This document shows positions 1 to 64,000 of a stretch of DNA of 64,000 bases, piece by piece (positions within the stretch are counted from its first letter, which is position 1; each line of letters starts with the position of its first letter). The DNA lies in sequence record ON000910.1, one strand, 5' to 3'. The notes beneath the pieces are model-generated. The model searched no databases. It saw only the letters and a list, made by a program, of their open reading frames with translations, and had not been told where the DNA came from. The translations under genes were made by a program, and so were the position numbers.

Positions 1-1
1 G

Positions 2-973
2 CTTGCGGGTTATGGTATTTACAAGTTATTTGAAGAAGAAATCGACCGAATCTTCGTTGCATTGAAGAGTATTTTCAGTGACCCCGAAAAACGGGAAATG
101 TTGTTTAATATAGTGTCGAACTGGTTTAGCGATATGGTTCGAGGTATCGGAGAATGGTTCGGTATTGTCAGTGAAAATATTCAAGAAGCAGTACCAGAAG
201 GTGCAGTTGATGGAATTGTATCTGGCTTCAATGCAGTGACATCTTTCGTTAAGAAAGCTTTCCGAATGTACGTTAATGCAATTAACAAAATCATAGCTGG
301 TTGGTTATCAATTCCTGATTCGTTTAGATTGCTTATGTTAGCAATAGATGACTTGATGTTAAACGTTAAATCATTCGTAGTTGATGCATTAGATGCATTA
401 CCAGACTGGATGCGTTCAGAAGGCATGGACAAGTTCATAGCCGATGCTGACATTGAAGGTAAAAGAGCGAAACTAGATGCTGACAAAGCTGAAGTTCGTG
501 AAAGACTCAATGCGCGTTATCAAACAGACTATCTAGGCAAAGCTGGGGATATGATCGTTGATGGGGCTAAGAATACAGCACAAGCGGTTATAGACGGTGC
601 TAAGAACGCTGCTGATGCTATCAAAGACCCTGCTAAGAATTTAGCAACGTCTGCCGAATCTCTTGACAAGTTCTTGCAAGCTGAAGTTGAGAAGAAGCAA
701 ATAGCAGAAGACGCAATTGTAGCGGCTGAACGTCAACGTATGATCAATGAGGGGATCATTAAGCCAATGCAAGAAGTTAAGCGTTCAATCATCTTAGAAG
801 CTGTCGCAGCGCGAGAAGCAGCATTCCGAGCAGCACAGCAAACGAAAGAGGTTGGAACTAACTTCGTGAACAATGCGGTCAATTCAGTTCAGAATACAAC
901 GAACTTCAATAGACCGTTAAGCGTAAACAGTGAAGCGAAAGTGCCTTCACCAAATAGAAGAACGGTGAATTAA
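2..973 (+). CDS. C-terminal part of a long helical/coiled-coil protein, possibly tail tape-measure/baseplate hub (gp29-like); runs off the window edge
   Basis: Frame open from base 2 (LAGYGIYKLFEEE...); Ala/Lys/Glu-rich helical sequence with AKN repeats; stop overlaps gp3 start. Confidence 0.45.
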   Translation, partial: LAGYGIYKLFEEEIDRIFVALKSIFSDPEKREMLFNIVSNWFSDMVRGIGEWFGIVSENIQEAVPEGAVDGIVSGFNAVTSFVKKAFRMYVNAINKIIAGWLSIPDSFRLLMLAIDDLMLNVKSFVVDALDALPDWMRSEGMDKFIADADIEGKRAKLDADKAEVRERLNARYQTDYLGKAGDMIVDGAKNTAQAVIDGAKNAADAIKDPAKNLATSAESLDKFLQAEVEKKQIAEDAIVAAERQRMINEGIIKPMQEVKRSIILEAVAAREAAFRAAQQTKEVGTNFVNNAVNSVQNTTNFNRPLSVNSEAKVPSPNRRTVN

Positions 974-1509
974 TGAAAAACTTAACGATGAAGAATAATT
1001 TCCGAATCGACATTCCTGATAATAACGCAACTCAAGCGTTTCAGTGGCAGATACAAACTGCCACTATCCCGGGTGTTACGATGGAAATTGCAAGCATTAC
1101 TCGTGGTCCGAAGTATGCCAAACTAGCAAATAACCATGTTGCAGGTTCTGGTACATCATATGACGATCTTTCGATCCAATTCCTAGTCGATGAAGAAATG
1201 CGTACGTATGCAGAGCTGTATAGATGGTTGATCACAATGAACAACCCAACAGGTGCTAGTACAAGTGACGGGATTGTTCCAGTTACTATGCTTCTACATG
1301 TTCTAGACAACAACAAAGATAAAATTGTAGCAACATATCGTTTTGTCAATGCATTCCCAAAGTCACTCAGTGCTGTAGAATGGAACTATACTGAATCTGG
1401 TGATGTTGAAGTCGTAACTTGTGATGTCGAATTTGAATACTCATATTTTGAAATGATTCATAAAGTCGATGGCAAAGAAGAAGTCATAACACCCTATATG
1501 GGTTCATAG
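973..1509 (+). CDS. 3: Tail tube terminator / tail completion protein gp3
   Basis: Resembles T4 gp3 (NF.I.IP...F..Q...IPG, FLVDEE...Y..L..W, LHVLDNNK..IV, F.Y.YF); T4 synteny 3-1-57A-57B-tRNAs. Confidence 0.85.
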   Translation: MKNLTMKNNFRIDIPDNNATQAFQWQIQTATIPGVTMEIASITRGPKYAKLANNHVAGSGTSYDDLSIQFLVDEEMRTYAELYRWLITMNNPTGASTSDGIVPVTMLLHVLDNNKDKIVATYRFVNAFPKSLSAVEWNYTESGDVEVVTCDVEFEYSYFEMIHKVDGKEEVITPYMGS

Positions 1510-1518
1510 AAAGCAATT

Positions 1519-1540
1519 AAGCCCCTTACGGGGCTTTTTT
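1519..1540 (+). terminator. Rho-independent terminator
   Basis: AAGCCCC-TTAC-GGGGCTT followed by T-run. Confidence 0.85.
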
Positions 1541-1581
1541 TGTATCTGAATCTAGAGCGAAGCGGCAGAATTTGGTGTGAG

Positions 1582-1654
1582 GCCCAAAAATTGGGCATCA
1601 TCTTAGTAGTATTAGTAGTTTTAGTGAAGTTAGAGGTATTAGTAATATTAGAGA
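1582..1654 (+). repeat. Hairpin plus 6x9-nt TTAG array, copy 1 (copy 2 at 54549-54621, - strand)
   Basis: GCCCA-AAAAT-TGGGC, then TCTTAGTAG TATTAGTAG TTTTAGTGA AGTTAGAGG TATTAGTAA TATTAGAGA; 51/55 identity with the reverse complement of 54549-54603. Confidence 0.85.
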
Positions 1655-1739
1655 ATAGGCACCTTGTCGCATTGTTTAGAAACCACCAGATCTGTCGTAT
1701 AATCGTGAGACGAAACACACTATTAATAGGTAACTCATT

Positions 1740-2384
1740 ATGATTATAGGAATCAATGGACAAAAGCGTTCAGGGAAAGATACCCTTGCTGCTGCCATTA
1801 AAAAATCTCATAGTGATAGCACTTACATTTACAAATTTGCCGACCCGATTAAAGAAGGGTTGTTCATTGGGTTAAAAGAATATGGCTATGATTATGAAGA
1901 CATAGACGGTCAAACAGATTGTGACCGCGAAGTTCCAGTATTTACGTTAGACGAAGCAATTGAACTTGTATTAAAGTGCTGTGACTACGCAAACGTAGAT
2001 GCTGATTATGATTACGTATACTTTACTCTACTTCCACACACTGGTCTTTTTAGTATTCGAGATCTCTTACAAATGACAGGTACTGATGTTGCACGTTCTC
2101 TTAACGATCAGCATTGGATCAATTATGCACGTGATAAATACAATCAGTTAGTGTTTAACAACCCCGACTTGCTCTTTATAATTACTGATGTTCGTTTTGA
2201 AAACGAAATGAATTTAGTATATGAGCTTGGTGGCACGATGTTACAAGTTAACCGAGAAGGTTCTCTGGCATCTAATCACATTAGCGATACCGAATTGGGT
2301 TTTATTGAAGACGCTATTCAAATAGACAATAACGGTTCTCTTGAAGAACTGTATGAACAAATTGATAATTTAAATTTAAGGTGA
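1740..2384 (+). CDS. 1: Deoxynucleoside monophosphate kinase gp1
   Basis: IIGINGQKRSGKDT P-loop, FADPIK, R.LLQ..GTD, ITDVRFENE motifs; synteny. Confidence 0.92.
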   Translation: MIIGINGQKRSGKDTLAAAIKKSHSDSTYIYKFADPIKEGLFIGLKEYGYDYEDIDGQTDCDREVPVFTLDEAIELVLKCCDYANVDADYDYVYFTLLPHTGLFSIRDLLQMTGTDVARSLNDQHWINYARDKYNQLVFNNPDLLFIITDVRFENEMNLVYELGGTMLQVNREGSLASNHISDTELGFIEDAIQIDNNGSLEELYEQIDNLNLR

Positions 2385-2388
2385 AAAC

Positions 2389-2655
2389 ATGTCACAACAA
2401 ACTGCTGAACAAGTAATCGAACAGAAAGACGCACAAATCAAAGATCTTAAAGTGCGTACCTTTGACCTACAAGAGACTCTTCAAGAAGAGCGCAATTCTT
2501 TTGGTCAGTTCGTGGGTGTACTAGCTCAACTACTCGATTTCGATCAGACGCAAGCAAGTTCTCTACAGAACTACGTTGACGAAATCGCAATTCTAACCGG
2601 TAAAGCTGAACGTCCTGCTGAAGGCGACGGCGAACAAGAAAAAGACGCTGAATAA
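2389..2655 (+). CDS. 57A: Tail fibre assembly chaperone gp57A
   Basis: Small acidic coiled-coil protein between gene 1 and 57B, as in T4. Confidence 0.7.
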   Translation: MSQQTAEQVIEQKDAQIKDLKVRTFDLQETLQEERNSFGQFVGVLAQLLDFDQTQASSLQNYVDEIAILTGKAERPAEGDGEQEKDAE

Positions 2656-3110
2656 TGAAACTATCTAAGTTCCTTGAAAGTCAGGGAACTTACGTTGGTA
2701 TCAGATTAGACGAGGCGAGTAAGCAAGAGTTAGTTCGATTGCAGAAAACGCTTCGTCTAAAAAATCCGTTAGAACCAGATAAATTTCACGTGACTGTGCT
2801 TTATAGTCGTAAGCAAATTGATGTACCTGTTGTCGATACCACTTTCGTTGCTACTGTTGAACATATCGACTGTTGGAAAACGCAAGACGGCAAATATGCA
2901 GTTGTTGCTAAGATGGTATGTCCAGAACTTGTAGAACGTCACGATGATCTTATCTCTATCGGTGGTACTCACGACTACCCTGACTATACCCCTCACGTTA
3001 CGTTGTCTTATGACGACGCGATCACACCTATGTCCGTCAACGCTGAAGTTCGGCTTGTTGATGAATATCTTGAACCACTTGATTTAAATTGGGTTGATAG
3101 TAATGACTGA
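2655..3110 (+). CDS. acb1: 2H phosphoesterase gp57B / anti-CBASS nuclease Acb1
   Basis: Two HxT motifs (FHVTVLYSR, PHVTLSY), W.TQDG, G.THDY.DYTPH and EY.EPL.L.W as in T4 57B. Confidence 0.88.
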   Translation: MKLSKFLESQGTYVGIRLDEASKQELVRLQKTLRLKNPLEPDKFHVTVLYSRKQIDVPVVDTTFVATVEHIDCWKTQDGKYAVVAKMVCPELVERHDDLISIGGTHDYPDYTPHVTLSYDDAITPMSVNAEVRLVDEYLEPLDLNWVDSND

Positions 3111-3357
3111 TTTATCTACTGAAGCAGTATTAAAGAAGTACAATGAAGCTCCCGAAACTCTAACTACTGAAGAGAACGTTGTATTATTGACGTATATCAT
3201 CGGTATGCAGACCGATCAGATTGCTTTACTTAAAGAGAACAACAAACTTTACGATAAAGCTATCACTGAGCTTCAGCAAGCTGTATCTCAGCTTCAAATC
3301 AAGCACGCTGCGCTTGAACGAGGTGAGACAGAAAGCGGTATCATTCTTTCAGTATAA
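3103..3357 (+). CDS. Hypothetical coiled-coil protein
   Basis: ORF overlapping the 57B stop. Confidence 0.65.
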   Translation: MTDLSTEAVLKKYNEAPETLTTEENVVLLTYIIGMQTDQIALLKENNKLYDKAITELQQAVSQLQIKHAALERGETESGIILSV

Positions 3358-3365
3358 AAACTCTC

Positions 3366-3402
3366 AAAAAGTTGTTGACTTATTCTGAAAAGCATGTAGA
3401 AT
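3366..3402 (+). promoter_or_regulatory. Early (sigma70-like) promoter
   Basis: A-tract, TTGACT (3375), TG-TAGAAT (3397). Confidence 0.7.
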
Positions 3403-3458
3403 GTATTTCATCGAGTCGAGAGACAGAACACAAACTTTCAACTCGATGAAATATTTGA

Positions 3459-3495
3459 AAAAAGTTGTTGACTTACACTGAAATGATGTTAAGAT
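3459..3495 (+). promoter_or_regulatory. Early promoter driving the ncRNA/tRNA cluster
   Basis: AAAAAAGTTGTTGACT (same upstream block as 3366) ... TAAGAT; start site expected near 3502. Confidence 0.65.
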
Positions 3496-3503
3496 TAACA
3501 CAG

Positions 3504-3612
3504 TTGATTAAGCGAGCTAAGTTCATCGTTCTCGCCTCTTATTGAAGATGAACAATATTGATTAAGCAGACTAAACTCATCGTTTCTGCCTCTTCTCTGA
3601 AGATGAGTAATA
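3504..3612 (+). ncRNA. Two tandem 54/55-nt H-type pseudoknot repeats
   Basis: Unit 1: S1 GCGAG/CTCGC, S2 GTTCATC/GATGAAC. Unit 2: S1 GCAGA/TCTGC, S2 ACTCATC/GATGAGT. Compensatory changes with conserved linkers. Confidence 0.75.
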
Positions 3613-3760
3613 TTTTAAATGTGCGTTAGCCGCAATGAATACATGGAGCCAGTATACGTTCTGGCGTGCAGGGATACTCTTAGCGGACGAATTCTCAATC
3701 AAAAAACTAGCTGAGTTAAAATTCGCTCAGTCGGCGTGCAAGTAGCGCACATTTAAAATA
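3613..3760 (+). ncRNA. ~145-nt structured RNA with long terminal stem and a variant GCAA motif
   Basis: TATTTTAAATGTGCG / CGCACATTTAAAATA terminal stem; internal hairpins GCCAG/CTGGC and CTGAG/CTCAG; GTGCGT-TA-GCCGCAA ... GCGCAC. Confidence 0.6.
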
Positions 3761-3776
3761 TCGAGAGTACATTGGT

Positions 3777-3899
3777 CGAGTGTTGGTGTAGTGGCAGCAC
3801 ACGTAGCATACTGTAATCAGGCATGATTATATTCAGCAACCAATTTACGCATATCATAGGGAGATCGTGGGAACGGTTCGATTCCGTTACACTCGACCA
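3777..3899 (+). ncRNA. tRNA chimera 1: Pro-like scaffold (C1-G72, loop ATAGGGA) with 49-nt insert in the anticodon stem
   Basis: Acceptor CGAGTGT/ACACTCG-ACCA, D arm, T arm AACGG-TTCGATT-CCGTT; insert 3804-3852 contains GTAATC-AG..GATTAT-AT-TCAGCAA. Confidence 0.8.
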
Positions 3900-3932
3900 A
3901 TGTACTCTCACTTATCAAGCGAGGTGAACAAT

Positions 3933-4082
3933 TTGATTGTATATCTTCTCGCACTAGTATTCATCGTCCTCTTTGCCTTGGACATTGAAGAAGAAAAGGT
4001 GCGCATTCATACTTTTGCGCTAATCATATGCGAACGGGTCATTCATCCCGTAAATAAAGCGCACGATTTCAGGTTGTGTTGA
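3933..4082 (+). CDS. Small putative membrane peptide (TTG start)
   Basis: GAGGTG SD 6 nt upstream; hydrophobic N-terminus IVYLLALVFIVLFAL. Confidence 0.4.
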   Translation: MIVYLLALVFIVLFALDIEEEKVRIHTFALIICERVIHPVNKAHDFRLC

Positions 4083-4156
4083 TTAGCTAAGGCAAAATAA
4101 ACTAGAGAATTTTTGGTGCTTGTGATTAACCACAAGCACTCTCAAGAACATATTGA

Positions 4157-4281
4157 GCAGGGTTGGTGTAGTGGCTAGCACACGTAGCATAAACGCAAGC
4201 TGTTAAGTTTGTATTCTGCAATCAATTTAGCATATCATTTCCAAGATCGTGACGCAGGTTCGAATCCTGCACCCTGCTCAA
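4157..4281 (+). ncRNA. tRNA chimera 2: Gly-like scaffold (G1-C72, U73, TTCCAA loop, 3' CAA) with 49-nt insert
   Basis: GCAGGGT/ACCCTGC, T arm GCAGG-TTCGAAT-CCTGC; insert 4185-4233 contains GCAAGC-TG-TTA-A-GTTTGT-AT-TCTGCAA. Confidence 0.8.
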
Positions 4282-4289
4282 TATGTTTT

Positions 4290-4396
4290 TACTACTTTGC
4301 CAACGAGAAAAATAATTTTCGCGGGGTGTTGGTTAAAAGGTTCGAATCCTTGGTTAGGTAGCGTTTCGACGCCCTGACAAGCGAAACAAAGTAGTA
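4290..4396 (+). ncRNA. Multibranch RNA with a T-loop hairpin
   Basis: TACTACTTTG/CAAAGTAGTA closing stem; AAGG-TTCGAAT-CCTT; CCAAC/GTTGG and GTTAGG/CCTGAC stems. Confidence 0.55.
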
Positions 4397-4403
4397 ATAT
4401 AAT

Positions 4404-4521
4404 GGTGAAGTTAGTTCAGTAGGTTAGAACGCCGGCCAAAAAAAACGAAGTCTGATAAGATTTCATTCTGCATTCACATGCACGCCGGAGGTCGCAGGTT
4501 CGAGTCCTGCACTTCACCTTC
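4404..4521 (+). ncRNA. tRNA chimera 3: Asp-like scaffold with insert in the anticodon loop, no encoded CCA
   Basis: GTTC-AGTAGGTTA-GAAC D arm, CCGGC/GCCGG stem, T arm GCAGG-TTCGAGT-CCTGC; insert contains GAAGTC-TG-ATA-A-GATTTC-AT-TCTGCAT. Confidence 0.78.
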
Positions 4522-4528
4522 AAATTCT

Positions 4529-4653
4529 GGAGAGTTAGCTCAGTCTGGTAGAGCAAAAGAATGTTAAAGAATACTGACAAGCATTCATGCTGCAAACCTT
4601 AATAACTAGGTAAATCTTTTTGTCACGTGGTTCAAATCCCGTACTCTCCACCA
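4529..4653 (+). ncRNA. tRNA chimera 4: scaffold with AAAGA/TCTTT anticodon stem enclosing a 54-nt expanded loop
   Basis: GGAGAGT/ACTCTCC-ACCA, GCTC/GAGC D arm, TTCAAAT T loop; insert contains GAATAC-TG-ACA-A-GCATTC-AT-GCTGCAA. Confidence 0.78.
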
Positions 4654-4667
4654 ATTTTCGAGGGTTT

Positions 4668-5036
4668 ATGAATAAGTTTAATGACATTAATGACGAACTT
4701 GATTGTATATTGCATCGTTGTGAGATTGTAAAGCGCAATCTTCGAAAATATTGTACATTTGCTGTTGAAATGCAGTATAGACTTATGATAAACTTCATTG
4801 GCATGGGTTGCTATCAACAAGTTCTGCCGATATTAGACAATCTAAATTATCACCCTGATACAAGTCAGTTTGATAATATTGAGATTATGCAAACTATAAA
4901 AGAATTGATGAAATGTGCAGATAAGCTCGATGAGCTACATCAACAAGACGCTTTTCATCAAATTAAATCGACTGCTCGTATTACAGAAGAAGCAAACATC
5001 TTCGCTGCGAAAGTTGGTCGATTTCTGGAGAAATGA
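4668..5036 (+). CDS. Hypothetical protein
   Basis: GAGG SD before ATG 4668; the longer track start lies inside a tRNA-like RNA. Confidence 0.65.
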   Translation: MNKFNDINDELDCILHRCEIVKRNLRKYCTFAVEMQYRLMINFIGMGCYQQVLPILDNLNYHPDTSQFDNIEIMQTIKELMKCADKLDELHQQDAFHQIKSTARITEEANIFAAKVGRFLEK

Positions 5037-5037
5037 T

Positions 5038-5115
5038 GGCCCTATAGCTCAACACGGTTAGAGCAACCGACTCATAATCGGTAGGTTACAGGTTCGAGTC
5101 CTGTTGGGGTCACCA
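5038..5115 (+). tRNA. tRNA-CAT (elongator Met or Ile2)
   Basis: Full cloverleaf, loop CTCATAA, ACCA end. Confidence 0.9.
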
Positions 5116-5194
5116 AAAATAAATTGAAAAAGTTGTTGACAGACGTTTCATCAACGTGTAGTATACACATTATCAACTACACGAGGAAAACATT

Positions 5195-5425
5195 ATGTCA
5201 CATAAATTGCTAGTTATCACATCAATGCACGGTTGCTACGTCGATTACGATTTCAGAACTGAAATGTTTGACAGATACATGTGTGATGTTGTGATTCCGA
5301 ACGACTCTGTTGTTTTGTACTCGGGTACAGTTTCAATAGATGAAATTCAAGCAGTTGCGAACGAATGTTACGCTGACATCAAGATTGAAGAAGTCAGTGA
5401 TGATGTTTTTGACAGCTATCTTTAA
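5195..5425 (+). CDS. Hypothetical early protein
   Basis: Upstream TTGACA...TAGTAT promoter and GAGG SD. Confidence 0.7.
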   Translation: MSHKLLVITSMHGCYVDYDFRTEMFDRYMCDVVIPNDSVVLYSGTVSIDEIQAVANECYADIKIEEVSDDVFDSYL

Positions 5426-5429
5426 AAAT

Positions 5430-5669
5430 GCCGCTAACTGGCGTACAATACACAGTGTATTCCCAACATTAGTGCAGACGTAGGCTCGCAACCTACGTTG
5501 GTACCGAATCACTGGGACCGAGTAGAAAGTGCATGTGAGATGTCGAAGTCTTGTATGTAGAAATAACGCTCGGCTGCTCTGAAATGCTGATTAGCTCTTA
5601 CTTCGAAACTCTAATTGGGTGGAAGAGGTGTTGTGTTTGACGTGTGTTCGATTCACACGAGCGGCGCCA
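5430..5669 (+). ncRNA. 240-nt tRNA-like RNA with tmRNA-type architecture
   Basis: GCCGCT/AGCGGC-GCCA acceptor, CGTGTG-TTCGATT-CACACG T arm, AACTGG D-like loop, ACAATAC/GTGTTGT helix enclosing ~175 nt. Confidence 0.65.
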
Positions 5670-5682
5670 AGAGGAAATTATA

Positions 5683-6207
5683 ATGAAACCATTGAAGTTC
5701 GTTGAAGCGTTCTCTAAAGAAGAACGTGCTGCTATGACGATTGAAGAACGTAGCAGACTTCGTAAAATATATAACGAACGCTATCAAGAGTATGTTGATA
5801 AGTACATCAATGTATTCACTCGAAAAGACTTTCGAAGAGAGCGTTGCTGGGTTATTCTTGCACGATGTAAAAAGACTGGTGAAATCATCGGTCGAATTGA
5901 AAATAGTTTTAGTATGGGATGGTCTAAAGAACGTGTTCGTGTTATTCGACCGTATCTAAACGGTAATTTCACGGGCGATGATCGCTTCTCTAAAGCTGAG
6001 TACAACAAAGCGTGTGCTGAGTACATAACTCATCATGAGAAACAAGTAAAGTCTCTCAGAGAAGCTTACAAAGACACTCACGACGTTTTCTTATCTCGTG
6101 TGGGTAGTAAGAACTGTCCTGTTTCTATTGATTGGGATACGTATTACAATAAAAAAGACAAACGAAACTTTGAATATCGAAATTTGAAGTTCAAAACGAA
6201 ATCATAA
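5683..6207 (+). CDS. Hypothetical basic protein
   Basis: GAGG SD, ATG 5683; the track start lies within the T arm of the ncRNA. Confidence 0.7.
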   Translation: MKPLKFVEAFSKEERAAMTIEERSRLRKIYNERYQEYVDKYINVFTRKDFRRERCWVILARCKKTGEIIGRIENSFSMGWSKERVRVIRPYLNGNFTGDDRFSKAEYNKACAEYITHHEKQVKSLREAYKDTHDVFLSRVGSKNCPVSIDWDTYYNKKDKRNFEYRNLKFKTKS

Positions 6208-6238
6208 ATACTTTCTTTTAGAGTTTAGAGGAAGAAGT

Positions 6239-6535
6239 ATGAAAACGTTTGGTGAATTCCTAATTGAATTTGGTGGCGGCGGATTTCAATCTGGCGCTGC
6301 TGATGACAGTAGATTTTTAGAAGAACTTGTTCGCAGGTTGCAGAAGAAGCAAGTTCAAATTAGTAAGAAAACTGATTCTGTGAATTGGGGTCATGGTAAA
6401 ATCACGGTTAGAGATGGGAAAGTTCGTTATATTACGAAATATGATGGCCCGCGTGATTTCAAAGAGTTTAGTAGTACACGTGAATTCATGGATGCGTTCA
6501 TGAAAGGTGACTACACTCAATTGCAAGACAAATAA
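6239..6535 (+). CDS. Putative internal head protein
   Basis: N-terminus MKTFGEFLIE resembles the T4 capsid-targeting sequence; late promoter CATAAATA at 6203. Confidence 0.6.
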   Translation: MKTFGEFLIEFGGGGFQSGAADDSRFLEELVRRLQKKQVQISKKTDSVNWGHGKITVRDGKVRYITKYDGPRDFKEFSSTREFMDAFMKGDYTQLQDK

Positions 6536-6540
6536 TTTAT

Positions 6541-6656
6541 AGTCGGGTAGCTCAGTGGTAGAGCACGAAGAATGATACTGACAAGTATCGCTCCAGCACT
6601 CCTTCAATTGCCTGTTAAGCACGTGGTCGCTGGTTCGAATCCAGCCCCGACTACCA
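6541..6656 (+). ncRNA. tRNA chimera 5: Asn(GTT) scaffold with 41-nt insert in the anticodon stem
   Basis: Removing 6568-6608 gives CGTGC-CTGTTAA-GCACG and a 75-nt cloverleaf with ACCA; insert contains TGATAC-TG-ACA-A-GTATCG-CT-CCAGCAC. Confidence 0.82.
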
Positions 6657-6682
6657 TTTTTGATAAACTAGTGAGGTATAAC

Positions 6683-6919
6683 ATGAGCGGAACATTTAAT
6701 ATCAACAAAACGTTACTGACTCCGAAACAATTGCGCAATCTAACAGATGAGCGTCTAAATGAATATCGCAAGTCGTTTCGTAAGCCTCTTGGTTTTTTGA
6801 AGCATCTGAACGATACAAACGAATTGACTTCAGATCAACACAAGAAATTCGTTGAGCTTAATAAGCACTATAACGACGAAATCCTTGTTGAAATGAACAA
6901 GCGAAAACACTTAGGTTAA
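6683..6919 (+). CDS. Hypothetical protein
   Basis: GAGG SD before ATG 6683. Confidence 0.65.
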   Translation: MSGTFNINKTLLTPKQLRNLTDERLNEYRKSFRKPLGFLKHLNDTNELTSDQHKKFVELNKHYNDEILVEMNKRKHLG

Positions 6920-7187
6920 TAAAATCGCAGAAAGTTGAAATTTTTTTCAATTTTCTGCGAAAATATCGCAAATCGTCAGATTTAGTGTTATAAGTACTAT
7001 AAAGAAACAAAACAAATTTTAATTTTTATTTCAAGAGAGCATTCAATGACGCATTCGTTTACACATTCATCTGAGACATTACGCAGCGATTTTCTGCGCT
7101 CAGAATTCGTGTATCTAGCGAATCCGATTGCGAACCAGAAGTGGGATACCCTCTTGTAGTCCGATAGTATAACATAGAAGTATACTT

Positions 7188-7212
7188 GAGGACGCAAATA
7201 GCGTCCTTTTTT
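7188..7212 (+). terminator. Rho-independent terminator
   Basis: GGACGC-AAATA-GCGTCC followed by T7. Confidence 0.8.
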
Positions 7213-7290
7213 TATGGGCGCAATAAAAGTCAAAAATTTTGTTTAACGTACTTTGATTACAGAGTATGATAAACAAAGTTAAAGAACAAA

Positions 7291-7364
7291 CGGGACGTGG
7301 CGTAAAGGTAGCGTTCATGCTTTGGGAGCATGTGGTAAGAGTTCGAGTCTCTTCGTCCCGACCA
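7291..7364 (+). tRNA. tRNA-Pro(TGG)
   Basis: Cloverleaf, loop TTTGGGA, ACCA. Confidence 0.9.
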
Positions 7365-7373
7365 ATTTAAAAT

Positions 7374-7450
7374 CCGTGACTAGCTCAATCTGGTAGAGTA
7401 CTCCGTTTGGGGCGGAGAAGTTAAGCGTTCGAATCGCTTGTCACGGACCA
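7374..7450 (+). tRNA. tRNA-Pro(TGG)
   Basis: Cloverleaf, loop TTTGGGG, ACCA. Confidence 0.9.
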
Positions 7451-7458
7451 GTTTTAAT

Positions 7459-7534
7459 GCCCGATTAGCTCAATTGGAAGAGCAGCGTCCTACGAAGGCG
7501 AAGGTTACAAGTTCGAATCTTGTATTGGGTGCCA
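7459..7534 (+). tRNA. tRNA-Arg(ACG)
   Basis: Cloverleaf, loop CTACGAA, GCCA. Confidence 0.9.
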
Positions 7535-7740
7535 GTTAGTGTTGTTTGATTGAAGCTCGTTTTCGCACATTCCCGAAACTGCTTCTACGATTTGATACGC
7601 TTAGGACCGTATCTCGTTAAGTACTGTCGAGATGATAGAATTTAGCGAACTTTTTCATAAATTAGTGTTTATGATGTCTTGAGCGAGTGTTAATATTAAC
7701 ACATAGAAAATGAAAACGTTAAGTTCTTCAAAATAAATTC

Positions 7741-7868
7741 AAAAAGATGTTTACAATGACGAAAACATCATGTACAATAGAGAAAAGCGAAATATCATTC
7801 AAAGCTGAATGAAAAGTTTTTCAAAAAAAGATGTTTACAACGATATAAACATCATGTACAATAGAGAA
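7741..7868 (+). promoter_or_regulatory. Two tandem near-identical T4-type early promoters
   Basis: AAAAAGATGTTTACAA-N-AAACATCATGTACAATAGAGAA at ~7741 and ~7826 (GTTTAC -35, TACAAT -10). Confidence 0.8.
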
Positions 7869-7872
7869 GAAC

Positions 7873-8091
7873 ATGAATGACATAATTAAAGATGTGTCAA
7901 AGTTGACACTGAAAGAAAACGAACGTGTAGTGTTTAGAGTTGATGTCGGTGATTTACCAGCATCGAAAGCTAATCAGTATATACAAAATTTAGTCGATTT
8001 ATTGAAAGAAGCGGGAATTACTAACTCAATTGTTATTCCGTCATCAATAGAAATTTCCGTAATCGATGAAAACGAATTAATGCGCAAGTAG
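7873..8091 (+). CDS. Small protein resembling a segment of T4-type portal (VDVGDLPASKANQY)
   Basis: ORF behind tandem early promoters; similarity to recalled portal motif FYIDVGNLP..KA.QY. Confidence 0.55.
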   Translation: MNDIIKDVSKLTLKENERVVFRVDVGDLPASKANQYIQNLVDLLKEAGITNSIVIPSSIEISVIDENELMRK

Positions 8092-8159
8092 CCCAATCTG
8101 GCAGAGGCACTGGTCTTAGAAACCAGAAGTTAAGAGTTCGAATCTCTTCTTGCGTACCA
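8082..8159 (+). tRNA. tRNA-Leu(TAG), short variable loop
   Basis: Loop CTTAGAA, 5-nt variable region, ACCA. Confidence 0.85.
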
Positions 8160-8160
8160 T

Positions 8161-8235
8161 GCACCCTTAGCTTATCAGGAAAAGCGGCGGATTGAAGTCC
8201 CGCAGTGCTCGGTTCGATTCCGAGGGGGTGCACCA
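8161..8235 (+). tRNA. tRNA-Phe(GAA)
   Basis: Cloverleaf, loop TTGAAGT, one anticodon-stem mismatch, ACCA. Confidence 0.8.
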
Positions 8236-8323
8236 TATTATAGCTTGTTTGTAAGAGTTAAATCAAGCAAGGGATTTTAGTTTTGAGTTATTTAGCAAAC
8301 GCTCTTAACGTGAAAATCAAATT

Positions 8324-8398
8324 GGGTCGTTAGTATAACGGTAGTACATCTGGCTTTTAACCAGAAGGGTGAGAGTTCGAATCTCTTGCGACCCACCA
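8324..8398 (+). tRNA. tRNA-Lys(TTT)
   Basis: Loop CTTTTAA, ACCA. Confidence 0.9.
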
Positions 8399-8409
8399 GT
8401 TTTTATAAT

Positions 8410-8486
8410 GCGTCGGTAGCTCATCATGGAAGAGCAGGGAGCTTTTAACTCTCAGGTGTCTGGTTCGAGTCCAGAGCGGCGTACCA
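8410..8486 (+). tRNA. tRNA-Lys(TTT)
   Basis: Loop CTTTTAA, ACCA; G7-G66 mismatch. Confidence 0.85.
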
Positions 8487-8549
8487 AATTAGATACATTG
8501 TGTATCGCTTTGCAAGTTAGATAGCTTGCAAATCAATATACAATTTAAT

Positions 8550-8624
8550 TCTCCCGTGGACTAACGGTAGGTCATCACCCTTTCAAGGTGAAGTGCGCGA
8601 GTTCGAATCTCGTCGGGAGAACCA
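8550..8624 (+). tRNA. tRNA-Glu(TTC)
   Basis: Loop CTTTCAA, ACCA. Confidence 0.88.
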
Positions 8625-8630
8625 TATTCT

Positions 8631-8716
8631 GGAGCGTACGTCTCAAGGTGAGACAGGGGACTGTAAATCCCTGACCCTTAACGGGTAGAGAGGTTCGATT
8701 CCTCTACGCTCCACCA
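8631..8716 (+). tRNA. tRNA-Tyr(GTA)
   Basis: Loop CTGTAAA, long variable arm, ACCA. Confidence 0.9.
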
Positions 8717-8721
8717 GTTTT

Positions 8722-8809
8722 AGCTTGCATACTGCAATTTAACTTAATCTATTGATCGCTCGGCGGGCATTGCTCAGACAGCGATAAACAGACCAAAGAA
8801 CGCAAGCTG
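8722..8809 (+). ncRNA. Stand-alone GCAA-motif RNA
   Basis: A-GCTTGC-AT-ACTGCAA ... GCAAGC-TG. Confidence 0.7.
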
Positions 8810-8818
8810 TTGAATAAT

Positions 8819-8895
8819 TGCGGAGTAGAGCAGCGGTCAGCTCGCCAGTTTCATAAGCTGGAGGTCAGTGGTTCGAATCCACTCTCACGCATCCA
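8819..8895 (+). tRNA. tRNA-Met(CAT), initiator-like D arm, irregular acceptor stem
   Basis: GAGC/GCTC D stem, loop TTCATAA, extra A in 3' acceptor strand, TCCA; lacks the GGG/CCC pairs of fMet. Confidence 0.7.
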
Positions 8896-8902
8896 AACAA
8901 AT

Positions 8903-9001
8903 GGAAGGCTTAGCCGAAAGATTCTGGGTAGCGGCAACGGTCTTGAAAACCGTCGGTCACCGGGAGGTGATGTTAGGGTTCGAATCCCTAGTCTTCCGCC
9001 A
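8903..9001 (+). tRNA. tRNA-Ser(TGA)
   Basis: Loop CTTGAAA, long variable arm, GCCA; enlarged D loop. Confidence 0.88.
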
Positions 9002-9064
9002 ATTAGTTAACCGGGAAGTTTAGTCACTTAACCGATTAACAGTGCGCTGAAATGCGCACACTTT

Positions 9065-9138
9065 AGTCCCTTAGCTCAACGGTAGAGCGTGCGACCGATA
9101 ATCGCTTGGTAAGAGTTCGATTCTCTTAGGGACTACCA
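9065..9138 (+). tRNA. tRNA-Ile(GAT)
   Basis: Loop CCGATAA (C33), ACCA. Confidence 0.85.
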
Positions 9139-9144
9139 AATTTT

Positions 9145-9218
9145 AGGGGCATGATGTAAAGGCAGCATGACGGATTCCAAACCCGTTCGTTAGAGTTCGA
9201 ATCTCTATGCCCCTGCCA
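9145..9218 (+). tRNA. tRNA-Trp(CCA)
   Basis: Loop TTCCAAA, GCCA. Confidence 0.88.
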
Positions 9219-9223
9219 GTTTA

Positions 9224-9282
9224 AGTAATCTTACAGCAAACAATACAAAACTTTTATTTGGAAAAAGCAAAAAGGATTACTG
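9224..9282 (+). ncRNA. Minimal GCAA-motif RNA
   Basis: A-GTAATC-TT-ACAGCAA ... GATTAC-TG with an A-rich loop. Confidence 0.7.
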
Positions 9283-9292
9283 TTTAAATTTA

Positions 9293-9368
9293 GGATCGCT
9301 AACTCAATGGTTAGAGTGCTCGCCTGTTAAGCGAGGAGTTCCGAGTTCGAGTCTCGGGCGGTCCGCCA
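9293..9368 (+). tRNA. tRNA-Asn(GTT)
   Basis: Loop CTGTTAA, GCCA. Confidence 0.92.
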
Positions 9369-9438
9369 AATTCGGAGAGTCACTACCGTTAAGTGTGAAC
9401 TTGAAAAAAACAAAGCAACTACTTTAAGTTGTCTTTGG

Positions 9439-9514
9439 GGAGCCGAGGTGTAAAAGGTTGCATGTCTCCCTGTCACGGAGAAGGTAGCGGGTTCGAAACC
9501 CGTCGGTTCCGCCA
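9439..9514 (+). tRNA. tRNA-Asp(GTC)
   Basis: Loop CTGTCAC, GCCA. Confidence 0.9.
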
Positions 9515-9533
9515 AAGATAATTTAAGAACAAT

Positions 9534-9607
9534 TGGGGATTGGTGTAAAGGCAGCATAACGTACTTTGAATGCGTTGGTATCAGTTCGAATCTGTTATCC
9601 CCAGCCA
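9534..9607 (+). tRNA. tRNA-Gln(TTG)
   Basis: Loop CTTTGAA, T1-A72, GCCA. Confidence 0.9.
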
Positions 9608-9615
9608 AATACCAT

Positions 9616-9732
9616 AGAGTGTTTTCAGCAAACAATTTACTAATATTCTTCTGATGAAAAGAAAAGTTCGGGGTTCGATTCCTCTTCAGTGTCGGTATCA
9701 CTGGTCTGGACGACGCTAGTAATAACACTCAG
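9616..9732 (+). ncRNA. GCAA-motif RNA enclosing a T-loop module (YrlA-like layout)
   Basis: A-GAGTGT-TT-TCAGCAA ... ACACTC-AG; internal GGGG-TTCGATT-CCTC and CAGTG/CACTG hairpins. Confidence 0.72.
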
Positions 9733-9736
9733 TTAC

Positions 9737-9811
9737 GCTCCTGAAGCATTGATGGCGATGCAGCGGTCTTGTAAACCGCAGAATTCGGTTCGATTCCGAA
9801 CGGGAGCACCA
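9737..9811 (+). tRNA. tRNA-Thr(TGT)
   Basis: Loop CTTGTAA, ACCA. Confidence 0.9.
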
Positions 9812-9836
9812 TATTGATTAGAGAGTGTTATCATGA

Positions 9837-9844
9837 TATAAATA
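9837..9844 (+). promoter_or_regulatory. T4-type late promoter
   Basis: TATAAATA upstream of 9875. Confidence 0.8.
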
Positions 9845-9874
9845 TTCATGTAACTACATTTTAGAGGTAATAAC

Positions 9875-10150
9875 ATGTCTATTAAAACATTTTCTGAATA
9901 TCTTAACGAAGCAAAGCATCGTGGGTCTGGCGTAGACACTCATGACGGGAAGATTCCGTATGTATACGCTGACAGTAAAGACGCTGCTGCATTTGCTGAT
10001 TTCGTATCGTCAATAGGTATGAAGCTTGATTCGAACGGTGAATTGAAGCTTTCTACACGAGATAAAGTACGAAAGTTCTTCTCAGAGCTTGATCAAGAAG
10101 CAACTAATTTCATGCTTCATGGCAACTTTGATATTATTGAATATATGTAA
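9875..10150 (+). CDS. Putative internal head protein
   Basis: MSIKTFSEYLNE capsid-targeting-like N-terminus; late promoter; GAGG SD. Confidence 0.62.
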   Translation: MSIKTFSEYLNEAKHRGSGVDTHDGKIPYVYADSKDAAAFADFVSSIGMKLDSNGELKLSTRDKVRKFFSELDQEATNFMLHGNFDIIEYM

Positions 10151-10165
10151 AAATTGGTGATTGTA

Positions 10166-10375
10166 ATGGTATATATTTCTGTATGGTGTGAATATGACAT
10201 TGGTGGGGATTTCGGTGGCAACAATAACGAAGATGTTTTTTCCGTTAGTGAAGAATTATCTAATGAAGAAGTTGAAGCAAAAGTTGCTGAATATATTTCT
10301 GACATTGTTGGTGAGCCGATTGAAGAACTTGAAGGTTTATACGGTTGGGAATATATTTCAATCACACAGTTGTAA
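10166..10375 (+). CDS. Hypothetical acidic protein
   Basis: ORF with GGTGA SD. Confidence 0.6.
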   Translation: MVYISVWCEYDIGGDFGGNNNEDVFSVSEELSNEEVEAKVAEYISDIVGEPIEELEGLYGWEYISITQL

Positions 10376-10382
10376 AAAATAT

Positions 10383-10457
10383 GGGCCGTTAGCTTAATTG
10401 GGAAAGCGCCTCACTTGCAATGAGGAAGATAGGGTTCGACTCCCTGCGTGTCCACCA
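10383..10457 (+). tRNA. tRNA-Ala(TGC), irregular acceptor stem
   Basis: Loop CTTGCAA, G3-U70, ACCA. Confidence 0.8.
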
Positions 10458-10531
10458 AATTTCGAACACATGAGCGTAGACTCTCTTTACTACCATCGTC
10501 TACACTAGCTCATGGTTCGAAACTTTTCAAT

Positions 10532-10607
10532 GCGCTGTTAGCTCAATTGGAAGAGCACGTCCCTTCTAAGGATGGGGTTATGAGTTCGAATCTCATACGG
10601 CGTGCCA
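10532..10607 (+). tRNA. tRNA-Arg(TCT)
   Basis: Loop CTTCTAA, GCCA. Confidence 0.92.
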
Positions 10608-10670
10608 TATTAAGCTCTTATCATGTGACGAATGATACTTTGCTTCGGCATATCACGAGCATGGTGAGAG

Positions 10671-10787
10671 AGACAATATACAGCAAACAATTGAAATTAC
10701 TTAAAAGAAGTGATGATCTTAACCTGGGCTGATTTTAACCTGAGCTTGCTTGGGCGCAGCTTGAAAGGAAAGATTCTCTCTGTCTAG
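10671..10787 (+). ncRNA. GCAA-motif RNA
   Basis: A-GACAAT-AT-ACAGCAAACAATT ... TGTC-TAG (4 of 6 bp). Confidence 0.6.
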
Positions 10788-10789
10788 AA

Positions 10790-11127
10790 ATAGTCAGATA
10801 GGCGCGTCGCTGAAACAGACGATATTTGCTTATTGAGAATCAATAAGCTAGTCAACTCCGATTTATGCAAAAGACGAAAAAACACTTCGGTATTGTCTGT
10901 ACTTAATTCGTCGGAAACGACACTGTAGCCGAAAGGCAAGTTTACTAACTTAGTTGTTAGTCGTGATACAGGAAGTATCATGTGGCATTATTATGAACGT
11001 TTCTAGTCATCGTCATGTAAAACAATCAAAACTAAGCAGAGGTAACAGTACCCACTATGTGGTTCCTCACTCAGACCATGAATATATGGTGTCAGCCAGT
11101 GTGCGATTAAATGAGTAATTACTGCAA
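10790..11127 (+). ncRNA. Candidate ~340-nt structured RNA with GAAA tetraloops, ending in a permuted GCAA motif
   Basis: GTCG-GAAA-CGAC, GCC-GAAA-GGC, GCTTATTG/CAATAAGC, TGATAC/GTATCA; TCACTC-AG ... GAGTAA-TT-ACTGCAA. Confidence 0.5.
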
Positions 11128-11129
11128 TT

Positions 11130-11205
11130 GGTGACGTAGCTCAAGTGGCAGAGCCACGCTTTCATACGGCGTAAGATCCGATTTCGAGTATCGGTGTCAC
11201 CTCCA
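11130..11205 (+). tRNA. tRNA-Met(CAT)
   Basis: Loop TTCATAC, TCCA end. Confidence 0.82.
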
Positions 11206-11230
11206 AATTCAAACAAAGAGGTTAAGAAGC

Positions 11231-11388
11231 ATGACTACTTTACACTAAGCAAGGGCAACATACGCGATAAGATTCGCTGTGTTGAAAATCGTCTCGCAGA
11301 AGAGACCAACCCGTTCTTTATAAGAACACTTACTGTAGAGCTTACGAATCTACGTGCAATACGTGATTTGTTCGACGCTTCAGATTAA
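11231..11388 (+). pseudogene. Frameshifted small ORF
   Basis: SD AGAGG and ATG ACT ACT TTA CAC TAA; inserting one T joins it to the open frame TLSKGNIRDK...DASD*. Confidence 0.45.
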
Positions 11389-11392
11389 CAAT

Positions 11393-11466
11393 GCGGGTAT
11401 GATGTAATGGTAGCATGACGTCCTTCCAAGTCGTTCGTCTCGGTTCGAGTCCGTGTACCCGCTCCA
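11393..11466 (+). tRNA. tRNA-Gly(TCC)
   Basis: Loop CTTCCAA, U73, TCCA. Confidence 0.9.
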
Positions 11467-11472
11467 AATTTT

Positions 11473-11546
11473 GGTCCCTTAGTATAATGGCAGTACGTCT
11501 CTTTTACACAGAGAAAGAAGTGGCTCGATTCCACTAGGGACTACCA
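11473..11546 (+). tRNA. tRNA-Val(TAC)
   Basis: Loop TTTACAC, T loop CTCGATT (C54), ACCA. Confidence 0.85.
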
Positions 11547-11569
11547 TTCTTTATGATGAGAAATAAATT

Positions 11570-11809
11570 ATGACGCCTGCATTACTTGAAACTCATGAAT
11601 ACGTAAACCACAACCAAATCGAAAAGCTACAGCAAATGGACAGACTTATGTTTGATTGTTGGCGTGCTGGGTATAAACGTGGCAAGATTTTAGAGCTTGC
11701 ATTGTCGATTGAGTCTTCAACAACCGAAGCAGACATCGAAATTTATTTCAAAAATATGTTTACAAGAGAACTATCGGCTGATAGTATCTACTTAAAGAAA
11801 ACTGTATGA
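11570..11809 (+). CDS. Hypothetical protein
   Basis: ORF between tRNAs with GAG SD. Confidence 0.6.
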   Translation: MTPALLETHEYVNHNQIEKLQQMDRLMFDCWRAGYKRGKILELALSIESSTTEADIEIYFKNMFTRELSADSIYLKKTV

Positions 11810-11961
11810 CGGAGTAGTGCTCCGACCGAATGACACACGCAAATGAGTCCGGTTGACAAACGTTATATGTCCCAAAGTATTGCAGGTAGCGACGGCGGTG
11901 TTGCTAGTAGATTTATCTATTTCTCCAAGACATAATGCAAGCTTTTAAAGTGTACTTTGGT

Positions 11962-12038
11962 GTGGCAGTGGGTGAAGTGGAAATACCCCCGGGTTGTGAT
12001 TCCGGAAGATGCGGGTTCGATCCCCGTCTGTCACCCCA
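11962..12038 (+). tRNA. tRNA-His(GTG)
   Basis: Loop TTGTGAT, C73, CCA; encoded -1 base is T, not G. Confidence 0.85.
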
Positions 12039-12050
12039 AAGTACATTTAT

Positions 12051-12124
12051 GCTCGAATCGTATAATGGCAGTATGACGGATTGCAAATCCGCAGGTCAGG
12101 GTTCGATTCCCTGTTCGAGCTCCA
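12051..12124 (+). tRNA. tRNA-Cys(GCA)
   Basis: Loop TTGCAAA, U73, TCCA. Confidence 0.9.
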
Positions 12125-12332
12125 GAAAAGACGATGCACAAGTTGGATGTGCAAAGGGGTCGGTTATGGTTCAACGCTTTATGCGTATAGGGTTAATCGC
12201 CTAGAACTGAGCATGTTTGAGTTGCTACTCACGAATGTAGTGATGAGTGCGTAAGAAGCCCGTAGCTAGTATAATGAGTTGATAACTCGGCAGCCTAGCA
12301 GTGTCGCCAACATCGACATAACGACACATAAT

Positions 12333-12409
12333 GCGCACGTGGTCCAATTGGCAGAGGCATGAGGCTTAAAATCTCAGGGATGGCGGTTCGAATCCGCCCG
12401 TGCGTACCA
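12333..12409 (+). tRNA. tRNA-Leu(TAA), short variable loop
   Basis: Loop CTTAAAA, 5-nt variable region, ACCA. Confidence 0.85.
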
Positions 12410-12524
12410 AATTCTAGCATAAGCCGCATTCTAACGAAGCTAGACTACCGCCGTTGAAAAACGGTCTCAGCCGAGCGAAAGCTGACAGGCGTTAGGGATT
12501 AAAGAGTTGCGGCAGCTTATTCAA

Positions 12525-12601
12525 GCCCAACTAGTCCAATTGGCAGAGGCGCTAGTTTCAAACACTAGATGATCCGAGTTCGAATCTCGGGTTGGGCACC
12601 A
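12525..12601 (+). tRNA. tRNA-Leu(CAA), short variable loop
   Basis: Loop TTCAAAC, 5-nt variable region, ACCA. Confidence 0.85.
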
Positions 12602-12697
12602 AATTCACTTAGCAACGCGAATCGAAAGAGAGTGGATAGACCTGCTAAGAGTCCCGCTAGGTCTTTAAATTATCTAAAGTGGATCTGCGAAGCGCGT

Positions 12698-12732
12698 GGC
12701 ACACGTCAGCAATAAGAGCAAATATGTGTCTG
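12698..12732 (+). ncRNA. Minimal GCAA-motif hairpin
   Basis: GGCACA-CG-TCAGCAA ... TGTGTC-TG. Confidence 0.6.
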
Positions 12733-12769
12733 AGCATGAGAGCAGCATGCCACTAATTGATGAGACGTT

Positions 12770-12858
12770 GGAAGCATGGTCTAAAGGTATGACAGCACCC
12801 TGCTAAGGTGTCGGACGTTAATAGCGTTCTCTGGGTTCGACTCCCAGTGCTTCCGCCA
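12770..12858 (+). tRNA. tRNA-Ser(GCT)
   Basis: Loop CTGCTAA, long variable arm, GCCA. Confidence 0.9.
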
Positions 12859-12863
12859 AATTC

Positions 12864-13122
12864 GCAATAAGACATTGTACAGCAATCATTACAAATCAAA
12901 GCAAACTTTAATAGTAATGAGGCGCACTAGCTGCTTTCTCAGTGATGACGTGAGCCTGTCGCATTCTCGTGGTAGGAAATGACCATTAAGACGGTGTTCG
13001 TACTGTCAAACGAAATAGGACTCATGCCGAATCATGGGTATTTTTCCGATGAGAAACATCGTTATAGTCAATTGAGATTTAAGGAAAGACGATAAAACAC
13101 TTCTTGAATGTCTGTGTATTGC
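12864..13122 (+). ncRNA. ~255-nt GCAA-motif RNA, last in the cluster
   Basis: GCAATA-A-GACATT-GT-ACAGCAA ... AATGTC-TG-TG-TATTGC; internal CATTAC/GTAATG, GACGGTG-TTCG-TACTGTC, CGATG/CATCG. Confidence 0.72.
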
Positions 13123-13123
13123 A

Positions 13124-13190
13124 CAAAAAAACCTGCCGTGAGCAGGTTTTTTTGTTTCTTCAAAATAAAAAGAGCCTTTCGGCTCTTTTA
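13124..13190. terminator. Two convergent terminators ending the tRNA operon and the - strand gene
   Basis: AAAAAAACCTGC-CGTGA-GCAGGTTTTTTT and AAAAAGAGCC-TTTC-GGCTCTTTT. Confidence 0.85.
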
Positions 13191-14903
13191 TCGACTAAGC
13201 ATAAACTCAACCGCAGGGGCTAAGATTGTATTGCCTGAGCTTGTTGTATAAGGCCCAAACGTATCAACTGAAAAATCATCACCATTTAAATTACGCAATC
13301 TAATGCGATAGTAACGACTTGAGTTCATATTCAGAATCGTATCAATTAGAAACATCGAACGATCAGTTTGAAGGTCATCCATTCTGAACGCTGAGGTTTC
13401 TTGAGTAAATGCTGATGCTGTTGTTGTATCAGTAGCCGCAGATTCAACCCACGCTATAATTTCAGGATCTGAACCTCCACCTGAACGGTCTATACTAACT
13501 CTTAGATTTATATGCATCGGTTTATCTTCGAGCGGTCTGAAGTTGTCGGATGTCGATGAATACTCAAACAATGCCCCTGTTTCATTTGTTGCTGAAAGTG
13601 GGATTGTACCTTCAGAACCAGTTGCATTCAATGTAAGAACGTTAGTATCAGTGTTACTTGATTTTTGGAATATGATATCTTTGTCAGATATGTACCCTGC
13701 GTCATTACTCAATTCAGAAATATTATCGCCTGCTACTAACGCGTTCGTTTCCAATGCAGTCACGCGAGTGTCCACTGCGTCTAATTCTGGTTGAATTACT
13801 ACTGACTCATCTACGAAACTTCGTATTGTCGGTTTGTTCCATGGAACTGATGTACTTGCGTTACCCCAAACTACAACATCTACATTCGGATTTCTCAATT
13901 CGACTTCTAGTACGTCCTGTGCTCTTATGTCAAACGGTGGTTCTATTAGAACATCAAATTCACCCGGCGTGACATTTATAATCTTAGTTTGGTAATATTC
14001 TATTGAATTTTTATATACGATTACATCAACTTCCCCATATGCGTTGACGAAATCAACCACGACTGAGTATAGCGTGCGATTGTTTGGCATCTGGGCGAGT
14101 TCCCAACGTGGATTTGACAGTTGTGCCGACTTGTCAGAATATTCAGCGACTACTTCTGCGGAACGAACTCTAACTATACCAGTATTTCCTTCATCGTAAG
14201 TTTGCCATAATGGATGAAAGCTTATATTGTCAATTATATTTGTGACTGCGATGTTTTGACCTGATGATGATATCTTGTGTGCATTTGCAAGATATAAGTC
14301 ACCGCTTCCCGACTGTACAGCCGCTAACGAGAATTTGTTTGGGTCATATGCTACTGGGTCGGTTGCGCCGCGCCAATAGTATGAGCTTGCACGACCTGCG
14401 AACTCTTGTACGAATACAGGTAGCCCATTTTTCAATAGCGACTTATTCCCTGAAGTAGAAAAGAACGAGTCTCTTTCTGCAATTGACGCAAATGGTGGTA
14501 TAGAACCTTCGCCTGATGGGCCAACTGGGCCCGGTATTCCCTCGACAATTCTCTGCGAAATCCACTGCGTTCCTGTGTATGTTTGTCTTTCTGCTACTGT
14601 ACCCCCGAGCGAAACGTCTTCATATACGAGGTCAATTGATGATGTAGGGTTATTGACGTAGTAAGCAACCCATGATGGGTTTGATGACGCATGAGCGTCT
14701 CTTAGAGCTATTGCTGCGTCTCTGTCTCCTGTACCTGCGTCAAATGAATTTGGAGTAATCCCAAGTGGGAATGGGGTTAATGAATCCTCTGGGATTATTT
14801 CCCATTCTTCATCCTTTCGCCCGTATAATAATCCGTTTACAGGGGCTTCTTCGATATATTGTGGTAGTGATTGCCCACCGCCGGGTAAATTAATCGAACT
14901 CAT
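13188..14903 (-). CDS. Putative virion fibre/whisker protein
   Basis: N-terminal foldon-like EAPVNGLLYGRKDEEW, short collagen-like GIPGPVGPSG, beta-rich body. Confidence 0.6.
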   Translation of the reverse strand: MSSINLPGGGQSLPQYIEEAPVNGLLYGRKDEEWEIIPEDSLTPFPLGITPNSFDAGTGDRDAAIALRDAHASSNPSWVAYYVNNPTSSIDLVYEDVSLGGTVAERQTYTGTQWISQRIVEGIPGPVGPSGEGSIPPFASIAERDSFFSTSGNKSLLKNGLPVFVQEFAGRASSYYWRGATDPVAYDPNKFSLAAVQSGSGDLYLANAHKISSSGQNIAVTNIIDNISFHPLWQTYDEGNTGIVRVRSAEVVAEYSDKSAQLSNPRWELAQMPNNRTLYSVVVDFVNAYGEVDVIVYKNSIEYYQTKIINVTPGEFDVLIEPPFDIRAQDVLEVELRNPNVDVVVWGNASTSVPWNKPTIRSFVDESVVIQPELDAVDTRVTALETNALVAGDNISELSNDAGYISDKDIIFQKSSNTDTNVLTLNATGSEGTIPLSATNETGALFEYSSTSDNFRPLEDKPMHINLRVSIDRSGGGSDPEIIAWVESAATDTTTASAFTQETSAFRMDDLQTDRSMFLIDTILNMNSSRYYRIRLRNLNGDDFSVDTFGPYTTSSGNTILAPAVEFMLSR

Positions 14904-14912
14904 GATATTTCC

Positions 14913-15251
14913 TTAATATACTAATGTGCAACCAGAAATTGAACTGAACCAAATTCTAGTGCTAGTGTTGAATAGATTGCCTTGCGCCTCATAGTGCCCG
15001 TTGTTGGCAACTAATATGAAATCTTCAGGAAACAACGGCAACGGGTCTTCTGGGTCTTCTGGTCTTGTTTTTTCATACCATCTCCCGCCAAACGCAATTT
15101 GAACGTCACCGTATGTCGCGAGTACTGAAAAATAGTTCCCGTCTCGTTGTTGTGGGTGAGTCATGTCTAGATCTGCATAATACTGACCTGCTGGTATATA
15201 AATGCTTCTTCGACTTCGCTTCTCAGGGAGGTTAACTTTAGTGAAAGCCAT
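14913..15251 (-). CDS. Hypothetical protein, co-transcribed with the fibre gene
   Basis: GAGG SD; probable late promoter AATAAATA upstream. Confidence 0.65.
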   Translation of the reverse strand: MAFTKVNLPEKRSRRSIYIPAGQYYADLDMTHPQQRDGNYFSVLATYGDVQIAFGGRWYEKTRPEDPEDPLPLFPEDFILVANNGHYEAQGNLFNTSTRIWFSSISGCTLVY

Positions 15252-15319
15252 GTTACACCTCTTTTATGTTTACTTCTGTTATTTATTATCATAGAGTGAA
15301 CGTATGACATAGGAGCAAT

Positions 15320-15700
15320 GTGATGTACAAAAACAGAAAACGAGTTTCAATTTACAAGATGAAACGTGTCGCACAAAAGCCTGATGCTGATGTATTCTTT
15401 CAAATGAGTCAGTATGAGCATTTGAACAATAACAGCGTTAAAATTACGAATAAGCTAACAGCCTTCGTGATTCATGGTCTATTTCTTTACAGAACCGTCG
15501 TAGACCGTTCTCAAGCCGATGACCCTCATACTATGTGTGAAAGACTTGAATTCGTCTCACAAGACGCTCTATCGCGTTATATGAGCATGGGTAATAGACG
15601 ACGTAAGCGATTCAGTTTAGATGATGTTCTTTACGGAAATGACCAATGTGCATTCGATAAAGAAATCGGGTTGACTATAGCTTACTCTAGGTTATTCTAA
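15320..15700 (+). CDS. Hypothetical protein
   Basis: AGGAG SD. Confidence 0.65.
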   Translation: MMYKNRKRVSIYKMKRVAQKPDADVFFQMSQYEHLNNNSVKITNKLTAFVIHGLFLYRTVVDRSQADDPHTMCERLEFVSQDALSRYMSMGNRRRKRFSLDDVLYGNDQCAFDKEIGLTIAYSRLF

Positions 15701-15732
15701 ATACAGTTGAACTCAAACAATTGGAGATAGCC

Positions 15733-15939
15733 ATGAGTGATAAAACATTCGACAAGTTCATGTCTGAACTACAAGAACAGCAACCTGAAGACAAAAAGAA
15801 AAAGAAGCGTTCTGTTAAAGATCGTGTGAAGTCAGGTGCTAAGAAAGCAGGTAAAGCTGCTAAAACTGGTGCTAAAGTAGCCGCTGGTGCTGCTGCGGTA
15901 GGTCTTGCAACACAAGTAACGAAGAAATCTAACGAATAA
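15733..15939 (+). CDS. Small Lys/Ala-rich basic protein
   Basis: GGAG SD; KKKKKR and AKKAGKAAK tracts. Confidence 0.65.
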   Translation: MSDKTFDKFMSELQEQQPEDKKKKKRSVKDRVKSGAKKAGKAAKTGAKVAAGAAAVGLATQVTKKSNE

Positions 15940-16172
15940 TGAAGAACATTCATCAAAAGACTCATGCTCGTGAAGGGCGTGGTTCTGGCAATGGGTATAA
16001 TGAAAATTGGCGCAATGCACCTCTTTGGAAGAACATTGGTCCCAATGCTGAAAAGATTAAAAAGGAAGCAGAAACTGAAGACGCAGAGAAAGACGAAGAG
16101 GTTAAGAAACCAAGCCTCGATGAGTTATCGCAGCGTGAGCGTATGCGCCGTTTACAAAGCATAGCGCATTAA
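15939..16172 (+). CDS. Hypothetical charged protein
   Basis: Start overlaps upstream stop (TAATG). Confidence 0.6.
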   Translation: MKNIHQKTHAREGRGSGNGYNENWRNAPLWKNIGPNAEKIKKEAETEDAEKDEEVKKPSLDELSQRERMRRLQSIAH

Positions 16173-16196
16173 TCTGAATTGGCGTAACTTCTCAGT

Positions 16197-16241
16197 GGGA
16201 GATATGTGGTCAAGGCAATAGGTTCGATTCCTGTGTCTCCC
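16197..16241 (+). pseudogene. tRNA remnant / minihelix (acceptor stem and T arm only)
   Basis: GGGAGAT/GTCTCCC plus ATAGG-TTCGATT-CCTGT, 14-nt linker, no CCA. Confidence 0.5.
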
Positions 16242-16270
16242 GTATTCTATTAACTAAGAGGTGAGCAATC

Positions 16271-16483
16271 ATGGAAATACTTTCTGAAGAAACACTAAAA
16301 AGCATGGAATTGTCTGAAGTTTGCAAAGTACGCAAAACGCTTAATAAATTTATTGCACGTCTGCGCAAAGATTTTCGAGACTTTCAATGTAACCGAGTTG
16401 ATGAGAAATATTATAAAGAACATCTTATGTACTCCACGATTGTAGATCGAATGATCGAAAAAAAGTTACGCCATTCACACTAA
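16271..16483 (+). CDS. Hypothetical protein
   Basis: GAGGTG SD. Confidence 0.65.
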   Translation: MEILSEETLKSMELSEVCKVRKTLNKFIARLRKDFRDFQCNRVDEKYYKEHLMYSTIVDRMIEKKLRHSH

Positions 16484-16485
16484 CA

Positions 16486-16512
16486 AAAAAGCCCCTTAAT
16501 TGGGGCTTTTAT
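16486..16512. terminator. Bidirectional terminator
   Basis: AAAAAAGCCCC-TTAATT-GGGGCTTTT between convergent genes. Confidence 0.85.
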
Positions 16513-16514
16513 TT

Positions 16515-16886
16515 TTATAGCTTATGTTGAATCATTAGCTCATGTAAACCTTCAACTGCAAAATCATTCAGCCTATCTAGCTCGACATCTAACTTGTCCA
16601 TTGCCATTCTTAGTTCATCACTAATACCTTTCTTATAGCGTAGCTTATTGATCAGCCTCTTCGCGTCTAACACGTTCATCTTGATGTGTTCGTAATTATA
16701 TCGCACTGCTTCATATCGATATTTGTTTTGCTTGGCTTTCTGTTCGATATGCAACAATTTAGTGTGCATCTTGGCTAGTTTCTTAATGCTGCGCGAGTCA
16801 GCCCCTGCTTTGTATCTAGACCATTGTCTTTCAAACCAACCTTCGTTTAGGTACTCTTCAAAAGATTTTATTTTTTCGTCATTCAT
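16515..16886 (-). CDS. Putative internal head protein
   Basis: KIKSFEEYLNE capsid-targeting-like N-terminus; GATAAATA late-promoter variant upstream. Confidence 0.55.
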   Translation of the reverse strand: MNDEKIKSFEEYLNEGWFERQWSRYKAGADSRSIKKLAKMHTKLLHIEQKAKQNKYRYEAVRYNYEHIKMNVLDAKRLINKLRYKKGISDELRMAMDKLDVELDRLNDFAVEGLHELMIQHKL

Positions 16887-16951
16887 GTGTTGACTTCCTG
16901 TTGTTAAACCTGTATCATGTATTTATCGGAAATAACTAACGAGAATTTACT

Positions 16952-17299
16952 ATGTTTGTAATGATTGATGATATGCGTGATATCGATAATTTCACTGCGC
17001 CTGAAATTTCCGCAGATCAGAAGCTTGTTTTGCGTACGTATGAAGACGGTATGAAATTCGTCAAACATACGAATCTTACAGATATTACTTTATTCATGGA
17101 CAATGATCTAGGCGGTGCTCTTGGTCATGAGGGATATGATATTCTCTCTCATGCAATTGATCATCGTAACTTCCCACGCACAGTTGTTCTAGTAACGAGT
17201 AACCCTGTTGCTCACTCTAAGATGACTATGATGTTGATGAACACACTTCAATATAAACGTGTGGGTTCTATCTTTATGAGGCAAGATACATGCACTTAA
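16952..17299 (+). CDS. Cyclic-phosphate-processing receiver-like (cREC) domain protein
   Basis: IDD.R, LF.DNDLG, GYDIL, V.SNPV motifs of the stand-alone phage receiver family. Confidence 0.65.
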   Translation: MFVMIDDMRDIDNFTAPEISADQKLVLRTYEDGMKFVKHTNLTDITLFMDNDLGGALGHEGYDILSHAIDHRNFPRTVVLVTSNPVAHSKMTMMLMNTLQYKRVGSIFMRQDTCT

Positions 17300-17655
17300 A
17301 CGTAATTTCTGCTGCTGCAAATGCAATTAGAGTCACTTTACCAAATGGCGAAGAGAGGGATATTGTTGTTGCAGATAGCTGCCATTTTGGTCGAAACATG
17401 CAAGGCGTGTTTAAGCTATTGAAAGAACTTGGCTGTACATATGAACATCGAAGCGAACTTGGTGATCGTGGGCAGGGATTCATCAATTATTGTGGTGAAT
17501 ACTTCAATCGCGCTGATGCTTATGAACTCGCGAAAGAAAGCGGTCAACCATTCAATGATGGGTACACGCTACCAGATATTGACGGTGATGGTCGTCTGCG
17601 TCTCGATAGTTCATGCATTCGACATTTTTCAAAACCAATTAAGGAATATCTATGA
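17290..17655 (+). CDS. Conserved phage hypothetical protein
   Basis: HF..N..., QGF....G.YF.R..AY.LA..SGQ pattern. Confidence 0.65.
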   Translation: MHLNVISAAANAIRVTLPNGEERDIVVADSCHFGRNMQGVFKLLKELGCTYEHRSELGDRGQGFINYCGEYFNRADAYELAKESGQPFNDGYTLPDIDGDGRLRLDSSCIRHFSKPIKEYL

Positions 17656-17987
17656 GCAATCTATATGATATTTTAACTCAACGAGTCAAGCAGAATCGTT
17701 CAAAACGCGAAGAATTGTTCGTCGTTGAAATGCGTAAATCAATTGAGCGTAAGATCGGTGGTGTTTCGGGATTTCAGTTCCCGATTACGATTCAAGTTAA
17801 TCTTGAACGAAATGAATGTTGTGATGAAATGATGACTCTCATCAAGAGTGTCATGCGACGTGAGGGATTTCACAATTTCGATGCACAGTTCGGTCATTAT
17901 TCTGGCGACCCTCGTGATGTGAGAGACTATTCATATTCTTTTGTGAAATTGACAATTCGAGAAAATAAACAAGCGGGGTTTCAATGA
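17652..17987 (+). CDS. Hypothetical protein
   Basis: ATGA-coupled ORF. Confidence 0.65.
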   Translation: MSNLYDILTQRVKQNRSKREELFVVEMRKSIERKIGGVSGFQFPITIQVNLERNECCDEMMTLIKSVMRREGFHNFDAQFGHYSGDPRDVRDYSYSFVKLTIRENKQAGFQ

Positions 17988-18298
17988 TGCTTAGTCATGA
18001 CGAACTTTCAAAACAAATTAATCAACGAGAGCAAATAGCTCGTAAAGTTCTTAGCGAACATTATAATGGCGAGTGTGAAAAAGAATTCACACATGCAGTT
18101 GAAAACGGGGCTTTTTTCCCGATTAAAATCAAAGTACCAATTCACATTAGTGATTGTGATAAGAAAGGTTCTGGTTTCATTCGTGCATTCTTTGAACAGT
18201 ACGGCTACCGAAATTTACGCACTTGCTATGAATCTGGTGGTTATGTATCTGTTGAGATATACAAAAATGGTACGAATATCAGTCGTAATTATCGATAA
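17984..18298 (+). CDS. Hypothetical protein
   Basis: ATGA-coupled ORF. Confidence 0.65.
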   Translation: MMLSHDELSKQINQREQIARKVLSEHYNGECEKEFTHAVENGAFFPIKIKVPIHISDCDKKGSGFIRAFFEQYGYRNLRTCYESGGYVSVEIYKNGTNISRNYR

Positions 18299-18301
18299 TT
18301 G

Positions 18302-18394
18302 AAAAAAAGTGTTTACACGCATTAAAATTCGCGTATAATCACTTCATCAAAGACATTTTACAGCAATTAATTATGAGGAAATGAACAATGTCAG
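18302..18394 (+). promoter_or_regulatory. Early promoter plus GCAA-motif leader enclosing SD and AUG of the Ro60-like gene
   Basis: GTTTAC (18311)-17 bp-TATAAT (18334); A-GACATT-TT-ACAGCAA-TTAATT-ATGAGGAAATGAAC-AATGTC-AG, with ATG 18388 inside the 3' strand. Confidence 0.8.
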
Positions 18395-19824
18395 TATTTA
18401 TGAACGCAATGCAAACAAACGATTCACGCACAGCAAACGGTGCAGTTACTCACAGCACTTCAGGTAACGAGTGTCTAAACTTGTTCTTCGGTATTGCTGC
18501 TATGCGTGGCAACGATCAGTCTAAAACACTGTTCGGTCGTGCGTTTGCAGAAAACCCAGAACTAGCGACACGCATTCTTTTGTGGTCTCGTGATGTTCGC
18601 GGTGGTGCGGGTGAACGTGGTACTTTCCGTACTCTATTCACTAAACTTTGTAATGAACAGCCTGACGTAGCTCGTGCTGTAATGTCGAAAATTCCAGAAC
18701 TAGGTCGTTACGATGACTTAATTTCTGCTTTCGGTACACGTCTTGAACAAGATGCGATCACAATGTGGTCGAACGCAATTGTCAATGACAAGAATGGTCT
18801 TGCTGCGAAGTGGTTCCCACGTGAAAACAGCAAAAACGGTCATGTGTTCAAGCGCACAATCAAGTCTCTTGGCGTGACTGCGAAGCAGTGGCGTAAGATT
18901 CTGTCGCTTCTGTCTGACACTGTTGAGCAGAAGATGTGTGCGCAAAAATGGGATGCAATCGACTTCGGTAAGTTGCCTTCTGTAGCGTCTGCTCGTTATC
19001 AACAAGCATTCGGTCGTAACGCTTCAGCTCGTTACACAAGCTACATCGAGTCACTTCAAAAAGGTGAAGCGAAGATCAACGCTGGCGCATTGTTCCCATA
19101 CGATGTCGTTAAGAGCGTTAGTCACGGTAATGCGTCTGTAGCGAACGAGCAATGGAAAGCTCTGCCAAACTACATGGAAGGTTCTGATGAGCGCATCATC
19201 CCTGTTGTTGACGTGTCTGGCTCTATGAGCACGCCAATCAACGCAGGTACTGATCATTCAGGTGTGACTTGTAAGCAAGTTGCAATGTCTCTGGGTGTAT
19301 ATGTTGCTGAACGCAACGAAGGCATCTTCAAAGATCAATTCATTTCGTTCTCAAGCGACCCGCACTTCCACCAGTTGCGCGGTAGCTCATTGAAAGAGCG
19401 TCTTGATAACATGAATCGTTCAGGCGAAGACATGAGTACGAACATCGGTAAGTGCTTTGATGTTCTGCTAGAGCGTGCGAAGCGTGCAAATCTTTCACAA
19501 GAAGATATGCCAACCAAGTTGCTTATCATGAGTGACATGGAATTCGATCAAGCAAACACTGGTGGTGGTTGGTACGGTCGCGGTGAACCTGCGAACTTCG
19601 ATGCAATCAAAGCCAAGTACGCACGTGCTGGTTATGAAATGCCACAACTGGTCTTCTGGAACATTCGTGGTCGTCTTGGCAACGTTCCGGTTAAAGCTGG
19701 TGAAGCGGGTACTGCACTGGTATCTGGTTGTAGCCCATCTATCTTGACTTCACTGTTGGGTGGTGAGCTTGAGCCAATCAAGATCATGATGAAAACTGTA
19801 GGCGTCGAACGCTACAGCTTTTAA
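18388..19824 (+). CDS. DUF2828 family TROVE/Ro60-like protein with C-terminal vWA (MIDAS) domain
   Basis: T.NGA..HSTSG, RDVRGG.GER..FR, AAKW.PRE, KINAGALFPYD, PVVDVSGSM, SDMEFD, P.LVFWN motifs. Confidence 0.85.
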   Translation: MSVFMNAMQTNDSRTANGAVTHSTSGNECLNLFFGIAAMRGNDQSKTLFGRAFAENPELATRILLWSRDVRGGAGERGTFRTLFTKLCNEQPDVARAVMSKIPELGRYDDLISAFGTRLEQDAITMWSNAIVNDKNGLAAKWFPRENSKNGHVFKRTIKSLGVTAKQWRKILSLLSDTVEQKMCAQKWDAIDFGKLPSVASARYQQAFGRNASARYTSYIESLQKGEAKINAGALFPYDVVKSVSHGNASVANEQWKALPNYMEGSDERIIPVVDVSGSMSTPINAGTDHSGVTCKQVAMSLGVYVAERNEGIFKDQFISFSSDPHFHQLRGSSLKERLDNMNRSGEDMSTNIGKCFDVLLERAKRANLSQEDMPTKLLIMSDMEFDQANTGGGWYGRGEPANFDAIKAKYARAGYEMPQLVFWNIRGRLGNVPVKAGEAGTALVSGCSPSILTSLLGGELEPIKIMMKTVGVERYSF

Positions 19825-19873
19825 ATAAGTGATAAGGGCGGCATTGTGCTGCCCTTTTTTGTAAGAGGTGAAA

Positions 19874-20398
19874 ATGTTCGATTGGGAAGCGATAGAAACA
19901 GCTATCAATAACAGTCATCCAAATAGCACAATATACGTTGGGTGTGATAGTAAGCGTAAAAGTGACATGATTAGTTACGCGACTGTGATCATAATTCATC
20001 TTGAAGGTAGTAAAGGTGCTCAAGTGTTTAAAGCAGTTGAGACTGAACCTGCATACTTATCATGTAAAGATGGTATCAGAAGTCGATTGATGAATGAAGT
20101 ATACAAAGCGGGTGAAACTGCACTAATGGTTAAGCCAATGTGCGGTACTAGAGGCTTTGAAGTTCACGTTGACATCAACCCTGACCCCACACACAAATCT
20201 CACGTTGCCTATAACGAAGCTAAAGGTACTATATTGGGATATGTTGGTCAAGAGCCCGTGTTCAAACCTGATGCGTTTGCTGCGTCTTGTGCTGCTGATT
20301 ACGACGCAGTTCGAAGGGCAGATAAAATCGCTAAACGAAAAGAACTTAGACGAGCTAAACGAAAAGCAAAGAAACAAAAAACAAAAGGGCGCAAATAG
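19874..20398 (+). CDS. YkuK/DUF458 RNase H-like protein
   Basis: IYVGCDS, YATVIIIH, RLMNEV, EVHVDIN, KPDAFAASCAAD motifs; basic C-terminal tail. Confidence 0.75.
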   Translation: MFDWEAIETAINNSHPNSTIYVGCDSKRKSDMISYATVIIIHLEGSKGAQVFKAVETEPAYLSCKDGIRSRLMNEVYKAGETALMVKPMCGTRGFEVHVDINPDPTHKSHVAYNEAKGTILGYVGQEPVFKPDAFAASCAADYDAVRRADKIAKRKELRRAKRKAKKQKTKGRK

Positions 20399-20465
20399 CG
20401 CCCTTTTTTACGGCTATACTAAATACTGTCATATATTCTAATTTCACATACATGGAATAACGCTA

Positions 20466-22004
20466 ATGGCAGAATTAAGATCAACTACCGCAATCGGCGG
20501 TAAACTAGTTTGGCACGGAGGTAATTTACGATTTGACCCACAAGGTGAAACTGTTCTTTACAACGGCTACAAAATTTATACAGAACATGACAAGCCAGAC
20601 CCGCATACCGATTTAACCGAATCTGTTGTTAAGCGTGCTGGTGATTCAATGTCGGGTGAATTGAAAGTTAATGCACTCGGCGAAGTAATGAGATTTGATG
20701 GTGGTTACTCGGATGGTCAAGGTGACAATCTTGGGGGCGCTGACGCATGGATTTATATAGGTAATAATGCATATGCGTGGAATTTGAAATATCGTGGTAC
20801 TTCATCTGGCAATGACGGCAACGAATTCATGATTGAATCTGATCAATCAGGTAGATACTGGTCGTTTGATCATCTCGGTAATATGGAATATTACGATGGT
20901 TCAACTCATCGAACTATGCTGCATACCGGGAATCAGTCTTTACTTGACGGTCGATTTATAAATGCGTCTGGTGATTCAATGACGGGTGTTTTCAATACGT
21001 TGACTGCGCCAGAGACTAACGAAGGGTCTAGACAACTTCGTTTCCCTTCATCTAGACCGTGGAACTTTCAGACTCGCGGTATCGGTGCTGGGGCGGTGTT
21101 ATATCTTTCAAGTGAAAGTACCGACAAAGCATTCAAAATCGAAGATAGTAGTCAGATAACTGCATTGACAGTTGGTGTTGGTGCAAATTCATATGTGGAC
21201 GCTGAACGTGAATTGAGGGAACGAGGTAATCGAGTATTCAGCCCAAATAACAGAAACATCACTGACTCGGTTAGCACAACAAGCTCGACTGTATATGCAT
21301 CTGCGACTGCCGCTAAGACAGCAAATGATAACGCGAATACTCGTGTTCTTAAATCAGGTGATACGATGTCTGGGCATTTATTGTTTGATGTGGGATTTGG
21401 TATTCGTCGAACAAGCGAGTACTTCTTAGATTTCAATAGTACTGATATTCACATGTCATCTATCGGTGACATTACAATTGAAGCTGACTCAAACGACAAT
21501 GAAACGACTCGTCATTTGAACTTGATTGCTGGGTTAAACTCGTTGACTATTGATGGTGGTGCTCAGAACAGTGCAAGTGCATTAAAGTTCAATTCTAATA
21601 CTGTACTACACACTGGAAACTACACGACAAATCTAGACGGTCGGTACGTAAACGCCGCTGGCGACTCGATGACTGGTAACCTGACGATGAATGAAAATCT
21701 CATTTACGGTTCATCTACAAGTCGCTATCTGAAGTTAAGTAGTGACACTGAACTTGTTACTCCTGCAAGCGTGTTTATTTCAGCGGATACCGACTCTAGT
21801 AGCACTGTAGAAGCGGTTAATTTAGAAGCGGGTGTTAACATATTAAAAATCAAGTCAAACGCTGCTGCGACGCATACAGACAATATAACGTATAACGGTA
21901 GCGTAGTTCAGCACGATGGTCGAAGTGAAATGAAATTCGACGACGGTGCAGCGTCGATTGTGTATAACTCAACGAGTGAATCAATCGACTTTATTTTCTC
22001 ATAA
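20466..22004 (+). CDS. 36: Long tail fibre subunit with gp36-like N-terminus
   Basis: MAELRSTTAIGG..WHGGN..FDP.G...Y..YKIYTEHDKP matches the T4 gp36 N-terminus; V..AGDSMTG repeats. Confidence 0.7.
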   Translation: MAELRSTTAIGGKLVWHGGNLRFDPQGETVLYNGYKIYTEHDKPDPHTDLTESVVKRAGDSMSGELKVNALGEVMRFDGGYSDGQGDNLGGADAWIYIGNNAYAWNLKYRGTSSGNDGNEFMIESDQSGRYWSFDHLGNMEYYDGSTHRTMLHTGNQSLLDGRFINASGDSMTGVFNTLTAPETNEGSRQLRFPSSRPWNFQTRGIGAGAVLYLSSESTDKAFKIEDSSQITALTVGVGANSYVDAERELRERGNRVFSPNNRNITDSVSTTSSTVYASATAAKTANDNANTRVLKSGDTMSGHLLFDVGFGIRRTSEYFLDFNSTDIHMSSIGDITIEADSNDNETTRHLNLIAGLNSLTIDGGAQNSASALKFNSNTVLHTGNYTTNLDGRYVNAAGDSMTGNLTMNENLIYGSSTSRYLKLSSDTELVTPASVFISADTDSSSTVEAVNLEAGVNILKIKSNAAATHTDNITYNGSVVQHDGRSEMKFDDGAASIVYNSTSESIDFIFS

Positions 22005-22015
22005 GGTGAATTTAT

Positions 22016-25000
22016 ATGTCATTAATTGCATGGTACCCTTTACATAAAGATCTTAAAGACTGGAGTGGCAATGAAAACCACTTGAGTGTTTATAACGATA
22101 GCGGTGCAATCGTAGATAGTCAAGGTAAATTGGGTATGTGTCAAGAGCGCACAGTTTACAATACTACTGACCATTTACGAAGTGAGCGCAAAGTTAATCT
22201 AAACAAAGATTTCACGTTGGCAGCGTGGATCAGACCAATGGGGAATTATCATCTTTCAACTGCGAATGGTATAGTTACTCTGCATAGTCACTCAGATGAT
22301 ACAGGACCGGGGTTGACGCTTAAATGTGATAGTGTCACTTCTGCTTTGTTGAGTTGTAATACAGGTAATGGTACGTCACGAACATATCACACGTACTACG
22401 GCACAACCAATATGCACTTGAAATGGCATCACTGTGTTATGAGATATGCTGATGGCGTCGTGACCCTATGGGTTGACGGTGTAATAGAGAGAACTTTCTC
22501 GTATGACATGGCATATCAAGAAGACTATATCGCACTGTTTGCATGGTCTACTACGTATCTTGGTGCATCCAACTATCGCCCAACGTGTAAATTGAATGAT
22601 GTGCGCGTGTATGATCATGCGCTTTCAACTGCCGAAATCAAAGAACTTGCTCGCGGTCTTCAGGTGCATTATACATTTGACGATCTAGAACCGGGATTTG
22701 AAAACCGTATTGTGAATAGCTCATTGTTGGGTGCAGTTCCGTTTGACCCGTTAGTGCATACAAACATCGGCTGGGATCCCGACTTACATGAAGACGCGCT
22801 AATCGTACCGGGTTGGTCTAGTGGTTGGAACGGTGGCTCAGACCCCGACAATAATCGTATTCATGCACACTTTAAAGAGTTTCAAGGTGAAACTGTCGGG
22901 TATGCGAATAACATTGATGGTGGTTGGCTTGGGTTGACACACACGACCCTTAATAATGAATTACTAGACCCTGGTTTAGAAACTGACCCAAATGGTTCGC
23001 CTAATGATCGTCGTATCGGTCGTAAGATGATTTTATCACTTGACGTTTATACTGAAGACGTTGGTAGTGGCATTCCGTATTGGGATATCGGGTTATATAG
23101 ACCTGTGATCGGCGGCAATCGTTCGTTTGCGAAGCGTATGTACGTAAGACCAACTCGCTCTAAGGCATGGGAACGAATTCAAGTTGAATTTGAAATCGAC
23201 GCTCAGTGGGATTGGGATTCATCTTCAAGTGCGACGATTTACTTTTACGGGCATTATGGACCAACGGGACCGAAATACTTCAAGAATGTTCAGCTTGAAT
23301 TGATGACTGATCGTGCAAATGATTACAAGGTATCAAATACTACGGGTCGTTTCATCAACCCCGCTCAGTATGTTCTACACGACGCATCTGGGTTGAATCA
23401 CGACGCAGAGTATATCAATCACCCCGATGTTGAAGCTAGGGATTACACTTCAGTTTCTTATTCTCATATGTCGATTAATAACACGAAACAGCCATCTGTA
23501 TATTATCTTTTCAGCGAACGAGATATAAAACCATCTCCCGTAGGTCACACCGTATACTGGTCTCCCGGTAGTGACGCAATATGGTATAGTTCTAATGGTT
23601 ATGAGCGAACTCAAGGAACACCTTGTGCGTGGGTTGTTGACGGCTACGTGCCACCTGAGGATAGTTTTACGTGGATGGCGTGGATCAATAAACGCAATCA
23701 ACGCGCACGAGATTCAGTTCTAGTATCGTGTGGTGATAGTTGGGATACACCAAGTGGGTTTGAAATCGGCTATGGATGGGGAGATTCAAACTACGCTGGT
23801 ATTGCAGGTGAGCGTGTTTCGTCGGGTGGCTATGACGGATTGCCAGGTACTCTTAATGAATGGAGACATTGTGCTGTAGTATTCGATGGTGAAACTGGTA
23901 TTACAAAATGGTATGTTAATGGGGTTGTGACTAAAACTCATAGTGGAAGCCCGCGTGATATTGGTTTAGGTGTTGGGTATCTTAAAGTTCTCAATACTGG
24001 TGCGTTTAGAGATTCTATTAGTGAAGGGTTCTACGGTGGCGTTGCTGATTATAAGATTTATGCGAAAGCACTTGAACAATCTGAGATTGAAGAGTTAATG
24101 AACATCAAAACAAGCATCGACAATAAAGGTCAGCTTAATAGTTCGCGTTTAGTCGAGGGTTGGGATGATTCTGCTGAAACTGAGATTCAAATTCGTTCGA
24201 GTTCTGAAGCATTTGATGACGGTACAGCCACGTTCATTGATGGTGTTAAACAAGGAGCCATGTTATCAAGACGCGGGTTAAATTTCTGTATCTTTGATCA
24301 TGGTATGAATCTGCGTGGGTTTGGTAACCTCGACACTTATGCTGGTACTGTTGTATCTCAGTATTATGAATTTGACAGTGAGGTTTATGTATCAAACGGT
24401 GATGATGTAACAGACGCACAGGACGCGCATAATTGGGTCAAACACGCCATTGATAAAATGGAAGATGGGTGGTTATTGAGTATTGCACGATGTGATGCTT
24501 CGACGGCGCAAGACGGTACGCTAGATGAGTACTTCAAAACGTACTTCAGTGCAGATTATGCACCAAGTGAAATCATTACACGTGGTACATGGTCATTGAT
24601 TGCTTTCAAGAATGGTCAGAAACTACTCGAAGAAAAGGAAGGTCGTCGATATAACGAACAAGGTGAACGTATTAATTATACTCGCACGTCGTTTTTGCGT
24701 GGTAGCTTCAATACTCCAAATGTCAATAAAGATGGTACAACGTATGCAGGTGTGTTTGATGAAGTCGGTAATACCGATTCACTGTATGCATATCTTGATT
24801 TTACTGATGTTGAGCCGTTTACAGACAAATCGATGTCAAGAACTTCAATCACTCAATTCAATAACCCGTTGATTGATAAAGGTGGGTTATACACTGACGG
24901 TACATTAGCTGCCAATGGTGGTGTACTGATTGATAATTCACTAGATGTTACTTTTAGTGATGCAGATTGGGATACGAGTGAGTTTACGATGACTGTTCTG

Positions 25001-25474
25001 TGTACTGCACTATCTGAGACTCAAGATACCGAAGCGTTAATCATGGCGAGTAGAGGTTTTCATACTGGTATCGTTGCAAATAACGGTCGATATGACGCTC
25101 GTATTTCAGTATCTGAGACATCTGGTGATCGGTGGTATACTCTTGCAGGTATCCCGCATACAGTGAACGAGATAACTGCTATATCGCTCGTTAAAAAAGC
25201 GAAACTGTTTAGATTGTATGTGAATGGTTCATTACTAGATACTGCGACACTAGATGACGATTTCATAGAATTTAAATCTGATCATGACATTACATTTGGG
25301 TATAACTCATCAACGAGTGAAGATTTTCGCTTTAATGGTGTGACTCATAAAGGTAAATTGCACACAAAGGCATTAAGTGATATTGAAATTGAGCGCGAAC
25401 ACAAGCTGTTGCTTGAGTCTGCGAGTTTCAATAAAAATGGTGCAGTGTCTGTCGTGTCACTTAGTGAGTCATAA
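22016..25474 (+). CDS. Tail-fibre-associated protein with several LamG/ConA-like lectin domains
   Basis: LIAWYPL, W.H....Y, LNDVRVYDHALS..EI, ADYKIYAKAL...EI repeats. Confidence 0.75.
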   Translation: MSLIAWYPLHKDLKDWSGNENHLSVYNDSGAIVDSQGKLGMCQERTVYNTTDHLRSERKVNLNKDFTLAAWIRPMGNYHLSTANGIVTLHSHSDDTGPGLTLKCDSVTSALLSCNTGNGTSRTYHTYYGTTNMHLKWHHCVMRYADGVVTLWVDGVIERTFSYDMAYQEDYIALFAWSTTYLGASNYRPTCKLNDVRVYDHALSTAEIKELARGLQVHYTFDDLEPGFENRIVNSSLLGAVPFDPLVHTNIGWDPDLHEDALIVPGWSSGWNGGSDPDNNRIHAHFKEFQGETVGYANNIDGGWLGLTHTTLNNELLDPGLETDPNGSPNDRRIGRKMILSLDVYTEDVGSGIPYWDIGLYRPVIGGNRSFAKRMYVRPTRSKAWERIQVEFEIDAQWDWDSSSSATIYFYGHYGPTGPKYFKNVQLELMTDRANDYKVSNTTGRFINPAQYVLHDASGLNHDAEYINHPDVEARDYTSVSYSHMSINNTKQPSVYYLFSERDIKPSPVGHTVYWSPGSDAIWYSSNGYERTQGTPCAWVVDGYVPPEDSFTWMAWINKRNQRARDSVLVSCGDSWDTPSGFEIGYGWGDSNYAGIAGERVSSGGYDGLPGTLNEWRHCAVVFDGETGITKWYVNGVVTKTHSGSPRDIGLGVGYLKVLNTGAFRDSISEGFYGGVADYKIYAKALEQSEIEELMNIKTSIDNKGQLNSSRLVEGWDDSAETEIQIRSSSEAFDDGTATFIDGVKQGAMLSRRGLNFCIFDHGMNLRGFGNLDTYAGTVVSQYYEFDSEVYVSNGDDVTDAQDAHNWVKHAIDKMEDGWLLSIARCDASTAQDGTLDEYFKTYFSADYAPSEIITRGTWSLIAFKNGQKLLEEKEGRRYNEQGERINYTRTSFLRGSFNTPNVNKDGTTYAGVFDEVGNTDSLYAYLDFTDVEPFTDKSMSRTSITQFNNPLIDKGGLYTDGTLAANGGVLIDNSLDVTFSDADWDTSEFTMTVLCTALSETQDTEALIMASRGFHTGIVANNGRYDARISVSETSGDRWYTLAGIPHTVNEITAISLVKKAKLFRLYVNGSLLDTATLDDDFIEFKSDHDITFGYNSSTSEDFRFNGVTHKGKLHTKALSDIEIEREHKLLLESASFNKNGAVSVVSLSES

Positions 25475-25504
25475 ATATTATAAAACAACTAATAGGAATA
25501 TGAA

Positions 25505-27235
25505 ATGGCAAAATTAGGTCCTACTAACATTTTCGGTGCGTTGAACGTATCGTCAATGGCACACGTCGGGAGTCTAGTTGTTGATACTGAGCTTTTTGCA
25601 CAAAACACGCAAAAGGTGTTTCATGATGCCTATCACCCAAATGCAGATAAATGGACTACCGCTCGTACGTTGAATTTAAGCGGCGACGCGAGTGGTAGCG
25701 TCTCATGGGATGGTAGCTCAGATGTTACATTAAACGTCACAGTAGCAGACGACTCACATACTCACGAAACTCAATATATTAGTAAAACACAACCGTATAA
25801 CGATAATATTCTAAGTGGGTCAATTGGCGGCTCAGATGGCAAACCGTTACTACAAGTTAATGGGGCTTCTGCGTATCTAGGCTCGACTGGGCGTGCAGGG
25901 TTACAATTAGCAACAAGCACCAACCCTGAGTGGATTGGTGGTGGGGGTGCATATAAACTTTTTAATGATGCATATCACCCAAATGCTGATAAATGGACTA
26001 ATGCACGAACATTGACATTGAGTGGGGATTTGAGTGGATCAGTTTCAATTGATGGTAGTTCTAACGTAACGTTATCAGCTTCAGTTGCCAACGACTCACA
26101 TACCCACGATGGTAGATATTATACTGAATCTGAAGCAGACTCTAGATTTGCAAATGTATCAGGCGATACGTTCACTGGCGACGTTTATATAAACGCTGCA
26201 TTGATGATGAGGGTAGGTACAACTCCTGCTATACAGCGAGCTGATGCTAGAGCCGATGATACCAATTACTCTAGATTGCATTGGTATGGTCGAACTGACA
26301 CGGGGGCGACTAGTAACTTTCGACATGCTTGGTATGATGGGTCTGATTACATTAATGTCAGTGCATCGTCTAGTAGCGTGAACTTTGACAGAGTTAGCGG
26401 AACTGCGATCATGCGTCTGCAAGGGAATCGCGTATTTGCAGATAACTATCACCCAAATGCAGACCGTTGGACTACATCTCGTACGCTGTCGTTGAATGGC
26501 GATGCAAGCGGCTCAGTTTCAATTAACGGTAGTTCGAACGTGACTTTAACCGTTACTGTTGCTAACGATTCTCATACTCACGACGGTCGTTATTACACAG
26601 AATCAGAATCGAATTCGAGATACGTGTATAAATCTGGCGATACGATGACAGGCGAATTGAAACTAAAGGCGGGTTCGCACGCAGGCGCGTCGATCAAAGC
26701 ACTGGACGGCGGAGTTAACGGCACGAACTTGATTATATCGTCGGGTGGTAACACCGTAATTGCATCGGGTGAGACGACCGCTGCAAATGCTGTATCGTCG
26801 GGAAATACAAGCGAAGATCTTCATGTTGGTTCCGATGGTACGATATACATGTACACTAATGCTCAATCATGGGGTAGTCGCAAAACGTTCACATTATCTA
26901 CGGGTGGTAATTTCACTGCGCCGGGAAATATCACTGCGTATTCTGATATAAGAATCAAAACTGATATTAAGCGCATTGTTAACCCTCTTGAAAAGATTGA
27001 CATGCTGAATGGTTATACGTATGAGCGTACTGATATTGACGGCCCTCGTCAAACTGGGGTAATTGCTCAAGAAGTTATTGAAGTTCTACCAGAAGCAGTT
27101 GTTGAGCAAAACAACATGTATTCTGTTTCATACGGAAACATGGTTGGGTTGTTGATTGAAGGTATTAAAGAAGAGAAAAGAAAACGCGAAGCTCTTGAAA
27201 AACGACTTGAAAAACTAGAAAAACTACTTAATTAA
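25505..27235 (+). CDS. Distal tail fibre with C-terminal S74 intramolecular chaperone
   Basis: YHPNADKWT..RTL repeats; YSDIRIKTDI...GVIAQEV..VLPEAV...YGNMVGLLIEGIKE. Confidence 0.82.
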   Translation: MAKLGPTNIFGALNVSSMAHVGSLVVDTELFAQNTQKVFHDAYHPNADKWTTARTLNLSGDASGSVSWDGSSDVTLNVTVADDSHTHETQYISKTQPYNDNILSGSIGGSDGKPLLQVNGASAYLGSTGRAGLQLATSTNPEWIGGGGAYKLFNDAYHPNADKWTNARTLTLSGDLSGSVSIDGSSNVTLSASVANDSHTHDGRYYTESEADSRFANVSGDTFTGDVYINAALMMRVGTTPAIQRADARADDTNYSRLHWYGRTDTGATSNFRHAWYDGSDYINVSASSSSVNFDRVSGTAIMRLQGNRVFADNYHPNADRWTTSRTLSLNGDASGSVSINGSSNVTLTVTVANDSHTHDGRYYTESESNSRYVYKSGDTMTGELKLKAGSHAGASIKALDGGVNGTNLIISSGGNTVIASGETTAANAVSSGNTSEDLHVGSDGTIYMYTNAQSWGSRKTFTLSTGGNFTAPGNITAYSDIRIKTDIKRIVNPLEKIDMLNGYTYERTDIDGPRQTGVIAQEVIEVLPEAVVEQNNMYSVSYGNMVGLLIEGIKEEKRKREALEKRLEKLEKLLN

Positions 27236-27260
27236 AAGGGCTCCTACGGGAGCTTTTTTT
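27236..27260 (+). terminator. Rho-independent terminator
   Basis: GCTCC-TACG-GGAGC followed by T-run. Confidence 0.75.
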
Positions 27261-27305
27261 ATACATGATAAATAAATGATAAAACGTACTCAATGAGAGA
27301 ATAAC

Positions 27306-30300
27306 ATGGCAGAACTAAGATCAACTACCGCAATTGGTGGTAACATAGTTTGGCACGGAGGGAATCTTCGCTTTGACCCGCAAGGCGAGACAATTCGCTA
27401 CCAAGGCCACAAAATTTATACAGAACATGATACACCACTACCAGGCGAATTAGGTAACGGTGGGACGACTTCTGCATTCACGAAAGCTGAATCTGATGCT
27501 CGTTTTGCTCCAATTGCTGCTGGCGGCTACGTGAAGAAAACTGGCGATACAATGTCAGGTAAATTGACGAACACGGCAAACGAAATTGAGATCAACGGAG
27601 CGTCGCCACGTCTGTTGTTGCGCGACAACGACAACTCAAAAAACTGGTACATTATGAACTCGACTGATAGTTTCAGTATTCGAGAAAATGATGTAGTCAC
27701 TACTCGCTTCAGAATTGATGCTACTGCTGCCGACTTTTCTGTTGATAGTATTGATATCAACATGAAAACAGCATTGCGTGGGTTTGATGATTGGTTGAGA
27801 ATCAATGATCAGAATGAGTTTGCGTCTGGGGTTTATTACGGAAGCTCTCTATTACGTACAGATGGAACGTTGCATATCGGCAATGCTGGTTCTACAATGA
27901 GTGTCAACTCTTCTGCATTTACATATAAAGGGAATAATGTATTCAACGATGCTTACCACCCAAATGCAGACAAATGGACATCTGCACGCACTCTTACAAC
28001 GACTCTAACGGGCGATGTAAGCGGTTCTGCGTCTATGACTATTGATGGGTCGGCTAACGCGACTGTGACTGTTACAGCGACTGTAGCGAACGATTCACAC
28101 ACGCATGACGGTAGATACTACACTGAAGCAGAATCCGATGCACGATTTGCAAATGTTACAGGCGATACATTCACTGGAAACGTTGCGATCAGCAAAGCAG
28201 GTGCGCGTTTAAGCTTTAACGAGACTCTATATGCAACCGAAAACTCAGGTATTAACTGGATTACAGGTGCGAATCAGAATCTTGAATTGATTCATGAAAT
28301 TAGTGACGTTGATATCAATACTGATGGTGGTAACGGTCAAGCGTTGATCATTCGTGATAATGGTTCAACGGCATCGGTGGCGGGTCTTGAAGTACAAGGT
28401 GAAATTTTCGCGAAAGTTAATCAGCGTGTGTTTCACGACGCATATCACCCAAATGCAGACAAACTAACAACAGCACGAACAATATCATTGAGTGGTGATT
28501 TAAGCGGATCTGTGTCGTTTGACGGTAGCTCAAACGTTACGTTGAACGCATCAATTCCGAGTATCGATAATTACCCTACGTTTGCTGAGGTTGGACTGCG
28601 TTCAAGTGACTCGGACTTTATAGCAACGGGTAGAACTGTTGCTGGTGTTGACACATCGGTTGACTGGGATACATTAACTACGGCGGGATTTTACAATAAA
28701 CTTTCACAAGGTACAAATAGACCAAGCGGGTTTACTGGCTACTGGTATGTTCAGAACATGTCTTACGGTACGACAGGTAATACTACTCAAGTTGCGTATT
28801 CGTATGGGTTGTTGGGTAATGTTGGTACTATCGCGATGCGTACTCGATACAGCGGTCAGTGGGAAGACTGGGTTCATATGTATCACACAGATTACCACCC
28901 ATATGCAGACAAATGGACAACTGCACGTTCATTATCTCTTGGTAATGAATTGAGTGGTTCGGTGTCTATTGATGGTAGTTCGAATGTTACTCTAAACGCA
29001 TCGGTTGACCATATCGACAACGTATTGAACATCAATCGCGTTGGCGAATCTAACCCGTCTATTCAGTTGAACAATGATACAGGGGAAACTCGTGGTAACA
29101 TTTACTGGAATCGCGTTGATGGATCGTTACAATTCAGACTAAACGGATCTGATGGAACTACGGCTGAAAACATCATGTCAATGTACTCAGATCGTACAGT
29201 GTTTACAGATGCTATTCATACAAGTACATTGTTGAATGATGCAAACACTGAACAAGGATTGTTAATGTTCAGTGGCGGTACTACTCGCTTGGGTGGTAGT
29301 GGTGCAAGTGCTATGTATTTCTGTCCGCTTGGTGTTAATTCAAACGCGTCGAGTGATTTTGCAGCATCGCTCAACACGTCTGGTGTAATGTCATTGAATG
29401 CATCATCATCGACGCCGCTTTCTGTACATCGAGTTGAAGAGTCTTCAGTCCCGAACGTTAATATTCGATTCCAAGGAAAGAGTATTGACGGAAATGCACT
29501 AGGTGAAGCGTGGTATGCAGGTTCGTTCACTAACGGAGCAGGGTTTGGTATTGGTACAAATGCAGACTTATCCACAGCATCGAATCGATTGTTCGAAGTT
29601 GGTAGCGCGGGAGCAGTTGTTCGCAGAGAAGGTTCTGGTGCAACGAGTCTGACAGTTGAAGGTACTGACCCGTTCTTGGTGTTTGACCAAACAGATATTG
29701 GTAAATATGGTTACATTGGGATGGACGGCTCGGGTGCTGATTCGCTTTATGTTCGTACCCCGGACGATTCTACAAGACGCAGTATTTACCATGAATCGAA
29801 TAAACCAACTGCGAATGATGTAGTCAATAACGTAATCAGCCTAGCTGGTTTAGATGCTACTAAGTTCTATCCAGTCGTATTTGATGCAAACAATACTGCT
29901 GGTTATACGTGTGAATTCACATTGTCTGTTGGTTCAGGACAAGGCAGCTCACCATATAACAACAACACTTTAACTGGTGTTGCTCGTGGCGGCGGTTGGT
30001 CAGACCACAATGCATATTATGACTTGATTATGCAGAAATATGTTGATTCAGAAACAAACATACATTCAATATGGGAAGGTACTCAGGGATTCACGGGTGT
30101 TGTTATCTACGTTCGTGGTGGTCAAAGTATAGATCTGCGTAGTAACTCTCGCGCTCAAGTGTATACGTCAGATTACTCTTTCGGTGGTTCGGTTTTCCCT
30201 GCGGGGATTTCAAATCCATTGGGTGCTGCAACTAATGCTACTATGTTTGCGTACTTCTCACAGTCTGGTAGATATACATCAAGTTCAGCGACTCGTTACA

Positions 30301-31505
30301 AGCTGAATACAGGGGAGATGAATTTAGCGTCTGGTTCAAATCACGGTTTGTTTAAAATTGAAACTGATGCGAACTACGATTCTATAATTCGAATGTCAGA
30401 AGATAATGCAGCTCATGGTGGGTTTATTCACTATCTAGGGGCTACGACCAATGAATTTAAAATTGGTACACGTCAGAGTGATGTAGATACTACTGCACTG
30501 ACAATCCCTCGTGGTACTTCTAACGTTTTTGTTGGTGGTAATTTGTATGCTAACGGTGGTACAGTTCAGTTAGCATCGAAAATTAACTTGACTTATGATT
30601 CGACTAGAGTGTTAACTGTTTACAACGGTAATAATAGTAAATCTGCATGGATCGGTTGTCGTAATTCGTCATATGCTCACATGGAGACTAATGCAACTAA
30701 TGGGTTCTATTCATACAGTAAATTCAACTTCGCCTCGGATGTTGATGTATTATTAAACAAAAACATTCTATTGGGTGGGAAGCGAGCTTTCAGAAACAAT
30801 GAAGGCGCGTGGTTGAGATTGAACCCATATGCTGATTTCAGCTCTGGGATTTATTGTGGTAGTTCATTGCTACGTACAGATGGTCAAATCACTTCAGGTT
30901 CGTGGTCTGGCTCGAATAAATCAGCTAGAGTTGCGTCAAACTTTTATGACTCAACGTGGGCGGGTAACGGAACTGCTGCATTTAGTGTAAACAACCCAGA
31001 TACCGTGGGTGCTCACTGGGCATTTGCTTCTTTCTACAACGGTAGTAACATTCGTTCGGGTATTCAGATTCTATCGAACTCTGATGGTCGTATGCGATTC
31101 TATACTAACCGTCGTGCGAATTACGTTGAAGTGAGTAGTGGTAGCTTGACTGCTCAGGGTAACGTTACAGCTTACTCAGATGCACGTTTGAAAGAGAATG
31201 TCAAGGTTATTGACAATGCACTCAATAAAGTAGGTGAATTAAGCGGGTATACATATGATAAGCGCAAATCATTAGACTCAGATGAGTTTACTCGTGAAAC
31301 TGGTGTAATCGCGCAAGAAGTGCAAAAAGTGCTGCCAGAAGCTGTGATGGAAAGTGACGAAGATCATATTCTATCAGTGGCGTATGGTAACATGAACGGT
31401 CTTTTGATTGAAGCTATTAAGGAGCTCAATGAGAAAGTCGATTCACTTCAGAACGAAGTACAAGAACTCAAACGCCCATGGTGGAAGAAGTTGCTTCGTT
31501 TATAA
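27306..31505 (+). CDS. 37: Long distal tail fibre (gp36-like N-terminus, gp37-like body, S74 chaperone)
   Basis: Same N-terminal domain as 20466; fibre repeats; YSDARLKENV...GVIAQEVQKVLPEAV. Confidence 0.8.
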   Translation: MAELRSTTAIGGNIVWHGGNLRFDPQGETIRYQGHKIYTEHDTPLPGELGNGGTTSAFTKAESDARFAPIAAGGYVKKTGDTMSGKLTNTANEIEINGASPRLLLRDNDNSKNWYIMNSTDSFSIRENDVVTTRFRIDATAADFSVDSIDINMKTALRGFDDWLRINDQNEFASGVYYGSSLLRTDGTLHIGNAGSTMSVNSSAFTYKGNNVFNDAYHPNADKWTSARTLTTTLTGDVSGSASMTIDGSANATVTVTATVANDSHTHDGRYYTEAESDARFANVTGDTFTGNVAISKAGARLSFNETLYATENSGINWITGANQNLELIHEISDVDINTDGGNGQALIIRDNGSTASVAGLEVQGEIFAKVNQRVFHDAYHPNADKLTTARTISLSGDLSGSVSFDGSSNVTLNASIPSIDNYPTFAEVGLRSSDSDFIATGRTVAGVDTSVDWDTLTTAGFYNKLSQGTNRPSGFTGYWYVQNMSYGTTGNTTQVAYSYGLLGNVGTIAMRTRYSGQWEDWVHMYHTDYHPYADKWTTARSLSLGNELSGSVSIDGSSNVTLNASVDHIDNVLNINRVGESNPSIQLNNDTGETRGNIYWNRVDGSLQFRLNGSDGTTAENIMSMYSDRTVFTDAIHTSTLLNDANTEQGLLMFSGGTTRLGGSGASAMYFCPLGVNSNASSDFAASLNTSGVMSLNASSSTPLSVHRVEESSVPNVNIRFQGKSIDGNALGEAWYAGSFTNGAGFGIGTNADLSTASNRLFEVGSAGAVVRREGSGATSLTVEGTDPFLVFDQTDIGKYGYIGMDGSGADSLYVRTPDDSTRRSIYHESNKPTANDVVNNVISLAGLDATKFYPVVFDANNTAGYTCEFTLSVGSGQGSSPYNNNTLTGVARGGGWSDHNAYYDLIMQKYVDSETNIHSIWEGTQGFTGVVIYVRGGQSIDLRSNSRAQVYTSDYSFGGSVFPAGISNPLGAATNATMFAYFSQSGRYTSSSATRYKLNTGEMNLASGSNHGLFKIETDANYDSIIRMSEDNAAHGGFIHYLGATTNEFKIGTRQSDVDTTALTIPRGTSNVFVGGNLYANGGTVQLASKINLTYDSTRVLTVYNGNNSKSAWIGCRNSSYAHMETNATNGFYSYSKFNFASDVDVLLNKNILLGGKRAFRNNEGAWLRLNPYADFSSGIYCGSSLLRTDGQITSGSWSGSNKSARVASNFYDSTWAGNGTAAFSVNNPDTVGAHWAFASFYNGSNIRSGIQILSNSDGRMRFYTNRRANYVEVSSGSLTAQGNVTAYSDARLKENVKVIDNALNKVGELSGYTYDKRKSLDSDEFTRETGVIAQEVQKVLPEAVMESDEDHILSVAYGNMNGLLIEAIKELNEKVDSLQNEVQELKRPWWKKLLRL

Positions 31506-31508
31506 ATA
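31501..31508 (+). promoter_or_regulatory. Late promoter
   Basis: TATAAATA. Confidence 0.75.
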
Positions 31509-31554
31509 CACCTGACAGTCAGAGAATAAGACAACCAACATAGGAACCAATACT

Positions 31555-32130
31555 ATGAGCAAGATAGCACAAGTTTTATTAGCTATTATCGGTACTATTC
31601 TTATCCCTCTGGCTATCACCTCAATGAGCGTGGCGACAAACTATGGCGGAATGCAGGAAGCATTACAAGTTGTACAAGAGCAAGGAAAAACCGCTGTAGC
31701 TCAAAACGCGATGATCATGCAAGAAATAACTGACATCAAACTAACAAACGCGACACAAGCGCAACAGTTGATTAGCTTAGAAGGGTCACAAGCCCTTTTG
31801 GTTAAGAAGCAAGATGAAGTGCTTGTGAACTATGGTAGGCTTGAGAGCGAAGTAAGAGCATTGAGGAATACGTCTGAATTGGGCGACAAAAATCTAGTGA
31901 ATTCAGTTAATAGTTTAAAAAACTCACAAACTGATATTCTATCTAAGATAGATAGTACCCATTCACGATATTCTAAAATTGAGACTGATTTAGCCAGAGT
32001 CGAGACATTAATAAACATTGATTCGTCTGACCGCTTTACTGGTAAAGACGGTGATATGCTTAACAATCGTATTGATAATCTTGAAACTAAAGTTGACGAG
32101 ATTGACAAACGAACTAAGAAAGTACAGTGA
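31555..32130 (+). CDS. Membrane-anchored coiled-coil protein at the holin (t) position
   Basis: N-terminal TM segment; sits between tail fibres and asiA as T4 t does; no clear sequence match recalled. Confidence 0.5.
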   Translation: MSKIAQVLLAIIGTILIPLAITSMSVATNYGGMQEALQVVQEQGKTAVAQNAMIMQEITDIKLTNATQAQQLISLEGSQALLVKKQDEVLVNYGRLESEVRALRNTSELGDKNLVNSVNSLKNSQTDILSKIDSTHSRYSKIETDLARVETLINIDSSDRFTGKDGDMLNNRIDNLETKVDEIDKRTKKVQ

Positions 32131-32132
32131 CC

Positions 32133-32162
32133 AAAAAAAGGAGAGCATTTGCTCTCCTTTCG
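32133..32162. terminator. Bidirectional terminator
   Basis: AAAAAAAGGAGAGC-ATTT-GCTCTCCTTT. Confidence 0.8.
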
Positions 32163-32163
32163 T

Positions 32164-32460
32164 TTATTCGTCGTGGACGACCCAATCTTCAGCTAAAATG
32201 TCTGCTTGAGATGCTACCCACCCTGGTTGCCATTTCTGTTCAGCCGTAAACATTGCGATATACGGTTGACTATCTAACGGTGTATCTTCACCGATATGTT
32301 TAGCAGTGCGATCATTGACTTTTCGCATTGTATCTTGAGTATTAAACGGCGGTAAGTAAAGTGCTGGCATTAACACAATAAACATACCTTGACCATTCCA
32401 ACCTTCGCGAGAAATCTTGCGACCTGCTTTTAAAGAAATTAGTGCATTTCCGAAATCCAT
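32164..32460 (-). CDS. tad2: DUF2829 / Tad2-like signalling-molecule sponge
   Basis: MDFG.AL..LK.G.KI.R.GWNG.GMF ... W.ASQ.DILAEDW. Confidence 0.8.
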   Translation of the reverse strand: MDFGNALISLKAGRKISREGWNGQGMFIVLMPALYLPPFNTQDTMRKVNDRTAKHIGEDTPLDSQPYIAMFTAEQKWQPGWVASQADILAEDWVVHDE

Positions 32461-32469
32461 ATTTTTACC

Positions 32470-32769
32470 TTATACGTAGATACTTTCTAAAATTGATTCA
32501 CCTTGAGGGATATTCCCCCATGAAAATGTTTCGCGAACTTCGCGTTTAGTACCGTGCGGTAATCGAGCAAACATCTGTCTGAATGACATCTGTGTGAATT
32601 CTTTACCAGTTGTAGTTCTAAACCCAGCTTCGTTACACATTTCTACAAAGAGTTTTTGATTTGTGACGCACTCATCAAATCCCATCTTGACTAACAGTGA
32701 TGCATATGCTGCAATGTCAAGAGCTAGTTGTGTTGTGCTTTTGTAAGTTGTTGTTGATACTTCATTCAT
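32470..32769 (-). CDS. asiA: Anti-sigma70 factor AsiA
   Basis: ASLLVKMG.DE.V.NQ..FVEMCNE.G....GKEFTQMSFR aligns with T4 AsiA; synteny next to t. Confidence 0.8.
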   Translation of the reverse strand: MNEVSTTTYKSTTQLALDIAAYASLLVKMGFDECVTNQKLFVEMCNEAGFRTTTGKEFTQMSFRQMFARLPHGTKREVRETFSWGNIPQGESILESIYV

Positions 32770-32774
32770 AATAA

Positions 32775-33506
32775 TTAAAACTCTTCTTCGTCTAGCGACA
32801 TTAATACTTTGTCTAAATCAGATACATCTGGAATAACACATTTTTTATGAACTTCTTCGAGTTCATTTTCGTCATTCCAATCGTCTTCATCATTATAGTC
32901 TAAACACTCAATAACGTCAACCGTTTTCTTCCCGATCTGAGCAGGACAGTTGATGTTTTGAGTTTTGTCATAGGCATCTACTACATACCGTAACTTACCG
33001 ATTGCAAATGCGTACAGCTTGGGTTTTTGATTCTCGTCGAGAACTAGCATTGCACATGCTCTATCGGCTGAACGTCGAACATTAGAAAGACGCAAACCGC
33101 ACGTGTAAAACGTCGGTAATTTATCACGTGTATCTCCGTTCGGGTACTTTACTTTGATTTTGTTCTGTCGCAATATTGATTTAAACCAATCTTCTTGCTG
33201 TTGATAATAATGATGATGCTCGTATCTTGCTGATTTGATACGTTTCATGCCGTTATTGGCTCTGTTTGATTCAGTGAAATTAGCATATAGATTCATTGAG
33301 TTTAAAAAGATGAGTGATTCAGCGTCCATTAATGTTATCTCTGCACGAAACCCGTCTAATTTCGACCCTTTGATTCTATTGTCGTACAATGTGTTTGTTA
33401 CACAGCGTACGTGATAGTGATCAAGTTTGCTAGTGTCGATCACTTCGAACTCATACCCCGCATTCCTAACGTTCTTCGTAGGAATGATGATTTCTGTTCT
33501 TTCCAT
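32775..33506 (-). CDS. Hypothetical protein
   Basis: GGGG SD before ATG 33506; acidic C-terminus. Confidence 0.65.
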   Translation of the reverse strand: MERTEIIIPTKNVRNAGYEFEVIDTSKLDHYHVRCVTNTLYDNRIKGSKLDGFRAEITLMDAESLIFLNSMNLYANFTESNRANNGMKRIKSARYEHHHYYQQQEDWFKSILRQNKIKVKYPNGDTRDKLPTFYTCGLRLSNVRRSADRACAMLVLDENQKPKLYAFAIGKLRYVVDAYDKTQNINCPAQIGKKTVDVIECLDYNDEDDWNDENELEEVHKKCVIPDVSDLDKVLMSLDEEEF

Positions 33507-33666
33507 TAATCGCCCCGATGTGCTGAAACGCACTCTTGTTGAGATAATTTGTAGATAGTGTGTGGAAAATTTTCGTAACTGACATATCACGAAATTCGGG
33601 CAACTGTTGTAACTGCTCTGCGATTTGAATTGAACATCGAACTTTCAATTGTTGATTTTCTTTCAT
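33466..33666 (-). CDS. Small hypothetical protein (possibly DNA-binding)
   Basis: GGAGGTG SD before ATG 33666. Confidence 0.5.
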   Translation of the reverse strand: MKENQQLKVRCSIQIAEQLQQLPEFRDMSVTKIFHTLSTNYLNKSAFQHIGAINGKNRNHHSYEER

Positions 33667-33739
33667 CGTCACCTCCGTCTAACTATTTTATGTCAAAACC
33701 TCTTAGTTCTAAACAAAAAAAGCGCCCGTAGGCGCTTTG

Positions 33740-34048
33740 TTAATTGAGTTTCGATGTAATCTGAACTCTATGTCGGTCTTTCTTCATATCATAGTCAGGC
33801 GAGTTGCGGTCATGAATGATAGAACCTAAAGCAGTTGTGTAATGCTTTGAGGTCTTAGTGACTAATGAATACACGCCACCAGGTACTGTTGCGTCATCAT
33901 AGATCTTGATGTTCACAATCTCACCTTCTTCGAGCTGAAGACTTTCGGTTATTTCTTTAGTCTCAAGTTCATACCACTGCTTGACTAGAATGTTGAAGTT
34001 ACCGACATCGATTATTTTAACCGTTTGATTGTCGATAAGTTTTGCCAT
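33740..34048 (-). CDS. Hypothetical protein
   Basis: Coupled to phoH; followed by terminator AAAGCGCC/GGCGCTTT. Confidence 0.65.
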   Translation of the reverse strand: MAKLIDNQTVKIIDVGNFNILVKQWYELETKEITESLQLEEGEIVNIKIYDDATVPGGVYSLVTKTSKHYTTALGSIIHDRNSPDYDMKKDRHRVQITSKLN

Positions 34049-34752
34049 TACTGAGCCTTGTCGATAATATCTAGTGCCATTTTACAAGCGCCAGAACGTA
34101 CTACGTCTTTATTAGTAAATTCGATGATTTCAATGCCTGAACGTTGTTGGTTACGAATTTCATTAACCATCCACGCTAGACCACTGAGTTCTTTCTGACC
34201 GGTGCGATAAATCATCTTGTGATCGTCTTGTTTCAAGTCGCCACAGAAAATCATTTTCGTATTCTCACCGATACGAGTCATAATAGTCTGAATTTCAGTC
34301 TTTGTTAAGTTCTGAGCTTCATCAACGATGATAAAACAATTGTCAAATGTCTTCCCGCGCACGAATTGAATCGGCTCTGCGTGAATGCGTTTACCCCAAT
34401 CACACTTGAACTTATCATCACCTAGGCGGTCTTTCAAAGGCTGTGTTACTGTTTGAATCCATGGTTCCATTTTTTCTTCGAGTGTACCCGGGAGGTAACC
34501 AAGTTCTTCACCGCATGAGAGTGTCGGTTTCAAGATAACGAATTGAGCGTATTCGAATGCTGAATACATGTCTGCGCCTAATGTAGTAGCAAGCCATGTC
34601 TTACCGGTACCCGCAGACCCAATCGCAAATACAAACGCACCCGAACCGTCTTCACCGACTTCTTCCCAAATCGCATCTGCATATTGCTCTTGATTGAAAG
34701 ATTTCAGTGTAACACGTTCTTGAATGCGCTCTTCTTTTTTCTTTTTGCCCAT
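34048..34752 (-). CDS. phoH: PhoH-like ATPase
   Basis: GSAGTGKT, LGYLPG.L.EKM.PW, RGKTFDN...VDEAQN, RIGEN.K..FCGD..Q. Confidence 0.92.
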   Translation of the reverse strand: MGKKKKEERIQERVTLKSFNQEQYADAIWEEVGEDGSGAFVFAIGSAGTGKTWLATTLGADMYSAFEYAQFVILKPTLSCGEELGYLPGTLEEKMEPWIQTVTQPLKDRLGDDKFKCDWGKRIHAEPIQFVRGKTFDNCFIIVDEAQNLTKTEIQTIMTRIGENTKMIFCGDLKQDDHKMIYRTGQKELSGLAWMVNEIRNQQRSGIEIIEFTNKDVVRSGACKMALDIIDKAQ

Positions 34753-34814
34753 GTAGTAGACCTTTTGTTGTGTGTTGACAATTTTATAGTAACTTCAATA
34801 ACCTAGATGTTAAA

Positions 34815-35300
34815 CTAAAGTTGACGGCGAATGACTTCGCTGTGACTAATCACACCTTCTTTCGGTGACCAACAATATACATCTGTGCCGTTTCGAACGT
34901 CGATGTGAACCCACGTCATCGCATTACCACTCTTCAACGGCCCACATTCAATGAATTTCACGTATGGGAATTCATCTGGGTTCTCTAAGATGTATTTACG
35001 CACTTCATGAGCAGCAATATCTCTGAATTTACAATCAGCCGCACGACCGTATTTGTGCTGAGAACGACTAGCAAGATATTTTTGAGCAGAACCATAGAAG
35101 TTCTCGTCTCTCATACCGCTGTCATCAAACGAACCGCCCCAACTCCAATCGTTTATGGTGCAGGGACCGAATCGTTCTCTGAGAGCGTCTAGCGTGCGTA
35201 ATAGACGGTCATCAAAAAGTGTCCAACATTTTTCACCCCAATTTCTATACATTTGAGGTGTCACGAGTTCTTGAATTTTAAAGTGTTTACATTTATACAT
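34815..35300 (-). CDS. Peptidase M15 family peptidoglycan hydrolase (probable endolysin)
   Basis: LD.LRE.FG, SQH.YGRAAD, WVHID zinc ligands. Confidence 0.82.
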   Translation of the reverse strand: MYKCKHFKIQELVTPQMYRNWGEKCWTLFDDRLLRTLDALRERFGPCTINDWSWGGSFDDSGMRDENFYGSAQKYLASRSQHKYGRAADCKFRDIAAHEVRKYILENPDEFPYVKFIECGPLKSGNAMTWVHIDVRNGTDVYCWSPKEGVISHSEVIRRQL

Positions 35301-35341
35301 GATTCAGTCCTAAAAAAGGGAGCGTTATTGCTCCCTAGTAT

Positions 35342-36451
35342 TTAGTAGTCGTCATCGTCGTCTTCGAATTCATCTGCGAGGTCATCCCACAGTTCTTCAA
35401 AGTGAGCAATGAATTTCTCTGGCTTGTACTGGTCCCAGTAATCGAACGAACGATGGTTTACCGTTTCAGTGCGCATTTCTGCCATATCAAATTCGCCGTC
35501 CATTTCCCAATACATTTCTGGCATTGATTCTTCAATTACGTCACCGTCAGCGTAGATGAAATTGAAATGACTTGCAGGAATTCGACCTTTGTACCCGAAT
35601 ACACCTATGCGAGTACTCAACCCACCCAGACGTTTGCCGAATCGACTTTCAATATCATCTTTGTGATACTTCGTCCCGTCTCCGCGTTGATGTGGTAATT
35701 GATAGAATATGTCAGCATAACCGAGTTCGCTTGCTTCTTCTGAATTTGCACCTAGTACATCAATTACAACGTCATAATCAGACACAAGCTTGCTTTCGTC
35801 TGGTATACGAATCTCGATTATCACAGGGAACGAGTTGTTTCGGTTCGCTGAGTGTGTCGCATGAAACATTGCTTTATCAAGTTCAGTCGTAATGAATACT
35901 TTATCAGCATGTTCAATATTATCAAATTGAGTTTCGCCTGGGTTCGGCTTCAGACCAAACTTCAACATTGATTCGATGTATGCTGTCGATGTGCCATGAT
36001 AAAACGTCTTTTGTGACAGTTTCTTGTTGAATTCATATCGATCTGTTTCGAAATCGTGCTCAACTTCATCGTAATCAGGGTTAAATGATTGCGTGCGACG
36101 AGTTACACCGTTTAGATTAAGTGCTTTGATCGTCTTACGAAGCGTGTCAGACGTTACAGACGGTCGGTAAGCAGAATCCCCGAACATATCTAGTCTGCCG
36201 TTCTCAATCGTCGCGTATACCGCTTGTGCGCCTTCTCTATACCAATCGTCTAGATCGTATTCTTCCTCGAAGTCAGTTCCCAACTCGCGATTGATGAATG
36301 GCACTAGACGTTCAAACTCTCTATCGTTATTCCATACCCAAATATTCTTACCGTTAGCAAGTACTTTTGAGCCGTTTCGTGGTCGCCCGCCGCGAATAAA
36401 AACCTCAGTGACTAACTGAAGTTCTTCCATAAAAGATTTTAGATTTTTCAT
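35342..36451 (-). CDS. Putative virion-packaged ADP-ribosyltransferase-fold (Tpt1/KptA-like) protein
   Basis: FYHGTS....ESMLKFGLKP...VFIT...A motif; MKNLKSFMEE N-terminus; CATAAATA late promoter at 36472-36479 (-). Confidence 0.6.
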   Translation of the reverse strand: MKNLKSFMEELQLVTEVFIRGGRPRNGSKVLANGKNIWVWNNDREFERLVPFINRELGTDFEEEYDLDDWYREGAQAVYATIENGRLDMFGDSAYRPSVTSDTLRKTIKALNLNGVTRRTQSFNPDYDEVEHDFETDRYEFNKKLSQKTFYHGTSTAYIESMLKFGLKPNPGETQFDNIEHADKVFITTELDKAMFHATHSANRNNSFPVIIEIRIPDESKLVSDYDVVIDVLGANSEEASELGYADIFYQLPHQRGDGTKYHKDDIESRFGKRLGGLSTRIGVFGYKGRIPASHFNFIYADGDVIEESMPEMYWEMDGEFDMAEMRTETVNHRSFDYWDQYKPEKFIAHFEELWDDLADEFEDDDDDY

Positions 36452-36528
36452 ACAATACCTCATTTTACTTGTATTTATGTCAGACACAAAAAAGCCCCAA
36501 TTAAGGGGCTTTATGAAACTGTCATCGT

Positions 36529-36801
36529 TTACGAGGTGAATTCTTCAACTCGCTTCGCAACTCGTTCGGCGCGTTCTTTAGACTGTGCATGTACGTTGTT
36601 CTGTGCTGCAAGCTCTTGTGCGCGGCGCTCAACTTCTTCACGGGCACGACGCTCTTCCGCTTCGTTTGCTTCAATCTGTTCTTGATCGAACTGAGCACGT
36701 GCGCGAAGCTCATTTGCTTTTTGATTCATGTCGTCAAGAATGTCTTCAGTTGGACGTGGAGTATTTGTAAAGATTGCTACTAGTTTTTGAAAGAATGTCA
36801 T
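36529..36801 (-). CDS. Coiled-coil hypothetical protein
   Basis: Glu/Arg/Ala-rich helix. Confidence 0.65.
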   Translation of the reverse strand: MTFFQKLVAIFTNTPRPTEDILDDMNQKANELRARAQFDQEQIEANEAEERRAREEVERRAQELAAQNNVHAQSKERAERVAKRVEEFTS

Positions 36802-36808
36802 GTTTTTC

Positions 36809-37078
36809 TCACTTCTGTTGTAGGCGTTTATAGCCTTTGATAATGTATTCACGATATTTGTATTCGAGCGTGTTTGACCACAAGTCGATACCGTTATTTT
36901 GAATCTGTTCAGTCACAACAACGACGCGATTTGGGTCGCATTGTAGACCATCATTTAACAGCACTTTGTACTGCGTAAAACCCGTGACTATGCATGGCTC
37001 GACGCACAATCGTTCTTTTGAAAGACGAAACACAATATCTTTCATTTCAATAACGTTGCCGAGCACATCTTTATGCAT
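36809..37078 (-). CDS. Hypothetical protein
   Basis: ATG overlapping the upstream stop. Confidence 0.55.
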   Translation of the reverse strand: MHKDVLGNVIEMKDIVFRLSKERLCVEPCIVTGFTQYKVLLNDGLQCDPNRVVVVTEQIQNNGIDLWSNTLEYKYREYIIKGYKRLQQK

Positions 37079-37370
37079 CTTTAAAGTCATCCCAAGTTGG
37101 TCGAGGTAGTTGCTCAGTACCGAAATTCGGTCCACTGAACATGTACTTACACCACGCATCAAAGATTTCATTACGACGTTCATTGCAAATTCTAGATTTC
37201 AATATTCGCAAATTCTTTCGTCCCTGTTCCCACTTCGAGTGAGAATCACTGAATTCATGATACCAATCGAACCCTTCACAATCATGAAAGAATTGATGAT
37301 CGTCGGACTCGGGTATGAACTTGGGCTTTTGGGGTGGCATGGGTATACCAGCTAAAACATTATTCATCAT
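37071..37370 (-). CDS. Hypothetical protein
   Basis: Coupled ORF. Confidence 0.6.
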   Translation of the reverse strand: MMNNVLAGIPMPPQKPKFIPESDDHQFFHDCEGFDWYHEFSDSHSKWEQGRKNLRILKSRICNERRNEIFDAWCKYMFSGPNFGTEQLPRPTWDDFKDA

Positions 37371-37515
37371 AGGCTTTCCCTTTATGTTTCATCTTGCGCT
37401 TAGTCAAACGTTTCGATTTTTTCTTTCGATCTTCTTCAACAGAAGCGTGATTGAAAGTGTTCATGTGCTTCGCAACAAAGTTTTGAGGTTTGTTGTTCTC
37501 TTTATTTTTAGACAT
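37360..37515 (-). CDS. Small basic protein, 51 aa (missed by the ORF track)
   Basis: MSKNKENNKPQNFVAKHMNTFN...DRKKKSKR...KHKGK; GGAG SD. Confidence 0.65.
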   Translation of the reverse strand: MSKNKENNKPQNFVAKHMNTFNHASVEEDRKKKSKRLTKRKMKHKGKAYDE

Positions 37516-37580
37516 TAGATTCTCCATTTTATATGTCGATTCGCAATTAATTATACACGAATCGACATTTTTATCAACTA

Positions 37581-37835
37581 CTATTTAGCTGTTTTCGTCT
37601 TTTTGTAGTTCTTATACAGTGCGGTACCACTGATGTAAATCCAGAATAGCTCAATCATGAAGCTACCTAGGTTGAAGTTGATTAGTAAACTAATCGTAAG
37701 TAGTATAGCACCCGACATATTAGTCCACAAGTACTTATTATCAGTAGGCTTATATTTCTCACTCGTCACCATCCAGAATGCCAGACAGATTAGAATCATA
37801 CCGATAGTACCAACTACGTGACCAAAAAGAATCAT
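37581..37835 (-). CDS. Small three-TM membrane protein (CBU_0592-like)
   Basis: G.IG..LI..AF ... Y...N..GAILL.ISL...FNL.SF.IE.FW. Confidence 0.65.
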   Translation of the reverse strand: MILFGHVVGTIGMILICLAFWMVTSEKYKPTDNKYLWTNMSGAILLTISLLINFNLGSFMIELFWIYISGTALYKNYKKTKTAK

Positions 37836-37873
37836 ATTATTTTCTCACTTTAAAAGGGGAATAAAAAGGGCAC

Positions 37874-38758
37874 TTATGTGCCCACCGCGTTACCCCAAAT
37901 CCATACGTGTACACGAACAGAAACGTTGTAACCACGCTCCAATGCTTTCCCTGCAATTGAAGCCATATAACCATCTTGCTCTTGCTCTTCTTGAGTAGCA
38001 CCACATGGCATGATATACACTGGAACATTGTGTAAGTTGTTTTCTACTTTATACAACGCAATTGTTGTATCAAGCTCGTCCCAACACGCTTCCTTGTCTA
38101 CGACAACTGGTTTCAACCAAACGTCTGCGATGCGTGCATATTTGTTAACAACTTTAGGCTTAATTGCTTTCTCTGCAACTTCACCTGTTACGTTGAATAA
38201 CTTAAACGATACACTGAAGCTCAACTGTGGTTTCTCAGAACGAGCTTTCCATTGAATCAATGCCCAACGTTCTGAAAATTCGGGCTTGAGATCTCGCGTA
38301 CCGTTTGTTTCAATCGTGATATGTTTTGGGTAATTGTCGATTTCGATGAAGTAATTCATCATTTCGATGATCTGTGATTGGTTCATCATAGGCTCACCGC
38401 CCGTAATTACCCAATGAATTTCTCCCCATTCTCGATTAGGCAGTTTGTCAAGCATTGCTTCGCAAACGTCTGGTACTTCAGACTTAGAAGCAAGATGAGC
38501 ATACTTTTTAGCCCACGTGTATGAAGAGTCACAACCACGAGTCCATACAGGTAGATCTTCAACTGAAGTCACGTTGTTTGCTTTCGGGTCGTAATCTTTG
38601 AAATCTAAAACCCATGTGTCTTTGTTCGTCGGGTCTTCTTGACCGAAGCCGTGACATTCTAAATTACAACCCCAGAAGCGAAAGAATAAACTAGCTTGAC
38701 CAGTGTATTTGCCTTCACCTTGAACGCTGTAAAACATTTCTGTCCATCGTACCTGCAT
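37874..38758 (-). CDS. queE: QueE-like radical SAM 7-carboxy-7-deazaguanine synthase
   Basis: E.FYSVQGEG.Y.G..S.F.RF.GCNL.C, CDS, ITGGEPM, IETNGT, S.R.H..IWG. Confidence 0.85.
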   Translation of the reverse strand: MQVRWTEMFYSVQGEGKYTGQASLFFRFWGCNLECHGFGQEDPTNKDTWVLDFKDYDPKANNVTSVEDLPVWTRGCDSSYTWAKKYAHLASKSEVPDVCEAMLDKLPNREWGEIHWVITGGEPMMNQSQIIEMMNYFIEIDNYPKHITIETNGTRDLKPEFSERWALIQWKARSEKPQLSFSVSFKLFNVTGEVAEKAIKPKVVNKYARIADVWLKPVVVDKEACWDELDTTIALYKVENNLHNVPVYIMPCGATQEEQEQDGYMASIAGKALERGYNVSVRVHVWIWGNAVGT

Positions 38759-38766
38759 ATATTACC

Positions 38767-39009
38767 TTACTCTGTTGGGTTCCAGACGTACAAAGGCGTT
38801 TTCTTATTGCCTTTGAATTCATTGTAACCGTGAGGGATTTCACCAACACGTTTCGCTTGTCTGGCTTGTGATTTTGATTTGTATAGACCAAGATGACAAA
38901 CTAAGTCAGTAAGTGTGAAAGTGCTAGGCACTCTCACAACTTCTTCGTCCGCAAATAATGTCGCTTGGTCGTTCGGCTGAATGTTGCCGTTTTCGACTAT
39001 AATGTTCAT
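38767..39009 (-). CDS. Small protein with S4-like motif
   Basis: LTDLVCHLGLYKSKSQARQA..VG. Confidence 0.55.
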   Translation of the reverse strand: MNIIVENGNIQPNDQATLFADEEVVRVPSTFTLTDLVCHLGLYKSKSQARQAKRVGEIPHGYNEFKGNKKTPLYVWNPTE

Positions 39010-40295
39010 TATATTGCCTTTAAGTCTTTGATAAACTCTTTATGTGGAGTTGTTTTCTTCCAATATAAGAGTTCTTTTTGTGCTGCTGCTGCATCTTTTT
39101 CAAGACGTGCAATCTCGTCGTCGGTCATTTTATCAACCGACATATTTAGAAGATCGTTGACATGATCTTTAAATGCGTCTTCTGCTTTAAGCTCTGCTGC
39201 TACTTCAGCACGCTTCTTACCGAATAGAACAATTTTACCAGACACAACACGCTTGATGAACTCAACTTTAGCAATCGCTAGTGATGAACGCTTCTCTGTG
39301 CGCTCTGAAGAGTCTTTAATTCGTTTAGGTAAGAATGATAGACGAAAGTCAACGAACCACTTCACAAGTTCTCGTGCGTCGTCAAAATGACGAATCTGAT
39401 AATTCTCGTCGATGACGTTGATGTTCTGTGTAAATGTGCTTTGCAGTTTCAGAGTTTTGATTACGAAGTCTTCGGTCATTTTTGCACCGCGCTTGAATCG
39501 AACACGAAACTGAAATGTTTCACCTGTTTCATCAACGTAGCTACTGATTTTACCTTGTTCTACGAGCTTGTCAAGTTCTTTGATATATTTCGTGTGGTCG
39601 AAACCAGTCGGGATTTCAGTAACAACTACCGTCAAACCGCTAACTTCAAAGTTGCCGATCTGAGCGTATTTGTTGTGTTCGAGTTTAACGATCTTGCCGT
39701 GAAATTCAGGGAACTTCAGAACGGGTTCGCTAATCTCTTTACCCGAAAGATATTCAACAACTGCTTTCTTAACCCATTCTGGGTCATGCGGTAGAATGTT
39801 ACACGCAAAACCAGTTGCAATACCCTCAATACCATTCAGTAGAACCATCGGGACAACAGGCACATAGAACTGAGGTGGTACATGCTCAACGTCTTTATGT
39901 TCAGGTGATAGATGAATATCTTTGAAATATTTGTCAAAGTTTTCATGTAACTTTGCATAAACGTAACGAGCAGACGCAGACACTTTAACCATGCGAGAAC
40001 CAAAGTTACCGCGACCTTGAACAATCGGTACGTTGTTTGTCCACTCTGCTGCCATACGCGCTAGAGCGTCTTGTGCTGCTGTCTCGCCGTGATTGTAACC
40101 AATCTTTGACACTGAGCTTCCCAACGCTGCGACCTTGTCAAAAGACGTACTAGCGTCTTTGATGACGTTATACAATACAAAACGATGCACTGGCTTGAGA
40201 CCATCAATCCCATTAGCCAGTGCTCGATTCTCGATTGTATACATTGCGTATTCTAACGCTTCATCATTTGTAATACTTGATAATGTACGTTGCAT
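39009..40295 (-). CDS. 52: DNA topoisomerase II medium subunit gp52
   Basis: DGLKPVHR, YNHGE, GNFGSR..K.SASARY, NG.EGIATGFA. Confidence 0.93.
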   Translation of the reverse strand: MQRTLSSITNDEALEYAMYTIENRALANGIDGLKPVHRFVLYNVIKDASTSFDKVAALGSSVSKIGYNHGETAAQDALARMAAEWTNNVPIVQGRGNFGSRMVKVSASARYVYAKLHENFDKYFKDIHLSPEHKDVEHVPPQFYVPVVPMVLLNGIEGIATGFACNILPHDPEWVKKAVVEYLSGKEISEPVLKFPEFHGKIVKLEHNKYAQIGNFEVSGLTVVVTEIPTGFDHTKYIKELDKLVEQGKISSYVDETGETFQFRVRFKRGAKMTEDFVIKTLKLQSTFTQNINVIDENYQIRHFDDARELVKWFVDFRLSFLPKRIKDSSERTEKRSSLAIAKVEFIKRVVSGKIVLFGKKRAEVAAELKAEDAFKDHVNDLLNMSVDKMTDDEIARLEKDAAAAQKELLYWKKTTPHKEFIKDLKAI

Positions 40296-40340
40296 TTTTC
40301 CCTCGTATGAAAAACGGGGCTTTACAGCCCCTCAAAGAGT

Positions 40341-41345
40341 TTATTTACGCTTCTTAGATAGCATAGTCATCTTAGCAAGCATTTCCCATTTAGTCGGTGA
40401 TGTTAGCATCATATCTGCGATGTGTAAACATGTGCGAAGCGACAGAGCACGTAGTTCAAGCATGTGTTTCTCAATCCAAGCTATCATGTCAGCGATTTGT
40501 GATGCGTTTAGACCTAGATCTTCTAGCATTGTAGTTGCTGCTACAACTTGCTTGATGCGAACCATGATTTCTTCTTTTGTATGTACACCTAAGTCAAGGT
40601 AGATGCTACGCGAAATCAGTGCGCTGAAGTGCGGTGAAAGTTTAGTATTCGCTTCAAGTTCACGGTCAAAGTCTTTGTTTGAGATAAAGATTACTGTACC
40701 TTCAAACAAGAATTCTTGTTCGATGCCTTGCTCTTCTAAGTAAGAACTTGCTTTCGCCCATGAAACCCAACGCTCTTCACCAGTGTCTAGTGCTGCTTTT
40801 AGAACGTTCATTTGATCTTCATCTTTGAAAACGTCTACGTCATCTAGAAGAAGAACTGAATCAGGGTGACGGCATTCCCATAGTTTTGTGAACAGACCGA
40901 TACCAGAACATGTACCTGCAACTTTCTTGAATGTGATATCACCGCGTTCTTGAGCTTGATTTAACTCGCGTTCAAGCGTGAACGTCTTACCCACACCCGC
41001 TGCACCTGAGATAAGTAGCGATTTAACGTGACCCGCGATTGCACCGACAGTAAAGATGTCCATCGCTTCGAACGCTTCAGTGATACGCTCTGCAATTTGT
41101 TCTTCAGTTTCAGCTTCAACGACTGGTGCAAGTGCAGGTACTGCTGTTTGTGATGCGTCAGCTTCGTCTACGTACTGTACGTCTTCTTTGTTTACGCGAA
41201 TAGTACGTACTGCACCATCAAGCATAATCTTCATACGACCGTTTTTCTCACCGGCATCTGAACTATTCCAAACTCGTTCGATAAGAGTGTAAGTGCCGTT
41301 GATTTCAGTTTTACGAAAAAGACCGTTTGTGATGATAGCTTGCAT
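40341..41345 (-). CDS. nrdC.10: NrdC.10-like AAA ATPase
   Basis: SLLISGAAGVGKT, SGIGLF, LDDVDVF, LKAALDTGE.R.V.W..ASSYLEE as in T4 NrdC.10. Confidence 0.85.
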   Translation of the reverse strand: MQAIITNGLFRKTEINGTYTLIERVWNSSDAGEKNGRMKIMLDGAVRTIRVNKEDVQYVDEADASQTAVPALAPVVEAETEEQIAERITEAFEAMDIFTVGAIAGHVKSLLISGAAGVGKTFTLERELNQAQERGDITFKKVAGTCSGIGLFTKLWECRHPDSVLLLDDVDVFKDEDQMNVLKAALDTGEERWVSWAKASSYLEEQGIEQEFLFEGTVIFISNKDFDRELEANTKLSPHFSALISRSIYLDLGVHTKEEIMVRIKQVVAATTMLEDLGLNASQIADMIAWIEKHMLELRALSLRTCLHIADMMLTSPTKWEMLAKMTMLSKKRK

Positions 41346-41445
41346 ATAATGTTCTCTCTTTTAGTTAGTTGCGTTGTTCTCTTCAACACCGTCTATATTA
41401 ATGATTTTTGAGACCAACGCAACCACTTTTTGCATTTTTTTAAAT

Positions 41446-41631
41446 TTATTTCCAATCAGTGTCATTACCGACGCGAATTAAACTTTGGCGCTTGTTGCAA
41501 TGTGTACACACTCGCTTGCTACCTTTCTTGTATTCCCATGTATGCCAACCAAACATACAAAAGATTTTCTTCAGCCATGGGTTTTGCAGTACAAAAAATA
41601 GAACTGCTGCCAGAAATATAATCATGTTCAT
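41446..41631 (-). CDS. Small Zn-ribbon protein (C..FGWH.W...C..C)
   Basis: KIFCMFGWHTWE...CTHC. Confidence 0.6.
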   Translation of the reverse strand: MNMIIFLAAVLFFVLQNPWLKKIFCMFGWHTWEYKKGSKRVCTHCNKRQSLIRVGNDTDWK

Positions 41632-42203
41632 TAGTATAGACCTCTCATTAATTGTGGTTTGCAAGCTTTTAACTTGCGCATTGTGTTGATTATCTTACTT
41701 GCATACTTCTCAGCACGAGGTTCCCAACGTTTACCTTTGTAGAAACCACCGTTATAGCTCGCATACACTTCACGCCAATTGTGATGACCTCGAATCTTTT
41801 TCCAATATTCAAGCTCTTCTATTGCAAGCTGCACTGATACAGTACGATCAGTAAGCAATATCGTTTTCACGTCTTCAGGGTTATTGAGGTCATACGGACC
41901 GAAATCTCGACCTGCTTTCTCCCATCGCTTCAAGCGCGTTGTTGCTGTTTTGATGTTGTTTTGCATCAAACCATAGTCTTTCGTTCTATGGTTTATCATC
42001 TGCTCACCCGCACTTGATTCGACAATTGCGATTGCTGCTAGAGACCAGCTCAAATCATTAAACCAACCATTCACAAACACTGCACGTACATTATGCCATT
42101 GCTTTTCAGACAATTCTTGACCGTTAAATTTCACGTGACACTGATTGCTTGCAGTTGCATTAAATGCACACACTGCTAAAAGCAGCGTAAATAACTTCTT
42201 CAT
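41631..42203 (-). CDS. Secreted lytic transglycosylase (SLT), T4 vs.1-like
   Basis: Signal peptide MKKLF...ATA; AIAIVESSAG, DYGLMQ.N, ASYNGG. Confidence 0.78.
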   Translation of the reverse strand: MKKLFTLLLAVCAFNATASNQCHVKFNGQELSEKQWHNVRAVFVNGWFNDLSWSLAAIAIVESSAGEQMINHRTKDYGLMQNNIKTATTRLKRWEKAGRDFGPYDLNNPEDVKTILLTDRTVSVQLAIEELEYWKKIRGHHNWREVYASYNGGFYKGKRWEPRAEKYASKIINTMRKLKACKPQLMRGLY

Positions 42204-42237
42204 ATTTGATCTCTTTGTCGATTTAGCACACGAATGA

Positions 42238-42270
42238 TACAAAAAAGGGCTGACATCTGTCAACCCTTTT
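42238..42270 (-). promoter_or_regulatory. Combined terminator/early promoter cassette, identical to 61680-61712
   Basis: - strand AAAAGGGTTGACAGATGTCAGCCCTTTTTTGTA: TTGACA inside a hairpin followed by T6 and a -10 element. Confidence 0.7.
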
Positions 42271-42276
42271 CTTTAA

Positions 42277-42576
42277 TTATTTTGCACGCGCTTCCCATCG
42301 CGCTTCTTCAAGTGCATGAATTTTTGCCTTGAAGTCATCAAACCCACCAACATGAACACCATCAAAGAACACTTGTGGTAGAGTCTTTAACTCTTGACCA
42401 AGTTCGTGCATTCGCCTTTCAAGTTCTTCACGGTTATGTTTATGTGCGTCTGTAACCTTTTCTTTTGCAAGCGGAATGAAATCGAAAATCAAACCACGTG
42501 TTTCAGCTAGTCGTTTTGCTTTCAAGCAAGGAACGCAGCGAAAATCGCTTTCGTCCCAACCAAATATTTCTAACAA
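42277..42576 (-). CDS. nrdC: Glutaredoxin/thioredoxin NrdC
   Basis: CVPC, TLPQVFFDG.HVGGFDD. Confidence 0.88.
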   Translation of the reverse strand: MLEIFGWDESDFRCVPCLKAKRLAETRGLIFDFIPLAKEKVTDAHKHNREELERRMHELGQELKTLPQVFFDGVHVGGFDDFKAKIHALEEARWEARAK

Positions 42577-42577
42577 T

Positions 42578-43702
42578 TTACACCTCTAACGTTTTCAGGA
42601 ATTCAGCGCGTACAGTTGAATCAATCTGACCAACAAGATACGAACTCAGTTCAGCTTCTTGTGCTGCTACTTGTACTGAATCACTATTTAGCCATTTGCG
42701 AATCCACGGTAATGGGTGCTTACGGCGAGGGTATGGGCTGTTTAAACCAACTGAACGCATACGACTGTCAGCAAGATATTCAACGTATTCACATAGAATC
42801 TGAGCATTTAGACCAGGAACTGTGCCTTTAGAGAACAAAGAATGTGCCCATTCTTTCTCTTGCTCAACAACTTGCATGAAGATTTTTTCAGCTTCAGGTT
42901 GAAGACGACGAGCAATCTCAAGCATTTCAGGGTCATCTTTACCTGCATGCCAGATGTTGAGTAATGCTTGTGTACCTTTCAAGTGAAGTTGTTCATCACG
43001 AGCAATGAGTTTCATCACTTTCGCGTTGCCTTCCATGATACCTTGCTCTGCAAAGTTGAAAGTACATGCGAATGATACATAGAAACGAATTGCTTCAAGT
43101 GCGTTTACTGCGTGCATACACAGATATAGTGCTTCTTTTACTGCGGTTTCTTGAATACTCAAGATGTACGAAGTACAATTCATTGCTTTGAGCTGTTGCA
43201 ATTTCTGTGTTTCAGCGATGAGTTTATCATAATGCTCTGTAACTGCACTAGCACGAGCCATGATAGATTCGTCGAGAACAATCTCGTCAAACACCGCGCT
43301 TGGGTTTGCATACAAGTTACGCATAATATGCGTGTAAGAGCGACTATGAATCGTTTCACTGAAATCCCATGTCGTTACCCAGTTTTCAAAAGCATTGTCG
43401 CTACAGATAGGCAAGAACGCGATATTGGGCGCACGACCTTGAACTGAGTCAAGCAGAGATTGGTATTTTAGATTTTGAGTGAAGACAAACTTCCAATGCT
43501 CAGGCATACGGTCAAAATCTTGTGAATCACGAGTCAAGTCAACTTCTTCTGGTCGCCAAAAGAAACTAAGTTGTTTTTCAGTGAGTTGATCGAATACTGC
43601 ATGTTTTACAGTTTCGAAACGAGAAATATTCGGGTCATCGCCCAAGAAAAGAGGTTGCTCAAGATGAGCAACCTGGTTTTTATTAAAAATCGTTTTAGAC
43701 AT
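42578..43702 (-). CDS. nrdB: Class Ia ribonucleotide reductase beta subunit
   Basis: FFWRPEEV, LDSVQGR, ETIHSRSY, EAIRFYVSF, RDEQLH. Confidence 0.95.
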   Translation of the reverse strand: MSKTIFNKNQVAHLEQPLFLGDDPNISRFETVKHAVFDQLTEKQLSFFWRPEEVDLTRDSQDFDRMPEHWKFVFTQNLKYQSLLDSVQGRAPNIAFLPICSDNAFENWVTTWDFSETIHSRSYTHIMRNLYANPSAVFDEIVLDESIMARASAVTEHYDKLIAETQKLQQLKAMNCTSYILSIQETAVKEALYLCMHAVNALEAIRFYVSFACTFNFAEQGIMEGNAKVMKLIARDEQLHLKGTQALLNIWHAGKDDPEMLEIARRLQPEAEKIFMQVVEQEKEWAHSLFSKGTVPGLNAQILCEYVEYLADSRMRSVGLNSPYPRRKHPLPWIRKWLNSDSVQVAAQEAELSSYLVGQIDSTVRAEFLKTLEV

Positions 43703-43711
43703 TATCTACCT

Positions 43712-45940
43712 TTAAACTTTACAACCATCACAGTCTTCATCGCCTTCGTTGCCGTCAGCACCGTCGCGAGTGTTAGAATAATAAAGCGTTTTGATACCGT
43801 AGTGGCTACAGAACGCAAGCTCTTCGAAGATTCGTTCCATTGCGATCTTACCGTTAGCAACTTGGGACGGGTCGTAGTATTCATTCGCTGAAATACTCTG
43901 GTCTACAAACTTCTGCATGATTGCTACAAGAGTCAAATAACCGAAGTTGTCTTTACCACATGCTTTCCATGCTAGACCGTATTCATCTTTCAGTAAATCA
44001 ACTTCAGGCACAACTTGGTTGAATACACCGTCTTTTGATTGCTTAGTCGAGACTAGAGCACGTGGCGGTTCAATCCCGTTTGTGCTGTTGCTAATCTGAG
44101 AACTACTTTCACAAGGCATGAAAGCTGAAGTGGTGTCATTTCGCATACCGTAACGAATTACGTCAGCGCGAAGTGCTTCCCAATCTAAATTATAATTCGG
44201 CTTGACAAGCTTATCAACATTTTTATTGTACCAGTCAATCGGTAATTTACCTTGAGCCCAACGAGTCTTACGATGCCACTTGTTTGGCCCTCGTTCTTTC
44301 GCTAACATCATCGATGCTTGAATGTTGTAGTAAGACATTGCTTCCATCCACTCATGCACGAGATACTTAGCAGAATCATCGTAACCAACAAAGTTCTTCG
44401 CTAAGAAATAAGCAAAGTTAGTTATACCAACACCTAGAGCACGACGATATTTCGCCTTTTCCGCTGCTTTCACAGGGTAATCTTGGTAATCTAGTAGATT
44501 ATCAAGCGCACGAATGATGATCGGTGCAAGATGAGCAAACTCACTAGGCGATTCGATAGCACCTAAGTTGTATGCAGCAAGCGTACACAGTGCAATCTCT
44601 TCATCTGCTGAACCTAACGGGTACGTAGGAAGAGCGATTTCCATACACAAGTTTGATTGCTTGATTGCTTCGATGTACGGTGATTGAGCATTCAAGTTAT
44701 CAACAAAGATCGGGTAGATACGACCAGTGCCGTTACGCTCTTGACCAAACATACTGAATAGCTCAGTTGCTTTGATGCGCTTTTTACGCACATTCGGGTC
44801 AGCTTCAAGTTCTAGGTAAAGTTTTTCGAATTGCTCTGGGTTTGTGTGATATTCACCATATAGAGCACCATGACGTTCGTCAGGACTGAATAGCGTGATG
44901 TAATCGTTATTCACAAGACGCTCAAGCATCAATCGACTGATTGATACACTGTAGTCAAGATGACGAATACGGTTTTCTTCAACACCTTTGTTGTTCTTCA
45001 GAACTAACAGTTTTTCAACTTCTAAGTGCCAAATCGGGTAAGTTAGAGTCGCAGCACCACCACGTACACCACCTTGAGAACACGATTTAACCGCAGTTTG
45101 AAAGTGTTTCCAGAATGGAATTACACCAGTGTGACGAATCTCACCTGAACGAACGACTGCCCCTTCAGCACGAATCGCACCGCCATTAACACCGATACCT
45201 GCACGCTTACTAATGTAACTTACAATTGATTTAGCCACTTCATTGATTGAATGCAAAGAGTCGCCTGATTCAATCTTAACACACGAACTAAACTGGCGTG
45301 TCGGGGTACGAACGCCAGCCATAATCGGTGTCGGTAATGAAAGTTTGTGAGTCGAAACTGCATTGTAGAAGTCAACGACGTGCTTAATGCGGTCATATTT
45401 CTCTTCTTGATGAAGACACATTGCAATGAGCATGTAAGCATACTGAGGTGTTTCATAGATTGCGCCAGTACCGCGGTTTTTACATAGGTACTTTTCTTTC
45501 AACTGCATTACGCCAGCGTATGCAAATTCAAAGTCGCGCTCGTGTTTCACTTGCGATTCTAGATATTCAAGTTCATCATCTGACCATTTCTGAAGAATCT
45601 CAGAGTCGTAAACTTCAATCGCAGTGTTTCGTTCGATTAATTGTTTGAATGGGATAGGGTCGAACTGACCATATACATCTTTGCGAAGACCATACATAGC
45701 AAGACGAGCCGCGACATATTGATAGTCTGGCTCGTCTACTGAAATGCTATCGGCAGCGATCTTAATCGCTGCCTTTTGAATGTCTTTGCTCGTCATACCG
45801 TCGCTAAGTTGAGCTATAACGCGGTCAAGTAACTGATGCGGATTTATTTTAGTGTTTTCACATGCATCGGCTAAAACACGCATCAATTTACTTTCTTCAA
45901 ATTCTTCTGTAATGCCAGAAGACTTCACTACAAGCATCAA
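43712..45940 (-). CDS. nrdA: Class Ia ribonucleotide reductase alpha subunit
   Basis: ATP cone, PTPIMAG.RTP.RQFSSC, SNLCMEI, MPCESSSQ, KTLYY; no intron. Confidence 0.95.
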   Translation of the reverse strand: MMLVVKSSGITEEFEESKLMRVLADACENTKINPHQLLDRVIAQLSDGMTSKDIQKAAIKIAADSISVDEPDYQYVAARLAMYGLRKDVYGQFDPIPFKQLIERNTAIEVYDSEILQKWSDDELEYLESQVKHERDFEFAYAGVMQLKEKYLCKNRGTGAIYETPQYAYMLIAMCLHQEEKYDRIKHVVDFYNAVSTHKLSLPTPIMAGVRTPTRQFSSCVKIESGDSLHSINEVAKSIVSYISKRAGIGVNGGAIRAEGAVVRSGEIRHTGVIPFWKHFQTAVKSCSQGGVRGGAATLTYPIWHLEVEKLLVLKNNKGVEENRIRHLDYSVSISRLMLERLVNNDYITLFSPDERHGALYGEYHTNPEQFEKLYLELEADPNVRKKRIKATELFSMFGQERNGTGRIYPIFVDNLNAQSPYIEAIKQSNLCMEIALPTYPLGSADEEIALCTLAAYNLGAIESPSEFAHLAPIIIRALDNLLDYQDYPVKAAEKAKYRRALGVGITNFAYFLAKNFVGYDDSAKYLVHEWMEAMSYYNIQASMMLAKERGPNKWHRKTRWAQGKLPIDWYNKNVDKLVKPNYNLDWEALRADVIRYGMRNDTTSAFMPCESSSQISNSTNGIEPPRALVSTKQSKDGVFNQVVPEVDLLKDEYGLAWKACGKDNFGYLTLVAIMQKFVDQSISANEYYDPSQVANGKIAMERIFEELAFCSHYGIKTLYYSNTRDGADGNEGDEDCDGCKV

Positions 45941-45969
45941 AATTCCCTCGTTTGTTAATTGTTTTCTAT

Positions 45970-46446
45970 TTATTGATCTGAATCAACCTCACTTTCAGCT
46001 TGTTCAAGATCTTCAGATGATTTCACTCGAATCTTATAGGCTTCGATGATTCGTTGACGGTATTTGCTGTTACGTTCTTTATAACACGTTCTCAAGTTTA
46101 CATAAACTTTACCTGTCTGAGCTTTATTGATTGTAATGCCAACCATGTACGGTGAATCAGGCTTATTACCGTATACGTTGATATGCTTCGGTCTTTCGCT
46201 TGCAGGCATGTTAGCAATTTTTAAGATTTCATCTTGGTGATTTTTAATCAATCGACCTACGATAATTTCAAACACACGTGCAGGGAAAGAGTGATCCATG
46301 ATTCGGTCAATCACATGATAGTCCATCGTGACGTAAATACCTTTGTCTACTGCACCATGTCGATGAGCAACTTTGTTGATGTATTCACGACCTTCACGTA
46401 GAACTTTGTAACGATTCGTACCGTTAAAAACTGATTCATATGGCAT
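45970..46446 (-). CDS. Hypothetical protein
   Basis: GGAG SD. Confidence 0.65.
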   Translation of the reverse strand: MPYESVFNGTNRYKVLREGREYINKVAHRHGAVDKGIYVTMDYHVIDRIMDHSFPARVFEIIVGRLIKNHQDEILKIANMPASERPKHINVYGNKPDSPYMVGITINKAQTGKVYVNLRTCYKERNSKYRQRIIEAYKIRVKSSEDLEQAESEVDSDQ

Positions 46447-46449
46447 AAT

Positions 46450-46653
46450 TTAATCTCCAATTTTCTTTAAAAGAAATTTTAATAGTTTACGAGCACCTGC
46501 TGATGTTTCAGTGTGCTTCTCTAAAGTATAGATAGTCTCGTCATCGAGCGTGTTGAGATAATCGCATATTTTAATCTGCTGTTCAACACTTAATTTAACA
46601 AAGGGAAGTTCTTCAACACGCAAGCGCACTAAGTCTTGTGAAAGTAGACGCAT
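46450..46653 (-). CDS. Hypothetical protein
   Basis: AAGG SD. Confidence 0.6.
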   Translation of the reverse strand: MRLLSQDLVRLRVEELPFVKLSVEQQIKICDYLNTLDDETIYTLEKHTETSAGARKLLKFLLKKIGD

Positions 46654-46721
46654 TGTTTAATACCTTTCTTACTTGCGATAAAATATATTTTACACAATAA
46701 CACACTGAGAGTCAACATTTT

Positions 46722-46955
46722 ATGAAAGCAAATTTCAATATTCTCGCAATTGATAAATGGGAACAAGTTGTTGTCATTGATTGGGGTGATGATTGCGTGT
46801 ATAAGCACGTACTACCGCGTGAAATAGTCGAACACGAATTACCACTTGAGTCAGTTATTCATATTCTTGAAGACTTACGACCTCAAGCACCTGAAATCAA
46901 ATCATTAAAATCACTGAATGCTTTAATGCAAAAGAACGAAAAGGGGAGCGATTAG
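46722..46955 (+). CDS. Hypothetical protein, counter-oriented
   Basis: Only + strand ORF that fits a - strand gap; ends at a bidirectional terminator. Confidence 0.55.
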   Translation: MKANFNILAIDKWEQVVVIDWGDDCVYKHVLPREIVEHELPLESVIHILEDLRPQAPEIKSLKSLNALMQKNEKGSD

Positions 46956-46964
46956 CTCCCTTTT

Positions 46965-47471
46965 TTATTCATACGTTACTTCAAATTCAAATTCAAAACC
47001 GCTTGGCATATGGTCTGGTTCGATTTCATATACATCTTCATCTTCAGATTCAAAATCAATGATTACCAGCTTTCGATCTGACGCATACAGAACTTGCACA
47101 TCAACGTATTCATCATTAACCCATGCTTTGATAAATTCACCTGATTGAAAGGGAACTTTAACTCGCGTGTTTTTAGTAGTTTCGTATTCGAACGTAAGCG
47201 TGTTTTTATCAACAATGCACTCACGACCACCCCACTCAGTTAGATAATGTGAGACTTCTGCTCCTGTAGTAGTAAGACCGTCAACTACAGACAATGCATG
47301 ACCTGTATCTGTCGAGACAAACGTGGCTGAATTTAAAGATGAGTCGCTATGGACTTTAATCATATTTTCGTCTACACGACCTGATTCAAAAACGATTGAA
47401 ACTTTATCATTTACACGTAGTGGGCGAGTTTTAGTGACTACTTTCTTTTCGTTAGTAAATTTGTAAAACAT
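46965..47471 (-). CDS. Hypothetical early protein
   Basis: GGAG SD before ATG 47471; early promoter upstream. Confidence 0.65.
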   Translation of the reverse strand: MFYKFTNEKKVVTKTRPLRVNDKVSIVFESGRVDENMIKVHSDSSLNSATFVSTDTGHALSVVDGLTTTGAEVSHYLTEWGGRECIVDKNTLTFEYETTKNTRVKVPFQSGEFIKAWVNDEYVDVQVLYASDRKLVIIDFESEDEDVYEIEPDHMPSGFEFEFEVTYE

Positions 47472-47601
47472 AATATAATCTCCAAATATTAAAAATGTAA
47501 TCTCGTTTCGATGTAGTAATAATAGGGTTTTATTGATTGTCATGCAACCACTAAAAACGAAAAAAGCCCCTTAATTGGGGCTTTTTGTGATTCAAGTCAC
47601 A

Positions 47602-48321
47602 TTATTTGTTGATTTCAACTTCTAACTTGAGCATTTCACACTGTAGAACTAGACCTTTGACTTCATCATAATGCTTGGTTGTTAGTGGTTCACCAGCATC
47701 GACTACGCTCATTAGTTTCACCTTAGCTCGATTACAGTCTTTAACTGAACCACGTAGGTCACGAACAAGCTCAGGTGATAGAAGCACATCGTCATTAATC
47801 ACTACAGACTCTTCAATTACTTTTTCAGCTTTGATTTCTTTCTTGCTGAATTCTTGTTCTTCGATTACGACGCGATCTTTGATTTCTTCGGCTTCTTCTT
47901 TCGCAAGTTTGATTTGCATTGCAATTCGAGCGCGGTCAGATTTATTACATTGCTCAACCAACGGGATGCCGTACTTCAGTTTCCATTGATTGCTCAACGT
48001 GTAGTCTCGTTCGAGCATACCATGCTCACGTTCTGCTGCAATTACAGAGTCAATGACATCACAGAACGGTACTTCAGCATCTGAACGAGGCGTTGGATCT
48101 TGACCGAAATGTACTCGATTCTTAACGATTTCAACGTACACGTTATCATAACGACTTAGAAAACTCGGCGCAGCAAACACGTTCAGCATGTCTTTTTCAG
48201 TTTGAGATAGCACGGGTTTTGCCGCGTCTAAACGATCTGTTGATGCAGTGTCAATAGTGTCAGTACAACCAGTCATTACCACTGATGCTGCTAGTGCTGC
48301 GATTGCGATTAGTTTTTTCAT
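47602..48321 (-). CDS. Lipoprotein, paralog of 53848-54549
   Basis: Lipobox VMTGC; shared PFCDVI, SNQW...YGI.L.EQCN and DCNRAK.KL motifs. Confidence 0.75.
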   Translation of the reverse strand: MKKLIAIAALAASVVMTGCTDTIDTASTDRLDAAKPVLSQTEKDMLNVFAAPSFLSRYDNVYVEIVKNRVHFGQDPTPRSDAEVPFCDVIDSVIAAEREHGMLERDYTLSNQWKLKYGIPLVEQCNKSDRARIAMQIKLAKEEAEEIKDRVVIEEQEFSKKEIKAEKVIEESVVINDDVLLSPELVRDLRGSVKDCNRAKVKLMSVVDAGEPLTTKHYDEVKGLVLQCEMLKLEVEINK

Positions 48322-48332
48322 GATGTTCTCTC

Positions 48333-48593
48333 TTATTTGTCAAATTTGATGTAGAAGTATTGTGTGTTATTGTTCCCTGTTGGTACGCAAGTCAAGTACG
48401 GTTGCATGCCTTCGGGGCACTGAGCAAAAAATTCAGGATTAAGACGTTGAATAACGTACCAGAATTCACTGCGTTTTTCTTCCCACTCTGCTAATGCTTT
48501 CTTTCTGAATTTCATTGGCTTTTGGTGAAGCACTACATATGCGCGGCGATGTAGCCAATGATTTTTAATGTGAAGAGTTAATTCATCTTTCAT
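48333..48593 (-). CDS. Hypothetical protein
   Basis: GAGA SD; early promoter upstream. Confidence 0.6.
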   Translation of the reverse strand: MKDELTLHIKNHWLHRRAYVVLHQKPMKFRKKALAEWEEKRSEFWYVIQRLNPEFFAQCPEGMQPYLTCVPTGNNNTQYFYIKFDK

Positions 48594-48657
48594 GATATTG
48601 TTCTCTCGTTAGTTGTTGAGTGACATATTACAGCCACTCAACATTGTTGTCAACTAT

Positions 48658-49887
48658 TTAGTTGAAATTAATTACTTGACCGTCGTCTACATCACGTAGC
48701 ACATCGTATTCTTCGATGAATTGAGCCATTTTACAGTTCTTATCACCGACTGTGAAACTGCTTTGTTCATTCATATATTCAACGGCAGCAAGATAATCTT
48801 GATATTCTTGGTCATCTTCGTCATACCATTCGCTGAACTTCTCGTGCAGGTCTTCGCGGCGTAGAGTCAGGCGAGTTGTACGCTCGACTTTGAGTTGAAC
48901 TGATTCTTCAAAATACCAATCTGGTTGTAGATCTTCGATGATGTCTGCCATTTTACGAAGACGTTCAGCGTCTGCACACATGTCGTGACATTGACCAGAA
49001 GTCATAGCAGGCATAAATTCAAGGTTATTCACCAAGAAGAAGCGAGACGTCCATTTACCACCGATATATGCTTCAGCAATCTTTTGACCGAAATCGTTTT
49101 CTTTCATGTCAACAATCGGGTGAGTTTCAGTCAACCATTCCGAGCGTTCGAACTGCGTATCAAATTTAACCATGTCAACTTGCAGTTCGATTAAACTATC
49201 AATGATTTCTTTCTTCTCTTCTTCTGTTTTCGTATCGTCTTTTTCAAGTTCAATACGCGCACGTTCGATTTGAAGTCTACCACGATCTGAAATCATTTCA
49301 AGATCAGATGTAGATTTTGAATATTTCGCTACAAATTCGTCAACTTCTTCTGTAAACGTGTATGTCTTCGCGTCTTCACCCCATCCCGTAGTATACGTAC
49401 CATCGAGAATCATCTGCTGATAAATCTCTTCGTGAATTGCCATTTTCGCAATCAGACTAACGCCATGACACGTTTTCACACGCAACGCACCGCTATGTTC
49501 CATGTCTTGAAGCTGATTCATATCTTCGATTTCATCAATTTCCATGTAATCGTGATATTCGTTGTAGTCGTCAAGCGACTTCCCTTCTGGAACGCGATTC
49601 GGCATATAAATGTTGTTAATCGCCTTGAGCGTCAACGATTCCATATCAGCGTCTTCGAATTCGTAATTGTTGTAATCAGCATACTTAGCTAGAAGCGGGT
49701 AACCAATGACTTTAAACGTATCCCACGGGTAACACTTACTTCCCATTAGAACATTGCTGTAGAGCGATTTCGAGCGCAAGTTGTAATGTTGATCAAACGT
49801 GTCCATGACTAAGAAGAACACACGCGCTTTCTGACCTTCTAGAATAGGTGTACGTGAGATTGCGCAAGTTGTGTTGAATGAACCCAT
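48658..49887 (-). CDS. Conserved phage hypothetical protein (MGSFNTTCAISRTPI...)
   Basis: GGAG SD before ATG 49887. Confidence 0.7.
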   Translation of the reverse strand: MGSFNTTCAISRTPILEGQKARVFFLVMDTFDQHYNLRSKSLYSNVLMGSKCYPWDTFKVIGYPLLAKYADYNNYEFEDADMESLTLKAINNIYMPNRVPEGKSLDDYNEYHDYMEIDEIEDMNQLQDMEHSGALRVKTCHGVSLIAKMAIHEEIYQQMILDGTYTTGWGEDAKTYTFTEEVDEFVAKYSKSTSDLEMISDRGRLQIERARIELEKDDTKTEEEKKEIIDSLIELQVDMVKFDTQFERSEWLTETHPIVDMKENDFGQKIAEAYIGGKWTSRFFLVNNLEFMPAMTSGQCHDMCADAERLRKMADIIEDLQPDWYFEESVQLKVERTTRLTLRREDLHEKFSEWYDEDDQEYQDYLAAVEYMNEQSSFTVGDKNCKMAQFIEEYDVLRDVDDGQVINFN

Positions 49888-49939
49888 TATTTTGTCTCCA
49901 TTTGAGCGATTTGAAGTTGGTGTAAGTATTCTAATTGAA

Positions 49940-50266
49940 TTAAGCGAAGTGTGCAAGCACCTTTTTACCAAATTCGTTAGATTCTTCAAGAGAAGCAGCA
50001 CCTGCACTCATTGTTAAGAATTGATCTGTCATTGTTTGCATAAGAATAATGCGGTCGAAATCAGCAACTGTCGCTTCAGCGATAATAGCTGGCTTACCAG
50101 TCACGATAGTTGAAATTAGATTGAATCGACGAGCGACATCTGAACCTTCCATAGCATAAGAACCGTTGCGAAACTTATACTGACCTTGGCTAGTTTCACG
50201 CTCGAAGTTGAACCCTTCAACAACTTTAGTTTTTTGAGCTTTAGTCATGTTAGTGGTTAGTTGCAT
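49940..50266 (-). CDS. Hypothetical early protein
   Basis: GAGAG SD; early promoter upstream. Confidence 0.65.
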   Translation of the reverse strand: MQLTTNMTKAQKTKVVEGFNFERETSQGQYKFRNGSYAMEGSDVARRFNLISTIVTGKPAIIAEATVADFDRIILMQTMTDQFLTMSAGAASLEESNEFGKKVLAHFA

Positions 50267-50373
50267 AATATTCTCTCTTTGTTTTCGTATCTCGTTTCGA
50301 TGTAGATATAATACAAAAAAAGGGTTGCCGAAGCAACCCTAAATTTACGATTTATAGTGATCTATGTCACGTT

Positions 50374-51867
50374 TTACGCTGTTTTAATCTTCTTGGCGAT
50401 TTTCCATTCACCTTCATTGATAAAATCAGCTTGCACGTCAGACAGTTTACGAGCTTCTTCAAGTGAGAAGTCAGCAACTGTTACACCGTTTTCGAAGATT
50501 GTCTGCATCACGCTCTGAGCATGTACGCGATTGTCGTAATCTTCAGAAGAGAACGTCACGTAACCACGCGCTGCTGGGTTTGGATTTTCTGCATCAACTG
50601 CAATTAGATCCAAGAAACCTGCTTTCGATGCTTTTGTTGGGTCAGTCTTCGGCATCTTGAACACGCTAACGTATTCGCCGTTGATGATTGCCGCTGACAT
50701 TTTCATTGCAAATCGTTGCGTATCGCGGTCAAGTTGCTGAAGCAAACCACCACCCATACCAAATGCAATGTTTTCTGCCGACCAGCCTTTACTTTCCATG
50801 TAAGACAAGATTCGACGAATTTCTTCGATGTTCACGCCGTCGCCTTGAATGATACGGAAACTTGGGTGTAGAACTTTGTAACCCTTGCTGTTGACTGTAT
50901 AGCCAACGTTCTTACCAAGAATCTCAAGACCTTTCATTACGACATCTACAGGTACACCAGAGTCAGGACGAGCAACAAAAGTACCACCTTTGCTGATGAT
51001 TAACTCTTTGAAACGACCAGTCGAGATACGATTCATTGCTGCTTCGTAGTCGTAGCTGTCCATTACACAAGCGTATAGAGCCGCGCCCCATTGCTCGATA
51101 GAGTTCAGGAATGCTTGGTCTTCACCAACTTCTTTGTAGATTGTAGTTGTTGAGTGTTCACGAGCAGGGATTGAGAATCCCGCAATGAAGTCTTCAACAT
51201 CTTCAGCGTAAAGCTCTTCAACTGCAACAAGTGCTTCTACAGTGTCAGTTCCCAAGAAGTTTTTCAAGTGTGCAGAGCCGCCGATAGCTGCTGATTCGCC
51301 ACTTGATACACCACGCGAACCGAAATCGTGAAGCTTGAACGGCTCTTGCTCTGCAATACGTTCATCATCAACCGTTTTCTTCATGAACTCACGGATGATT
51401 TTCTTCACTTCGAATGAGATTGTTGCTACAGTTGTCGGGTACCAAATCGCACGTAAGATAAACGTTTCAAGATAGCCAGGTAGCCAACCGAAACGTGGAT
51501 CCGTGTTCTCAATCGTCAAGATAGGGTGTTTAATTGGTACTACAGTACCTTCTTTTACCGCACGAATCTTAATTGGCAGATTGCCTTTTAGTTCGTTAAC
51601 GATGATTTCCCAACCCTTGTCATTGAAGACTTCAGAACCGAAGTGCTTTTTGAACAGACGTTTCGCACGCTTGACATCATTCATCGAAACACCTTTTTCG
51701 AGAATACGACACATGTATGCCATACCATCGATCATAATTTTGTCGAACTTGCCGCCCCGGCTTTCAACGTAATATTGACTGTACTCTAAACCGCGAGGGA
51801 ATTGAGACCAGTGTGAGACTTTGTAGCTGTCAGTTGCGATTGCGATATTTTGATTAAGATTAAGCAT
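50374..51867 (-). CDS. nadV: Nicotinamide phosphoribosyltransferase
   Basis: TDSYKVSH, HDFGSRG, PAREHS, DSYD, RPDSG, QGDG, FGMGGGLLQ. Confidence 0.93.
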   Translation of the reverse strand: MLNLNQNIAIATDSYKVSHWSQFPRGLEYSQYYVESRGGKFDKIMIDGMAYMCRILEKGVSMNDVKRAKRLFKKHFGSEVFNDKGWEIIVNELKGNLPIKIRAVKEGTVVPIKHPILTIENTDPRFGWLPGYLETFILRAIWYPTTVATISFEVKKIIREFMKKTVDDERIAEQEPFKLHDFGSRGVSSGESAAIGGSAHLKNFLGTDTVEALVAVEELYAEDVEDFIAGFSIPAREHSTTTIYKEVGEDQAFLNSIEQWGAALYACVMDSYDYEAAMNRISTGRFKELIISKGGTFVARPDSGVPVDVVMKGLEILGKNVGYTVNSKGYKVLHPSFRIIQGDGVNIEEIRRILSYMESKGWSAENIAFGMGGGLLQQLDRDTQRFAMKMSAAIINGEYVSVFKMPKTDPTKASKAGFLDLIAVDAENPNPAARGYVTFSSEDYDNRVHAQSVMQTIFENGVTVADFSLEEARKLSDVQADFINEGEWKIAKKIKTA

Positions 51868-51927
51868 TGTATGGCTCCCATTTTATGCTGTTAAAAGTTT
51901 TCTCGATTATTCGAGATGTGATTGTCA

Positions 51928-52431
51928 TTAAAAACGAGCTTTGAATGACATAGTAACGACTGGAACCCAGATATCAGAACCCATCAACAACCCAAGCTCT
52001 GCACCTAAGTTATCAGTAGCCCAATAAGTAACTGATGGCTGAATCGCAGGTAGAATACCGAGATCATAAACTTCAGTATAACCAGTCGCTAGACCAAGAA
52101 ATAAATCATAGTCAATTTCTTTACTTGGTGTGTATGTGAAGTGATAACCTGCAACAAAACTACGCTCATAGAAGCTGTTTTCTAAAGTCATAACTTCCCA
52201 ATTTTTATATCTAACACCAATTGCATTGTTTGTTTCATTGTACTCTTTAAAAACAGACGTTTTACATTTATCTGCTAAATCAGGACAATATCCGTCACCT
52301 GAAAGATGATAAGACCATCCGCCTAATCGAACCTGAACATCGTCAAGGAACGTAGTCTGTTCGTTAGTAGATACATTTGCGCTTGCAACGCTAGATAAAA
52401 GCAATAGTGATAGTGCAGTAAGTTTTTTCAT
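51928..52431 (-). CDS. Outer-membrane beta-barrel, PagP-like family
   Basis: Signal peptide; GGWSYH, YNETN..IG, NSFY..S, G.ATGY; C-terminal F (SFKARF). Confidence 0.65.
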   Translation of the reverse strand: MKKLTALSLLLLSSVASANVSTNEQTTFLDDVQVRLGGWSYHLSGDGYCPDLADKCKTSVFKEYNETNNAIGVRYKNWEVMTLENSFYERSFVAGYHFTYTPSKEIDYDLFLGLATGYTEVYDLGILPAIQPSVTYWATDNLGAELGLLMGSDIWVPVVTMSFKARF

Positions 52432-52495
52432 AATGTCTTCCTCTTATTGAATGAATACATTATATTATTCTTTTTCTCACATTGCAAGCTTTTTT

Positions 52496-53029
52496 TTAAT
52501 AATATTCGATGTTAATTTTAGCTGAAGACCCCACCGCAGTCGATAAGAAACTCTTCCATTGCGATTCATTACCAGATGTCAACTCGTAAAAACGCTTTGA
52601 AGGCGAGCGATGGCTGAATATAAACACAGTACCACTTTCAGTTGTAACTCGCAGTGTTGATTGCGTCAAATCAGAAGACAATGCAATGAACGATTCAGTT
52701 GATATTTGGTCTTCGCTGTATGCTATGTCAGTTACACTTCTACCACCAATAGTAGTAGGACTCAACGAACCTGCGTTTTCGAAGTTAGTACTATTTTTCG
52801 CATAACCCCAATCAGAAGAACGAGGTTCACCAAAACGATACAACAACCCTCGAACTATAGTATGCGAGAATGCAGATTTACCTCTAAGATCTCCCAATGA
52901 TATAGACCCACTTGGTCTCTCTGCTAGATCACGAACATCTGCATCACCTAGCGATATAGACCCGCTAGGTCTGTCCAACTCGATTCGAACATCATTAAGT
53001 GATATTGGACCAGTTGATGGTAATCCCAT
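52496..53029 (-). CDS. Late virion protein with tail-tip/adhesin-type N-terminus
   Basis: MGLPSTGPISL.D...PSGSISLGD repeats...RGKS; TATAAATA at 53057-53064 (-). Confidence 0.6.
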   Translation of the reverse strand: MGLPSTGPISLNDVRIELDRPSGSISLGDADVRDLAERPSGSISLGDLRGKSAFSHTIVRGLLYRFGEPRSSDWGYAKNSTNFENAGSLSPTTIGGRSVTDIAYSEDQISTESFIALSSDLTQSTLRVTTESGTVFIFSHRSPSKRFYELTSGNESQWKSFLSTAVGSSAKINIEYY

Positions 53030-53069
53030 TATGTTATTCCTTTCATGTTAAAATCGTATTTATACATGA

Positions 53070-53840
53070 TTAACCGTTTTCACGAATGTATTTTACAAGC
53101 TTGGCGTAGTCTTGTGGTTTAAACATTCTAGGGAATTGGTGTGACAACACTTCAGCTTCTTTGTACTGTTCTGCCGTTACAATCTGTGATTTTGCAATTC
53201 TCTGAGGATGCTTGTTACTAGACAACGCATAACAGTAATCATCATCGAACGGATCATCACCTATAATATAATACTTTTCGTCCATGTAATAAACATGTTC
53301 TACGTCAGAAATTTGCTGACTTGTTTCAATGGCTGATTCTAGTTCAGCTTCGACAAGTGCTTCTTCAAGCTCAAGATCGGTAATGCCATGATGAGTGTTG
53401 TTAATAGGTTCAGTTCGACCTTCTTCAAACCCCTCAGACGGTGAAAATACATCAATGGCTTGTAACTCGCACAATGCTTTATCTACGTCTGTTGCGTCAA
53501 TGTACTGAGCGTTTAAAGACTGTAAATCAGGTCGCCATGACTTACACGAATCAAGTTCACCTAGATAGTGTGATTGACATCGACCAACTTCACCACTTTC
53601 AGTTTTATATTCGACTGGTAGATTGCTAATTGACGGTTGATTGAATGCATAGTCACGCCAGTGAAATTCACGAATAACCCATGACGGTAGTACTGAGTTC
53701 TTCAAGATATTTTCGTTCATAACTTCAGGACATTGACGCCATTCACGAACTGAACTTTCATCATTCGCTGAATTTGCCACTCGGTCGAATGGGTGCATTT
53801 TGATCTTTAGATCTTCAATTGCGATATTCGTTCTTAACAT
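53070..53840 (-). CDS. Hypothetical protein
   Basis: 256-aa ORF. Confidence 0.65.
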   Translation of the reverse strand: MLRTNIAIEDLKIKMHPFDRVANSANDESSVREWRQCPEVMNENILKNSVLPSWVIREFHWRDYAFNQPSISNLPVEYKTESGEVGRCQSHYLGELDSCKSWRPDLQSLNAQYIDATDVDKALCELQAIDVFSPSEGFEEGRTEPINNTHHGITDLELEEALVEAELESAIETSQQISDVEHVYYMDEKYYIIGDDPFDDDYCYALSSNKHPQRIAKSQIVTAEQYKEAEVLSHQFPRMFKPQDYAKLVKYIRENG

Positions 53841-53847
53841 GTTTTTC

Positions 53848-54549
53848 TCACTTATTCAATTCAACTTCAAGTTTATGCATTTTGCATTCGATTATCAACT
53901 TACGCGCTTCAGACCCGTCAGCTTGTGTTAATGGTTTACCTGCTTGTGTTAGCTCAAGTAACTTTGTTTTAGCTCGATTGCAGTCGCGTGCAGATTCAAT
54001 GAGATAGTCATACTCATGCGGGTCTAACAGCTCGATTGTCGCGTCTTGAACATCATCCATATTGTTGATATTACCAGACAATGCGTTTTGTTCACGCTGA
54101 TTTAACTCAGCTTGCATTTCAAGTTTTTCAACGCGCTGTGCTTTCTCTTCTAGAGATTCAGGAGCATCGTAATTACATTGCTCACTCAAACTAATACCAT
54201 ACTGCGTTCGCCACTGGTTACTCATCGTGCGTTCGTATGTACTGCGAATGTCGTCTTCGGCTTCGACAAGTGATGCAATCACATCACAGAAAGGGATTTC
54301 ATCGTCTGAACGTCGCACTGCATTAGATCCATATTTGTTACGAGTGGCAAGAGCAGTCCATAATGGGTTATACAGATAGTTACTAGCGTCAGCATCTGCC
54401 AACCAGTAGTTGATCATTTCACGCTCTTTTTTATTCACAACTGCATTTACAGTTGTGAATTTTTTACCAGTCTTGGTTTCAAGTTGTGGTCTTTCACCAC
54501 AACCTGCCAGTACTGCGACTGTGACAGCCACGAGAATTGATTTCTTCAC
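53848..54549 (-). CDS. Lipoprotein, paralog of 47602-48321 (GTG start)
   Basis: Lipobox LAGC; shared cysteine motifs. Confidence 0.75.
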   Translation of the reverse strand: MKKSILVAVTVAVLAGCGERPQLETKTGKKFTTVNAVVNKKEREMINYWLADADASNYLYNPLWTALATRNKYGSNAVRRSDDEIPFCDVIASLVEAEDDIRSTYERTMSNQWRTQYGISLSEQCNYDAPESLEEKAQRVEKLEMQAELNQREQNALSGNINNMDDVQDATIELLDPHEYDYLIESARDCNRAKTKLLELTQAGKPLTQADGSEARKLIIECKMHKLEVELNK

Positions 54550-54621
54550 TCTAATACTCCTAATATCTCTAACTTCACTAAAACCACTAATACTACTAAG
54601 ATGAGACGGAATTTTTCCGCC
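54549..54621 (-). repeat. Hairpin plus 6x9-nt TTAG array, copy 2
   Basis: - strand GGCGGA-AAAAT-TCCGTC, then CATCTTAGTAGTATTAGTGGTTTTAGTGAAGTTAGAGATATTAGGAGTATTAGAG. Confidence 0.85.
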
Positions 54622-55049
54622 TAATCGGTTTCTGTCGCTTCGCTCTTCTCGATTAGATTGCCTTCTAAGTCAACCTCACCATAGATAAAGTCGTTTTTGA
54701 ATGTTTCCCAATCATAGAATGCTTCGTGATGTTCGCACAAATCAAACCCTTCATAGCTATTCAGCTTGCGAGTACTAATAGAGCTTCGTATCAATTCAAG
54801 GCTGCTGTTCTTTAAAATCTTACCAATCAAATTCTCGTTGTACTCTGAGATCTCTCGACCATAATCGTACTCATCGAATACAACTCGAACCTGTCGTCTG
54901 TCATGCTTGTTCACTAGAACAACTGCACGACACTTGATAACCCCGCTATGACACCATGCACTAGACACATCGAATGATTTCTGTTCTGTGTATGCTGCTA
55001 CTTTCCATTCAGGGTCTGGGAATATTTTTTTGAAAAGTTTCTTTAACAT
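54621..55049 (-). CDS. Hypothetical protein
   Basis: GAGG SD. Confidence 0.65.
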   Translation of the reverse strand: MLKKLFKKIFPDPEWKVAAYTEQKSFDVSSAWCHSGVIKCRAVVLVNKHDRRQVRVVFDEYDYGREISEYNENLIGKILKNSSLELIRSSISTRKLNSYEGFDLCEHHEAFYDWETFKNDFIYGEVDLEGNLIEKSEATETD

Positions 55050-55058
55050 GTTGACCTC

Positions 55059-55307
55059 TTATAGAACGATGCGAGTGTGACGACCATCAAACTCAACTTG
55101 CAAACCTGCATGGCGAAGAAGAGATTCTAAGTCTGCTAGATTTGGGACAGTGTACTTGCCAGAATCACGTAAGTATGTTGCGTAATCTGAAATGAAGTTA
55201 TCGCTACCTGCTTTCATTGCGTACTCAAGAACGAAGTTGGTGAACTCGTCTGCTGCTTTCTCGTTTTCGTCCCACCACATTAGAAGTTTGCGAAGATTGA
55301 TTTTCAT
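55059..55307 (-). CDS. Hypothetical protein
   Basis: GAGAG SD; early promoter upstream. Confidence 0.65.
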   Translation of the reverse strand: MKINLRKLLMWWDENEKAADEFTNFVLEYAMKAGSDNFISDYATYLRDSGKYTVPNLADLESLLRHAGLQVEFDGRHTRIVL

Positions 55308-55390
55308 AATGTTCTCTCTTTTTGTTTAACTCGTTAGCTGATGTGACTATAATAATAAAAGTGGCTGCATAGCGCAACCACTTTTTTCAA

Positions 55391-55720
55391 TTAATTTAAA
55401 ATAACGTACATCGTTACCAAACTAGCTGCATGTAAGAACTGGTCAAAGCCAATGACTTGGAAGAACTTACGAGTTTCACCTTTCGCCCAAAGTGAGCTTG
55501 TCATTCTCGAAGTCGCATAGTCAACGACCATGTGCAACATACCAGTTAATATTGCAAACACGATACCGAATGGCAAGAAGCAGATTGCATACGTGATACA
55601 GTGTCTTGCTAATGGCCACATGTTTTTGCTTTTGTTTAACGCTTGATGTTCTGTCTGTACGAAGAAATCAGCAATGAAATGCACTGCGAACAGTGCAAGT
55701 AAAGTTGTTAATGAGATCAT
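55391..55720 (-). CDS. DUF3307-like membrane protein
   Basis: HFIADF..Q....A..K...L..H...Y, H..VDY, GFDQFLH. Confidence 0.75.
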   Translation of the reverse strand: MISLTTLLALFAVHFIADFFVQTEHQALNKSKNMWPLARHCITYAICFLPFGIVFAILTGMLHMVVDYATSRMTSSLWAKGETRKFFQVIGFDQFLHAASLVTMYVILN

Positions 55721-56187
55721 TCAATCACCTTTAGAGGCTCGAATCGTACCGAGTCTTCCTTAGTTGCCCATGCTTGGTAAACTCGTTTCTTTGAGTTCTC
55801 TGTTTCGATGCGATTTTTGATGGCTGATTCAGCTAAAGCGCGTGCACCTGATTCTGTTTCATCACACCAACCACTTGCTTCCCAGTGATCGAAGATAATA
55901 CCTTCGTTGAGTTCTTGAGTGTACCAGTAGTAACCATTACCTAATTCACCACAATCGCGACCGTAGTCTTTGTTGTATTCGTATACAACGCGGTATTTTA
56001 ATAGCGGCTTTTCAGCTAACGGGTCTGACTGAATCACTTTAGTACCGACTACACCTAGTGCAACTGCGATTAAAAGTGATACAAGCGGCTTTGCTTTTAC
56101 AAATTCATTTACTTTTTCTAACATTGTTTTACTCTCTTGTTTGGGTTCGGATTTATTAACTGGTAGACCGTTTTCGTAAATAATCAT
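55717..56187 (-). CDS. Hypothetical membrane-anchored protein
   Basis: One TM segment; ATGA coupling. Confidence 0.62.
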   Translation of the reverse strand: MIIYENGLPVNKSEPKQESKTMLEKVNEFVKAKPLVSLLIAVALGVVGTKVIQSDPLAEKPLLKYRVVYEYNKDYGRDCGELGNGYYWYTQELNEGIIFDHWEASGWCDETESGARALAESAIKNRIETENSKKRVYQAWATKEDSVRFEPLKVIE

Positions 56188-56648
56188 AGGTTTAACTTTG
56201 AGTAGTTGATGATTACCATCGCCGTGTGAATGTATGATTGTGCAAGTTGACCGTTTTCTTCAGAGTAGTTGTAAGTAAACGCATAACCTTCAGTGTACGG
56301 GTGCTTTGTAATACCAGTAACTTTGACAATATCTTCGCCGCCTTTAAACGGCTTGCCTGATTTCTTCGCTACATATTTCCCGATTGCATATAACGGATCG
56401 TTGATTTCGCATATCGTCTTGTCAATTTGTTTTTCAACACGACTGACCTCAGCTAGGATTTTGTCGTTCAATTCGTCGCGTTTCTGCCACATGAATTGAA
56501 TGTTTTCTGGAAGCGCAGACATCACACGCTGTCCACGATAAGATAAATCATCGTTTAACGCATCTTGAAAGCGAATTTCAGTATCGAATAAGCCGACTGC
56601 GGCTCTTACACGCATAGCTTGTCGTGTCATTTCATCTTGTGATTTCAT
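56184..56648 (-). CDS. Hypothetical protein
   Basis: Coupled ORF, GGAG SD. Confidence 0.62.
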   Translation of the reverse strand: MKSQDEMTRQAMRVRAAVGLFDTEIRFQDALNDDLSYRGQRVMSALPENIQFMWQKRDELNDKILAEVSRVEKQIDKTICEINDPLYAIGKYVAKKSGKPFKGGEDIVKVTGITKHPYTEGYAFTYNYSEENGQLAQSYIHTAMVIINYSKLNL

Positions 56649-57106
56649 TTCCAAAACTCCCACCATTTCTTGTCTTTTTTCTTAGTTTCACCGAGAACTA
56701 CTACACCGATACCGCGATCACGCTCTTTTTGTGAACGAAGTGAATCTTCTTCAGAACGAAGTGATTCTTCTTCAGGTTCGCGAGGCAAAAATCGACGTTC
56801 AATCTCTTCTTGCGCTTGTGTTTTTTTCGTTTTCATGCCGATTACAAACGCATCACGTAATTGTCGTGCTTGCGATTCAGTAAATACAATCTGCGAAGAA
56901 CGACCTGCCCAGATACGTTTCATATCACTGCGCCACAATTCGATACCGTTATCGAATTCGACCGTGTGCGTTGAAACTGAAAAACGTTCATGTTCTTCTT
57001 TCATTATACGACACATTTCATCAACTGAGTCTTGCATTTTGTGACGCTCAGGGTCTTTTGGCTTCGAGCGACCTTCAAGCTCGTAATCAGACCAACCTTT
57101 AGTCAT
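56645..57106 (-). CDS. Hypothetical protein ending KKWWEFWK
   Basis: Coupled ORF. Confidence 0.62.
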   Translation of the reverse strand: MTKGWSDYELEGRSKPKDPERHKMQDSVDEMCRIMKEEHERFSVSTHTVEFDNGIELWRSDMKRIWAGRSSQIVFTESQARQLRDAFVIGMKTKKTQAQEEIERRFLPREPEEESLRSEEDSLRSQKERDRGIGVVVLGETKKKDKKWWEFWK

Positions 57107-57446
57107 TTTTAACCTCTATTTTAATTTCGTGAAGATAATTACCTGGTGAACGATTATCTTTTGAACCGTAACCGAGACGAACGTGCAATACATTTTCAGA
57201 TGACTCAATCACAATGTGACGATTGAACTGGCGCATGTAAGAACCACTGCTTCGATCTAAAATCGACTGTTCGACGACTGCGACAATATGTTCTAGATCG
57301 TCGTGCTCGTATTCGGGTAATTTTTCACCGTTTTTCTGAACGCCAGTTAGTAAGTACTTGCCTTCTTTAAGACATTCAGTTCTATTCCAGAATGTATCGT
57401 CTGTAATGTCGCCTACAGTAAGGCGACTAACGTCTTTTTTAATCAT
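57099..57446 (-). CDS. Hypothetical protein
   Basis: Coupled ORF. Confidence 0.62.
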   Translation of the reverse strand: MIKKDVSRLTVGDITDDTFWNRTECLKEGKYLLTGVQKNGEKLPEYEHDDLEHIVAVVEQSILDRSSGSYMRQFNRHIVIESSENVLHVRLGYGSKDNRSPGNYLHEIKIEVKND

Positions 57447-57449
57447 AAT

Positions 57450-57779
57450 CTACTTCTTAAAAATTTGAAATGATGCATGTGCATAACGACACCACGGCTT
57501 GTTGTACTCGGCAACATAGTCATTTGGAAGCATGTTGTTAAACTCGCGTAGAATCTTCTGTATCGTCTTCTCAGGGACAGAAAGACGTATCCCGACGAAT
57601 CGTACGCTCTTACCCGAAATGTTGCTACGATGCGTTGACGTGCGTTTCTCGCGGTAAAGCTTGCCATAACCAACGTTGTTACTACGCAGTACTTCTTTGA
57701 ACAGCTTAGTCACTAAATCATTTGATGATACAGAAGCGTGACCGAAGTGAATATCGCTTGTCATAGTAATTTTTGTCAT
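57450..57779 (-). CDS. Hypothetical protein beginning with a metallophosphoesterase-like TSDIHFGH motif
   Basis: GAGA SD; early promoter upstream. Confidence 0.6.
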   Translation of the reverse strand: MTKITMTSDIHFGHASVSSNDLVTKLFKEVLRSNNVGYGKLYREKRTSTHRSNISGKSVRFVGIRLSVPEKTIQKILREFNNMLPNDYVAEYNKPWCRYAHASFQIFKK

Positions 57780-57901
57780 AATTTTCTCTTTCTGTGTTTC
57801 GTTTCGATAGACACATAATAGGTAAATTCTAAACACTCGTCAAGAACTTTTTTGATTAATTTTCTTCAGACCTAAAAAAAGCCCCGAACAAGGGGCTGTT
57901 A

Positions 57902-58252
57902 TTAGCGCCAGTCTTTGAAAGACTCGTATGGTGTTTTCTCTATGGTAAAGACAGTTTTACCGTAAATGCGGTTGATTTTGTCTACAGACCAACCTTTCAA
58001 GAACTTTTGAACATACTCACGCGGGATGATTTGGTCAATCATCAAGTATCGAGTATGAGAGTTGTAATTTGATTTTGTATCGTCGAGCATGTCTAGCTCG
58101 TAATCTCGATTACCGAATTGGTCTTCTTTTAATAGCAAGCGACACTTCACTTGTGGTTTGCGATCTGTTACTGTCCACAGATCTATGTTTTCAGAACGAC
58201 CTACGACTTTCCAGTGCTTCTTCGAAAAGAATTGTGTTATCAAATTAATCAT
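57902..58252 (-). CDS. Hypothetical protein
   Basis: Coupled ORF followed by a terminator. Confidence 0.62.
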   Translation of the reverse strand: MINLITQFFSKKHWKVVGRSENIDLWTVTDRKPQVKCRLLLKEDQFGNRDYELDMLDDTKSNYNSHTRYLMIDQIIPREYVQKFLKGWSVDKINRIYGKTVFTIEKTPYESFKDWR

Positions 58253-58484
58253 AAGTCCCTACTACCTTTCTAAACTTTCGCGCTTTTATGCGTTCTTTTT
58301 GCTCTTCTAGTTGCAAGAACTCAACAAGTGCTTCGACATTATCTCTCTCAACGACATAACTACCGCCGTAACCATTCGGTTTAGTTACGGTTGTCCAGAA
58401 TGGCCAATACCAAACCTTTTCTTGAATTTGATATACTTTTTTACCGTAGCCATTTTCTAGTTCAATAAATCTGATTTTCATCAT
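58245..58484 (-). CDS. Hypothetical protein
   Basis: GGAG SD. Confidence 0.6.
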   Translation of the reverse strand: MMKIRFIELENGYGKKVYQIQEKVWYWPFWTTVTKPNGYGGSYVVERDNVEALVEFLQLEEQKERIKARKFRKVVGTYD

Positions 58485-59014
58485 GACTCCAACCATTTTA
58501 GCGTGCGTTCTAAACGCTTCGGGTTAAACCAATTGTTGATAAAGTCTTTGCAATTGCTCTGACCGCGTTTCTTCACGCCACAGAAACGATGTTGGTAAGT
58601 TTTCTTGATGACTTTCTCACCACACCCAGGGCATTCAAACTCATCACCAATTGACATTTCATCGGCAATCATGTAACGAGTCTTTGCAAGTTTCTTACGT
58701 TGCGCGTCTGACATACCAACATCTACCATTAGATGATTCTGATACACTTTGTGTCTCGCTACGTCAGGGTAGTTATCAAATGTGATTTTTAGATAACGCT
58801 CTGATGGCTGTGTCATCTTTTGCAACAACTCGCGTTTGATTCTGAACATATCGAACATGTCATCGACGGGATGAAGAGAAATAAACTCTTCATCTTCGTC
58901 TAGTTCTGAAACGTTACGGGGTGTAACGTCACGTTGCATGAGAGTTTTCACTAGATCTTCAAGCTTGGATACTCGCCTTTTCAACGCGATGATTTCTGCT
59001 CTATGACTATTCAT
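58481..59014 (-). CDS. Hypothetical protein with C-terminal Zn finger
   Basis: CPGC...HRFC...CKD. Confidence 0.65.
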   Translation of the reverse strand: MNSHRAEIIALKRRVSKLEDLVKTLMQRDVTPRNVSELDEDEEFISLHPVDDMFDMFRIKRELLQKMTQPSERYLKITFDNYPDVARHKVYQNHLMVDVGMSDAQRKKLAKTRYMIADEMSIGDEFECPGCGEKVIKKTYQHRFCGVKKRGQSNCKDFINNWFNPKRLERTLKWLES

Positions 59015-59497
59015 TTACTCACCAAATGTAATTGCTTTGTTTTGTGTCGGTGATGCGAAACGAATCAAGTGGCTGAACTTCAGTAAGATTTCCTCTTGAC
59101 TAAAGTAATACCCGCCAATGAAACAGCCGTTTTCATGATCTGGTCGCAGTGAAACGCTCATCAATGGCCCGCCTGCAAGTTCCATGCACTTTTGTAAACC
59201 CGCAGCGGTATCCCAAAGATTACCTTTGAATTCTTCATAGTGATAACCTTTGTTCTTGAATACAGTACCACCTTTCATTCGTAGCTTGAATGTGCGACCT
59301 GCAAACCCACCTTGCTCACCAATTGTAAAGTGACGCCAAACACCATCTGTGTTGCTGATTAGAAAGCGACCGTGCCGTTCATACACTGCTTCGGCTGGAA
59401 GACGGTCGACGATTAGATTGAAACATCCCTGTGCGATTGATGAACCGCACATCATACCAGTTGTTAAATTGTTAATGTGAATTGCATATACTTTCAT
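59015..59497 (-). CDS. Conserved phage hypothetical protein
   Basis: GFAGRTF...GGTV....F.GNLWD pattern. Confidence 0.65.
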   Translation of the reverse strand: MKVYAIHINNLTTGMMCGSSIAQGCFNLIVDRLPAEAVYERHGRFLISNTDGVWRHFTIGEQGGFAGRTFKLRMKGGTVFKNKGYHYEEFKGNLWDTAAGLQKCMELAGGPLMSVSLRPDHENGCFIGGYYFSQEEILLKFSHLIRFASPTQNKAITFGE

Positions 59498-60321
59498 TAC
59501 GCACCTACAATGTGTTTTAAGTCACGAGCAATTTTCTCGTATCTTTCTGCCATGATTTCGTTCGTTACGCTTTCGCGCATTGATACTAGCGTATCACTTC
59601 GCAATGCTTGCGCTTCTTTCTCAAGCTTCTCGATGTACATGCGAATGTTATTAACCAAACCGTCTGCGACATCGTGATTCCATGCCATGCGCTTGTTGCT
59701 GAAACGTTTATCTTCGGTTACTTCTCGAATGAACTCAAAAGGCGCGACGAATGTATCTGCATCTTCTTCGTTATTGAATTCAGCCTCGATGATGTAAAAC
59801 GGACGATTTGTGAATCGATCAGCGTCATAATGCACATCGTCAACATCGCCTGACCAACGAACTTTTTTAATTAAACCAGTTGGTGTCACTTCAGTTGTAT
59901 TGTGATTGAGCTTGTCATCTTTCTCAATCGCATCAACGATCAAATCTGTATAACCAGACTCTAGTGGAATGTTGATTTCACGCTTTGAAATTCCGTCACC
60001 GTGAGGTAACTTGATAGTGAATTCAAGACTTTCAGATGAATCTTCATGCACAGTTCGACGCATACGAGCACCGAGCTTACGTAGATTCACGCCAGTTAAG
60101 TCAGGGCAATCTTTCGGTGCTTTGATTAGATAACCGCGATGTGCTTTCACTCGACTGTTGATGTAAAACGAACCATCAATAAAAGCGATTTCATTTTTCT
60201 TGAAATAACGTTGATATATGTTCATCCCCGTTGTGTCGCTGTCACGATAGCTCAGCCAGTTTACAAATTCGCGATATTGTTCGCCAGTAACTAGCCATTT
60301 ACGTTCGATTTCAATTTCCAT
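59497..60321 (-). CDS. CYTH-domain (triphosphate tunnel) protein
   Basis: EIERKWLV, FTIK, RE.N, KKVR, IIEAEF. Confidence 0.8.
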   Translation of the reverse strand: MEIEIERKWLVTGEQYREFVNWLSYRDSDTTGMNIYQRYFKKNEIAFIDGSFYINSRVKAHRGYLIKAPKDCPDLTGVNLRKLGARMRRTVHEDSSESLEFTIKLPHGDGISKREINIPLESGYTDLIVDAIEKDDKLNHNTTEVTPTGLIKKVRWSGDVDDVHYDADRFTNRPFYIIEAEFNNEEDADTFVAPFEFIREVTEDKRFSNKRMAWNHDVADGLVNNIRMYIEKLEKEAQALRSDTLVSMRESVTNEIMAERYEKIARDLKHIVGA

Positions 60322-60608
60322 TAGTCTGCCGCTCGTGTAATAAAGTTGTCGTTTTCATCAAGTCCGTGATGTACACGGTAGTGCTCATCAACTAATTGCT
60401 TAACAGTCGTTGCGTTTAACCCGCGTGAAGCTTCGATAAGTTTAATATCGTGCTCGATTGATGTAATCTGTACTGCAATGTCAGAAATGATTTTCTGAAC
60501 AACTGCAATTTCACCACCTTGTTTGTGAGGCAATGCTACAACCCACCCGAATTGTTTTTTCTTCAGAGATTCGAGCTTTTCATTTAGTAATTCTAACGTG
60601 TACTGCAT
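60321..60608 (-). CDS. Hypothetical protein
   Basis: TAATG coupling. Confidence 0.62.
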   Translation of the reverse strand: MQYTLELLNEKLESLKKKQFGWVVALPHKQGGEIAVVQKIISDIAVQITSIEHDIKLIEASRGLNATTVKQLVDEHYRVHHGLDENDNFITRAAD

Positions 60609-60865
60609 TAGATAGTCTCCACTGTTTTGTCTATCTTACCACATTTCACGCACGTCATAATGATAATACGCTTGCGTGACGTGAGTTCTTGCATGTGATA
60701 TGAGTTACGAGGTGTTGGGACTTTGCCTGTCATTTCGCCGTATACTTCACCACTTGATTTCGTTGTTTCGTCTTTGACGATCATCCAGTCATGCTTGCAG
60801 TCTTTTTTGCAAGTCAGATATATGGCAATACAAGCACATACTCCCGAGAAAATAAGCCATTCCAT
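60608..60865 (-). CDS. Membrane-anchored small Zn-ribbon protein
   Basis: TM segment, CKHDW ... CVKCGK. Confidence 0.62.
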   Translation of the reverse strand: MEWLIFSGVCACIAIYLTCKKDCKHDWMIVKDETTKSSGEVYGEMTGKVPTPRNSYHMQELTSRKRIIIMTCVKCGKIDKTVETI

Positions 60866-60867
60866 GA

Positions 60868-61320
60868 TTAACCCCACTTACGGTCAAATGTCACTGTGTT
60901 GATGATGTAGTATTGACTAGCACTGCACCACTCGATTGTGTAACGCTGCTCGTGCGTGCATAGACGATCTTCATTCCATCTTTCAGCACAATTGTTGATA
61001 AGTTCTTCAACGTCAGCGATTGTACGTTCGCTTGCACGCTCTGAGAAAAGCACATCAAATGAATCTTCTGTAATGATAACAATTGTGTAGCTGTTTTTAT
61101 GAAAGTTGATTGTCGCATCTAGCGGTTCGAGTACATTAAAGTGATCACATAGCGGTATGCTAGGGTGAACTGCATCAAAAACAAATTGATTGTACTTCGC
61201 AGCAAACAAACGAATGCCAGTGCCTTCGACGTTAGAGATCATTTCTTCCCAAATGCGAAGACCTGTTTCTCGCTCAACATCTTGGAAAGACCAAAGTACA
61301 GGTGATAATGAGTAAATCAT
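60868..61320 (-). CDS. Hypothetical protein
   Basis: AGGAG SD before ATG 61320. Confidence 0.62.
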   Translation of the reverse strand: MIYSLSPVLWSFQDVERETGLRIWEEMISNVEGTGIRLFAAKYNQFVFDAVHPSIPLCDHFNVLEPLDATINFHKNSYTIVIITEDSFDVLFSERASERTIADVEELINNCAERWNEDRLCTHEQRYTIEWCSASQYYIINTVTFDRKWG

Positions 61321-61330
61321 AATGCGCTCC

Positions 61331-61639
61331 TTATAATGCGATACCGTGAACAGATTCTGTGTCGTTTTCTTCGTAGATTTCAAAAAGCATTTCTGACATT
61401 GATTCGTTGAAGATAAGACCGATTTCATCGACGTGATCGAAGTCACTTGCTTGAACTGCTTTTGCTAATGCAAGAACATCTTCGCGTGACAACTCAAGAT
61501 GGTACAACAACTCAAGTTCATACACAGTAGAGTCGAGAACTGTCTTTGTTTTAACAAAGTTCATGATTGGAGCACTTAGTGCTGAATCAAGTACGCAGAA
61601 GATAGCTAGTTGTTCTTTGTTTGTAGATAGTGTAATCAT
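61331..61639 (-). CDS. Hypothetical early protein
   Basis: GAGA SD; promoter cassette upstream. Confidence 0.62.
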   Translation of the reverse strand: MITLSTNKEQLAIFCVLDSALSAPIMNFVKTKTVLDSTVYELELLYHLELSREDVLALAKAVQASDFDHVDEIGLIFNESMSEMLFEIYEENDTESVHGIAL

Positions 61640-61701
61640 AATGTTCTCTTTAGTCGTTGTCGTTTCGATGTAGCTATAATACAAAAAAGGGCTGACATCT
61701 G

Positions 61702-61881
61702 TCAACCCTTTTCGAAAAGTTTTTTGATTTTGTCTATAAGTGACGGAGGCACGATAACTGGCTTTTCTTCTTCAGTGTAGCCAATAAATGGTCTGCGTGC
61801 TAAACTGTAGCAGTCATTGCACAGAATCATACCAACACCATCACTGTACCCGTCAGGGTGTCCGCAGATTTCACACTTCAT
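61702..61881 (-). CDS. 59-aa CxxC...CxxC protein (missed by the ORF track)
   Basis: MKCEICGH...LCNDC; ATGA overlap with the upstream gene. Confidence 0.55.
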   Translation of the reverse strand: MKCEICGHPDGYSDGVGMILCNDCYSLARRPFIGYTEEEKPVIVPPSLIDKIKKLFEKG

Positions 61882-62156
61882 AGAACAACCCCGACATCTT
61901 TCAAGAAAACTTTATTACCTTTGTATTCGAAGTATTTTCCGCGCTTACGATCTTCATGAATCGGTTTAAAGCGAACAATACCAATACGACCTGTATCGTT
62001 GTTTCGTAATGCATACGCGATGCGTTTTACATTACGTGAAATCTCAGCAATCACTAATTGCTTGTTACCGAGATTCACTTTTGTATAAGCAAACGGTACG
62101 TGAAACCATTGATAGCTCATTTCATTTCCCGATGCATTAAAGAACGTAGTTTTCAT
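61878..62156 (-). CDS. Hypothetical protein
   Basis: GAGG SD. Confidence 0.62.
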   Translation of the reverse strand: MKTTFFNASGNEMSYQWFHVPFAYTKVNLGNKQLVIAEISRNVKRIAYALRNNDTGRIGIVRFKPIHEDRKRGKYFEYKGNKVFLKDVGVVL

Positions 62157-62516
62157 CTATACCTCTGATAGCGTCTGTGCGTCGATTTGAGACATTTTAA
62201 GATTAACGGGACCGCATACAAAGCCTTTGTCTATTCCGCCCCATATACCCACGCTACGCTCGTTAGAATCACACATGCAGAACATATATGCTTTACCTTC
62301 GATTAATTTCGGAGGCGGCTTGCGAATTGTACCGAATACGCCATGAACTTCTTCGACTGTATGATAGGCAAAATCGAAATTAGGAACCATCTGTACGATT
62401 CTAGATTCTCGAAATCCCCAATTGGGTTCAGTCTCAGTGACTTTATAATACGCGCCGATTTGATATTCGTTACCAGAAGCGTCTTTGATTATTTCTTCGG
62501 GTTGATAATTTGACAT
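62157..62516 (-). CDS. Hypothetical protein
   Basis: Coupled ORF. Confidence 0.62.
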   Translation of the reverse strand: MSNYQPEEIIKDASGNEYQIGAYYKVTETEPNWGFRESRIVQMVPNFDFAYHTVEEVHGVFGTIRKPPPKLIEGKAYMFCMCDSNERSVGIWGGIDKGFVCGPVNLKMSQIDAQTLSEV

Positions 62517-62518
62517 GA

Positions 62519-62893
62519 TTAATCTTCACAATTTTCAAGTTCAATTCGAAGCTCGTTTGTTAGAACGACATCTTCCCAATTTGTTTCAGGACAACATACA
62601 AACCATTTACCGTCTTTAAACATGTAGTTGTATTCTTGCTCGGGGATGTTGTCGATGTAAATCGTAAGGTCTTCACCACGATCACGAGCGTAGAAAACGC
62701 TATCTTCGATTGTACCACTAAGTGAGCTACATTCACCTTGATCGATAAGTGCATTGATTTCGTTTTCTGTACGGTAGAACTGAAGTAGATTGTCAGCTAC
62801 ACCACCACCCCATAAACCACCATCCCAGTGACAGTAGATTGAACGAACTTGACCGTTTTCTTGTGTAATGCTAATGCTTGAATTTGTGCTCAT
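62519..62893 (-). CDS. Conserved phage hypothetical protein (MST.S.I...SIYCHWDG)
   Basis: Common phage motif; start at 62893. Confidence 0.68.
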   Translation of the reverse strand: MSTNSSISITQENGQVRSIYCHWDGGLWGGGVADNLLQFYRTENEINALIDQGECSSLSGTIEDSVFYARDRGEDLTIYIDNIPEQEYNYMFKDGKWFVCCPETNWEDVVLTNELRIELENCED

Positions 62894-63255
62894 TAAATTG
62901 CTTCCCATGTTGTGATTGTTACTTCGCGTGCTGGTTCCCATTCATACTGTTCTAAGCATTCTTGAACTGAGTACCAATAAGGGTCGATTGCGTCTGATAA
63001 GATCCAATAACCGACTAGCTCTGGGTCAATATCTCGCTCTTCGCATGAATCTTGACTTAACCAAGATGTTTTGAATTTAGTATACGTGCCTTGTCGTATC
63101 TCTATGACATACTTCGCTTGTGGCACGCCCTTTCTATCTGCAAGATTGACAGTATCAATATGCGAGTAGTTGTGCTCGACTTGATCAAGCTGCTCTTCAG
63201 TGAATACCATAAGTACCTCAATAAACCAAGGAGCTGAAACAGTGTCGTCAGACAC
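62893..63255 (-). CDS. Hypothetical protein
   Basis: GGAG SD, GTG start. Confidence 0.58.
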   Translation of the reverse strand: MSDDTVSAPWFIEVLMVFTEEQLDQVEHNYSHIDTVNLADRKGVPQAKYVIEIRQGTYTKFKTSWLSQDSCEERDIDPELVGYWILSDAIDPYWYSVQECLEQYEWEPAREVTITTWEAI

Positions 63256-63284
63256 TCAGCTCCGCAGGAACGCCGATTTTTGTA

Positions 63285-63986
63285 CTATTTTTGTACAAAA
63301 TATTCAATCTTGCCGTCTACTTCTTGTGGGATTGCTTTCTCAACAACGCCACTGAAGTTAAATTGCTCAAGCGAGATTGCCGCTTGCTGATCGTCGCTAG
63401 TACCGAATTCATTCACCGGTTTCACGTCAACCTTGATGATGTCTTCGCCAGCTACCGGCTCATTTTCAGGGATTGTGTAGAAAACACCACCCGTGTGATA
63501 CAGAAGCTTCCACTTACCCCAGCCGTCCTCGGTAAACGTCTGAACACGGAAGATAGCGTCGCGCCTTGGCATCTGAATAGTGTAGCGAGTGTCGCACTCA
63601 GGGCAATGACGTACCGAACGACCTCTGAAGTCTTGCGAACGCACACTAAGCAATCTGTGGTCTTCAGTATGACATAGACATTTATCGTCTGGTGTTTGGT
63701 AGTGGTAGCGCATAATCTCAACTGAAGTCGCAATACCGCAGAAGTATGGCGCGTGAATTGCTTCTTTCGGCACACGCTCGTCAATAACGTAGGCATAAAC
63801 GTAGTTCTGTTGCATATTGTCTCTAAACAACAGCACTTCGATTTGCCCGTCAGGCAAGTAATCGTTAGCTACTAGATGTTTAAGATTCTCTGCCCATAAG
63901 TTGACAAAGTAATAACCTTGTGAGTTGCTACAGTAATTTCCGTGTGCGAACGGGAATGAACCTGATACACCACAAAGAGACGACAT
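63285..63986 (-). CDS. Hypothetical Cys-rich protein
   Basis: 233-aa ORF with several Cys/His pairs. Confidence 0.62.
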   Translation of the reverse strand: MSSLCGVSGSFPFAHGNYCSNSQGYYFVNLWAENLKHLVANDYLPDGQIEVLLFRDNMQQNYVYAYVIDERVPKEAIHAPYFCGIATSVEIMRYHYQTPDDKCLCHTEDHRLLSVRSQDFRGRSVRHCPECDTRYTIQMPRRDAIFRVQTFTEDGWGKWKLLYHTGGVFYTIPENEPVAGEDIIKVDVKPVNEFGTSDDQQAAISLEQFNFSGVVEKAIPQEVDGKIEYFVQK

Positions 63987-64000
63987 CCCGATTCTTGCGT

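What the first reader, a model, noticed from the sequence alone, without database searches (positions are those of the whole stretch)
9616..9732. Motif RNA enclosing a T-loop module, closest to the YrlA layout
The motif helix forms the terminal stem and encloses GGGG-TTCGATT-CCTC plus two hairpins. A protein-binding stem is thus joined to a tRNA-elbow-like domain, the organisation reported for YrlA Y RNAs.
Basis: partly seen in the sequence, partly recalled or inferred. Interest (0 to 1): 0.65.

Follow-up and report, generated by a model that had tools for sequence, protein, structure and literature searches.

The report
Pseudoknotted tRNA-like phage Y RNA
The spacer between two tRNA genes of a KVP40-like Vibrio phage encodes a conserved, folded small RNA laid out like bacterial YrlA (a tRNA mimic on a protein-binding stem); it is the likely partner of the phage's own Ro60-like protein and carries a pseudoknot that the searches here did not find described.

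Summary
The whole tRNA-Gln/tRNA-Thr spacer (9608-9736) is one structured RNA:
- a 7-bp terminal stem followed by UUCAGCAA
- a V-like hairpin
- a canonical T-arm
- an acceptor-like hairpin
- a miniature D-arm
- a 5-6 bp pseudoknot between the 5' leader and the acceptor-like loop

The element is conserved in about 30 Schizotequatrovirus/Mylasvirus genomes. A wider family exists in uncultured phages, where all helices and the pseudoknot covary.

The order V-T-AS-D inside a terminal stem is the YrlA layout of Chen et al. 2014. The window gene at 18388-19824 (DUF2828/DUF7788) folds as Ro60. Its family includes the mycobacteriophage 'Ro-like' proteins, and it co-occurs with these RNAs.

The RNA does not match Rfam YrlA and lacks the GNCGAA motif, so I file it as a new variant and not as a member. 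Protein binding, a discrete transcript and T-loop modification remain untested.

Earlier reports of this scan described the same motif/Ro60-like system on neighbouring DNA of this window. This element and its pseudoknot are additional to those.

The parts
9534..9607 (+). tRNA-Gln(UUG) with encoded CCA; its 3' end abuts the element
   Evidence: ARAGORN; Rfam
9609..9613 (+). 5' leader AUACC, 5' strand of the pseudoknot (pairs with 9694-9698)
   Evidence: Invariant in 8 vibriophages. Five complementary leader/loop classes exist across the family.
9617..9623 (+). P1 5' strand GAGUGUU (terminal 'motif' stem)
   Evidence: 6 of 9 P1 pairs have compensatory changes in 30 sequences.
9624..9635 (+). UUCAGCAAACAA module next to P1; the presumed protein-recognition element
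   Evidence: UUCAGCAA was the search anchor for the IMG/VR relatives, so its presence there is by selection; independent of that it is invariant in the 8 vibriophages found by BLAST. The same module is seen in other window RNAs. It also lies beside Ro-like genes of Mycobacterium, Escherichia and Listeria phages.
9646..9663 (+). P2, V-like (anticodon-arm-like) hairpin UUCUU / CUGAUGAA / AAGAA; the loop is not conserved
   Evidence: The stem is invariant while the loop varies. The stem covaries in the wider family.
9669..9685 (+). T-arm: GGGG / UUCGAUU / CCUC, flanked by a C-U mismatch
   Evidence: Pair 9670-9684 occurs as GU, AU, CG and GC. T-stem covariation. A natural variant G9671A turns G-U into A-U.
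9687..9703 (+). P4, acceptor-stem-like hairpin CAGUG / UCGGUAU / CACUG; the loop GGUAU (9694-9698) is the 3' strand of the pseudoknot
   Evidence: Two compensatory pairs within the vibriophages. The stem sequence is entirely different yet complementary in relatives.
9704..9714 (+). P5, miniature D-arm GUC / UGGAC / GAC that keeps the GG
   Evidence: It aligns with the full D-arm GUGU-AAUGGUA-GCAC of relatives. The D-stem covaries there.
9715..9723 (+). 3' linker GCUAGUAAU (A-rich linker in relatives)
9724..9730 (+). P1 3' strand AACACUC
9731..9736 (+). 3' tail AGUUAC, ending at the RNase P site of tRNA-Thr; (A/U)GU(U/A)A is recurrent in the family
9737..9811 (+). tRNA-Thr(UGU); its 5' processing would set the element's 3' end
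18388..19824 (+). Ro60-like protein gene (DUF2828 + DUF7788, TROVE-like ring plus vWA); the presumed partner
   Evidence: Pfam; PHROG 'RNA-binding protein'; AF2; Foldseek to Ro60/Rsr/phage Ro60

Best explanation
The Gln-Thr spacer encodes a roughly 125-130-nt non-coding RNA of the Y RNA / YrlA type. It is transcribed with the tRNA array. It is probably freed by the enzymes that mature the flanking tRNAs, with RNase P at tRNA-Thr setting its 3' end.

It has two modules:
- Module 1 is the 7-bp terminal stem with the adjacent UUCAGCAA and the 3' AGUUA tail. This is the likely docking site for the phage's Ro60-like ring protein (gene at 18388-19824).
- Module 2 is a circularly permuted tRNA body: a V-like hairpin, a T-arm, a capped acceptor-like stem and a mini D-arm that keeps GG. 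This would form a tRNA elbow.

A pseudoknot between the 5' leader and the acceptor-like loop ties the two modules together.

By analogy with Ro60-Y RNA particles, the RNA would gate the protein or tether it to tRNA-recognising or RNA-degrading enzymes. This could serve RNA quality control or repair during infection.

Shown here: the structure, its conservation and covariation, the Ro60 fold of the protein, and genomic co-occurrence. Inferred: binding, processing, elbow formation and biological role.
For: Conservation:
- 82-100% identity in 30 phage records, always filling the Gln-Thr spacer.

Structure:
- Compensatory changes in the T-stem and P4.
- In 30 diverse sequences, P1, T and D are 93% paired against 38-47% slid, covariation score 0.457 against 0.150, 0 of 500 shuffles as high.
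- Pseudoknot: five leader/loop classes (AUACC/GGUAU, GACCA/UGGUC, AUCCCA/UGGGAU, GUGCUA/UAGCAC, UUUGUC/GACAAA). Each class matches its own partner over 5-6 bp and the others over only 2-4 bp.

Layout:
- The V-T-AS-D order equals that of YrlA.
- A tandem paralogue in locus L013 hits Rfam YrlA over the full model at E 1.7e-7.

Protein:
- AF2 model pLDDT 79; its 13 best PDB matches are all Ro60, Rsr or Thermus-phage Ro60, with E down to 2.5e-7.
- It is homologous to mycobacteriophage 'Ro-like RNA binding protein'.

Linkage:
- 5 of 5 whole phage records holding this RNA type encode the protein, against 710 of 50,697 phage records overall.
- The gene lies in the short flank of 28 of 124 loci.
- In 6 of 6 pseudoknot-class cases the gene is 1-5 kb downstream on the same strand.
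- The CAGCAA stem module lies beside the Ro-like gene in Mycobacterium phage Winky, Escherichia phage EC6 and a Listeria phage.

Transcription:
- No promoter or terminator of its own.
Against: - No experiment links this RNA to the protein.
- Co-occurrence could reflect shared residence in large, tRNA-rich phages.
- The gene is 8.7 kb away in this window.
- There is no match to Rfam YrlA or to any other family.
- The Ro-binding motif known from YrlA (GNCGAA) is absent.
- The D-arm is reduced to 3 bp with a 5-nt loop, so a canonical T-loop/D-loop elbow is uncertain.
- The single-sequence folding energy is unremarkable.
- RNA evidence is one 272-nt contig (9484-9755) from an oligo-dT seawater metatranscriptome. 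It spans the flanking tRNAs, may be DNA carry-over and shows no ends.
Confidence: 0.62

Rival explanations
1. It is a stable tRNA-cluster RNA that works without the Ro60-like protein, comparable to T4 species 1 and 2 RNAs (rnaC, rnaD). For example, it could be a decoy or sponge for host tRNA-binding enzymes or anticodon nucleases, or a folding and processing aid for the tRNA precursor.
For: - Same genomic niche as T4 rnaC/rnaD, inside the tRNA cluster.
- T4 rnaC also has a terminal stem and a perfect T-arm.
- The element lies 8.7 kb from the Ro60-like gene.
- The tRNA-like body is the best conserved part.
Against: - The covariance model of the element finds nothing at rnaC or rnaD.
- T4 rnaC has no CAGCAA; rnaD has only ACAGCAG near its 3' end, in a different position.
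- The P1/UUCAGCAA module shared by unrelated scaffolds tracks the Ro60-like gene across phages of Actinobacteria, Firmicutes and Proteobacteria.
Confidence: 0.2
2. It is a precursor of a split or permuted tRNA-like molecule. RNase P would cut in the acceptor-like hairpin and CCA would be added, as reported for M. smegmatis YrlA, giving an RNA that could be charged or used in translation.
For: - The T-arm followed by an acceptor-like hairpin mimics the acceptor/T minihelix.
- In relatives the hairpin is 7-8 bp, the length that Chen et al. link to RNase P cleavage.
Against: - Here the hairpin is only 5-6 bp.
- Its loop is engaged in a covarying pseudoknot and carries no CCA.
- The P2 loop varies in length (6-8 nt) and sequence, so there is no conserved anticodon.
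Confidence: 0.07
3. It is a decaying tRNA gene or a neutral spacer with chance pairing.
For: - It sits in a tRNA array and keeps a T-arm.
- KVP40 records annotate several pseudo-tRNAs nearby.
- The folding z-score is not significant.
Against: - The length and all helices are kept across genera, with compensatory changes.
- Homologues with the same non-tRNA features (P1 module, pseudoknot) occur in unrelated uncultured phages.
Confidence: 0.03

Closest known systems
YrlA, the bacterial and phage Y RNA-like tRNA mimics (Rfam RF02553; Chen et al. 2014, PMC4201824)
   Same: - A terminal stem formed by the 5' and 3' ends.
- Inside it, the order V, T-arm, acceptor-like stem-loop, D-arm.
- A canonical UUCGA T-loop.
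- Encoded on the same strand as a Ro60-fold protein, whose family includes the mycobacteriophage Ro-like proteins.
   Different: - No hit to the Rfam model.
- UUCAGCAA next to the stem in place of GNCGAA(N)G.
- A covarying pseudoknot between the 5' leader and the acceptor-like loop.
- The D-arm is reduced to 3 bp.
- The element is embedded in a tRNA array 8.7 kb from the gene.
- The partner is of the DUF2828/DUF7788 type, not an annotated TROVE protein.
Yrl1 and Yrl2 of Thermus phage phiLo, bound by phage Ro60 (PMC12135203)
   Same: Phage-encoded small RNAs paired with a phage Ro60-fold protein. That protein's structure (9L5Y, 9KOP) is among the best matches of the window protein's model.
   Different: The phiLo RNAs are described as a stem-bulge-stem with a CGAA motif, and a tRNA-like domain is not mentioned. 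Here there is a CAGCAA module plus a tRNA-like body and a pseudoknot.
T4 species 1 and species 2 RNAs (rnaC, rnaD)
   Same: Stable small RNAs encoded inside the tRNA cluster of a T4-type phage. rnaC has a terminal stem and a T-arm.
   Different: No sequence or model similarity. In rnaC the T-arm abuts the 3' strand of the terminal stem, as in a normal tRNA. There is no CAGCAA module. Function is unknown (PMC3014915).
Dictyostelium Class I RNAs (Rfam RF01414)
   Same: A short stem joining the ends, followed by ...UUACAGCAA. The simple hairpin copy of the window motif at 9225-9282 scores 31.8 bits on this model.
   Different: That score is below the gathering score. The target element itself does not hit. 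There is no tRNA-like domain in Class I RNAs. The relationship was not tested.

Membership tests
YrlA (Rfam RF02553) | Covariance-model score at or above the gathering score of 69 bits | tested here: not met
   No YrlA match on 9605-9740 even at E<=10 with lax filters. Caveat: a YrlA-shaped RNA beside the Ro-like gene of mycobacteriophage Winky is also missed at E<=0.1, so the model is narrow.
YrlA (Chen et al. 2014) | T and D stem-loops with an acceptor-like stem-loop between them and a V stem-loop upstream of T, all inside a terminal stem | tested here: met
   The order is P2 (V), T-arm, P4 (AS), P5 (D) inside P1. P5 aligns with full D-arms of relatives.
YrlA (Chen et al. 2014) | GNCGAA(N0-1)G motif near the 5' end (putative Ro60 contact) | tested here: not met
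   The sequence after the 5' stem is UUCAGCAAACAA. There is no GNCGAA in the 5' part.
YrlA (Chen et al. 2014) | Encoded within about 4 kb of a Ro60 orthologue, on the same strand | tested here: inconclusive
   Same strand, but 8.65 kb upstream of the Ro60-fold gene. In relatives the RNA lies 1-5 kb upstream on the same strand in 6 of 6 cases.
YrlA / Y RNA | Bound by the Ro60 orthologue | not testable with these tools
   Only co-occurrence is available: 5 of 5 records against 1.4% of phage records overall.
YrlA | tRNA-type modifications (pseudouridine 55, dihydrouridine) made by tRNA enzymes | not testable with these tools
   The T-loop UUCGAUU fits the TruB/TrmA consensus by sequence only.
tRNA (Rfam RF00005) | Cloverleaf with acceptor, D, anticodon and T arms in the normal order | tested here: not met
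   Not called by ARAGORN. No RF00005 hit at E<=10. About 40 nt lie between the T-arm and the 3' strand of the terminal stem.
T4 rnaC / rnaD stable RNAs | Sequence or structure homology to the T4 genes | tested here: not met
   Model R1 finds nothing at T4 70908-71171 (locus L010).

The most novel reading that the evidence does not exclude
The element represents a distinct, widespread class of phage Y RNAs. In this class a covarying leader-to-acceptor-loop pseudoknot locks a permuted tRNA body onto a CAGCAA-type Ro-binding stem. The class would act as the adaptor that brings host tRNA-processing, repair or decay enzymes to a phage Ro60-like / YkuK-nuclease particle, protecting or policing the phage's own large tRNA set against host tRNA-targeting defences.
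Probability: 0.25. Interest if true: 0.8.

Novelty: new variant of a known kind. Interest (0 to 1): 0.55.

Why it matters
Ro60-Y RNA particles are well studied in animals and in a few bacteria, but their role in phages is barely explored.

- The Ro60-fold protein family is found in 1.4% of sequenced phages. Hosts include Escherichia, Salmonella, Listeria, Staphylococcus, Mycobacterium and Vibrio.
- Current RNA databases do not recognise its likely RNA partners.
- This element gives a compact, well-defined member of about 125-130 nt with a clear covariation-supported fold in a cultivable phage-host pair.
- That makes it a practical entry point for asking what the tRNA-like half of a Y RNA is for.
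- It also explains a conserved 'empty' spacer in the KVP40-group tRNA cluster.

Tried and rejected
- Rfam scans of the window, of the 9.5-kb tRNA region and of the element alone gave nothing for the element. The only hits were weak C/D-box snoRNA matches caused by UGAUGA in the P2 loop, which is not conserved.
- My first reading was a homologue of T4 rnaC/rnaD. I rejected it as homology and kept it only as an analogy of genomic niche.
- The MFE pairing CAGC/GCUAG is not conserved, because most relatives have GCAAG.
- A possible extra helix UUAC/GUAA (9637-9640 with 9719-9722) is invariant in vibriophages but has no counterpart in distant relatives, so I did not adopt it.
- I first read the GG of the P4 loop as a D-loop mimic. 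I replaced this with the pseudoknot once relatives showed a separate true D-arm and leader/loop covariation.
- phmmer of the protein against PDB sequences found no Ro60.
- Single-sequence AF2 failed with pLDDT 38. An alignment was needed.
- MAFFT did not align P4 or the pseudoknot in one register across clades. Those were therefore analysed by an anchored parse in Python. That parse requires perfect stems, so its '100% paired' for P1 and P4 is by construction. The T-stem, and P1/T/D on the MAFFT alignment, are free of that bias.
- RNA-seq gave only assembled contigs from an oligo-dT metatranscriptome, with no information on ends or strand.
- The ORFs overlapping the element (9327-9728 minus strand, 9689-9817 plus strand) run across tRNA genes and were dismissed.

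Full report
**Context**

The window is from a KVP40-like vibriophage. It is 100% identical over the tested stretch to Vibrio phage XZ1 and 99.8% to ValKK3, genus Schizotequatrovirus. Positions about 4-13 kb hold a large tRNA array: 26 ARAGORN calls and 29 Rfam tRNA hits. The finding lies exactly between tRNA-Gln (9534-9607, CCA encoded) and tRNA-Thr (9737-9811).

**Observation**

- GAGUGUU (9617-9623) pairs with AACACUC (9724-9730).
- This stem encloses GGGG-UUCGAUU-CCUC (9670-9684).

RNAfold and RNAalifold add three hairpins:
- P2: UUCUU/AAGAA (9646-9663)
- P4: CAGUG/CACUG (9687-9703)
- P5: GUC/GAC (9704-9714)

The folding energy of the single sequence is no better than shuffles (z -0.14 and -0.62), so the case has to rest on comparison.

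**Close relatives**

The 129-nt spacer is present at 82-100% identity in 30 phage records. These include KVP40, VH7D, VS1 and nt-1 (genus Mylasvirus), and the spacer is unannotated in most.

In 8 distinct sequences every helix is kept:
- T-stem pair 9670-9684 occurs as G-U, A-U, C-G and G-C.
- Two P4 pairs change on both sides.
- The P2 stem is invariant while its loop varies in sequence and length.
- 99.6% of cells pair, against 43-65% when partners are slid.

A metatranscriptome contig carries G9671A, which turns a G-U pair into A-U.

**Wider family**

An IMG/VR pattern scan fixed only UUCAGCAA, the T-loop and GGUAU. It found three uncultured-phage relatives. A looser scan, using UUCAGCAA plus the T-loop, returned 119 loci.

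A covariance model of the vibriophage element (R1) recovers 33 matches at E<=0.001 in 93 sources. Of these, 5 are the vibriophage sequences it was built from and 28 are new.

Parsing these gives one shared architecture:
- 5' leader
- P1
- UUCAGCAA
- P2
- a 4-5-nt 'variable loop'
- a 5-bp T-arm
- a capped hairpin of 5-8 bp
- 0-4 nt
- a D-arm (typically GUGU-AAUGGUA-GCAC)
- an A-rich linker
- the P1 3' strand
- an (A/U)GU(U/A)A tail

The vibriophage P5 aligns with that D-arm and keeps its GG. It is therefore a shrunken D-arm, as also in two other T4-sized contigs (L018, L037).

On a plain MAFFT alignment of 30 sequences:
- P1, T and D are 93% paired, against 38-47% slid.
- 11 of 18 pairs have compensatory changes.
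- The covariation score is 0.457 against 0.150, with 0 of 500 shuffles as high.

**Pseudoknot**

The nucleotides just 5' of P1 are complementary to the P4 loop in every clade, with different sequences:
- AUACC(R)/(Y)GGUAU in the KVP40 group and in L012-L014
- (U)GACCA/UGGUC(A) in about 21 sequences
- AUCCCA/UGGGAU in L025 and L049
- GUGCUA/UAGCAC in L018
- UUUGUC/GACAAA in L037

In a class-by-class matrix the diagonal is 5-6 Watson-Crick pairs and the off-diagonal 2-4. Loop shuffles reach the observed length in 0.5-9% of trials per class.

In the window itself the pairing is 5 bp (9609-9613 with 9694-9698), followed by an A-C mismatch.

**Comparison with YrlA**

Chen et al. 2014 define YrlA by four features:
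- a terminal stem carrying a GNCGAA(N)G motif
- nearly invariant T and D stem-loops
- an acceptor-like stem-loop (AS) between them
- a less conserved V stem-loop upstream of T

They also require that it is encoded within about 4 kb of Ro60 on the same strand.

The present RNA has the same V-T-AS-D order. In locus L013 the orthologue of this element is preceded by a paralogue with a canonical D-arm. That paralogue matches the whole Rfam YrlA model at 39.8 bits, E 1.7e-7, which is below the gathering score of 69.

The element itself gives no YrlA hit at E<=10 and has UUCAGCAA where YrlA has GNCGAA. I therefore treat it as YrlA-like in design but not as a member of the curated family.

One control matters here. 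A YrlA-shaped RNA directly downstream of the 'Ro-like RNA binding protein' gene of mycobacteriophage Winky carries UACAGCAA after its stem. It too is missed by the Rfam model at E<=0.1. The model is therefore narrow.

**The protein**

ORF 18388-19824 matches Pfam DUF2828 and DUF7788 and PHROG 850 'RNA-binding protein'. Sequence search against the PDB finds no Ro60, and single-sequence AF2 fails.

With a 37-sequence alignment the model reaches pLDDT 79 and pTM 0.77. Its 13 best Foldseek hits are all Ro60, over the full length (TROVE ring plus vWA), with E from 2.5e-7 to 1.2e-3 and TM about 0.5-0.57. The hits are:
- Xenopus and human Ro60
- D. radiodurans Rsr
- Thermus phage phiLo Ro60

Next to it lie a YkuK-type RNase H-like gene and, upstream, a cREC gene.

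**Linkage**

- Homologues of the protein occur in 710 of 50,697 phage records (1.4%). They include mycobacteriophage proteins annotated as Ro-like.
- All 5 whole phage records that I tested because they hold a pseudoknot-class RNA encode the protein at 45-48% identity.
- The gene lies within the short fetched flank of 28 of 124 pattern-selected loci.
- In the six pseudoknot-class cases it is on the same strand, 1-5 kb downstream of the RNA.
- The stem-plus-(U/A)(U/A)CAGCAA module sits beside the gene in Winky, in Felix-O1-like phage EC6 and in a Listeria phage.
- A published transcriptome of a related Listeria phage reports abundant unexplained RNAs within 2 kb upstream of its Rsr-like gene (PMC12282133).
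- Thermus phage Ro60 has been shown to bind phage Y-like RNAs and host PNPase (PMC12135203).

**Expression**

There is no promoter-like site pointing into the element above background, and no terminator. This fits co-transcription with the tRNAs.

The only RNA data are Logan contigs from an oligo-dT seawater metatranscriptome. A 272-nt contig covers 9484-9755.

**Earlier notes of this scan**

Earlier notes had already proposed a Ro60-like protein plus a CAGCAA motif on other stretches of this window. They redirected me from my first idea, an analogue of T4 rnaC/rnaD. I re-tested the protein fold, the motif and the linkage myself.

**Verdict**

This is a real, conserved, structured RNA. It is YrlA-like in design, probably a Y RNA of the phage Ro60-like protein, and a new variant of a known kind. 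Binding and function are unproven.

Noticed in passing
window 4405-4518, 4529-4650, 6541-6653: Rfam tRNA hits of 113-122 nt. For the first two, the alignments show 46-49 extra nt inside the anticodon arm, and those inserts carry CUGCA motif variants. The third was not inspected. Earlier reports of this scan cover them.
   Followed up: partly
window 9225-9282: A simple hairpin copy of the motif (GUAAUC-UUACAGCAAACAA...GAUUAC) lies between tRNA-Trp and tRNA-Asn. It scores 31.8 bits (E 0.007) on Rfam Dictyostelium Class I RNA, below the gathering score.
   Followed up: no
window 8820-8891 and 10383-10454: Rfam calls these tRNAs (55.1 and 44.9 bits) but ARAGORN does not. The second corresponds to KVP40 'tRNA-Pseudo-1'.
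   Followed up: no
window 18340-18390: The leader of the Ro60-like gene contains CAUUU-UACAGCAA...GAGGAAAUG. CAUUU can pair with AAAUG over the ribosome-binding site and start codon.
   Followed up: partly
L137 969-1520 (Listeria phage vB_Liva_VAfA18): A ROOL RNA match (89.8 bits, E 3e-17, just below the gathering score) lies between a tRNA and the Ro60-like gene, upstream of AACAGCAA motif copies.
   Followed up: no
L135 about 3955-4260 (Mycobacterium phage Winky): Three (U/A)ACAGCAA stem RNAs lie directly downstream of the Ro-like gene. The middle one has a T-arm, an acceptor-like hairpin and a D-arm. None is detected by Rfam YrlA at E<=0.1.
   Followed up: partly
L136 4262-5050 (Escherichia phage EC6): Four copies of CAGAAGACCG(U/A)U-UACAGCAA...CGGUCUGG lie within the tRNA array just downstream of the Ro60-like gene of a Felix-O1-like phage.
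   Followed up: no
window 9651-9658: The P2 loop reads CUGAUGAA, a C-box-like UGAUGA that causes weak snoRNA hits. It is not conserved in relatives, so it is probably meaningless.
   Followed up: yes
L004 (Vibrio phage QD01) and other records: Some GenBank records annotate a hypothetical protein on the minus strand across this spacer and the neighbouring tRNAs. This is almost certainly a spurious ORF.
   Followed up: partly

What the first reader, a model, noticed from the sequence alone, without database searches (positions are those of the whole stretch)
16952..20398. RNA end-processing gene neighbourhood: cREC receiver, TROVE-vWA, YkuK RNase H-like
The Ro60-like gene is followed directly by an RNase H-fold YkuK/DUF458 gene with acidic residues (GCDS, NEV, HVDIN, AAD) and a basic tail. 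It is preceded within 1.1 kb by a cyclic-phosphate-processing receiver-like gene. Established: Ro60 partners with PNPase and lies in rtcB RNA-repair operons, and cREC domains were predicted in RNA-repair contexts. Inference: these are the enzymatic partners acting on RNAs tethered through the motif.
Basis: inference. Interest (0 to 1): 0.7.

Follow-up and report, generated by a model that had tools for sequence, protein, structure and literature searches.

The report
Phage Ro60-like module with YkuK nuclease
A large Vibrio phage carries a Ro60-like RNA-binding ring next to an RNase H-fold YkuK nuclease, and across unrelated phages these two genes recur together with a previously unannotated family of tRNA-shaped RNAs, which points to an undescribed phage RNA-handling particle; the nearby cREC gene is only loosely linked to it.

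Summary
The window is Vibrio phage XZ1, a KVP40-like T4-type phage. All three domain calls hold: cREC (16952-17299), a TROVE/Ro60-like ring plus vWA domain (18388-19824) and YkuK/DUF458 (19874-20398). Each keeps its family-invariant residues.

The predicted fold of the 478-aa protein matches solved Ro60 structures over its full length.

The TROVE-YkuK pairing is not restricted to this lineage. It recurs within 6 kb in 7 of 17 YkuK lineages. Still, TROVE is about ten times more widespread than YkuK (711 versus 76 phage records).

The strongest association of phage YkuK is with tRNA gene arrays, and in some phages with CCA-adding enzyme.

The cREC link is weak: 3 of 17 lineages.

There are three separate transcription-unit-like blocks, and no RtcB or RNA ligase is adjacent.

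Unexpected result: five ~120-nt tRNA-like RNAs lie at the head of the window's tRNA array. They have a conserved structured insert where the anticodon loop should be. They belong to a family that sits beside TROVE and/or YkuK in several unrelated phages.

Best reading: a Ro60-type particle that handles tRNA-shaped RNAs, with YkuK as its nuclease. All evidence is genomic context, so this is inference.

The parts
3777..3899 (+). tRNA-like RNA, family member 1; its acceptor stem is extended to about 21 bp by the flanks
   Evidence: Scores 99.9 bits with covariance model R1. The sequence was read. ARAGORN calls it only when introns are allowed.
4157..4280 (+). tRNA-like RNA, family member 2; its acceptor stem is extended to about 17 bp
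   Evidence: Scores 102 bits with R1. It is 80-100% conserved in about 50 KVP40-like genomes, where it is mostly unannotated.
4404..4519 (+). tRNA-like RNA, family member 3
   Evidence: Rfam tRNA 56.1 bits, with a 46-nt insert in place of the anticodon loop. R1 score 79.4 bits.
4529..4653 (+). tRNA-like RNA, family member 4, with an encoded CCA end
   Evidence: Rfam tRNA 50.1 bits with a 49-nt insert. R1 score 90.1 bits.
6541..6656 (+). tRNA-like RNA, family member 5, with an encoded CCA end
   Evidence: Rfam tRNA 49.8 bits with a 54-nt insert. R1 score 101.2 bits.
5038..12858 (+). array of 26 canonical tRNA genes
   Evidence: ARAGORN and Rfam.
16890..16918 (+). sigma-70-like promoter match ahead of the cREC block
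   Evidence: 10 of 12 consensus positions. This is a consensus match only.
16952..17299 (+). cREC (cyclic-phosphate-processing receiver-like) protein, 115 aa
   Evidence: PF20274 at 6.7e-15. It keeps all six residues that are invariant in 60 relatives (D6, D7, D50, D52, G61, N84).
17290..18298 (+). three small overlapping ORFs (121, 111 and 104 aa) of unknown function, co-oriented with cREC
   Evidence: PHROG hits only, all of unknown function. No Pfam hit. No homologues in any fetched locus outside the KVP40 group.
18312..18339 (+). sigma-70-like promoter match ahead of the TROVE gene
   Evidence: 11 of 12 consensus positions.
18388..19824 (+). Ro60-like protein: helical TROVE-type ring plus a vWA domain with an intact MIDAS motif, 478 aa
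   Evidence: PF11443 plus PF25043. phrog_850 'RNA-binding protein'. AF2 model with pLDDT 76.9. Foldseek top 13 hits are all Ro60, E about 1e-7, TM about 0.55. MIDAS residues D275, S277, S279, T351 and D383 are invariant in 28 sequences.
19834..19856 (+). terminator-like hairpin plus T-run between the TROVE and YkuK genes
   Evidence: 10-pair stem with 6 GC pairs and a T-run.
19874..20398 (+). YkuK/DUF458 RNase H-like protein, 174 aa, with a basic C-terminal helix
   Evidence: PF04308 at 4.1e-17. D25, E75, D100 and D142 are invariant in 26 homologues. AF2 model with pLDDT 94. Only weak fold matches to RNase H-superfamily nucleases.
20383..20407 (.). palindromic GC-rich hairpin at the end of the YkuK gene, ahead of the tail-fibre genes
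   Evidence: 10-pair stem; the scan reports it on the minus strand. Tail-fibre genes start at 20466.

Best explanation
**Proposal.** The Ro60-like ring protein (18388-19824) and the YkuK nuclease (19874-20398) are parts of a phage-encoded ribonucleoprotein system. It handles tRNA-shaped RNAs.

**Shown**
- The protein has the Ro60 fold with an intact metal-binding MIDAS site.
- YkuK keeps the four acidic residues expected of a two-metal RNase H-type active site.
- The two genes recur together in unrelated phages.
- Both recur beside a family of ~120-nt tRNA-like RNAs. These have an acceptor stem (two thirds of copies end in an encoded CCA), D and T arms, and a conserved structured insert in place of the anticodon loop.
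- Five copies of this RNA sit at the head of this phage's tRNA array.

**Inferred**
- The tRNA-like RNAs play the part that Y RNAs play for cellular Ro60. They would bind the ring and tether or gate it.
- YkuK would be the nuclease that acts on RNAs threaded through or held by the ring, in the place PNPase holds in bacterial Ro60 particles.
- The substrates would be phage or host tRNAs, or tRNA precursors, that are misfolded, damaged or unprocessed at their ends.

**cREC.** cREC (16952-17299) is at most an accessory. It could open cyclic-phosphate ends. Its link to the other two genes is weak.
For: **Identity and fold**
- Ro60-like fold and domain calls.
- YkuK catalytic residues invariant. 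High-confidence model.

**TROVE-YkuK recurrence**
- Adjacent in Vibrio phage EniLVp02 and metagenomic L008, with different flanking genes.
- Adjacent in reversed order in L041.
- Within 3-6 kb in the Ci1-like, Milchi-like, L057, L146 and cyanophage BUCT-ZZ01 lineages.
- 7 of 17 YkuK clusters at 60% identity have TROVE within 6 kb.
- Of 9 isolate lineages examined, 5 have a clear TROVE within 10 kb and a sixth has a distant relative there. The binomial P is 3e-3 for five and 3e-4 for six, at a 13% chance rate.

**RNA family**
- Covariance-model scores are bimodal: 59-113 bits for the family, 58 bits or less for ordinary tRNAs.
- 96% of pair cells are paired against 65% in shuffles. 19 of 22 pairs show double changes.
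- In loci fetched before the RNA-seeded scan, the family occurs only in TROVE-positive loci. It is absent from the tRNA-rich TROVE-negative YkuK loci (Fisher P=0.01).
- It lies 0.06-0.8 kb from TROVE in Ci1, L002, L133, BUCT-ZZ01, L184, L197, L203, L220 and L229.
- Of 68 RNA-seeded IMG/VR stretches, 14 hold TROVE, 9 hold YkuK and 4 hold both, always on the RNA's strand.

**Precedent**
- Y-like RNAs are encoded beside Ro60 in more than 250 bacteria and phages, and they mimic tRNA (PMC4201824).
- The Thermus phage phiLo Ro60 binds two adjacent Y-like RNAs and host PNPase (PMC12135203).

**YkuK and tRNA metabolism**
- 2.0 tRNA genes per kb lie within 1 kb of YkuK.
- A CCA-adding enzyme abuts YkuK in the Ci1 lineage.
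- PTH2 is next to YkuK in phage RpAliso.
Against: - All the evidence is genomic context. No binding, cleavage or expression data exist.
- TROVE occurs in 711 phage records and YkuK in 76, so most Ro60-like proteins work without YkuK.
- Only 3 of 41 TROVE-seeded loci with 5-kb flanks have YkuK.
- Many YkuK genes sit in tRNA arrays with no TROVE nearby.
- Both genes may simply be drawn to the variable tRNA region of T4-type genomes. That would inflate their proximity.
- In this window the RNAs lie 12-14.6 kb from TROVE.
- The RNAs lack the defining Y-RNA features:
  - They score 32 bits against an Rfam YrlA gathering score of 69, and that hit is an artefact of two neighbouring tRNA-like genes.
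  - The CGAA-type motif is found in only 7 of 61 copies.
- A terminator-like hairpin separates TROVE from YkuK.
- The IMG/VR loci are phylogenetically clumped. One YkuK cluster holds 60 of about 100 loci.
- The fold search for YkuK gave no match below E=1e-3.
Confidence: 0.4

Rival explanations
1. YkuK is a maturation or turnover nuclease for the phage's own tRNA-array transcripts, including the tRNA-like RNAs. It works independently of the Ro60-like protein. TROVE is a separate RNA chaperone or quality-control factor that happens to live in the same tRNA-linked region.
For: - tRNA density is 2.0 per kb within 1 kb of YkuK, decaying to 0.5 per kb at 5-10 kb. It is only 0.13-0.30 per kb around TROVE.
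- 20 of 21 YkuK loci with 5-kb flanks have a tRNA within 5 kb.
- YkuK sits inside tRNA arrays in RpAliso, DLP_6 and BUDD, with no TROVE within 10 kb.
- A CCA-adding enzyme directly follows YkuK in the Ci1 lineage.
Against: - It does not explain adjacent TROVE-YkuK pairs that lie several kb from any tRNA (window; EniLVp02; L008).
- It does not explain why, in the big tRNA-rich YkuK lineage, the one locus with TROVE (L041) is also the only one with the special RNA.
Confidence: 0.25
2. The three genes are counter-defence tools with separate targets.
- The Ro60-like ring with its RNAs would sequester or damp a host RNase such as PNPase, as reported for phage phiLo.
- cREC would destroy cyclic-nucleotide or cyclic ADP-ribose immune signals.
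- YkuK would degrade a host nucleic acid.
For: - The phiLo Ro60 with its Y-like RNAs attenuates host PNPase activity (PMC12135203).
- The authors who defined cREC predict it acts on cADPR or 2',3'-cyclic nucleotides within NAD+-centred conflict systems (PMC7824862 and PMC9503650).
- The same window carries the anti-CBASS phosphodiesterase Acb1 (2655-3110), a nicotinamide phosphoribosyltransferase (50374-51867) and a weak PARP-like protein.
Against: - PADLOC was not searched, so defence and anti-defence family matches were not tested.
- YkuK's tight link to tRNA arrays, CCA-adding enzyme and PTH2 points to tRNA metabolism.
- cREC is absent from all 68 RNA-seeded loci.
Confidence: 0.2
3. There is no functional module. 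The genes are neighbours only because this stretch, between the tRNA array and the tail-fibre genes, is a hyperplastic region of T4-type genomes where accessory genes pile up.
For: - There are three separate promoter- or terminator-delimited blocks.
- The three ORFs between cREC and TROVE are lineage-specific.
- TROVE is about ten times more widespread than YkuK.
- Typical YkuK neighbours in the largest lineage are unrelated enzymes: GIY-YIG, CHAP, RNR and ClpP.
Against: - The pairing recurs in 7 of 17 YkuK lineages, with changing gene order and changing flanks.
- It is also seen in a cyanophage of another family, Kyanoviridae.
- The shared RNA family is hard to explain by chance.
Confidence: 0.15

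Closest known systems
Bacterial Ro60 (Rsr)-Y RNA-PNPase particle (RYPER) and the rsr-yrlBA-rtcBA operon of Deinococcus and Salmonella
   Same: - A ring of helical repeats plus a vWA/MIDAS domain (fold match to 2nvo and 1yvr).
- tRNA-mimicking small RNAs are encoded near the protein gene (PMC4201824).
- A ribonuclease acts as the working partner.
   Different: - The sequence family is DUF2828/DUF7788. Pfam TROVE does not match.
- The candidate nuclease is an RNase H-fold YkuK encoded next door, not PNPase.
- No RtcB or RtcA is present.
- The RNAs have an open acceptor stem, often with CCA. Their extra module sits in the anticodon arm, unlike the permuted YrlA layout.
Thermus phage phiLo Ro60 with Yrl1 and Yrl2 (PDB 9KOP, 9L5Y; PMC12135203)
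   Same: - A phage-encoded Ro60-fold protein; it is the second-best fold match.
- Tandem small RNA genes lie beside the protein gene.
- A role in handling host or phage RNA turnover has been proposed.
   Different: - The phiLo RNAs are stem-bulge-stem Y-like RNAs defined by a CGAA motif. That motif is present in only 7 of 61 copies here.
- phiLo uses host PNPase, and no YkuK is reported for it.
Mycobacteriophage and FelixO1-type 'Ro-like RNA-binding protein' (phrog_850)
   Same: The same protein family by sequence: 31-46% identity over the full length in 711 phage records. phrog_850 matches at 4e-172.
   Different: Those phages have no YkuK by tblastn. Their partner RNAs, where known, are YrlA-like.
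Bacillus subtilis YkuK / DUF458 (PF04308), RNase H-like clade E
   Same: Pfam membership holds. The conserved D-E-D-D set includes the extra helix-alpha1 glutamate noted for YkuK (PMC3985635).
   Different: - The phage proteins are embedded in tRNA arrays.
- The KVP40-type protein has a basic C-terminal helix that most relatives lack.
- No function is known for any member of the family.
cREC systems of jumbo phages (Iyer et al. 2021; 2022)
   Same: Stand-alone cREC domain with the conserved aspartates, in a large phage that carries NAD+ salvage genes.
   Different: The described contexts are RNA ligases, Nudix, sirtuin, 2H and WYL genes. Here the immediate neighbours are three unknown ORFs and the Ro60-like gene. 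A ligase context was seen only in L009.

Membership tests
Ro60 / TROVE-vWA proteins | Helical-repeat ring followed by a vWA domain, matching solved Ro60 over the full length | tested here: met
   AF2 model with pLDDT 76.9 and pTM 0.73. The Foldseek PDB top 13 hits are all Ro60 (1yvr, 9l5y, 2nvo, 2i91 and others), E from 1e-7 to 6e-5, more than 500 aligned columns, TM 0.45-0.56.
Ro60 / TROVE-vWA proteins | MIDAS metal-site residues in the vWA domain | tested here: met
   D275, S277, S279, T351 and D383 are invariant in 28 homologues.
Ro60 / TROVE-vWA proteins | Sequence-profile membership (Pfam TROVE, or a significant match to Ro60 chains) | tested here: not met
   Pfam lists only PF11443 and PF25043. 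A profile of 28 relatives reaches TROVE chains 9l5y and 9kop only at E=1. Single-sequence phmmer finds no Ro60.
Ro60 / TROVE-vWA proteins | Partner Y RNA encoded nearby | tested here: inconclusive
   A tRNA-like RNA family co-localises with the gene in several lineages. It is not YrlA, and binding is untested.
YkuK / DUF458 (PF04308) | Pfam score above the gathering cut-off | tested here: met
   62.9 bits against a cut-off of 25. All 63 homologues carry PF04308.
YkuK / DUF458 (PF04308) | Conserved acidic catalytic set of RNase H-like nucleases | tested here: met
   D25, E75, D100 and D142 are invariant in 26 sequences. H98 and N102 are nearly invariant.
YkuK / DUF458 (PF04308) | RNase H-like fold | tested here: inconclusive
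   The model is confident (pLDDT 94). The best PDB matches (NurA, RNase HII, RT RNase H, RNase HI) are weak: E at least 2.8e-3 and TM at most 0.39. No YkuK structure was found by sequence.
YkuK / DUF458 (PF04308) | Nuclease activity and substrate | not testable with these tools
   None of the papers found reports a tested function for a family member.
cREC (PF20274) | Pfam score above the cut-off, plus the conserved aspartate pair and D-x-D | tested here: met
   56 bits against a cut-off of 27. D6, D7, D50, D52, G61 and N84 are invariant in 60 relatives and present here.
cREC (PF20274) | Gene context with RNA ligases or NAD+/ADP-ribose enzymes, as in the defining papers | tested here: not met
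   The immediate neighbours are unknown ORFs and TROVE. The nearest NAD+ gene (NAMPT) is about 31 kb away. A ligase context was seen only in the unrelated locus L009.
Rtc-type RNA repair operon | RtcB ligase and/or RtcA cyclase adjacent to the Ro60 gene | tested here: not met
   Neither is annotated across the window's equivalent in ValKK3. Not every ORF of the window was scanned by HMM.
YrlA Y-like RNA (Rfam RF02553) | Score at or above the gathering threshold, with the permuted tRNA-like layout | tested here: not met
   The best hit scores 32 bits against 69. It joins the T arm of one element to the D arm of the next, so it is an artefact. The CGAA/CGCA motif occurs in 7 of 61 copies.
tRNA (Rfam RF00005), applied to the five odd RNAs | Cloverleaf with a 7-nt anticodon loop | tested here: not met
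   Three of the five score 50-56 bits, but with 46-54-nt inserts in the anticodon arm. Standard ARAGORN calls none of them. With introns allowed it calls four of the five, with inconsistent anticodons and intron positions.

The most novel reading that the evidence does not exclude
A previously undescribed phage ribonucleoprotein. A DUF2828-type Ro60-like ring would be joined, through CCA-ended tRNA-like RNAs carrying a conserved anticodon-arm module, to an RNase H-fold YkuK nuclease that takes the place of PNPase. The particle would survey or trim tRNAs during infection. This would give the first function for the DUF458 family. It would also give a second, non-permuted solution to Y-RNA tRNA mimicry.
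Probability: 0.25. Interest if true: 0.8.

Novelty: new variant of a known kind. Interest (0 to 1): 0.62.

Why it matters
- **Ro60 and Y RNAs.** They are conserved from bacteria to humans, where Ro60 is a major lupus and Sjogren autoantigen. What decides which nuclease the particle recruits is still open.
- **A possible second nuclease partner.** A widespread phage branch of the family (711 phage records) paired with a different nuclease and a different kind of tRNA mimic would broaden the known design space.
- **First context for DUF458/YkuK.** No function has been tested for this family. The link to tRNA arrays, CCA-adding enzyme and Ro60-like proteins gives it a concrete, testable context.
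- **Annotation.** The tRNA-like RNA family is currently unannotated, or mis-annotated as pseudo-tRNA, tRNA-Cys or 'hypothetical protein', in dozens of phage genomes. It deserves a family model.

Tried and rejected
**Searches that led nowhere**
- Single-sequence and profile searches of PDB sequences gave nothing for YkuK. For TROVE they gave only armadillo-repeat noise.
Two spot checks were made instead.
- Burroughs and Aravind 2016 (PMC5062991) is not held, so I could not check whether it mentions a YkuK-like partner.
- No KVP40 transcriptome paper was found.

**Hypotheses rejected**
- The Rfam YrlA hit at 4490-4554 joins two neighbouring tRNA-like genes and is an artefact.
- The Y-RNA CGAA motif is not conserved in the new RNA family.
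- An intron reading of the inserts fails. ARAGORN's intron models disagree on position and anticodon, and the inserts are far too short for group I introns (that length limit is from my own knowledge).
- The three ORFs between cREC and TROVE have no relatives in other fetched loci.
- The main neighbours of YkuK in its largest lineage are unrelated to RNA.

Full report
**What the window is.** The 4-kb stretch around the finding is 100% identical to Vibrio phage XZ1. It is 84-99% identical to KVP40, ValKK3 and other members of Schizotequatrovirus (Straboviridae). The window holds an array of 26 tRNA genes at 5038-12858. Next come accessory genes, then the finding, then tail-fibre genes from 20466.

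**Observation.** All three domain calls hold, with scores far above the Pfam cut-offs.
- cREC_REC is at 16952-17299.
- DUF2828 plus DUF7788 is at 18388-19824.
- RNaseH_like (YkuK/DUF458) is at 19868-20398.

Their four acidic residues (D25, E75, D100, D142, counted from the ATG at 19874) are invariant in 26 homologues down to 31% identity.

The cREC protein keeps the six residues that are invariant among 60 relatives. Those relatives came from an exhaustive HMMER search.

The vWA part of the 478-aa protein keeps a complete MIDAS motif in all 28 aligned relatives.

**Fold.** Sequence searches of the PDB do not reach Ro60. An AlphaFold2 model (pLDDT 76.9) does. Its 13 best PDB matches are all Ro60: frog, human, Deinococcus Rsr and the Thermus phage phiLo protein. 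They align over more than 500 columns at E about 1e-7. 'Ro60-like' is therefore justified at fold level, not at the level of the Pfam TROVE family.

The YkuK model is very confident (pLDDT 94). It finds only weak matches to RNase H-superfamily nucleases. No YkuK structure turned up by sequence.

**Local anatomy.** The three genes do not look like one operon.
- A promoter-like site (16890-16918) heads cREC and three overlapping small ORFs.
- A second, stronger site (18312-18339) heads the Ro60-like gene.
- A 10-pair hairpin with a T-run (19834-19856) fills most of the 49-nt gap before YkuK.
- No promoter-like site was found in that gap, so YkuK would be read by run-through. This is an inference.
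- The three small ORFs have no relatives outside the KVP40 group in any locus I fetched.

**Distribution of the proteins.** By tblastn against 50,697 phage records, the Ro60-like protein occurs in 711 records. These include FelixO1-like phages, mycobacteriophages where it is annotated 'Ro-like', Listeria, Staphylococcus and Campylobacter phages. YkuK occurs in only 76 records, of which 51 are KVP40-like. Most Ro60-like proteins therefore have no YkuK. The pairing still recurs well beyond this lineage.
- The genes are adjacent, with one small ORF between them and different flanks, in Vibrio phage EniLVp02 and metagenomic L008.
- They are adjacent in the opposite order in L041.
- They lie 3-6 kb apart in Citrobacter phage Ci1 and its relatives, in Pseudomonas phage Milchi and its relatives, and in L057 and L146.
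- They are also 3-6 kb apart in the cyanophage BUCT-ZZ01, which belongs to another family.
- When YkuK proteins are clustered at 60% identity, 7 of 17 clusters have the Ro60-like gene within 6 kb.
- Of nine isolate lineages examined, five have it within 10 kb and a sixth has a distant relative there. The binomial P is 3e-3 and 3e-4 at a 13% chance rate.

**YkuK and tRNA.** The strongest signal for phage YkuK is different.
- Over 79 IMG/VR loci there are 2.0 tRNA genes per kb within 1 kb of YkuK. This falls to 0.5 per kb at 5-10 kb. Around the Ro60-like gene the density is 0.13-0.30 per kb.
- In Ruegeria phage RpAliso, Stenotrophomonas phage DLP_6 and Xanthomonas phage BUDD, YkuK sits inside arrays of 22-37 tRNA genes with no Ro60-like gene within 10 kb.
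- A CCA-adding enzyme directly follows YkuK in the Ci1 lineage. It lies 3-9 kb away in two other lineages.
- PTH2 precedes YkuK in RpAliso.
- One bacterial YkuK, from an Aquificae genome, has only housekeeping neighbours.

**cREC.**
- The link is weak. cREC lies within 7 kb of YkuK in 3 of 17 lineages.
- It occurs in 2 non-KVP40 Ro60-seeded loci.
- It occurs in none of 68 RNA-seeded loci.
- The papers that defined cREC place it with RNA ligases, Nudix, sirtuin and 2H enzymes, and predict that it opens cyclic phosphates.
- That kind of context was seen only in L009, where YkuK, two kinase-like genes, cREC and a ligase lie together.

**An RNA family found on the way.** Rfam called three 'tRNAs' of 113-122 nt that ARAGORN did not call. 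Each has a 46-54-nt insert in place of the anticodon loop. Reading the region showed two more copies, with acceptor stems extended to 17-21 bp.

All five copies share an inner hairpin and a conserved single-stranded stretch after it. So does a 'tRNA-Pseudo-AAC' annotated 0.6 kb downstream of the Ro60-like gene in phage Ci1.

An exact pattern for this module was found in only 6 of 178 loci. All six were Ro60-positive, and the match was always on the same strand as the Ro60-like gene.

A covariance model built from 11 copies separates the family (59-113 bits) from ordinary tRNAs (58 bits or less). It added these copies:
- one in L041, the only Ro60-positive member of the large tRNA-rich YkuK lineage;
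- one in L151;
- a tandem pair directly after the Ro60-like gene in cyanophage BUCT-ZZ01.

A pattern scan of IMG/VR gave 68 stretches. The model confirms 72 copies in them.
- 14 stretches hold the Ro60-like gene, 9 hold YkuK and 4 hold both.
- These genes are always on the RNA's strand, often within 0.06-0.8 kb.
- These figures are lower bounds, because many stretches are cut short.
- Of 24 loci with 2 kb on both sides, 8 have one or both genes within 2 kb.

The helices are well supported. 96% of pair cells are paired, against 65% in shuffles, and 19 of 22 pairs show double changes. Forty of 61 distinct copies end in CCA.

Two cautions apply. The invariant letters of the inner module in that alignment are partly forced by the search pattern. 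The alignment is also fitted to the model.

The family is not YrlA. The one YrlA hit is an artefact, and the CGAA-type motif is rare.

One element is conserved at 80-100% identity in about 50 KVP40-like genomes. There it is mostly unannotated or mislabelled.

**Mechanism.** The best-supported reading is a Ro60-type particle for tRNA-shaped RNAs.
- *Shown:* the fold, the conserved sites and the three-way co-localisation of the Ro60-like gene, YkuK and the tRNA-like RNAs.
- *Established elsewhere:* Y RNAs sit beside Ro60 genes, mimic tRNA and tether Ro60 to a nuclease.
- *Inferred:*
  - these RNAs bind the ring;
  - YkuK is the nuclease partner;
  - the substrates are tRNAs or their precursors;
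  - cREC may clean cyclic-phosphate ends.

I give this reading 0.4. The rivals are:
- YkuK as an independent tRNA-array nuclease (0.25);
- separate counter-defence roles (0.2);
- mere co-residence in a variable genome region (0.15).

**Comparison and novelty.**
- Phage Ro60-like proteins and cREC are already described.
- The papers I could read do not describe the YkuK link, the YkuK-tRNA-array association or the RNA family.
- I could not read Burroughs and Aravind 2016.
- I file the finding as a new variant of a known kind.

Noticed in passing
window 3777-3899, 4157-4280, 4404-4519, 4529-4653, 6541-6656 (+): Five ~120-nt tRNA-like RNAs with a conserved structured insert in place of the anticodon loop. 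They belong to a family found beside Ro60-like and/or YkuK genes in unrelated phages. In public records they are mostly unannotated or labelled pseudo-tRNA.
   Followed up: yes
loci L013-L091, L176-L178 (YkuK-seeded); window 19874-20398: Phage YkuK/DUF458 genes are embedded in tRNA gene arrays: 2.0 tRNA genes per kb within 1 kb. In some lineages they abut a CCA-adding enzyme or PTH2. None of the papers found describes this.
   Followed up: partly
window 4300-4400 (+): A stretch just upstream of the third tRNA-like RNA carries a T-loop-like box and another copy of the inner-hairpin motif (motif at 4374-4381). It may be a degenerate or rearranged sixth copy. The covariance model did not report it above the tRNA background.
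   Followed up: no
window 2655-3110 (+): A 151-aa protein matches Acb1, the anti-CBASS 2H phosphodiesterase (PF23474, 6.8e-46). In ValKK3 it is annotated as 'RNA ligase'.
   Followed up: partly
window about 3365-3400, 3455-3495 and 5120-5140 (+): Repeated A-rich boxes, each followed by a strong -35-like hexamer, read. They look like a reused early-promoter cassette ahead of the tRNA-like RNAs and the tRNA array.
   Followed up: no
window about 3500-3615 (+): Two direct repeats of about 55-60 nt in a non-coding stretch upstream of the first tRNA-like RNA (read). Their function is unknown.
   Followed up: no
window 8820-8891 and 10383-10454 (+): Two Rfam tRNA hits (55.1 and 44.9 bits) that ARAGORN did not call.
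   Followed up: no
window 50374-51867 (-), 35342-36487 (-), 34048-34752 (-): NAD+/ADP-ribose and RNA-linked accessory genes lie in the same window: nicotinamide phosphoribosyltransferase, a weak PARP-like protein (E=1e-4, below the cut-off) and a PhoH-like protein. They matter for the alternative reading of cREC.
   Followed up: no
L009 10001-13748: In an unrelated metagenomic phage, YkuK is followed by two T7-kinase-like genes, a cREC gene and a DNA/RNA ligase. An Rnl2-type ligase, a WYL protein and an HD protein lie 8 kb upstream. This is the clearest RNA-repair-like context seen for YkuK plus cREC.
   Followed up: no
L223 270-941: Five tandem copies of the tRNA-like RNA family lie within 700 nt of a 119,931-bp IMG/VR contig. 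This is the same copy number as in KVP40-like phages.
   Followed up: no

What the first reader, a model, noticed from the sequence alone, without database searches (positions are those of the whole stretch)
18311..18394. The motif sequesters the SD and AUG of the Ro60-like gene (probable autoregulation)
The predicted transcript from GTTTAC-17-TATAAT begins near 18346, immediately before A-GACATT-TT-ACAGCAA. The partner strand AATGTC-AG contains the start codon (18388), and the GAGG SD lies in the loop. The helix is identical to the one closing the 12864-13122 RNA. This placement is the strongest in-sequence link between the protein and the motif. Inference: free protein represses its own translation and is titrated by the ncRNA copies.
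Basis: partly seen in the sequence, partly recalled or inferred. Interest (0 to 1): 0.85.

Follow-up and report, generated by a model that had tools for sequence, protein, structure and literature searches.

The report
Ro60-like gene leader mimics partner RNA
The mRNA leader of a vibriophage Ro60-like RNA-binding protein carries, right over its ribosome-binding site, a miniature copy of the stem-plus-UACAGCAA module found in the phage's own small RNAs. This most likely lets the protein shut off its own synthesis, and the same module turns out to accompany this protein family in many phages and to match the 'Class I' RNAs of social amoebae.

Summary
The window is Vibrio phage XZ1/ValKK3 (KVP40-like). 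A T4-type early promoter (18311-18339) is followed by GACATT(18352-57)-T-TACAGCAA(18359-66). Next come a 20-nt loop holding the GAGGA SD and then AATGTC (18387-92), which contains the ATG of a 478-aa DUF2828/DUF7788 protein.

That protein's AlphaFold model matches only Ro60/TROVE structures over its full length. The segment is not a chance match:
- A covariance model trained only on elements from distant phages ranks it second in the window (23.5 bits, E about 2e-4).
- The stem and motif are invariant in 8 divergent KVP40-like leaders, while the flanks vary.
- Phage D479 has a compensatory helix (AGAAATT/GATTTCT) placed over its SD.

The module is a 6-7 bp stem, N, U-N-C-N-GCAA, a variable loop, the closing strand and a 3' G. 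It flanks DUF2828 genes in many phages and MAG contigs: all 131 model hits lie on the gene's strand. Its consensus equals that of dictyostelid Class I RNAs (CCUUACAGCAA).

The RNA hairpin alone is weak (about -2.7 kcal/mol), so sequestration would need the protein. Autogenous translational repression titrated by the ncRNAs is the best-supported reading (about 0.55), but neither binding nor repression has been tested. Most distant homologues lack a leader copy and carry the elements beside the gene instead.

The parts
18311..18339 (+). T4-type early promoter, GTTTAC-17-TATAAT. The predicted start is near A18346.
   Evidence: Sequence. Best promoter-like site in 17600-20500, 11/12. Conserved in 8 KVP40-like phages. 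The start site is predicted, not measured.
18351..18357 (+). 5' strand of the leader stem (A-GACATT). G18352 to T18357 pair; A18351 is unpaired.
   Evidence: GACATT is invariant in 8 of 8 distinct leaders.
18358..18366 (+). Spacer base N (T18358) plus the conserved motif TACAGCAA (18359-18366).
   Evidence: N varies (T/A) as it does in the ncRNAs. Six of the 8 motif positions are invariant.
18367..18386 (+). Variable loop containing the Shine-Dalgarno GAGGA (18375-18379).
   Evidence: Loop positions vary between phages.
18387..18394 (+). 3' strand AATGTC (18387-92) containing the start codon ATG 18388-90, then A18393 and the family-conserved 3' G18394.
18388..19824 (+). Gene for the 478-aa DUF2828/DUF7788 protein. 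It has a Ro60-like fold (alpha-helical repeat region plus vWA domain) and a MIDAS motif DxSxS at D275/S277/S279.
   Evidence: Pfam. AF2 model with pLDDT 80, pTM 0.80. The Foldseek top 10 hits are all Ro60/TROVE. Invariant residues.
19834..19862 (+). Terminator-like hairpin plus T run directly after the gene. With the promoter it defines a monocistronic unit.
12870..13114 (+). ncRNA-B after tRNA-Ser: AGACATT-g-TACAGCAA ... AATGTCT-G. The outer helix is 12864-69/13117-22 and a terminator follows.
   Evidence: Conserved in 30 phage records.
10671..10899 (+). ncRNA-A after tRNA-Arg: AGACAAT-a-TACAGCAA ... ATTGTCT-G. Its helix is compensatory relative to ncRNA-B.
9224..9282 (+). Short ncRNA-C after tRNA-Trp: AGTAATC-t-TACAGCAA ...(35 nt)... 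GATTACT-G.
   Evidence: Best model hit in the window, 38.1 bits. Rfam Dicty_Class_I_RNA at 31.8 bits, below its cut-off. The KVP40 copy has a compensatory T-A to C-G change.
8722..8809 (+). Candidate further element after tRNA-Tyr: AGCTTGC-a-TACTGCAA ... GCAAGCT-G (motif variant).
   Evidence: Model hit of 17.5 bits, E 0.014. Sequence.

Best explanation
Bases 18351-18394, at the very 5' end of the early mRNA of the phage's Ro60-like protein, are a cis-encoded minimal copy of the RNA module that defines the phage's own small RNAs. The module is a short closing stem, one spacer base, UACAGCAA, a variable loop, the closing strand and a 3' G. In the leader copy the variable loop has been replaced by the ribosome-binding site: the SD lies in the loop and the AUG lies in the 3' strand.

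Proposed mechanism:
1. The RNA alone forms only a marginal hairpin, so ribosomes initiate freely while the protein is scarce.
2. When free protein accumulates, it binds the stem-plus-motif as it binds its ncRNA partners. This clamps the hairpin and occludes the 30S binding site, giving autogenous translational repression.
3. The ncRNA copies made from the tRNA cluster compete for the protein, so protein synthesis tracks the amount of unoccupied RNA partner.

Shown here: the sequence anatomy; membership of the leader in the RNA family; selective conservation and a compensatory variant; the Ro60-like fold; and the genomic linkage of the RNA module to this protein family.

Inferred: protein binding to the module, repression, and titration.
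For: - Exact 15-base motif shared by the leader and ncRNA-B.
- An independent covariance model from distant phages ranks the leader second in the window (23.5 bits, E about 2e-4). No other protein-gene RBS in the 64 kb scores.
- In 8 distinct KVP40-like leaders the stem strands are invariant 6/6 and 6/6 and the motif 6/8. The TSS region (4/12), loop (1/8, 3/7) and even the SD (2/5) vary.
- D479 replaces GACATT/AATGTC by AGAAATT/GATTTCT lying over its SD, with a different start context (ATGAGC).
- The module co-varies massively (42 double-change cells, 98% paired). This set was selected for pairing, so the strand control is the real test. Model hits are 91/91 and 40/40 on the strand of the DUF2828 gene in 1.42 Mb of viral and 0.52 Mb of genome loci. 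The strict scan gives 86 versus 1.
- In a scan not conditioned on the gene, 10/27 full-architecture matches have a DUF2828 gene 98-747 nt away on the same strand. Only 2/61 matches without the architecture do (Fisher p = 8e-5).
- The protein fold is Ro60-like over its full length: E 1e-9 to 1e-5, TM 0.48-0.59, with the next hits vWA-only.
- In four other lineages an element ends 2-3 nt before the SD of the DUF2828 gene: L052, L077, L163 and Aeromonas phage 4_4572.
- The unit is monocistronic, with its own promoter and terminator.
Against: - There is no experimental or structural evidence here that the protein binds the module.
- The seventh stem pair is absent, although a synonymous UCA to UCU change would create it in XZ1, D525 and F86.
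- 1.081.O carries AACAGCAA, which lacks the family's near-invariant U.
- Three phages with a GIY-YIG endonuclease inserted upstream have lost GACATT and AATGTC. They keep only TACAGCAA abutting the AUG, yet retain the protein and the ncRNAs, so the hairpin is dispensable.
- Most distant homologues have no leader copy.
- In L052, elements also lie 13-27 nt upstream of two other ORFs, so proximity to an RBS may partly reflect compact packing.
- The only protein shown to bind the look-alike Class I RNAs of Dictyostelium directly is an RRM protein (PMC7919456).
Confidence: 0.55

Rival explanations
1. The leader copy is bound by the Ro60-like protein, but for a purpose other than repression. Candidates are loading the nascent protein onto RNA in cis, protecting the 5' end of the mRNA from decay, or activating translation by remodelling the leader.
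For: The family membership and conservation evidence is the same as for the best explanation. The element sits about 5 nt from the predicted 5' end, where a bound hairpin could protect against 5'-end-dependent decay. Ro60-family proteins are known as RNA chaperone and quality-control factors (PMC4201824, PMC12135203).
Against: The AUG lies inside the stem and the SD inside the closed loop. That geometry, in every known operator of this type (MS2 coat, T4 gp43/RegA; established knowledge), gives repression. D479 and four other lineages keep the element on or next to the SD rather than simply at the 5' end.
Confidence: 0.17
2. The module is a recognition or processing signal for another factor, and the leader copy marks the mRNA for cleavage or for release of a 5'-UTR-derived small RNA. 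Candidate factors are the adjacent RNase H-like DUF458 protein, a host RNase, or a host RNA chaperone.
For: Tandem elements are separated by only 1-3 nt and have sharply conserved ends (AAG...CUG-G/U), as expected for processed RNAs. A DUF458 RNase H-like gene follows the DUF2828 gene in KVP40-like phages. In L052 the elements lie between several ORFs.
Against: DUF2828 is the gene the loci were collected by, and also the one recovered in the unconditioned scan. DUF458 is absent downstream in D479. No nuclease is needed to explain the conservation.
Confidence: 0.15
3. The leader copy is a relic of an ancestral arrangement in which the ncRNA array lay directly upstream of the gene (as in Aeromonas phage 4_4572, L052 and L077). 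It has no regulatory role of its own.
For: Arrays directly upstream or downstream of the gene are the commonest arrangement. The HEG-bearing phages lost the hairpin and are viable.
Against: A relic would decay. Instead the stem and motif are invariant across leaders whose flanks have diverged and carry indels, and D479 shows a compensatory helix.
Confidence: 0.08
4. Chance resemblance: a 6-bp inverted repeat that includes an ATG, plus a coincidental octamer.
For: A 6-bp complement within 40 nt is not rare by itself. The hairpin is weak, and in XZ1 it is not in the MFE structure.
Against: An exact 15-base recurrence is expected about 1e-4 times per window. The model E-value is 2e-4. There is conservation and compensatory change. 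All 131 model hits in related loci are strand-specific.
Confidence: 0.02

Closest known systems
Autogenous translational operators that mimic the protein's main RNA ligand (E. coli r-proteins L1, S8, L20 and S15; thrS operator/tRNA-Thr; T4 gp32, gp43 and RegA; MS2 coat-protein operator hairpin)
   Same: A small hairpin overlapping the SD/AUG of the protein's own mRNA resembles the protein's primary RNA partner. The hairpin is intrinsically weak and needs the protein. The partner RNAs can compete. T4-like phages use this logic repeatedly (established knowledge).
   Different: The protein is a Ro60-like ring/vWA protein, for which no such operator is described in the literature searched. Binding and repression are untested here.
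Ro60 with Y RNA / bacterial and phage YrlA or Yrl RNPs (PMC4201824; PMC12135203)
   Same: A Ro60-fold protein is encoded with small RNAs whose 5' and 3' ends form a stem carrying a conserved motif on the 5' strand side. The long versions contain tRNA-like sequence, and one (L052 9815-9925) hits Rfam YrlA at 38 bits, E 3e-6.
   Different: The protein is DUF2828/DUF7788, not Pfam TROVE, and shows no sequence-level match to solved Ro60 structures. The motif is U-N-C-N-GCAA placed after the stem, not GGUCCGA or GNCGAAN0-1G within it. No Rfam Y RNA or YrlA hit reaches its cut-off. No leader copy is known for Ro60 genes.
Class I RNAs of dictyostelid social amoebae (Rfam RF01414; PMC7919456)
   Same: The architecture and consensus are the same. 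Class I RNAs have a 6-bp stem joining the ends, a conserved 5' G paired to the C of a 3' CUG(U), a start at AAG, and the 11-nt motif CCUUACAGCAA next to the 5' strand, with the rest variable, in 42-65 nt. The phage model consensus is AAaAGGuUcCUUACAGCAA...GgAaCCUGgug. Window 9225-9282 scores 31.8 bits.
   Different: Class I RNAs are eukaryotic stand-alone genes with a DUSE promoter, and are reported as unique to Dictyostelia. Their only shown direct binder is the RRM protein Rnp1A/CIBP. No phage sequence reaches the Rfam cut-off of 41.5 bits, and the leader itself gives no RF01414 hit at E <= 10.
Protein-titrating sponge RNAs (CsrB/CsrC for CsrA)
   Same: Multiple RNA copies of a binding motif compete with mRNA leaders for one RNA-binding protein (established knowledge).
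   Different: There the sponge regulates many mRNAs. Here only the protein's own mRNA carries the motif in this window.

Membership tests
Phage stem + U-N-C-N-GCAA RNA module (defined here; model R1) | 6-7 bp closing stem with G-C as the second pair, followed on the 3' side by G | tested here: met
   The leader has 6 pairs, G18352-C18392 is present and G18394 is present. The outermost pair is A x A, as in 3 of 25 training members.
Phage stem + U-N-C-N-GCAA RNA module (defined here; model R1) | One spacer base, then UACAGCAA directly after the 5' strand | tested here: met
   T18358 plus TACAGCAA 18359-66.
Phage stem + U-N-C-N-GCAA RNA module (defined here; model R1) | Significant score with a model that did not see the sequence or its relatives | tested here: met
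   23.5 bits, E about 2e-4, rank 2 in the window with filters off. The KVP40 and D525 leaders score lower, 17.6 and 16.5 bits.
Phage stem + U-N-C-N-GCAA RNA module (defined here; model R1) | Lies on the strand of, and near, a DUF2828 gene | tested here: met
   It overlaps the gene's start codon. The family-wide strand bias is 131:0.
Autogenous translational operator (ligand mimicry) | Operator overlaps the SD and/or the start codon of the regulator's own mRNA | tested here: met
   The SD is in the loop and the AUG is in the 3' strand. D479 has the element over its SD.
Autogenous translational operator (ligand mimicry) | Operator resembles the protein's primary RNA ligand | tested here: inconclusive
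   It resembles the ncRNAs that co-occur with the gene. That these ncRNAs are the protein's ligands is inferred from linkage and from the Ro60 analogy.
Autogenous translational operator (ligand mimicry) | The protein binds the operator and represses translation | not testable with these tools
   Needs EMSA, toeprinting and reporter assays.
Y RNA / YrlA (Rfam RF00019, RF02553) | Reaches the family's Rfam gathering score | tested here: not met
   There are no hits in the window. The best related hit is L052 9815-9925 at 38.2 bits against a cut-off of 69.
Y RNA / YrlA (Rfam RF00019, RF02553) | Ro60-binding motif GGUCCGA (animals) or GNCGAAN0-1G (bacteria) in the 5' strand of the terminal stem | tested here: not met
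   The motif here is UACAGCAA, placed after the stem.
Y RNA / YrlA (Rfam RF00019, RF02553) | Partner protein is a Ro60/TROVE orthologue | tested here: inconclusive
   The fold matches Ro60, but Pfam assigns DUF2828/DUF7788, not TROVE, and there is no sequence-level PDB match.
Dictyostelid Class I RNA (RF01414) | Short stem joining the ends, conserved 5' G, 11-nt CCUUACAGCAA motif, 3' CUGU, 42-65 nt | tested here: inconclusive
   The leader has a 6-bp stem, the G-C pair, 9 of the 11 motif bases (UUUUACAGCAA), a 3' end CAGU and a length of 44 nt. It gives no RF01414 hit at E <= 10. The window's ncRNA-C scores 31.8 against a cut-off of 41.5 bits.
Dictyostelid Class I RNA (RF01414) | Stand-alone gene with a DUSE promoter in a dictyostelid genome | tested here: not met
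   The sequence is a phage mRNA leader behind a sigma-70/T4-early-type promoter.
Ro60/TROVE protein family (for the encoded protein) | Ring of alpha-helical repeats plus a C-terminal vWA domain with a MIDAS motif | tested here: met
   The AF2 model has pLDDT 80. Its top 10 PDB matches are all Ro60, with 508-596 aligned columns. DxSxS is invariant.

The most novel reading that the evidence does not exclude
The stem + CCUUACAGCAA RNAs form one ancient RNP class shared by many phages, including KVP40-like vibriophages, Aeromonas Lahexavirus and numerous marine and gut phage contigs, and by dictyostelid amoebae. In amoebae they are known as Class I RNAs and are thought to be unique to that group. 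Their conserved protein partner is the divergent Ro60-like DUF2828 family. On this reading, the KVP40-type leader is the first example of a Ro60-family protein controlling its own translation through a Y-RNA-like operator.
Probability: 0.35. Interest if true: 0.92.

Novelty: new variant of a known kind. Interest (0 to 1): 0.8.

Why it matters
1. It would give the Ro60 protein family, whose bacterial and phage roles are still poorly understood, a simple built-in feedback circuit. That circuit can be tested with a 45-nt RNA.

2. The leader copy is the minimal form of the module: stem, spacer and UACAGCAA, with everything else replaced by an RBS. It therefore points to what the protein probably recognises, which makes binding studies straightforward.

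3. Following the motif outward shows that an abundant protein family (more than 7,000 clusters at 90% identity) travels with an RNA family not matched above threshold by any Rfam family. The consensus of that RNA family equals the dictyostelid Class I RNAs. The function and protein partners of Class I RNAs have been an open question since 2004, and a published pull-down contains an uncharacterised protein, DDB_G0281243. A database look-up and one binding assay could connect the two fields.

Tried and rejected
- Rfam at gathering thresholds found only tRNAs in the window. E-value scans of 10600-13200 and of the leader gave nothing relevant.
- A sequence search of the PDB and NCBIfam gave no Ro60 match. 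Only the fold comparison did.
It was redone with alignment A2.
- The first MAFFT alignment of short elements misplaced three 3' strands (A3). Those rows were dropped (A4).
- A profile search for a Dictyostelium DUF2828 homologue was swamped by phage proteins.
- The Avesson 2011 paper is not held. DDB_G0281243 appears in one preprint only, and nothing on it is in the supplements. A full-text search for the motif letters found nothing on phages.
- Alternative partner AGTGTCT at 18470: rejected, because it lies in a strongly conserved coding stretch (GNECLNLFF) and is explained by the protein.
- CACTTC at 18340-45 resembles the CACTTC before the 3' strand of ncRNA-A and ncRNA-B. It was rejected as part of the element: it lies at or before the predicted start and is CATCAC in KVP40 and nt-1.
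- A minus-strand T4 MotA-box reading of TTGCTGTAA: rejected by my own inspection. No -10 element follows it, and the same motif with compensatory helices in unrelated phages argues for an RNA-level function.
- RNA-only sequestration: rejected. A hairpin of -2.7 kcal/mol is well below the stability that limits initiation (de Smit and van Duin, from memory).

Full report
**What the window is.** Bases 17500-20500 are 100% identical to Vibrio phage XZ1 and 99.9% to ValKK3, both KVP40-like T4-type myoviruses. The window holds a cluster of 26 tRNA genes (ARAGORN; 29 Rfam tRNA hits) at 4.4-12.9 kb. At 18388-19824 it holds a 478-aa ORF with Pfam DUF7788 (2e-46) and DUF2828 (3e-29). RefSeq calls the orthologue KVP40.0300 an 'RNA-binding protein'.

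**The observation.** The sequence reads GTTTAC(18311-16)-17 nt-TATAAT(18334-39)-cacttcatcaa-A-GACATT-T-TACAGCAA-ttaattatGAGGAaatgaac-AATGTC-A-G.
- The promoter is the best sigma-70-like site in 17600-20500, 11/12. A terminator-like hairpin follows the gene at 19834-19856, so the gene is its own unit.
- AGACATT-N-TACAGCAA recurs exactly at 12870 and with one mismatch at 10671. An exact 15-base recurrence is expected about 1e-4 times per window.
- GACATT (18352-57) is complementary to AATGTC (18387-92). That strand contains the ATG (18388-90), and the SD is in the loop.
- The helix has 6 pairs, because A18351 faces A18393. It equals 6 of the 7 pairs of the inner closing helix of the RNA at 12864-13122 (AGACATT/AATGTCT), which also has an outer helix GCAATA/TATTGC.
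- As bare RNA the hairpin is marginal. In XZ1 it is -2.7 kcal/mol, is not in the MFE structure, has pair probability 0.44, and the leader's z-score is +0.55. It is in the MFE structure with pair probability of about 0.9 or higher (outermost pair 0.66-0.76) in KVP40, nt-1, D525 and F86, and has probability 0.23 in 1.081.O.

So the anatomy is as described, but the RNA alone would not sequester the RBS.

**What the motif is.** I looked for the partner of the seven bases before each TACAGCA. This shows a common architecture: a 7-nt strand, one spacer base, UACAGCAA, a variable insert, the complementary strand, then G.

| Window position | 5' strand / 3' strand | Note |
|---|---|---|
| 9224/9275 | AGTAATC/GATTACT | 35-nt insert |
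| 10671/10892 | AGACAAT/ATTGTCT | |
| 12870/13107 | AGACATT/AATGTCT | |
| leader | GACATT/AATGTC | |
| 8722/8802 | AGCTTGC/GCAAGCT | candidate, motif UACUGCAA |

Each ncRNA copy directly follows a tRNA gene.

**Association with the protein family.** I fetched 80 viral contigs that encode homologues of the protein at 40-98% identity.
- A strict scan found 86 elements on the gene's strand and 1 on the other strand in 1.30 Mb. Forty of the 80 loci have at least one element, and 36 have one within 1.5 kb of the gene. Typically this is a tandem pair starting 27-32 nt after the stop codon.
- The helices differ almost everywhere (TGGTTCC/GGAACCA, AGGATGC/GCATCCT, AGAAAGG/CCTTTCT and others).
- In 25 short elements, 6 of 7 pairs show double changes (42 cells). 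Pairing falls from 98% to 23-53% when the partner columns are slid. The set was picked for pairing, so the strand asymmetry is the independent control.
- A covariance model (R1) built from those 25 elements gave 91 hits at E <= 1 in 88 loci (1.42 Mb) and 40 hits in 80 bacterial/archaeal-MAG loci (0.52 Mb). All 131 lie on the gene's strand.
- Motif variants (UUCAGCAA, UACGGCAA, UUCCGCAA) give the consensus U-N-C-N-GCAA.
- A scan of IMG/VR with AAAGG-N5-TACAGCAAA, which is not conditioned on the gene, returned 88 matches. Of the 27 with the full architecture, 10 have a DUF2828 homologue in the stored stretch, always on the same strand and 98-747 nt away. Only 2 of the 61 without the architecture do (p = 8e-5). 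Several of the remaining 17 lie at the ends of their loci.

**Is the leader a member?** R1 contains no KVP40-like sequence and no leader. With filters off, its best window hit is 9221-9285 (38.1 bits). Its second is 18348-18397 (23.5 bits, E about 2e-4). No other protein-gene RBS scores.

**Conservation.** Fifteen related phages were compared.
- Eight distinct leaders with the promoter keep GACATT (6/6 invariant), the motif (6/8) and AATGTC (6/6).
- The start region (4/12), the two loop segments (1/8, 3/7) and the SD (2/5) vary and carry indels. The spacer base varies T/A, as it does among the ncRNAs.
- D479 has a different start (ATGAGC) and lacks GACATT. It has AGAAATT-a-TACAGCAC-(14 nt)-GATTTCT-g-aaa-ATG, which is seven pairs (one G-U) now lying over its GGA. 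This is a compensatory replacement.
- VH1_2019, CZ01 and D482 carry a GIY-YIG homing endonuclease gene on the opposite strand immediately upstream. Their leader is ggagc-t-TACAGCA-ATG, so the motif is kept against the AUG but both stem strands are gone. VH1_2019 and CZ01 still have ncRNA-B (D482 also keeps it). The hairpin is therefore dispensable.
- In other lineages with upstream arrays, the last element ends 2-3 nt before the SD. Examples are L052 (GCAAACT-g-aa-AGGAGG), L077, L163 and Aeromonas phage 4_4572 (ACATTCT-g-aa-AGGAG-ttctt-ATG). In others the gap is 22-60 nt or more.
- In L052, elements also precede two other ORFs by 13 and 27 nt.

**The protein.** There is no sequence-level match to solved Ro60 structures. 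An AlphaFold model from 31 homologues (pLDDT 80, pTM 0.80) has as its ten best PDB matches only Ro60/TROVE structures: Thermus phage phiLo, D. radiodurans Rsr, Xenopus and human. They align over 508-596 columns, with E from 1e-9 to 1e-5 and TM 0.48-0.59, and are followed by vWA-only hits. A DxSxS MIDAS motif is invariant. Iyer et al. noted ROT/TROVE proteins with tRNA-like partners in some jumbo phages (PMC7824862). So 'Ro60-like' is justified at the fold level.

**What the RNAs resemble.**
- A long element with tRNA-like sequence (L052 9815-9925) hits Rfam YrlA at 38 bits (cut-off 69, E 3e-6).
- The short elements hit Rfam RF01414, the Class I RNAs of Dictyostelium: L010 at 24.9 bits and window 9225-9282 at 31.8 bits (cut-off 41.5).
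- The published description matches point by point. Class I RNAs are 42-65 nt, have a 6-bp stem joining the ends and a fully conserved 5' G pairing with the C of a 3' CUGU, start at AAG, and carry an 11-nt motif CCUUACAGCAA beside the 5' strand that is single-stranded. The rest is variable (PMC7919456).
- R1's consensus is AAaAGGuUcCUUACAGCAA...GgAaCCUGgug.
- That paper reports the class as unique to Dictyostelia. The pull-down proteins were Rnp1A/CIBP (a direct binder), GuaB, NdkC and the uncharacterised DDB_G0281243. I could not establish whether DDB_G0281243 is a DUF2828 protein.
- I found no paper that links the motif to phages or to DUF2828, and none that describes Ro60 autoregulation.

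**Mechanism.** The best-supported reading is autogenous translational repression by ligand mimicry. The protein recognises the stem plus UACAGCAA in its ncRNA partners. The leader offers the same module with the RBS in place of the variable insert. Binding would clamp a hairpin that is otherwise too weak to matter and would block the 30S subunit, and the ncRNAs would compete for the protein.
- Shown: the anatomy, family membership, selection on the leader, the Ro60-like fold, and the gene-RNA linkage.
- Inferred: protein binding, repression and titration.
- Weaknesses: the missing seventh pair despite an available synonymous change; the AACAGCAA variant in 1.081.O; viable HEG alleles; the absence of leader copies in most distant lineages; and RBS-proximal elements before other ORFs in L052.

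I put this reading at about 0.55. The rivals are binding for stabilisation or loading (0.17), a processing signal for another factor such as the neighbouring DUF458 RNase H-like protein (0.15), a relic (0.08) and chance (0.02).

**Novelty.** The regulatory logic is classical (r-proteins, ThrRS, T4 gp43/RegA, MS2 coat). A Ro60-family protein with a Y-RNA-like operator is not described in the literature I could search. The wider finding appears new and is the more important lead: a very abundant phage protein family travels with a Class I-like RNA family that no Rfam family matches above threshold.

Noticed in passing
window 9225-9282; L010 11450-11506; L052 7450-7499, 8137-8193, 9937-9985: The short stem + UACAGCAA elements hit Rfam RF01414 (Class I RNA of Dictyostelium) below its cut-off, at 31.8, 24.9 and 18-20 bits. 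They share its published consensus: AAG start, 6-bp stem, CCUUACAGCAA, CUG(U) end. Class I RNAs are reported as unique to dictyostelids, and one of their pull-down proteins, DDB_G0281243, is uncharacterised.
   Followed up: partly
L052 9815-9925; L031 about 11911-12530; L067 about 9286-9400: Long versions of the element enclose tRNA-like sequence (GCTCAGTTGGTAGAGC-type D-arm). One hits Rfam YrlA (Y RNA-like) at 38.2 bits, E 3e-6, below the cut-off of 69. These look like Y-RNA analogues with a different protein-binding motif.
   Followed up: partly
L003 855-1490 (VH1_2019), L004 875-1486 (CZ01), L088 9364-9990 (D482): A GIY-YIG homing endonuclease gene is inserted on the opposite strand exactly between the upstream gene and the DUF2828 start. 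It replaces the promoter and the 5' stem strand, keeps TACAGCAATG, and changes the first codons (MTSLF versus MSAF). The conserved leader element may be the homing target.
   Followed up: partly
window 18317-18333 and the same place in KVP40, nt-1, D525, F86 and 1.081.O: The spacer of the early promoter holds an inverted repeat whose sequence differs between phages but stays self-complementary: ACGC/GCGT, CACGG/CCGTG, ACGGGTTT/AAACCCGT, CATGA/TCATG. On the minus strand it scores as a terminator-like hairpin followed by a T run. It is unexplained.
   Followed up: no
window 4405-4518, 4529-4650, 6541-6653: Three Rfam tRNA hits of 113-122 nt are not called by ARAGORN. In the two read (4405-4518, 4529-4650) the acceptor, D and T arms are intact, but about 45 nt sit where the anticodon loop should be. 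They could be intron-bearing tRNAs or tRNA-like RNAs.
   Followed up: no
window 8722-8809: A probable fifth element lies directly after tRNA-Tyr. It has a perfect 7-bp stem AGCTTGC/GCAAGCT plus G, but the motif is UACUGCAA (model score 17.5 bits, E 0.014).
   Followed up: partly
window 19868-20398: A 176-aa RNase H-like (PF04308/DUF458, YkuK-type) gene follows the Ro60-like gene in the six KVP40-like phages whose downstream region was examined, but not in D479. It is a possible nuclease partner of the RNP.
   Followed up: no
L052 7449-9988: Six elements alternate with small ORFs upstream of the DUF2828 gene. Three of them end 13, 27 and 13 nt before the start codons at 7515, 9573 and 10001. 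This could mean a small regulon, or simply intercistronic ncRNAs.
   Followed up: partly
L283 2374-3348 (Aeromonas phage 4_4572, NC_048773.1): A cultured Lahexavirus carries an array of at least seven elements (21-43 bits) immediately upstream of its DUF2828 gene. The last one ends 2 nt before AGGAG. This is a convenient second experimental system.
   Followed up: partly
L250 about 4027-4045 (IMGVR_UViG_GVMAG-M-3300027712-16_000001): A full-architecture element (stem, TACAGCAAA, complement, G) occurs on a contig labelled as a giant-virus MAG, with no DUF2828 homologue in the 11 kb held.
   Followed up: no
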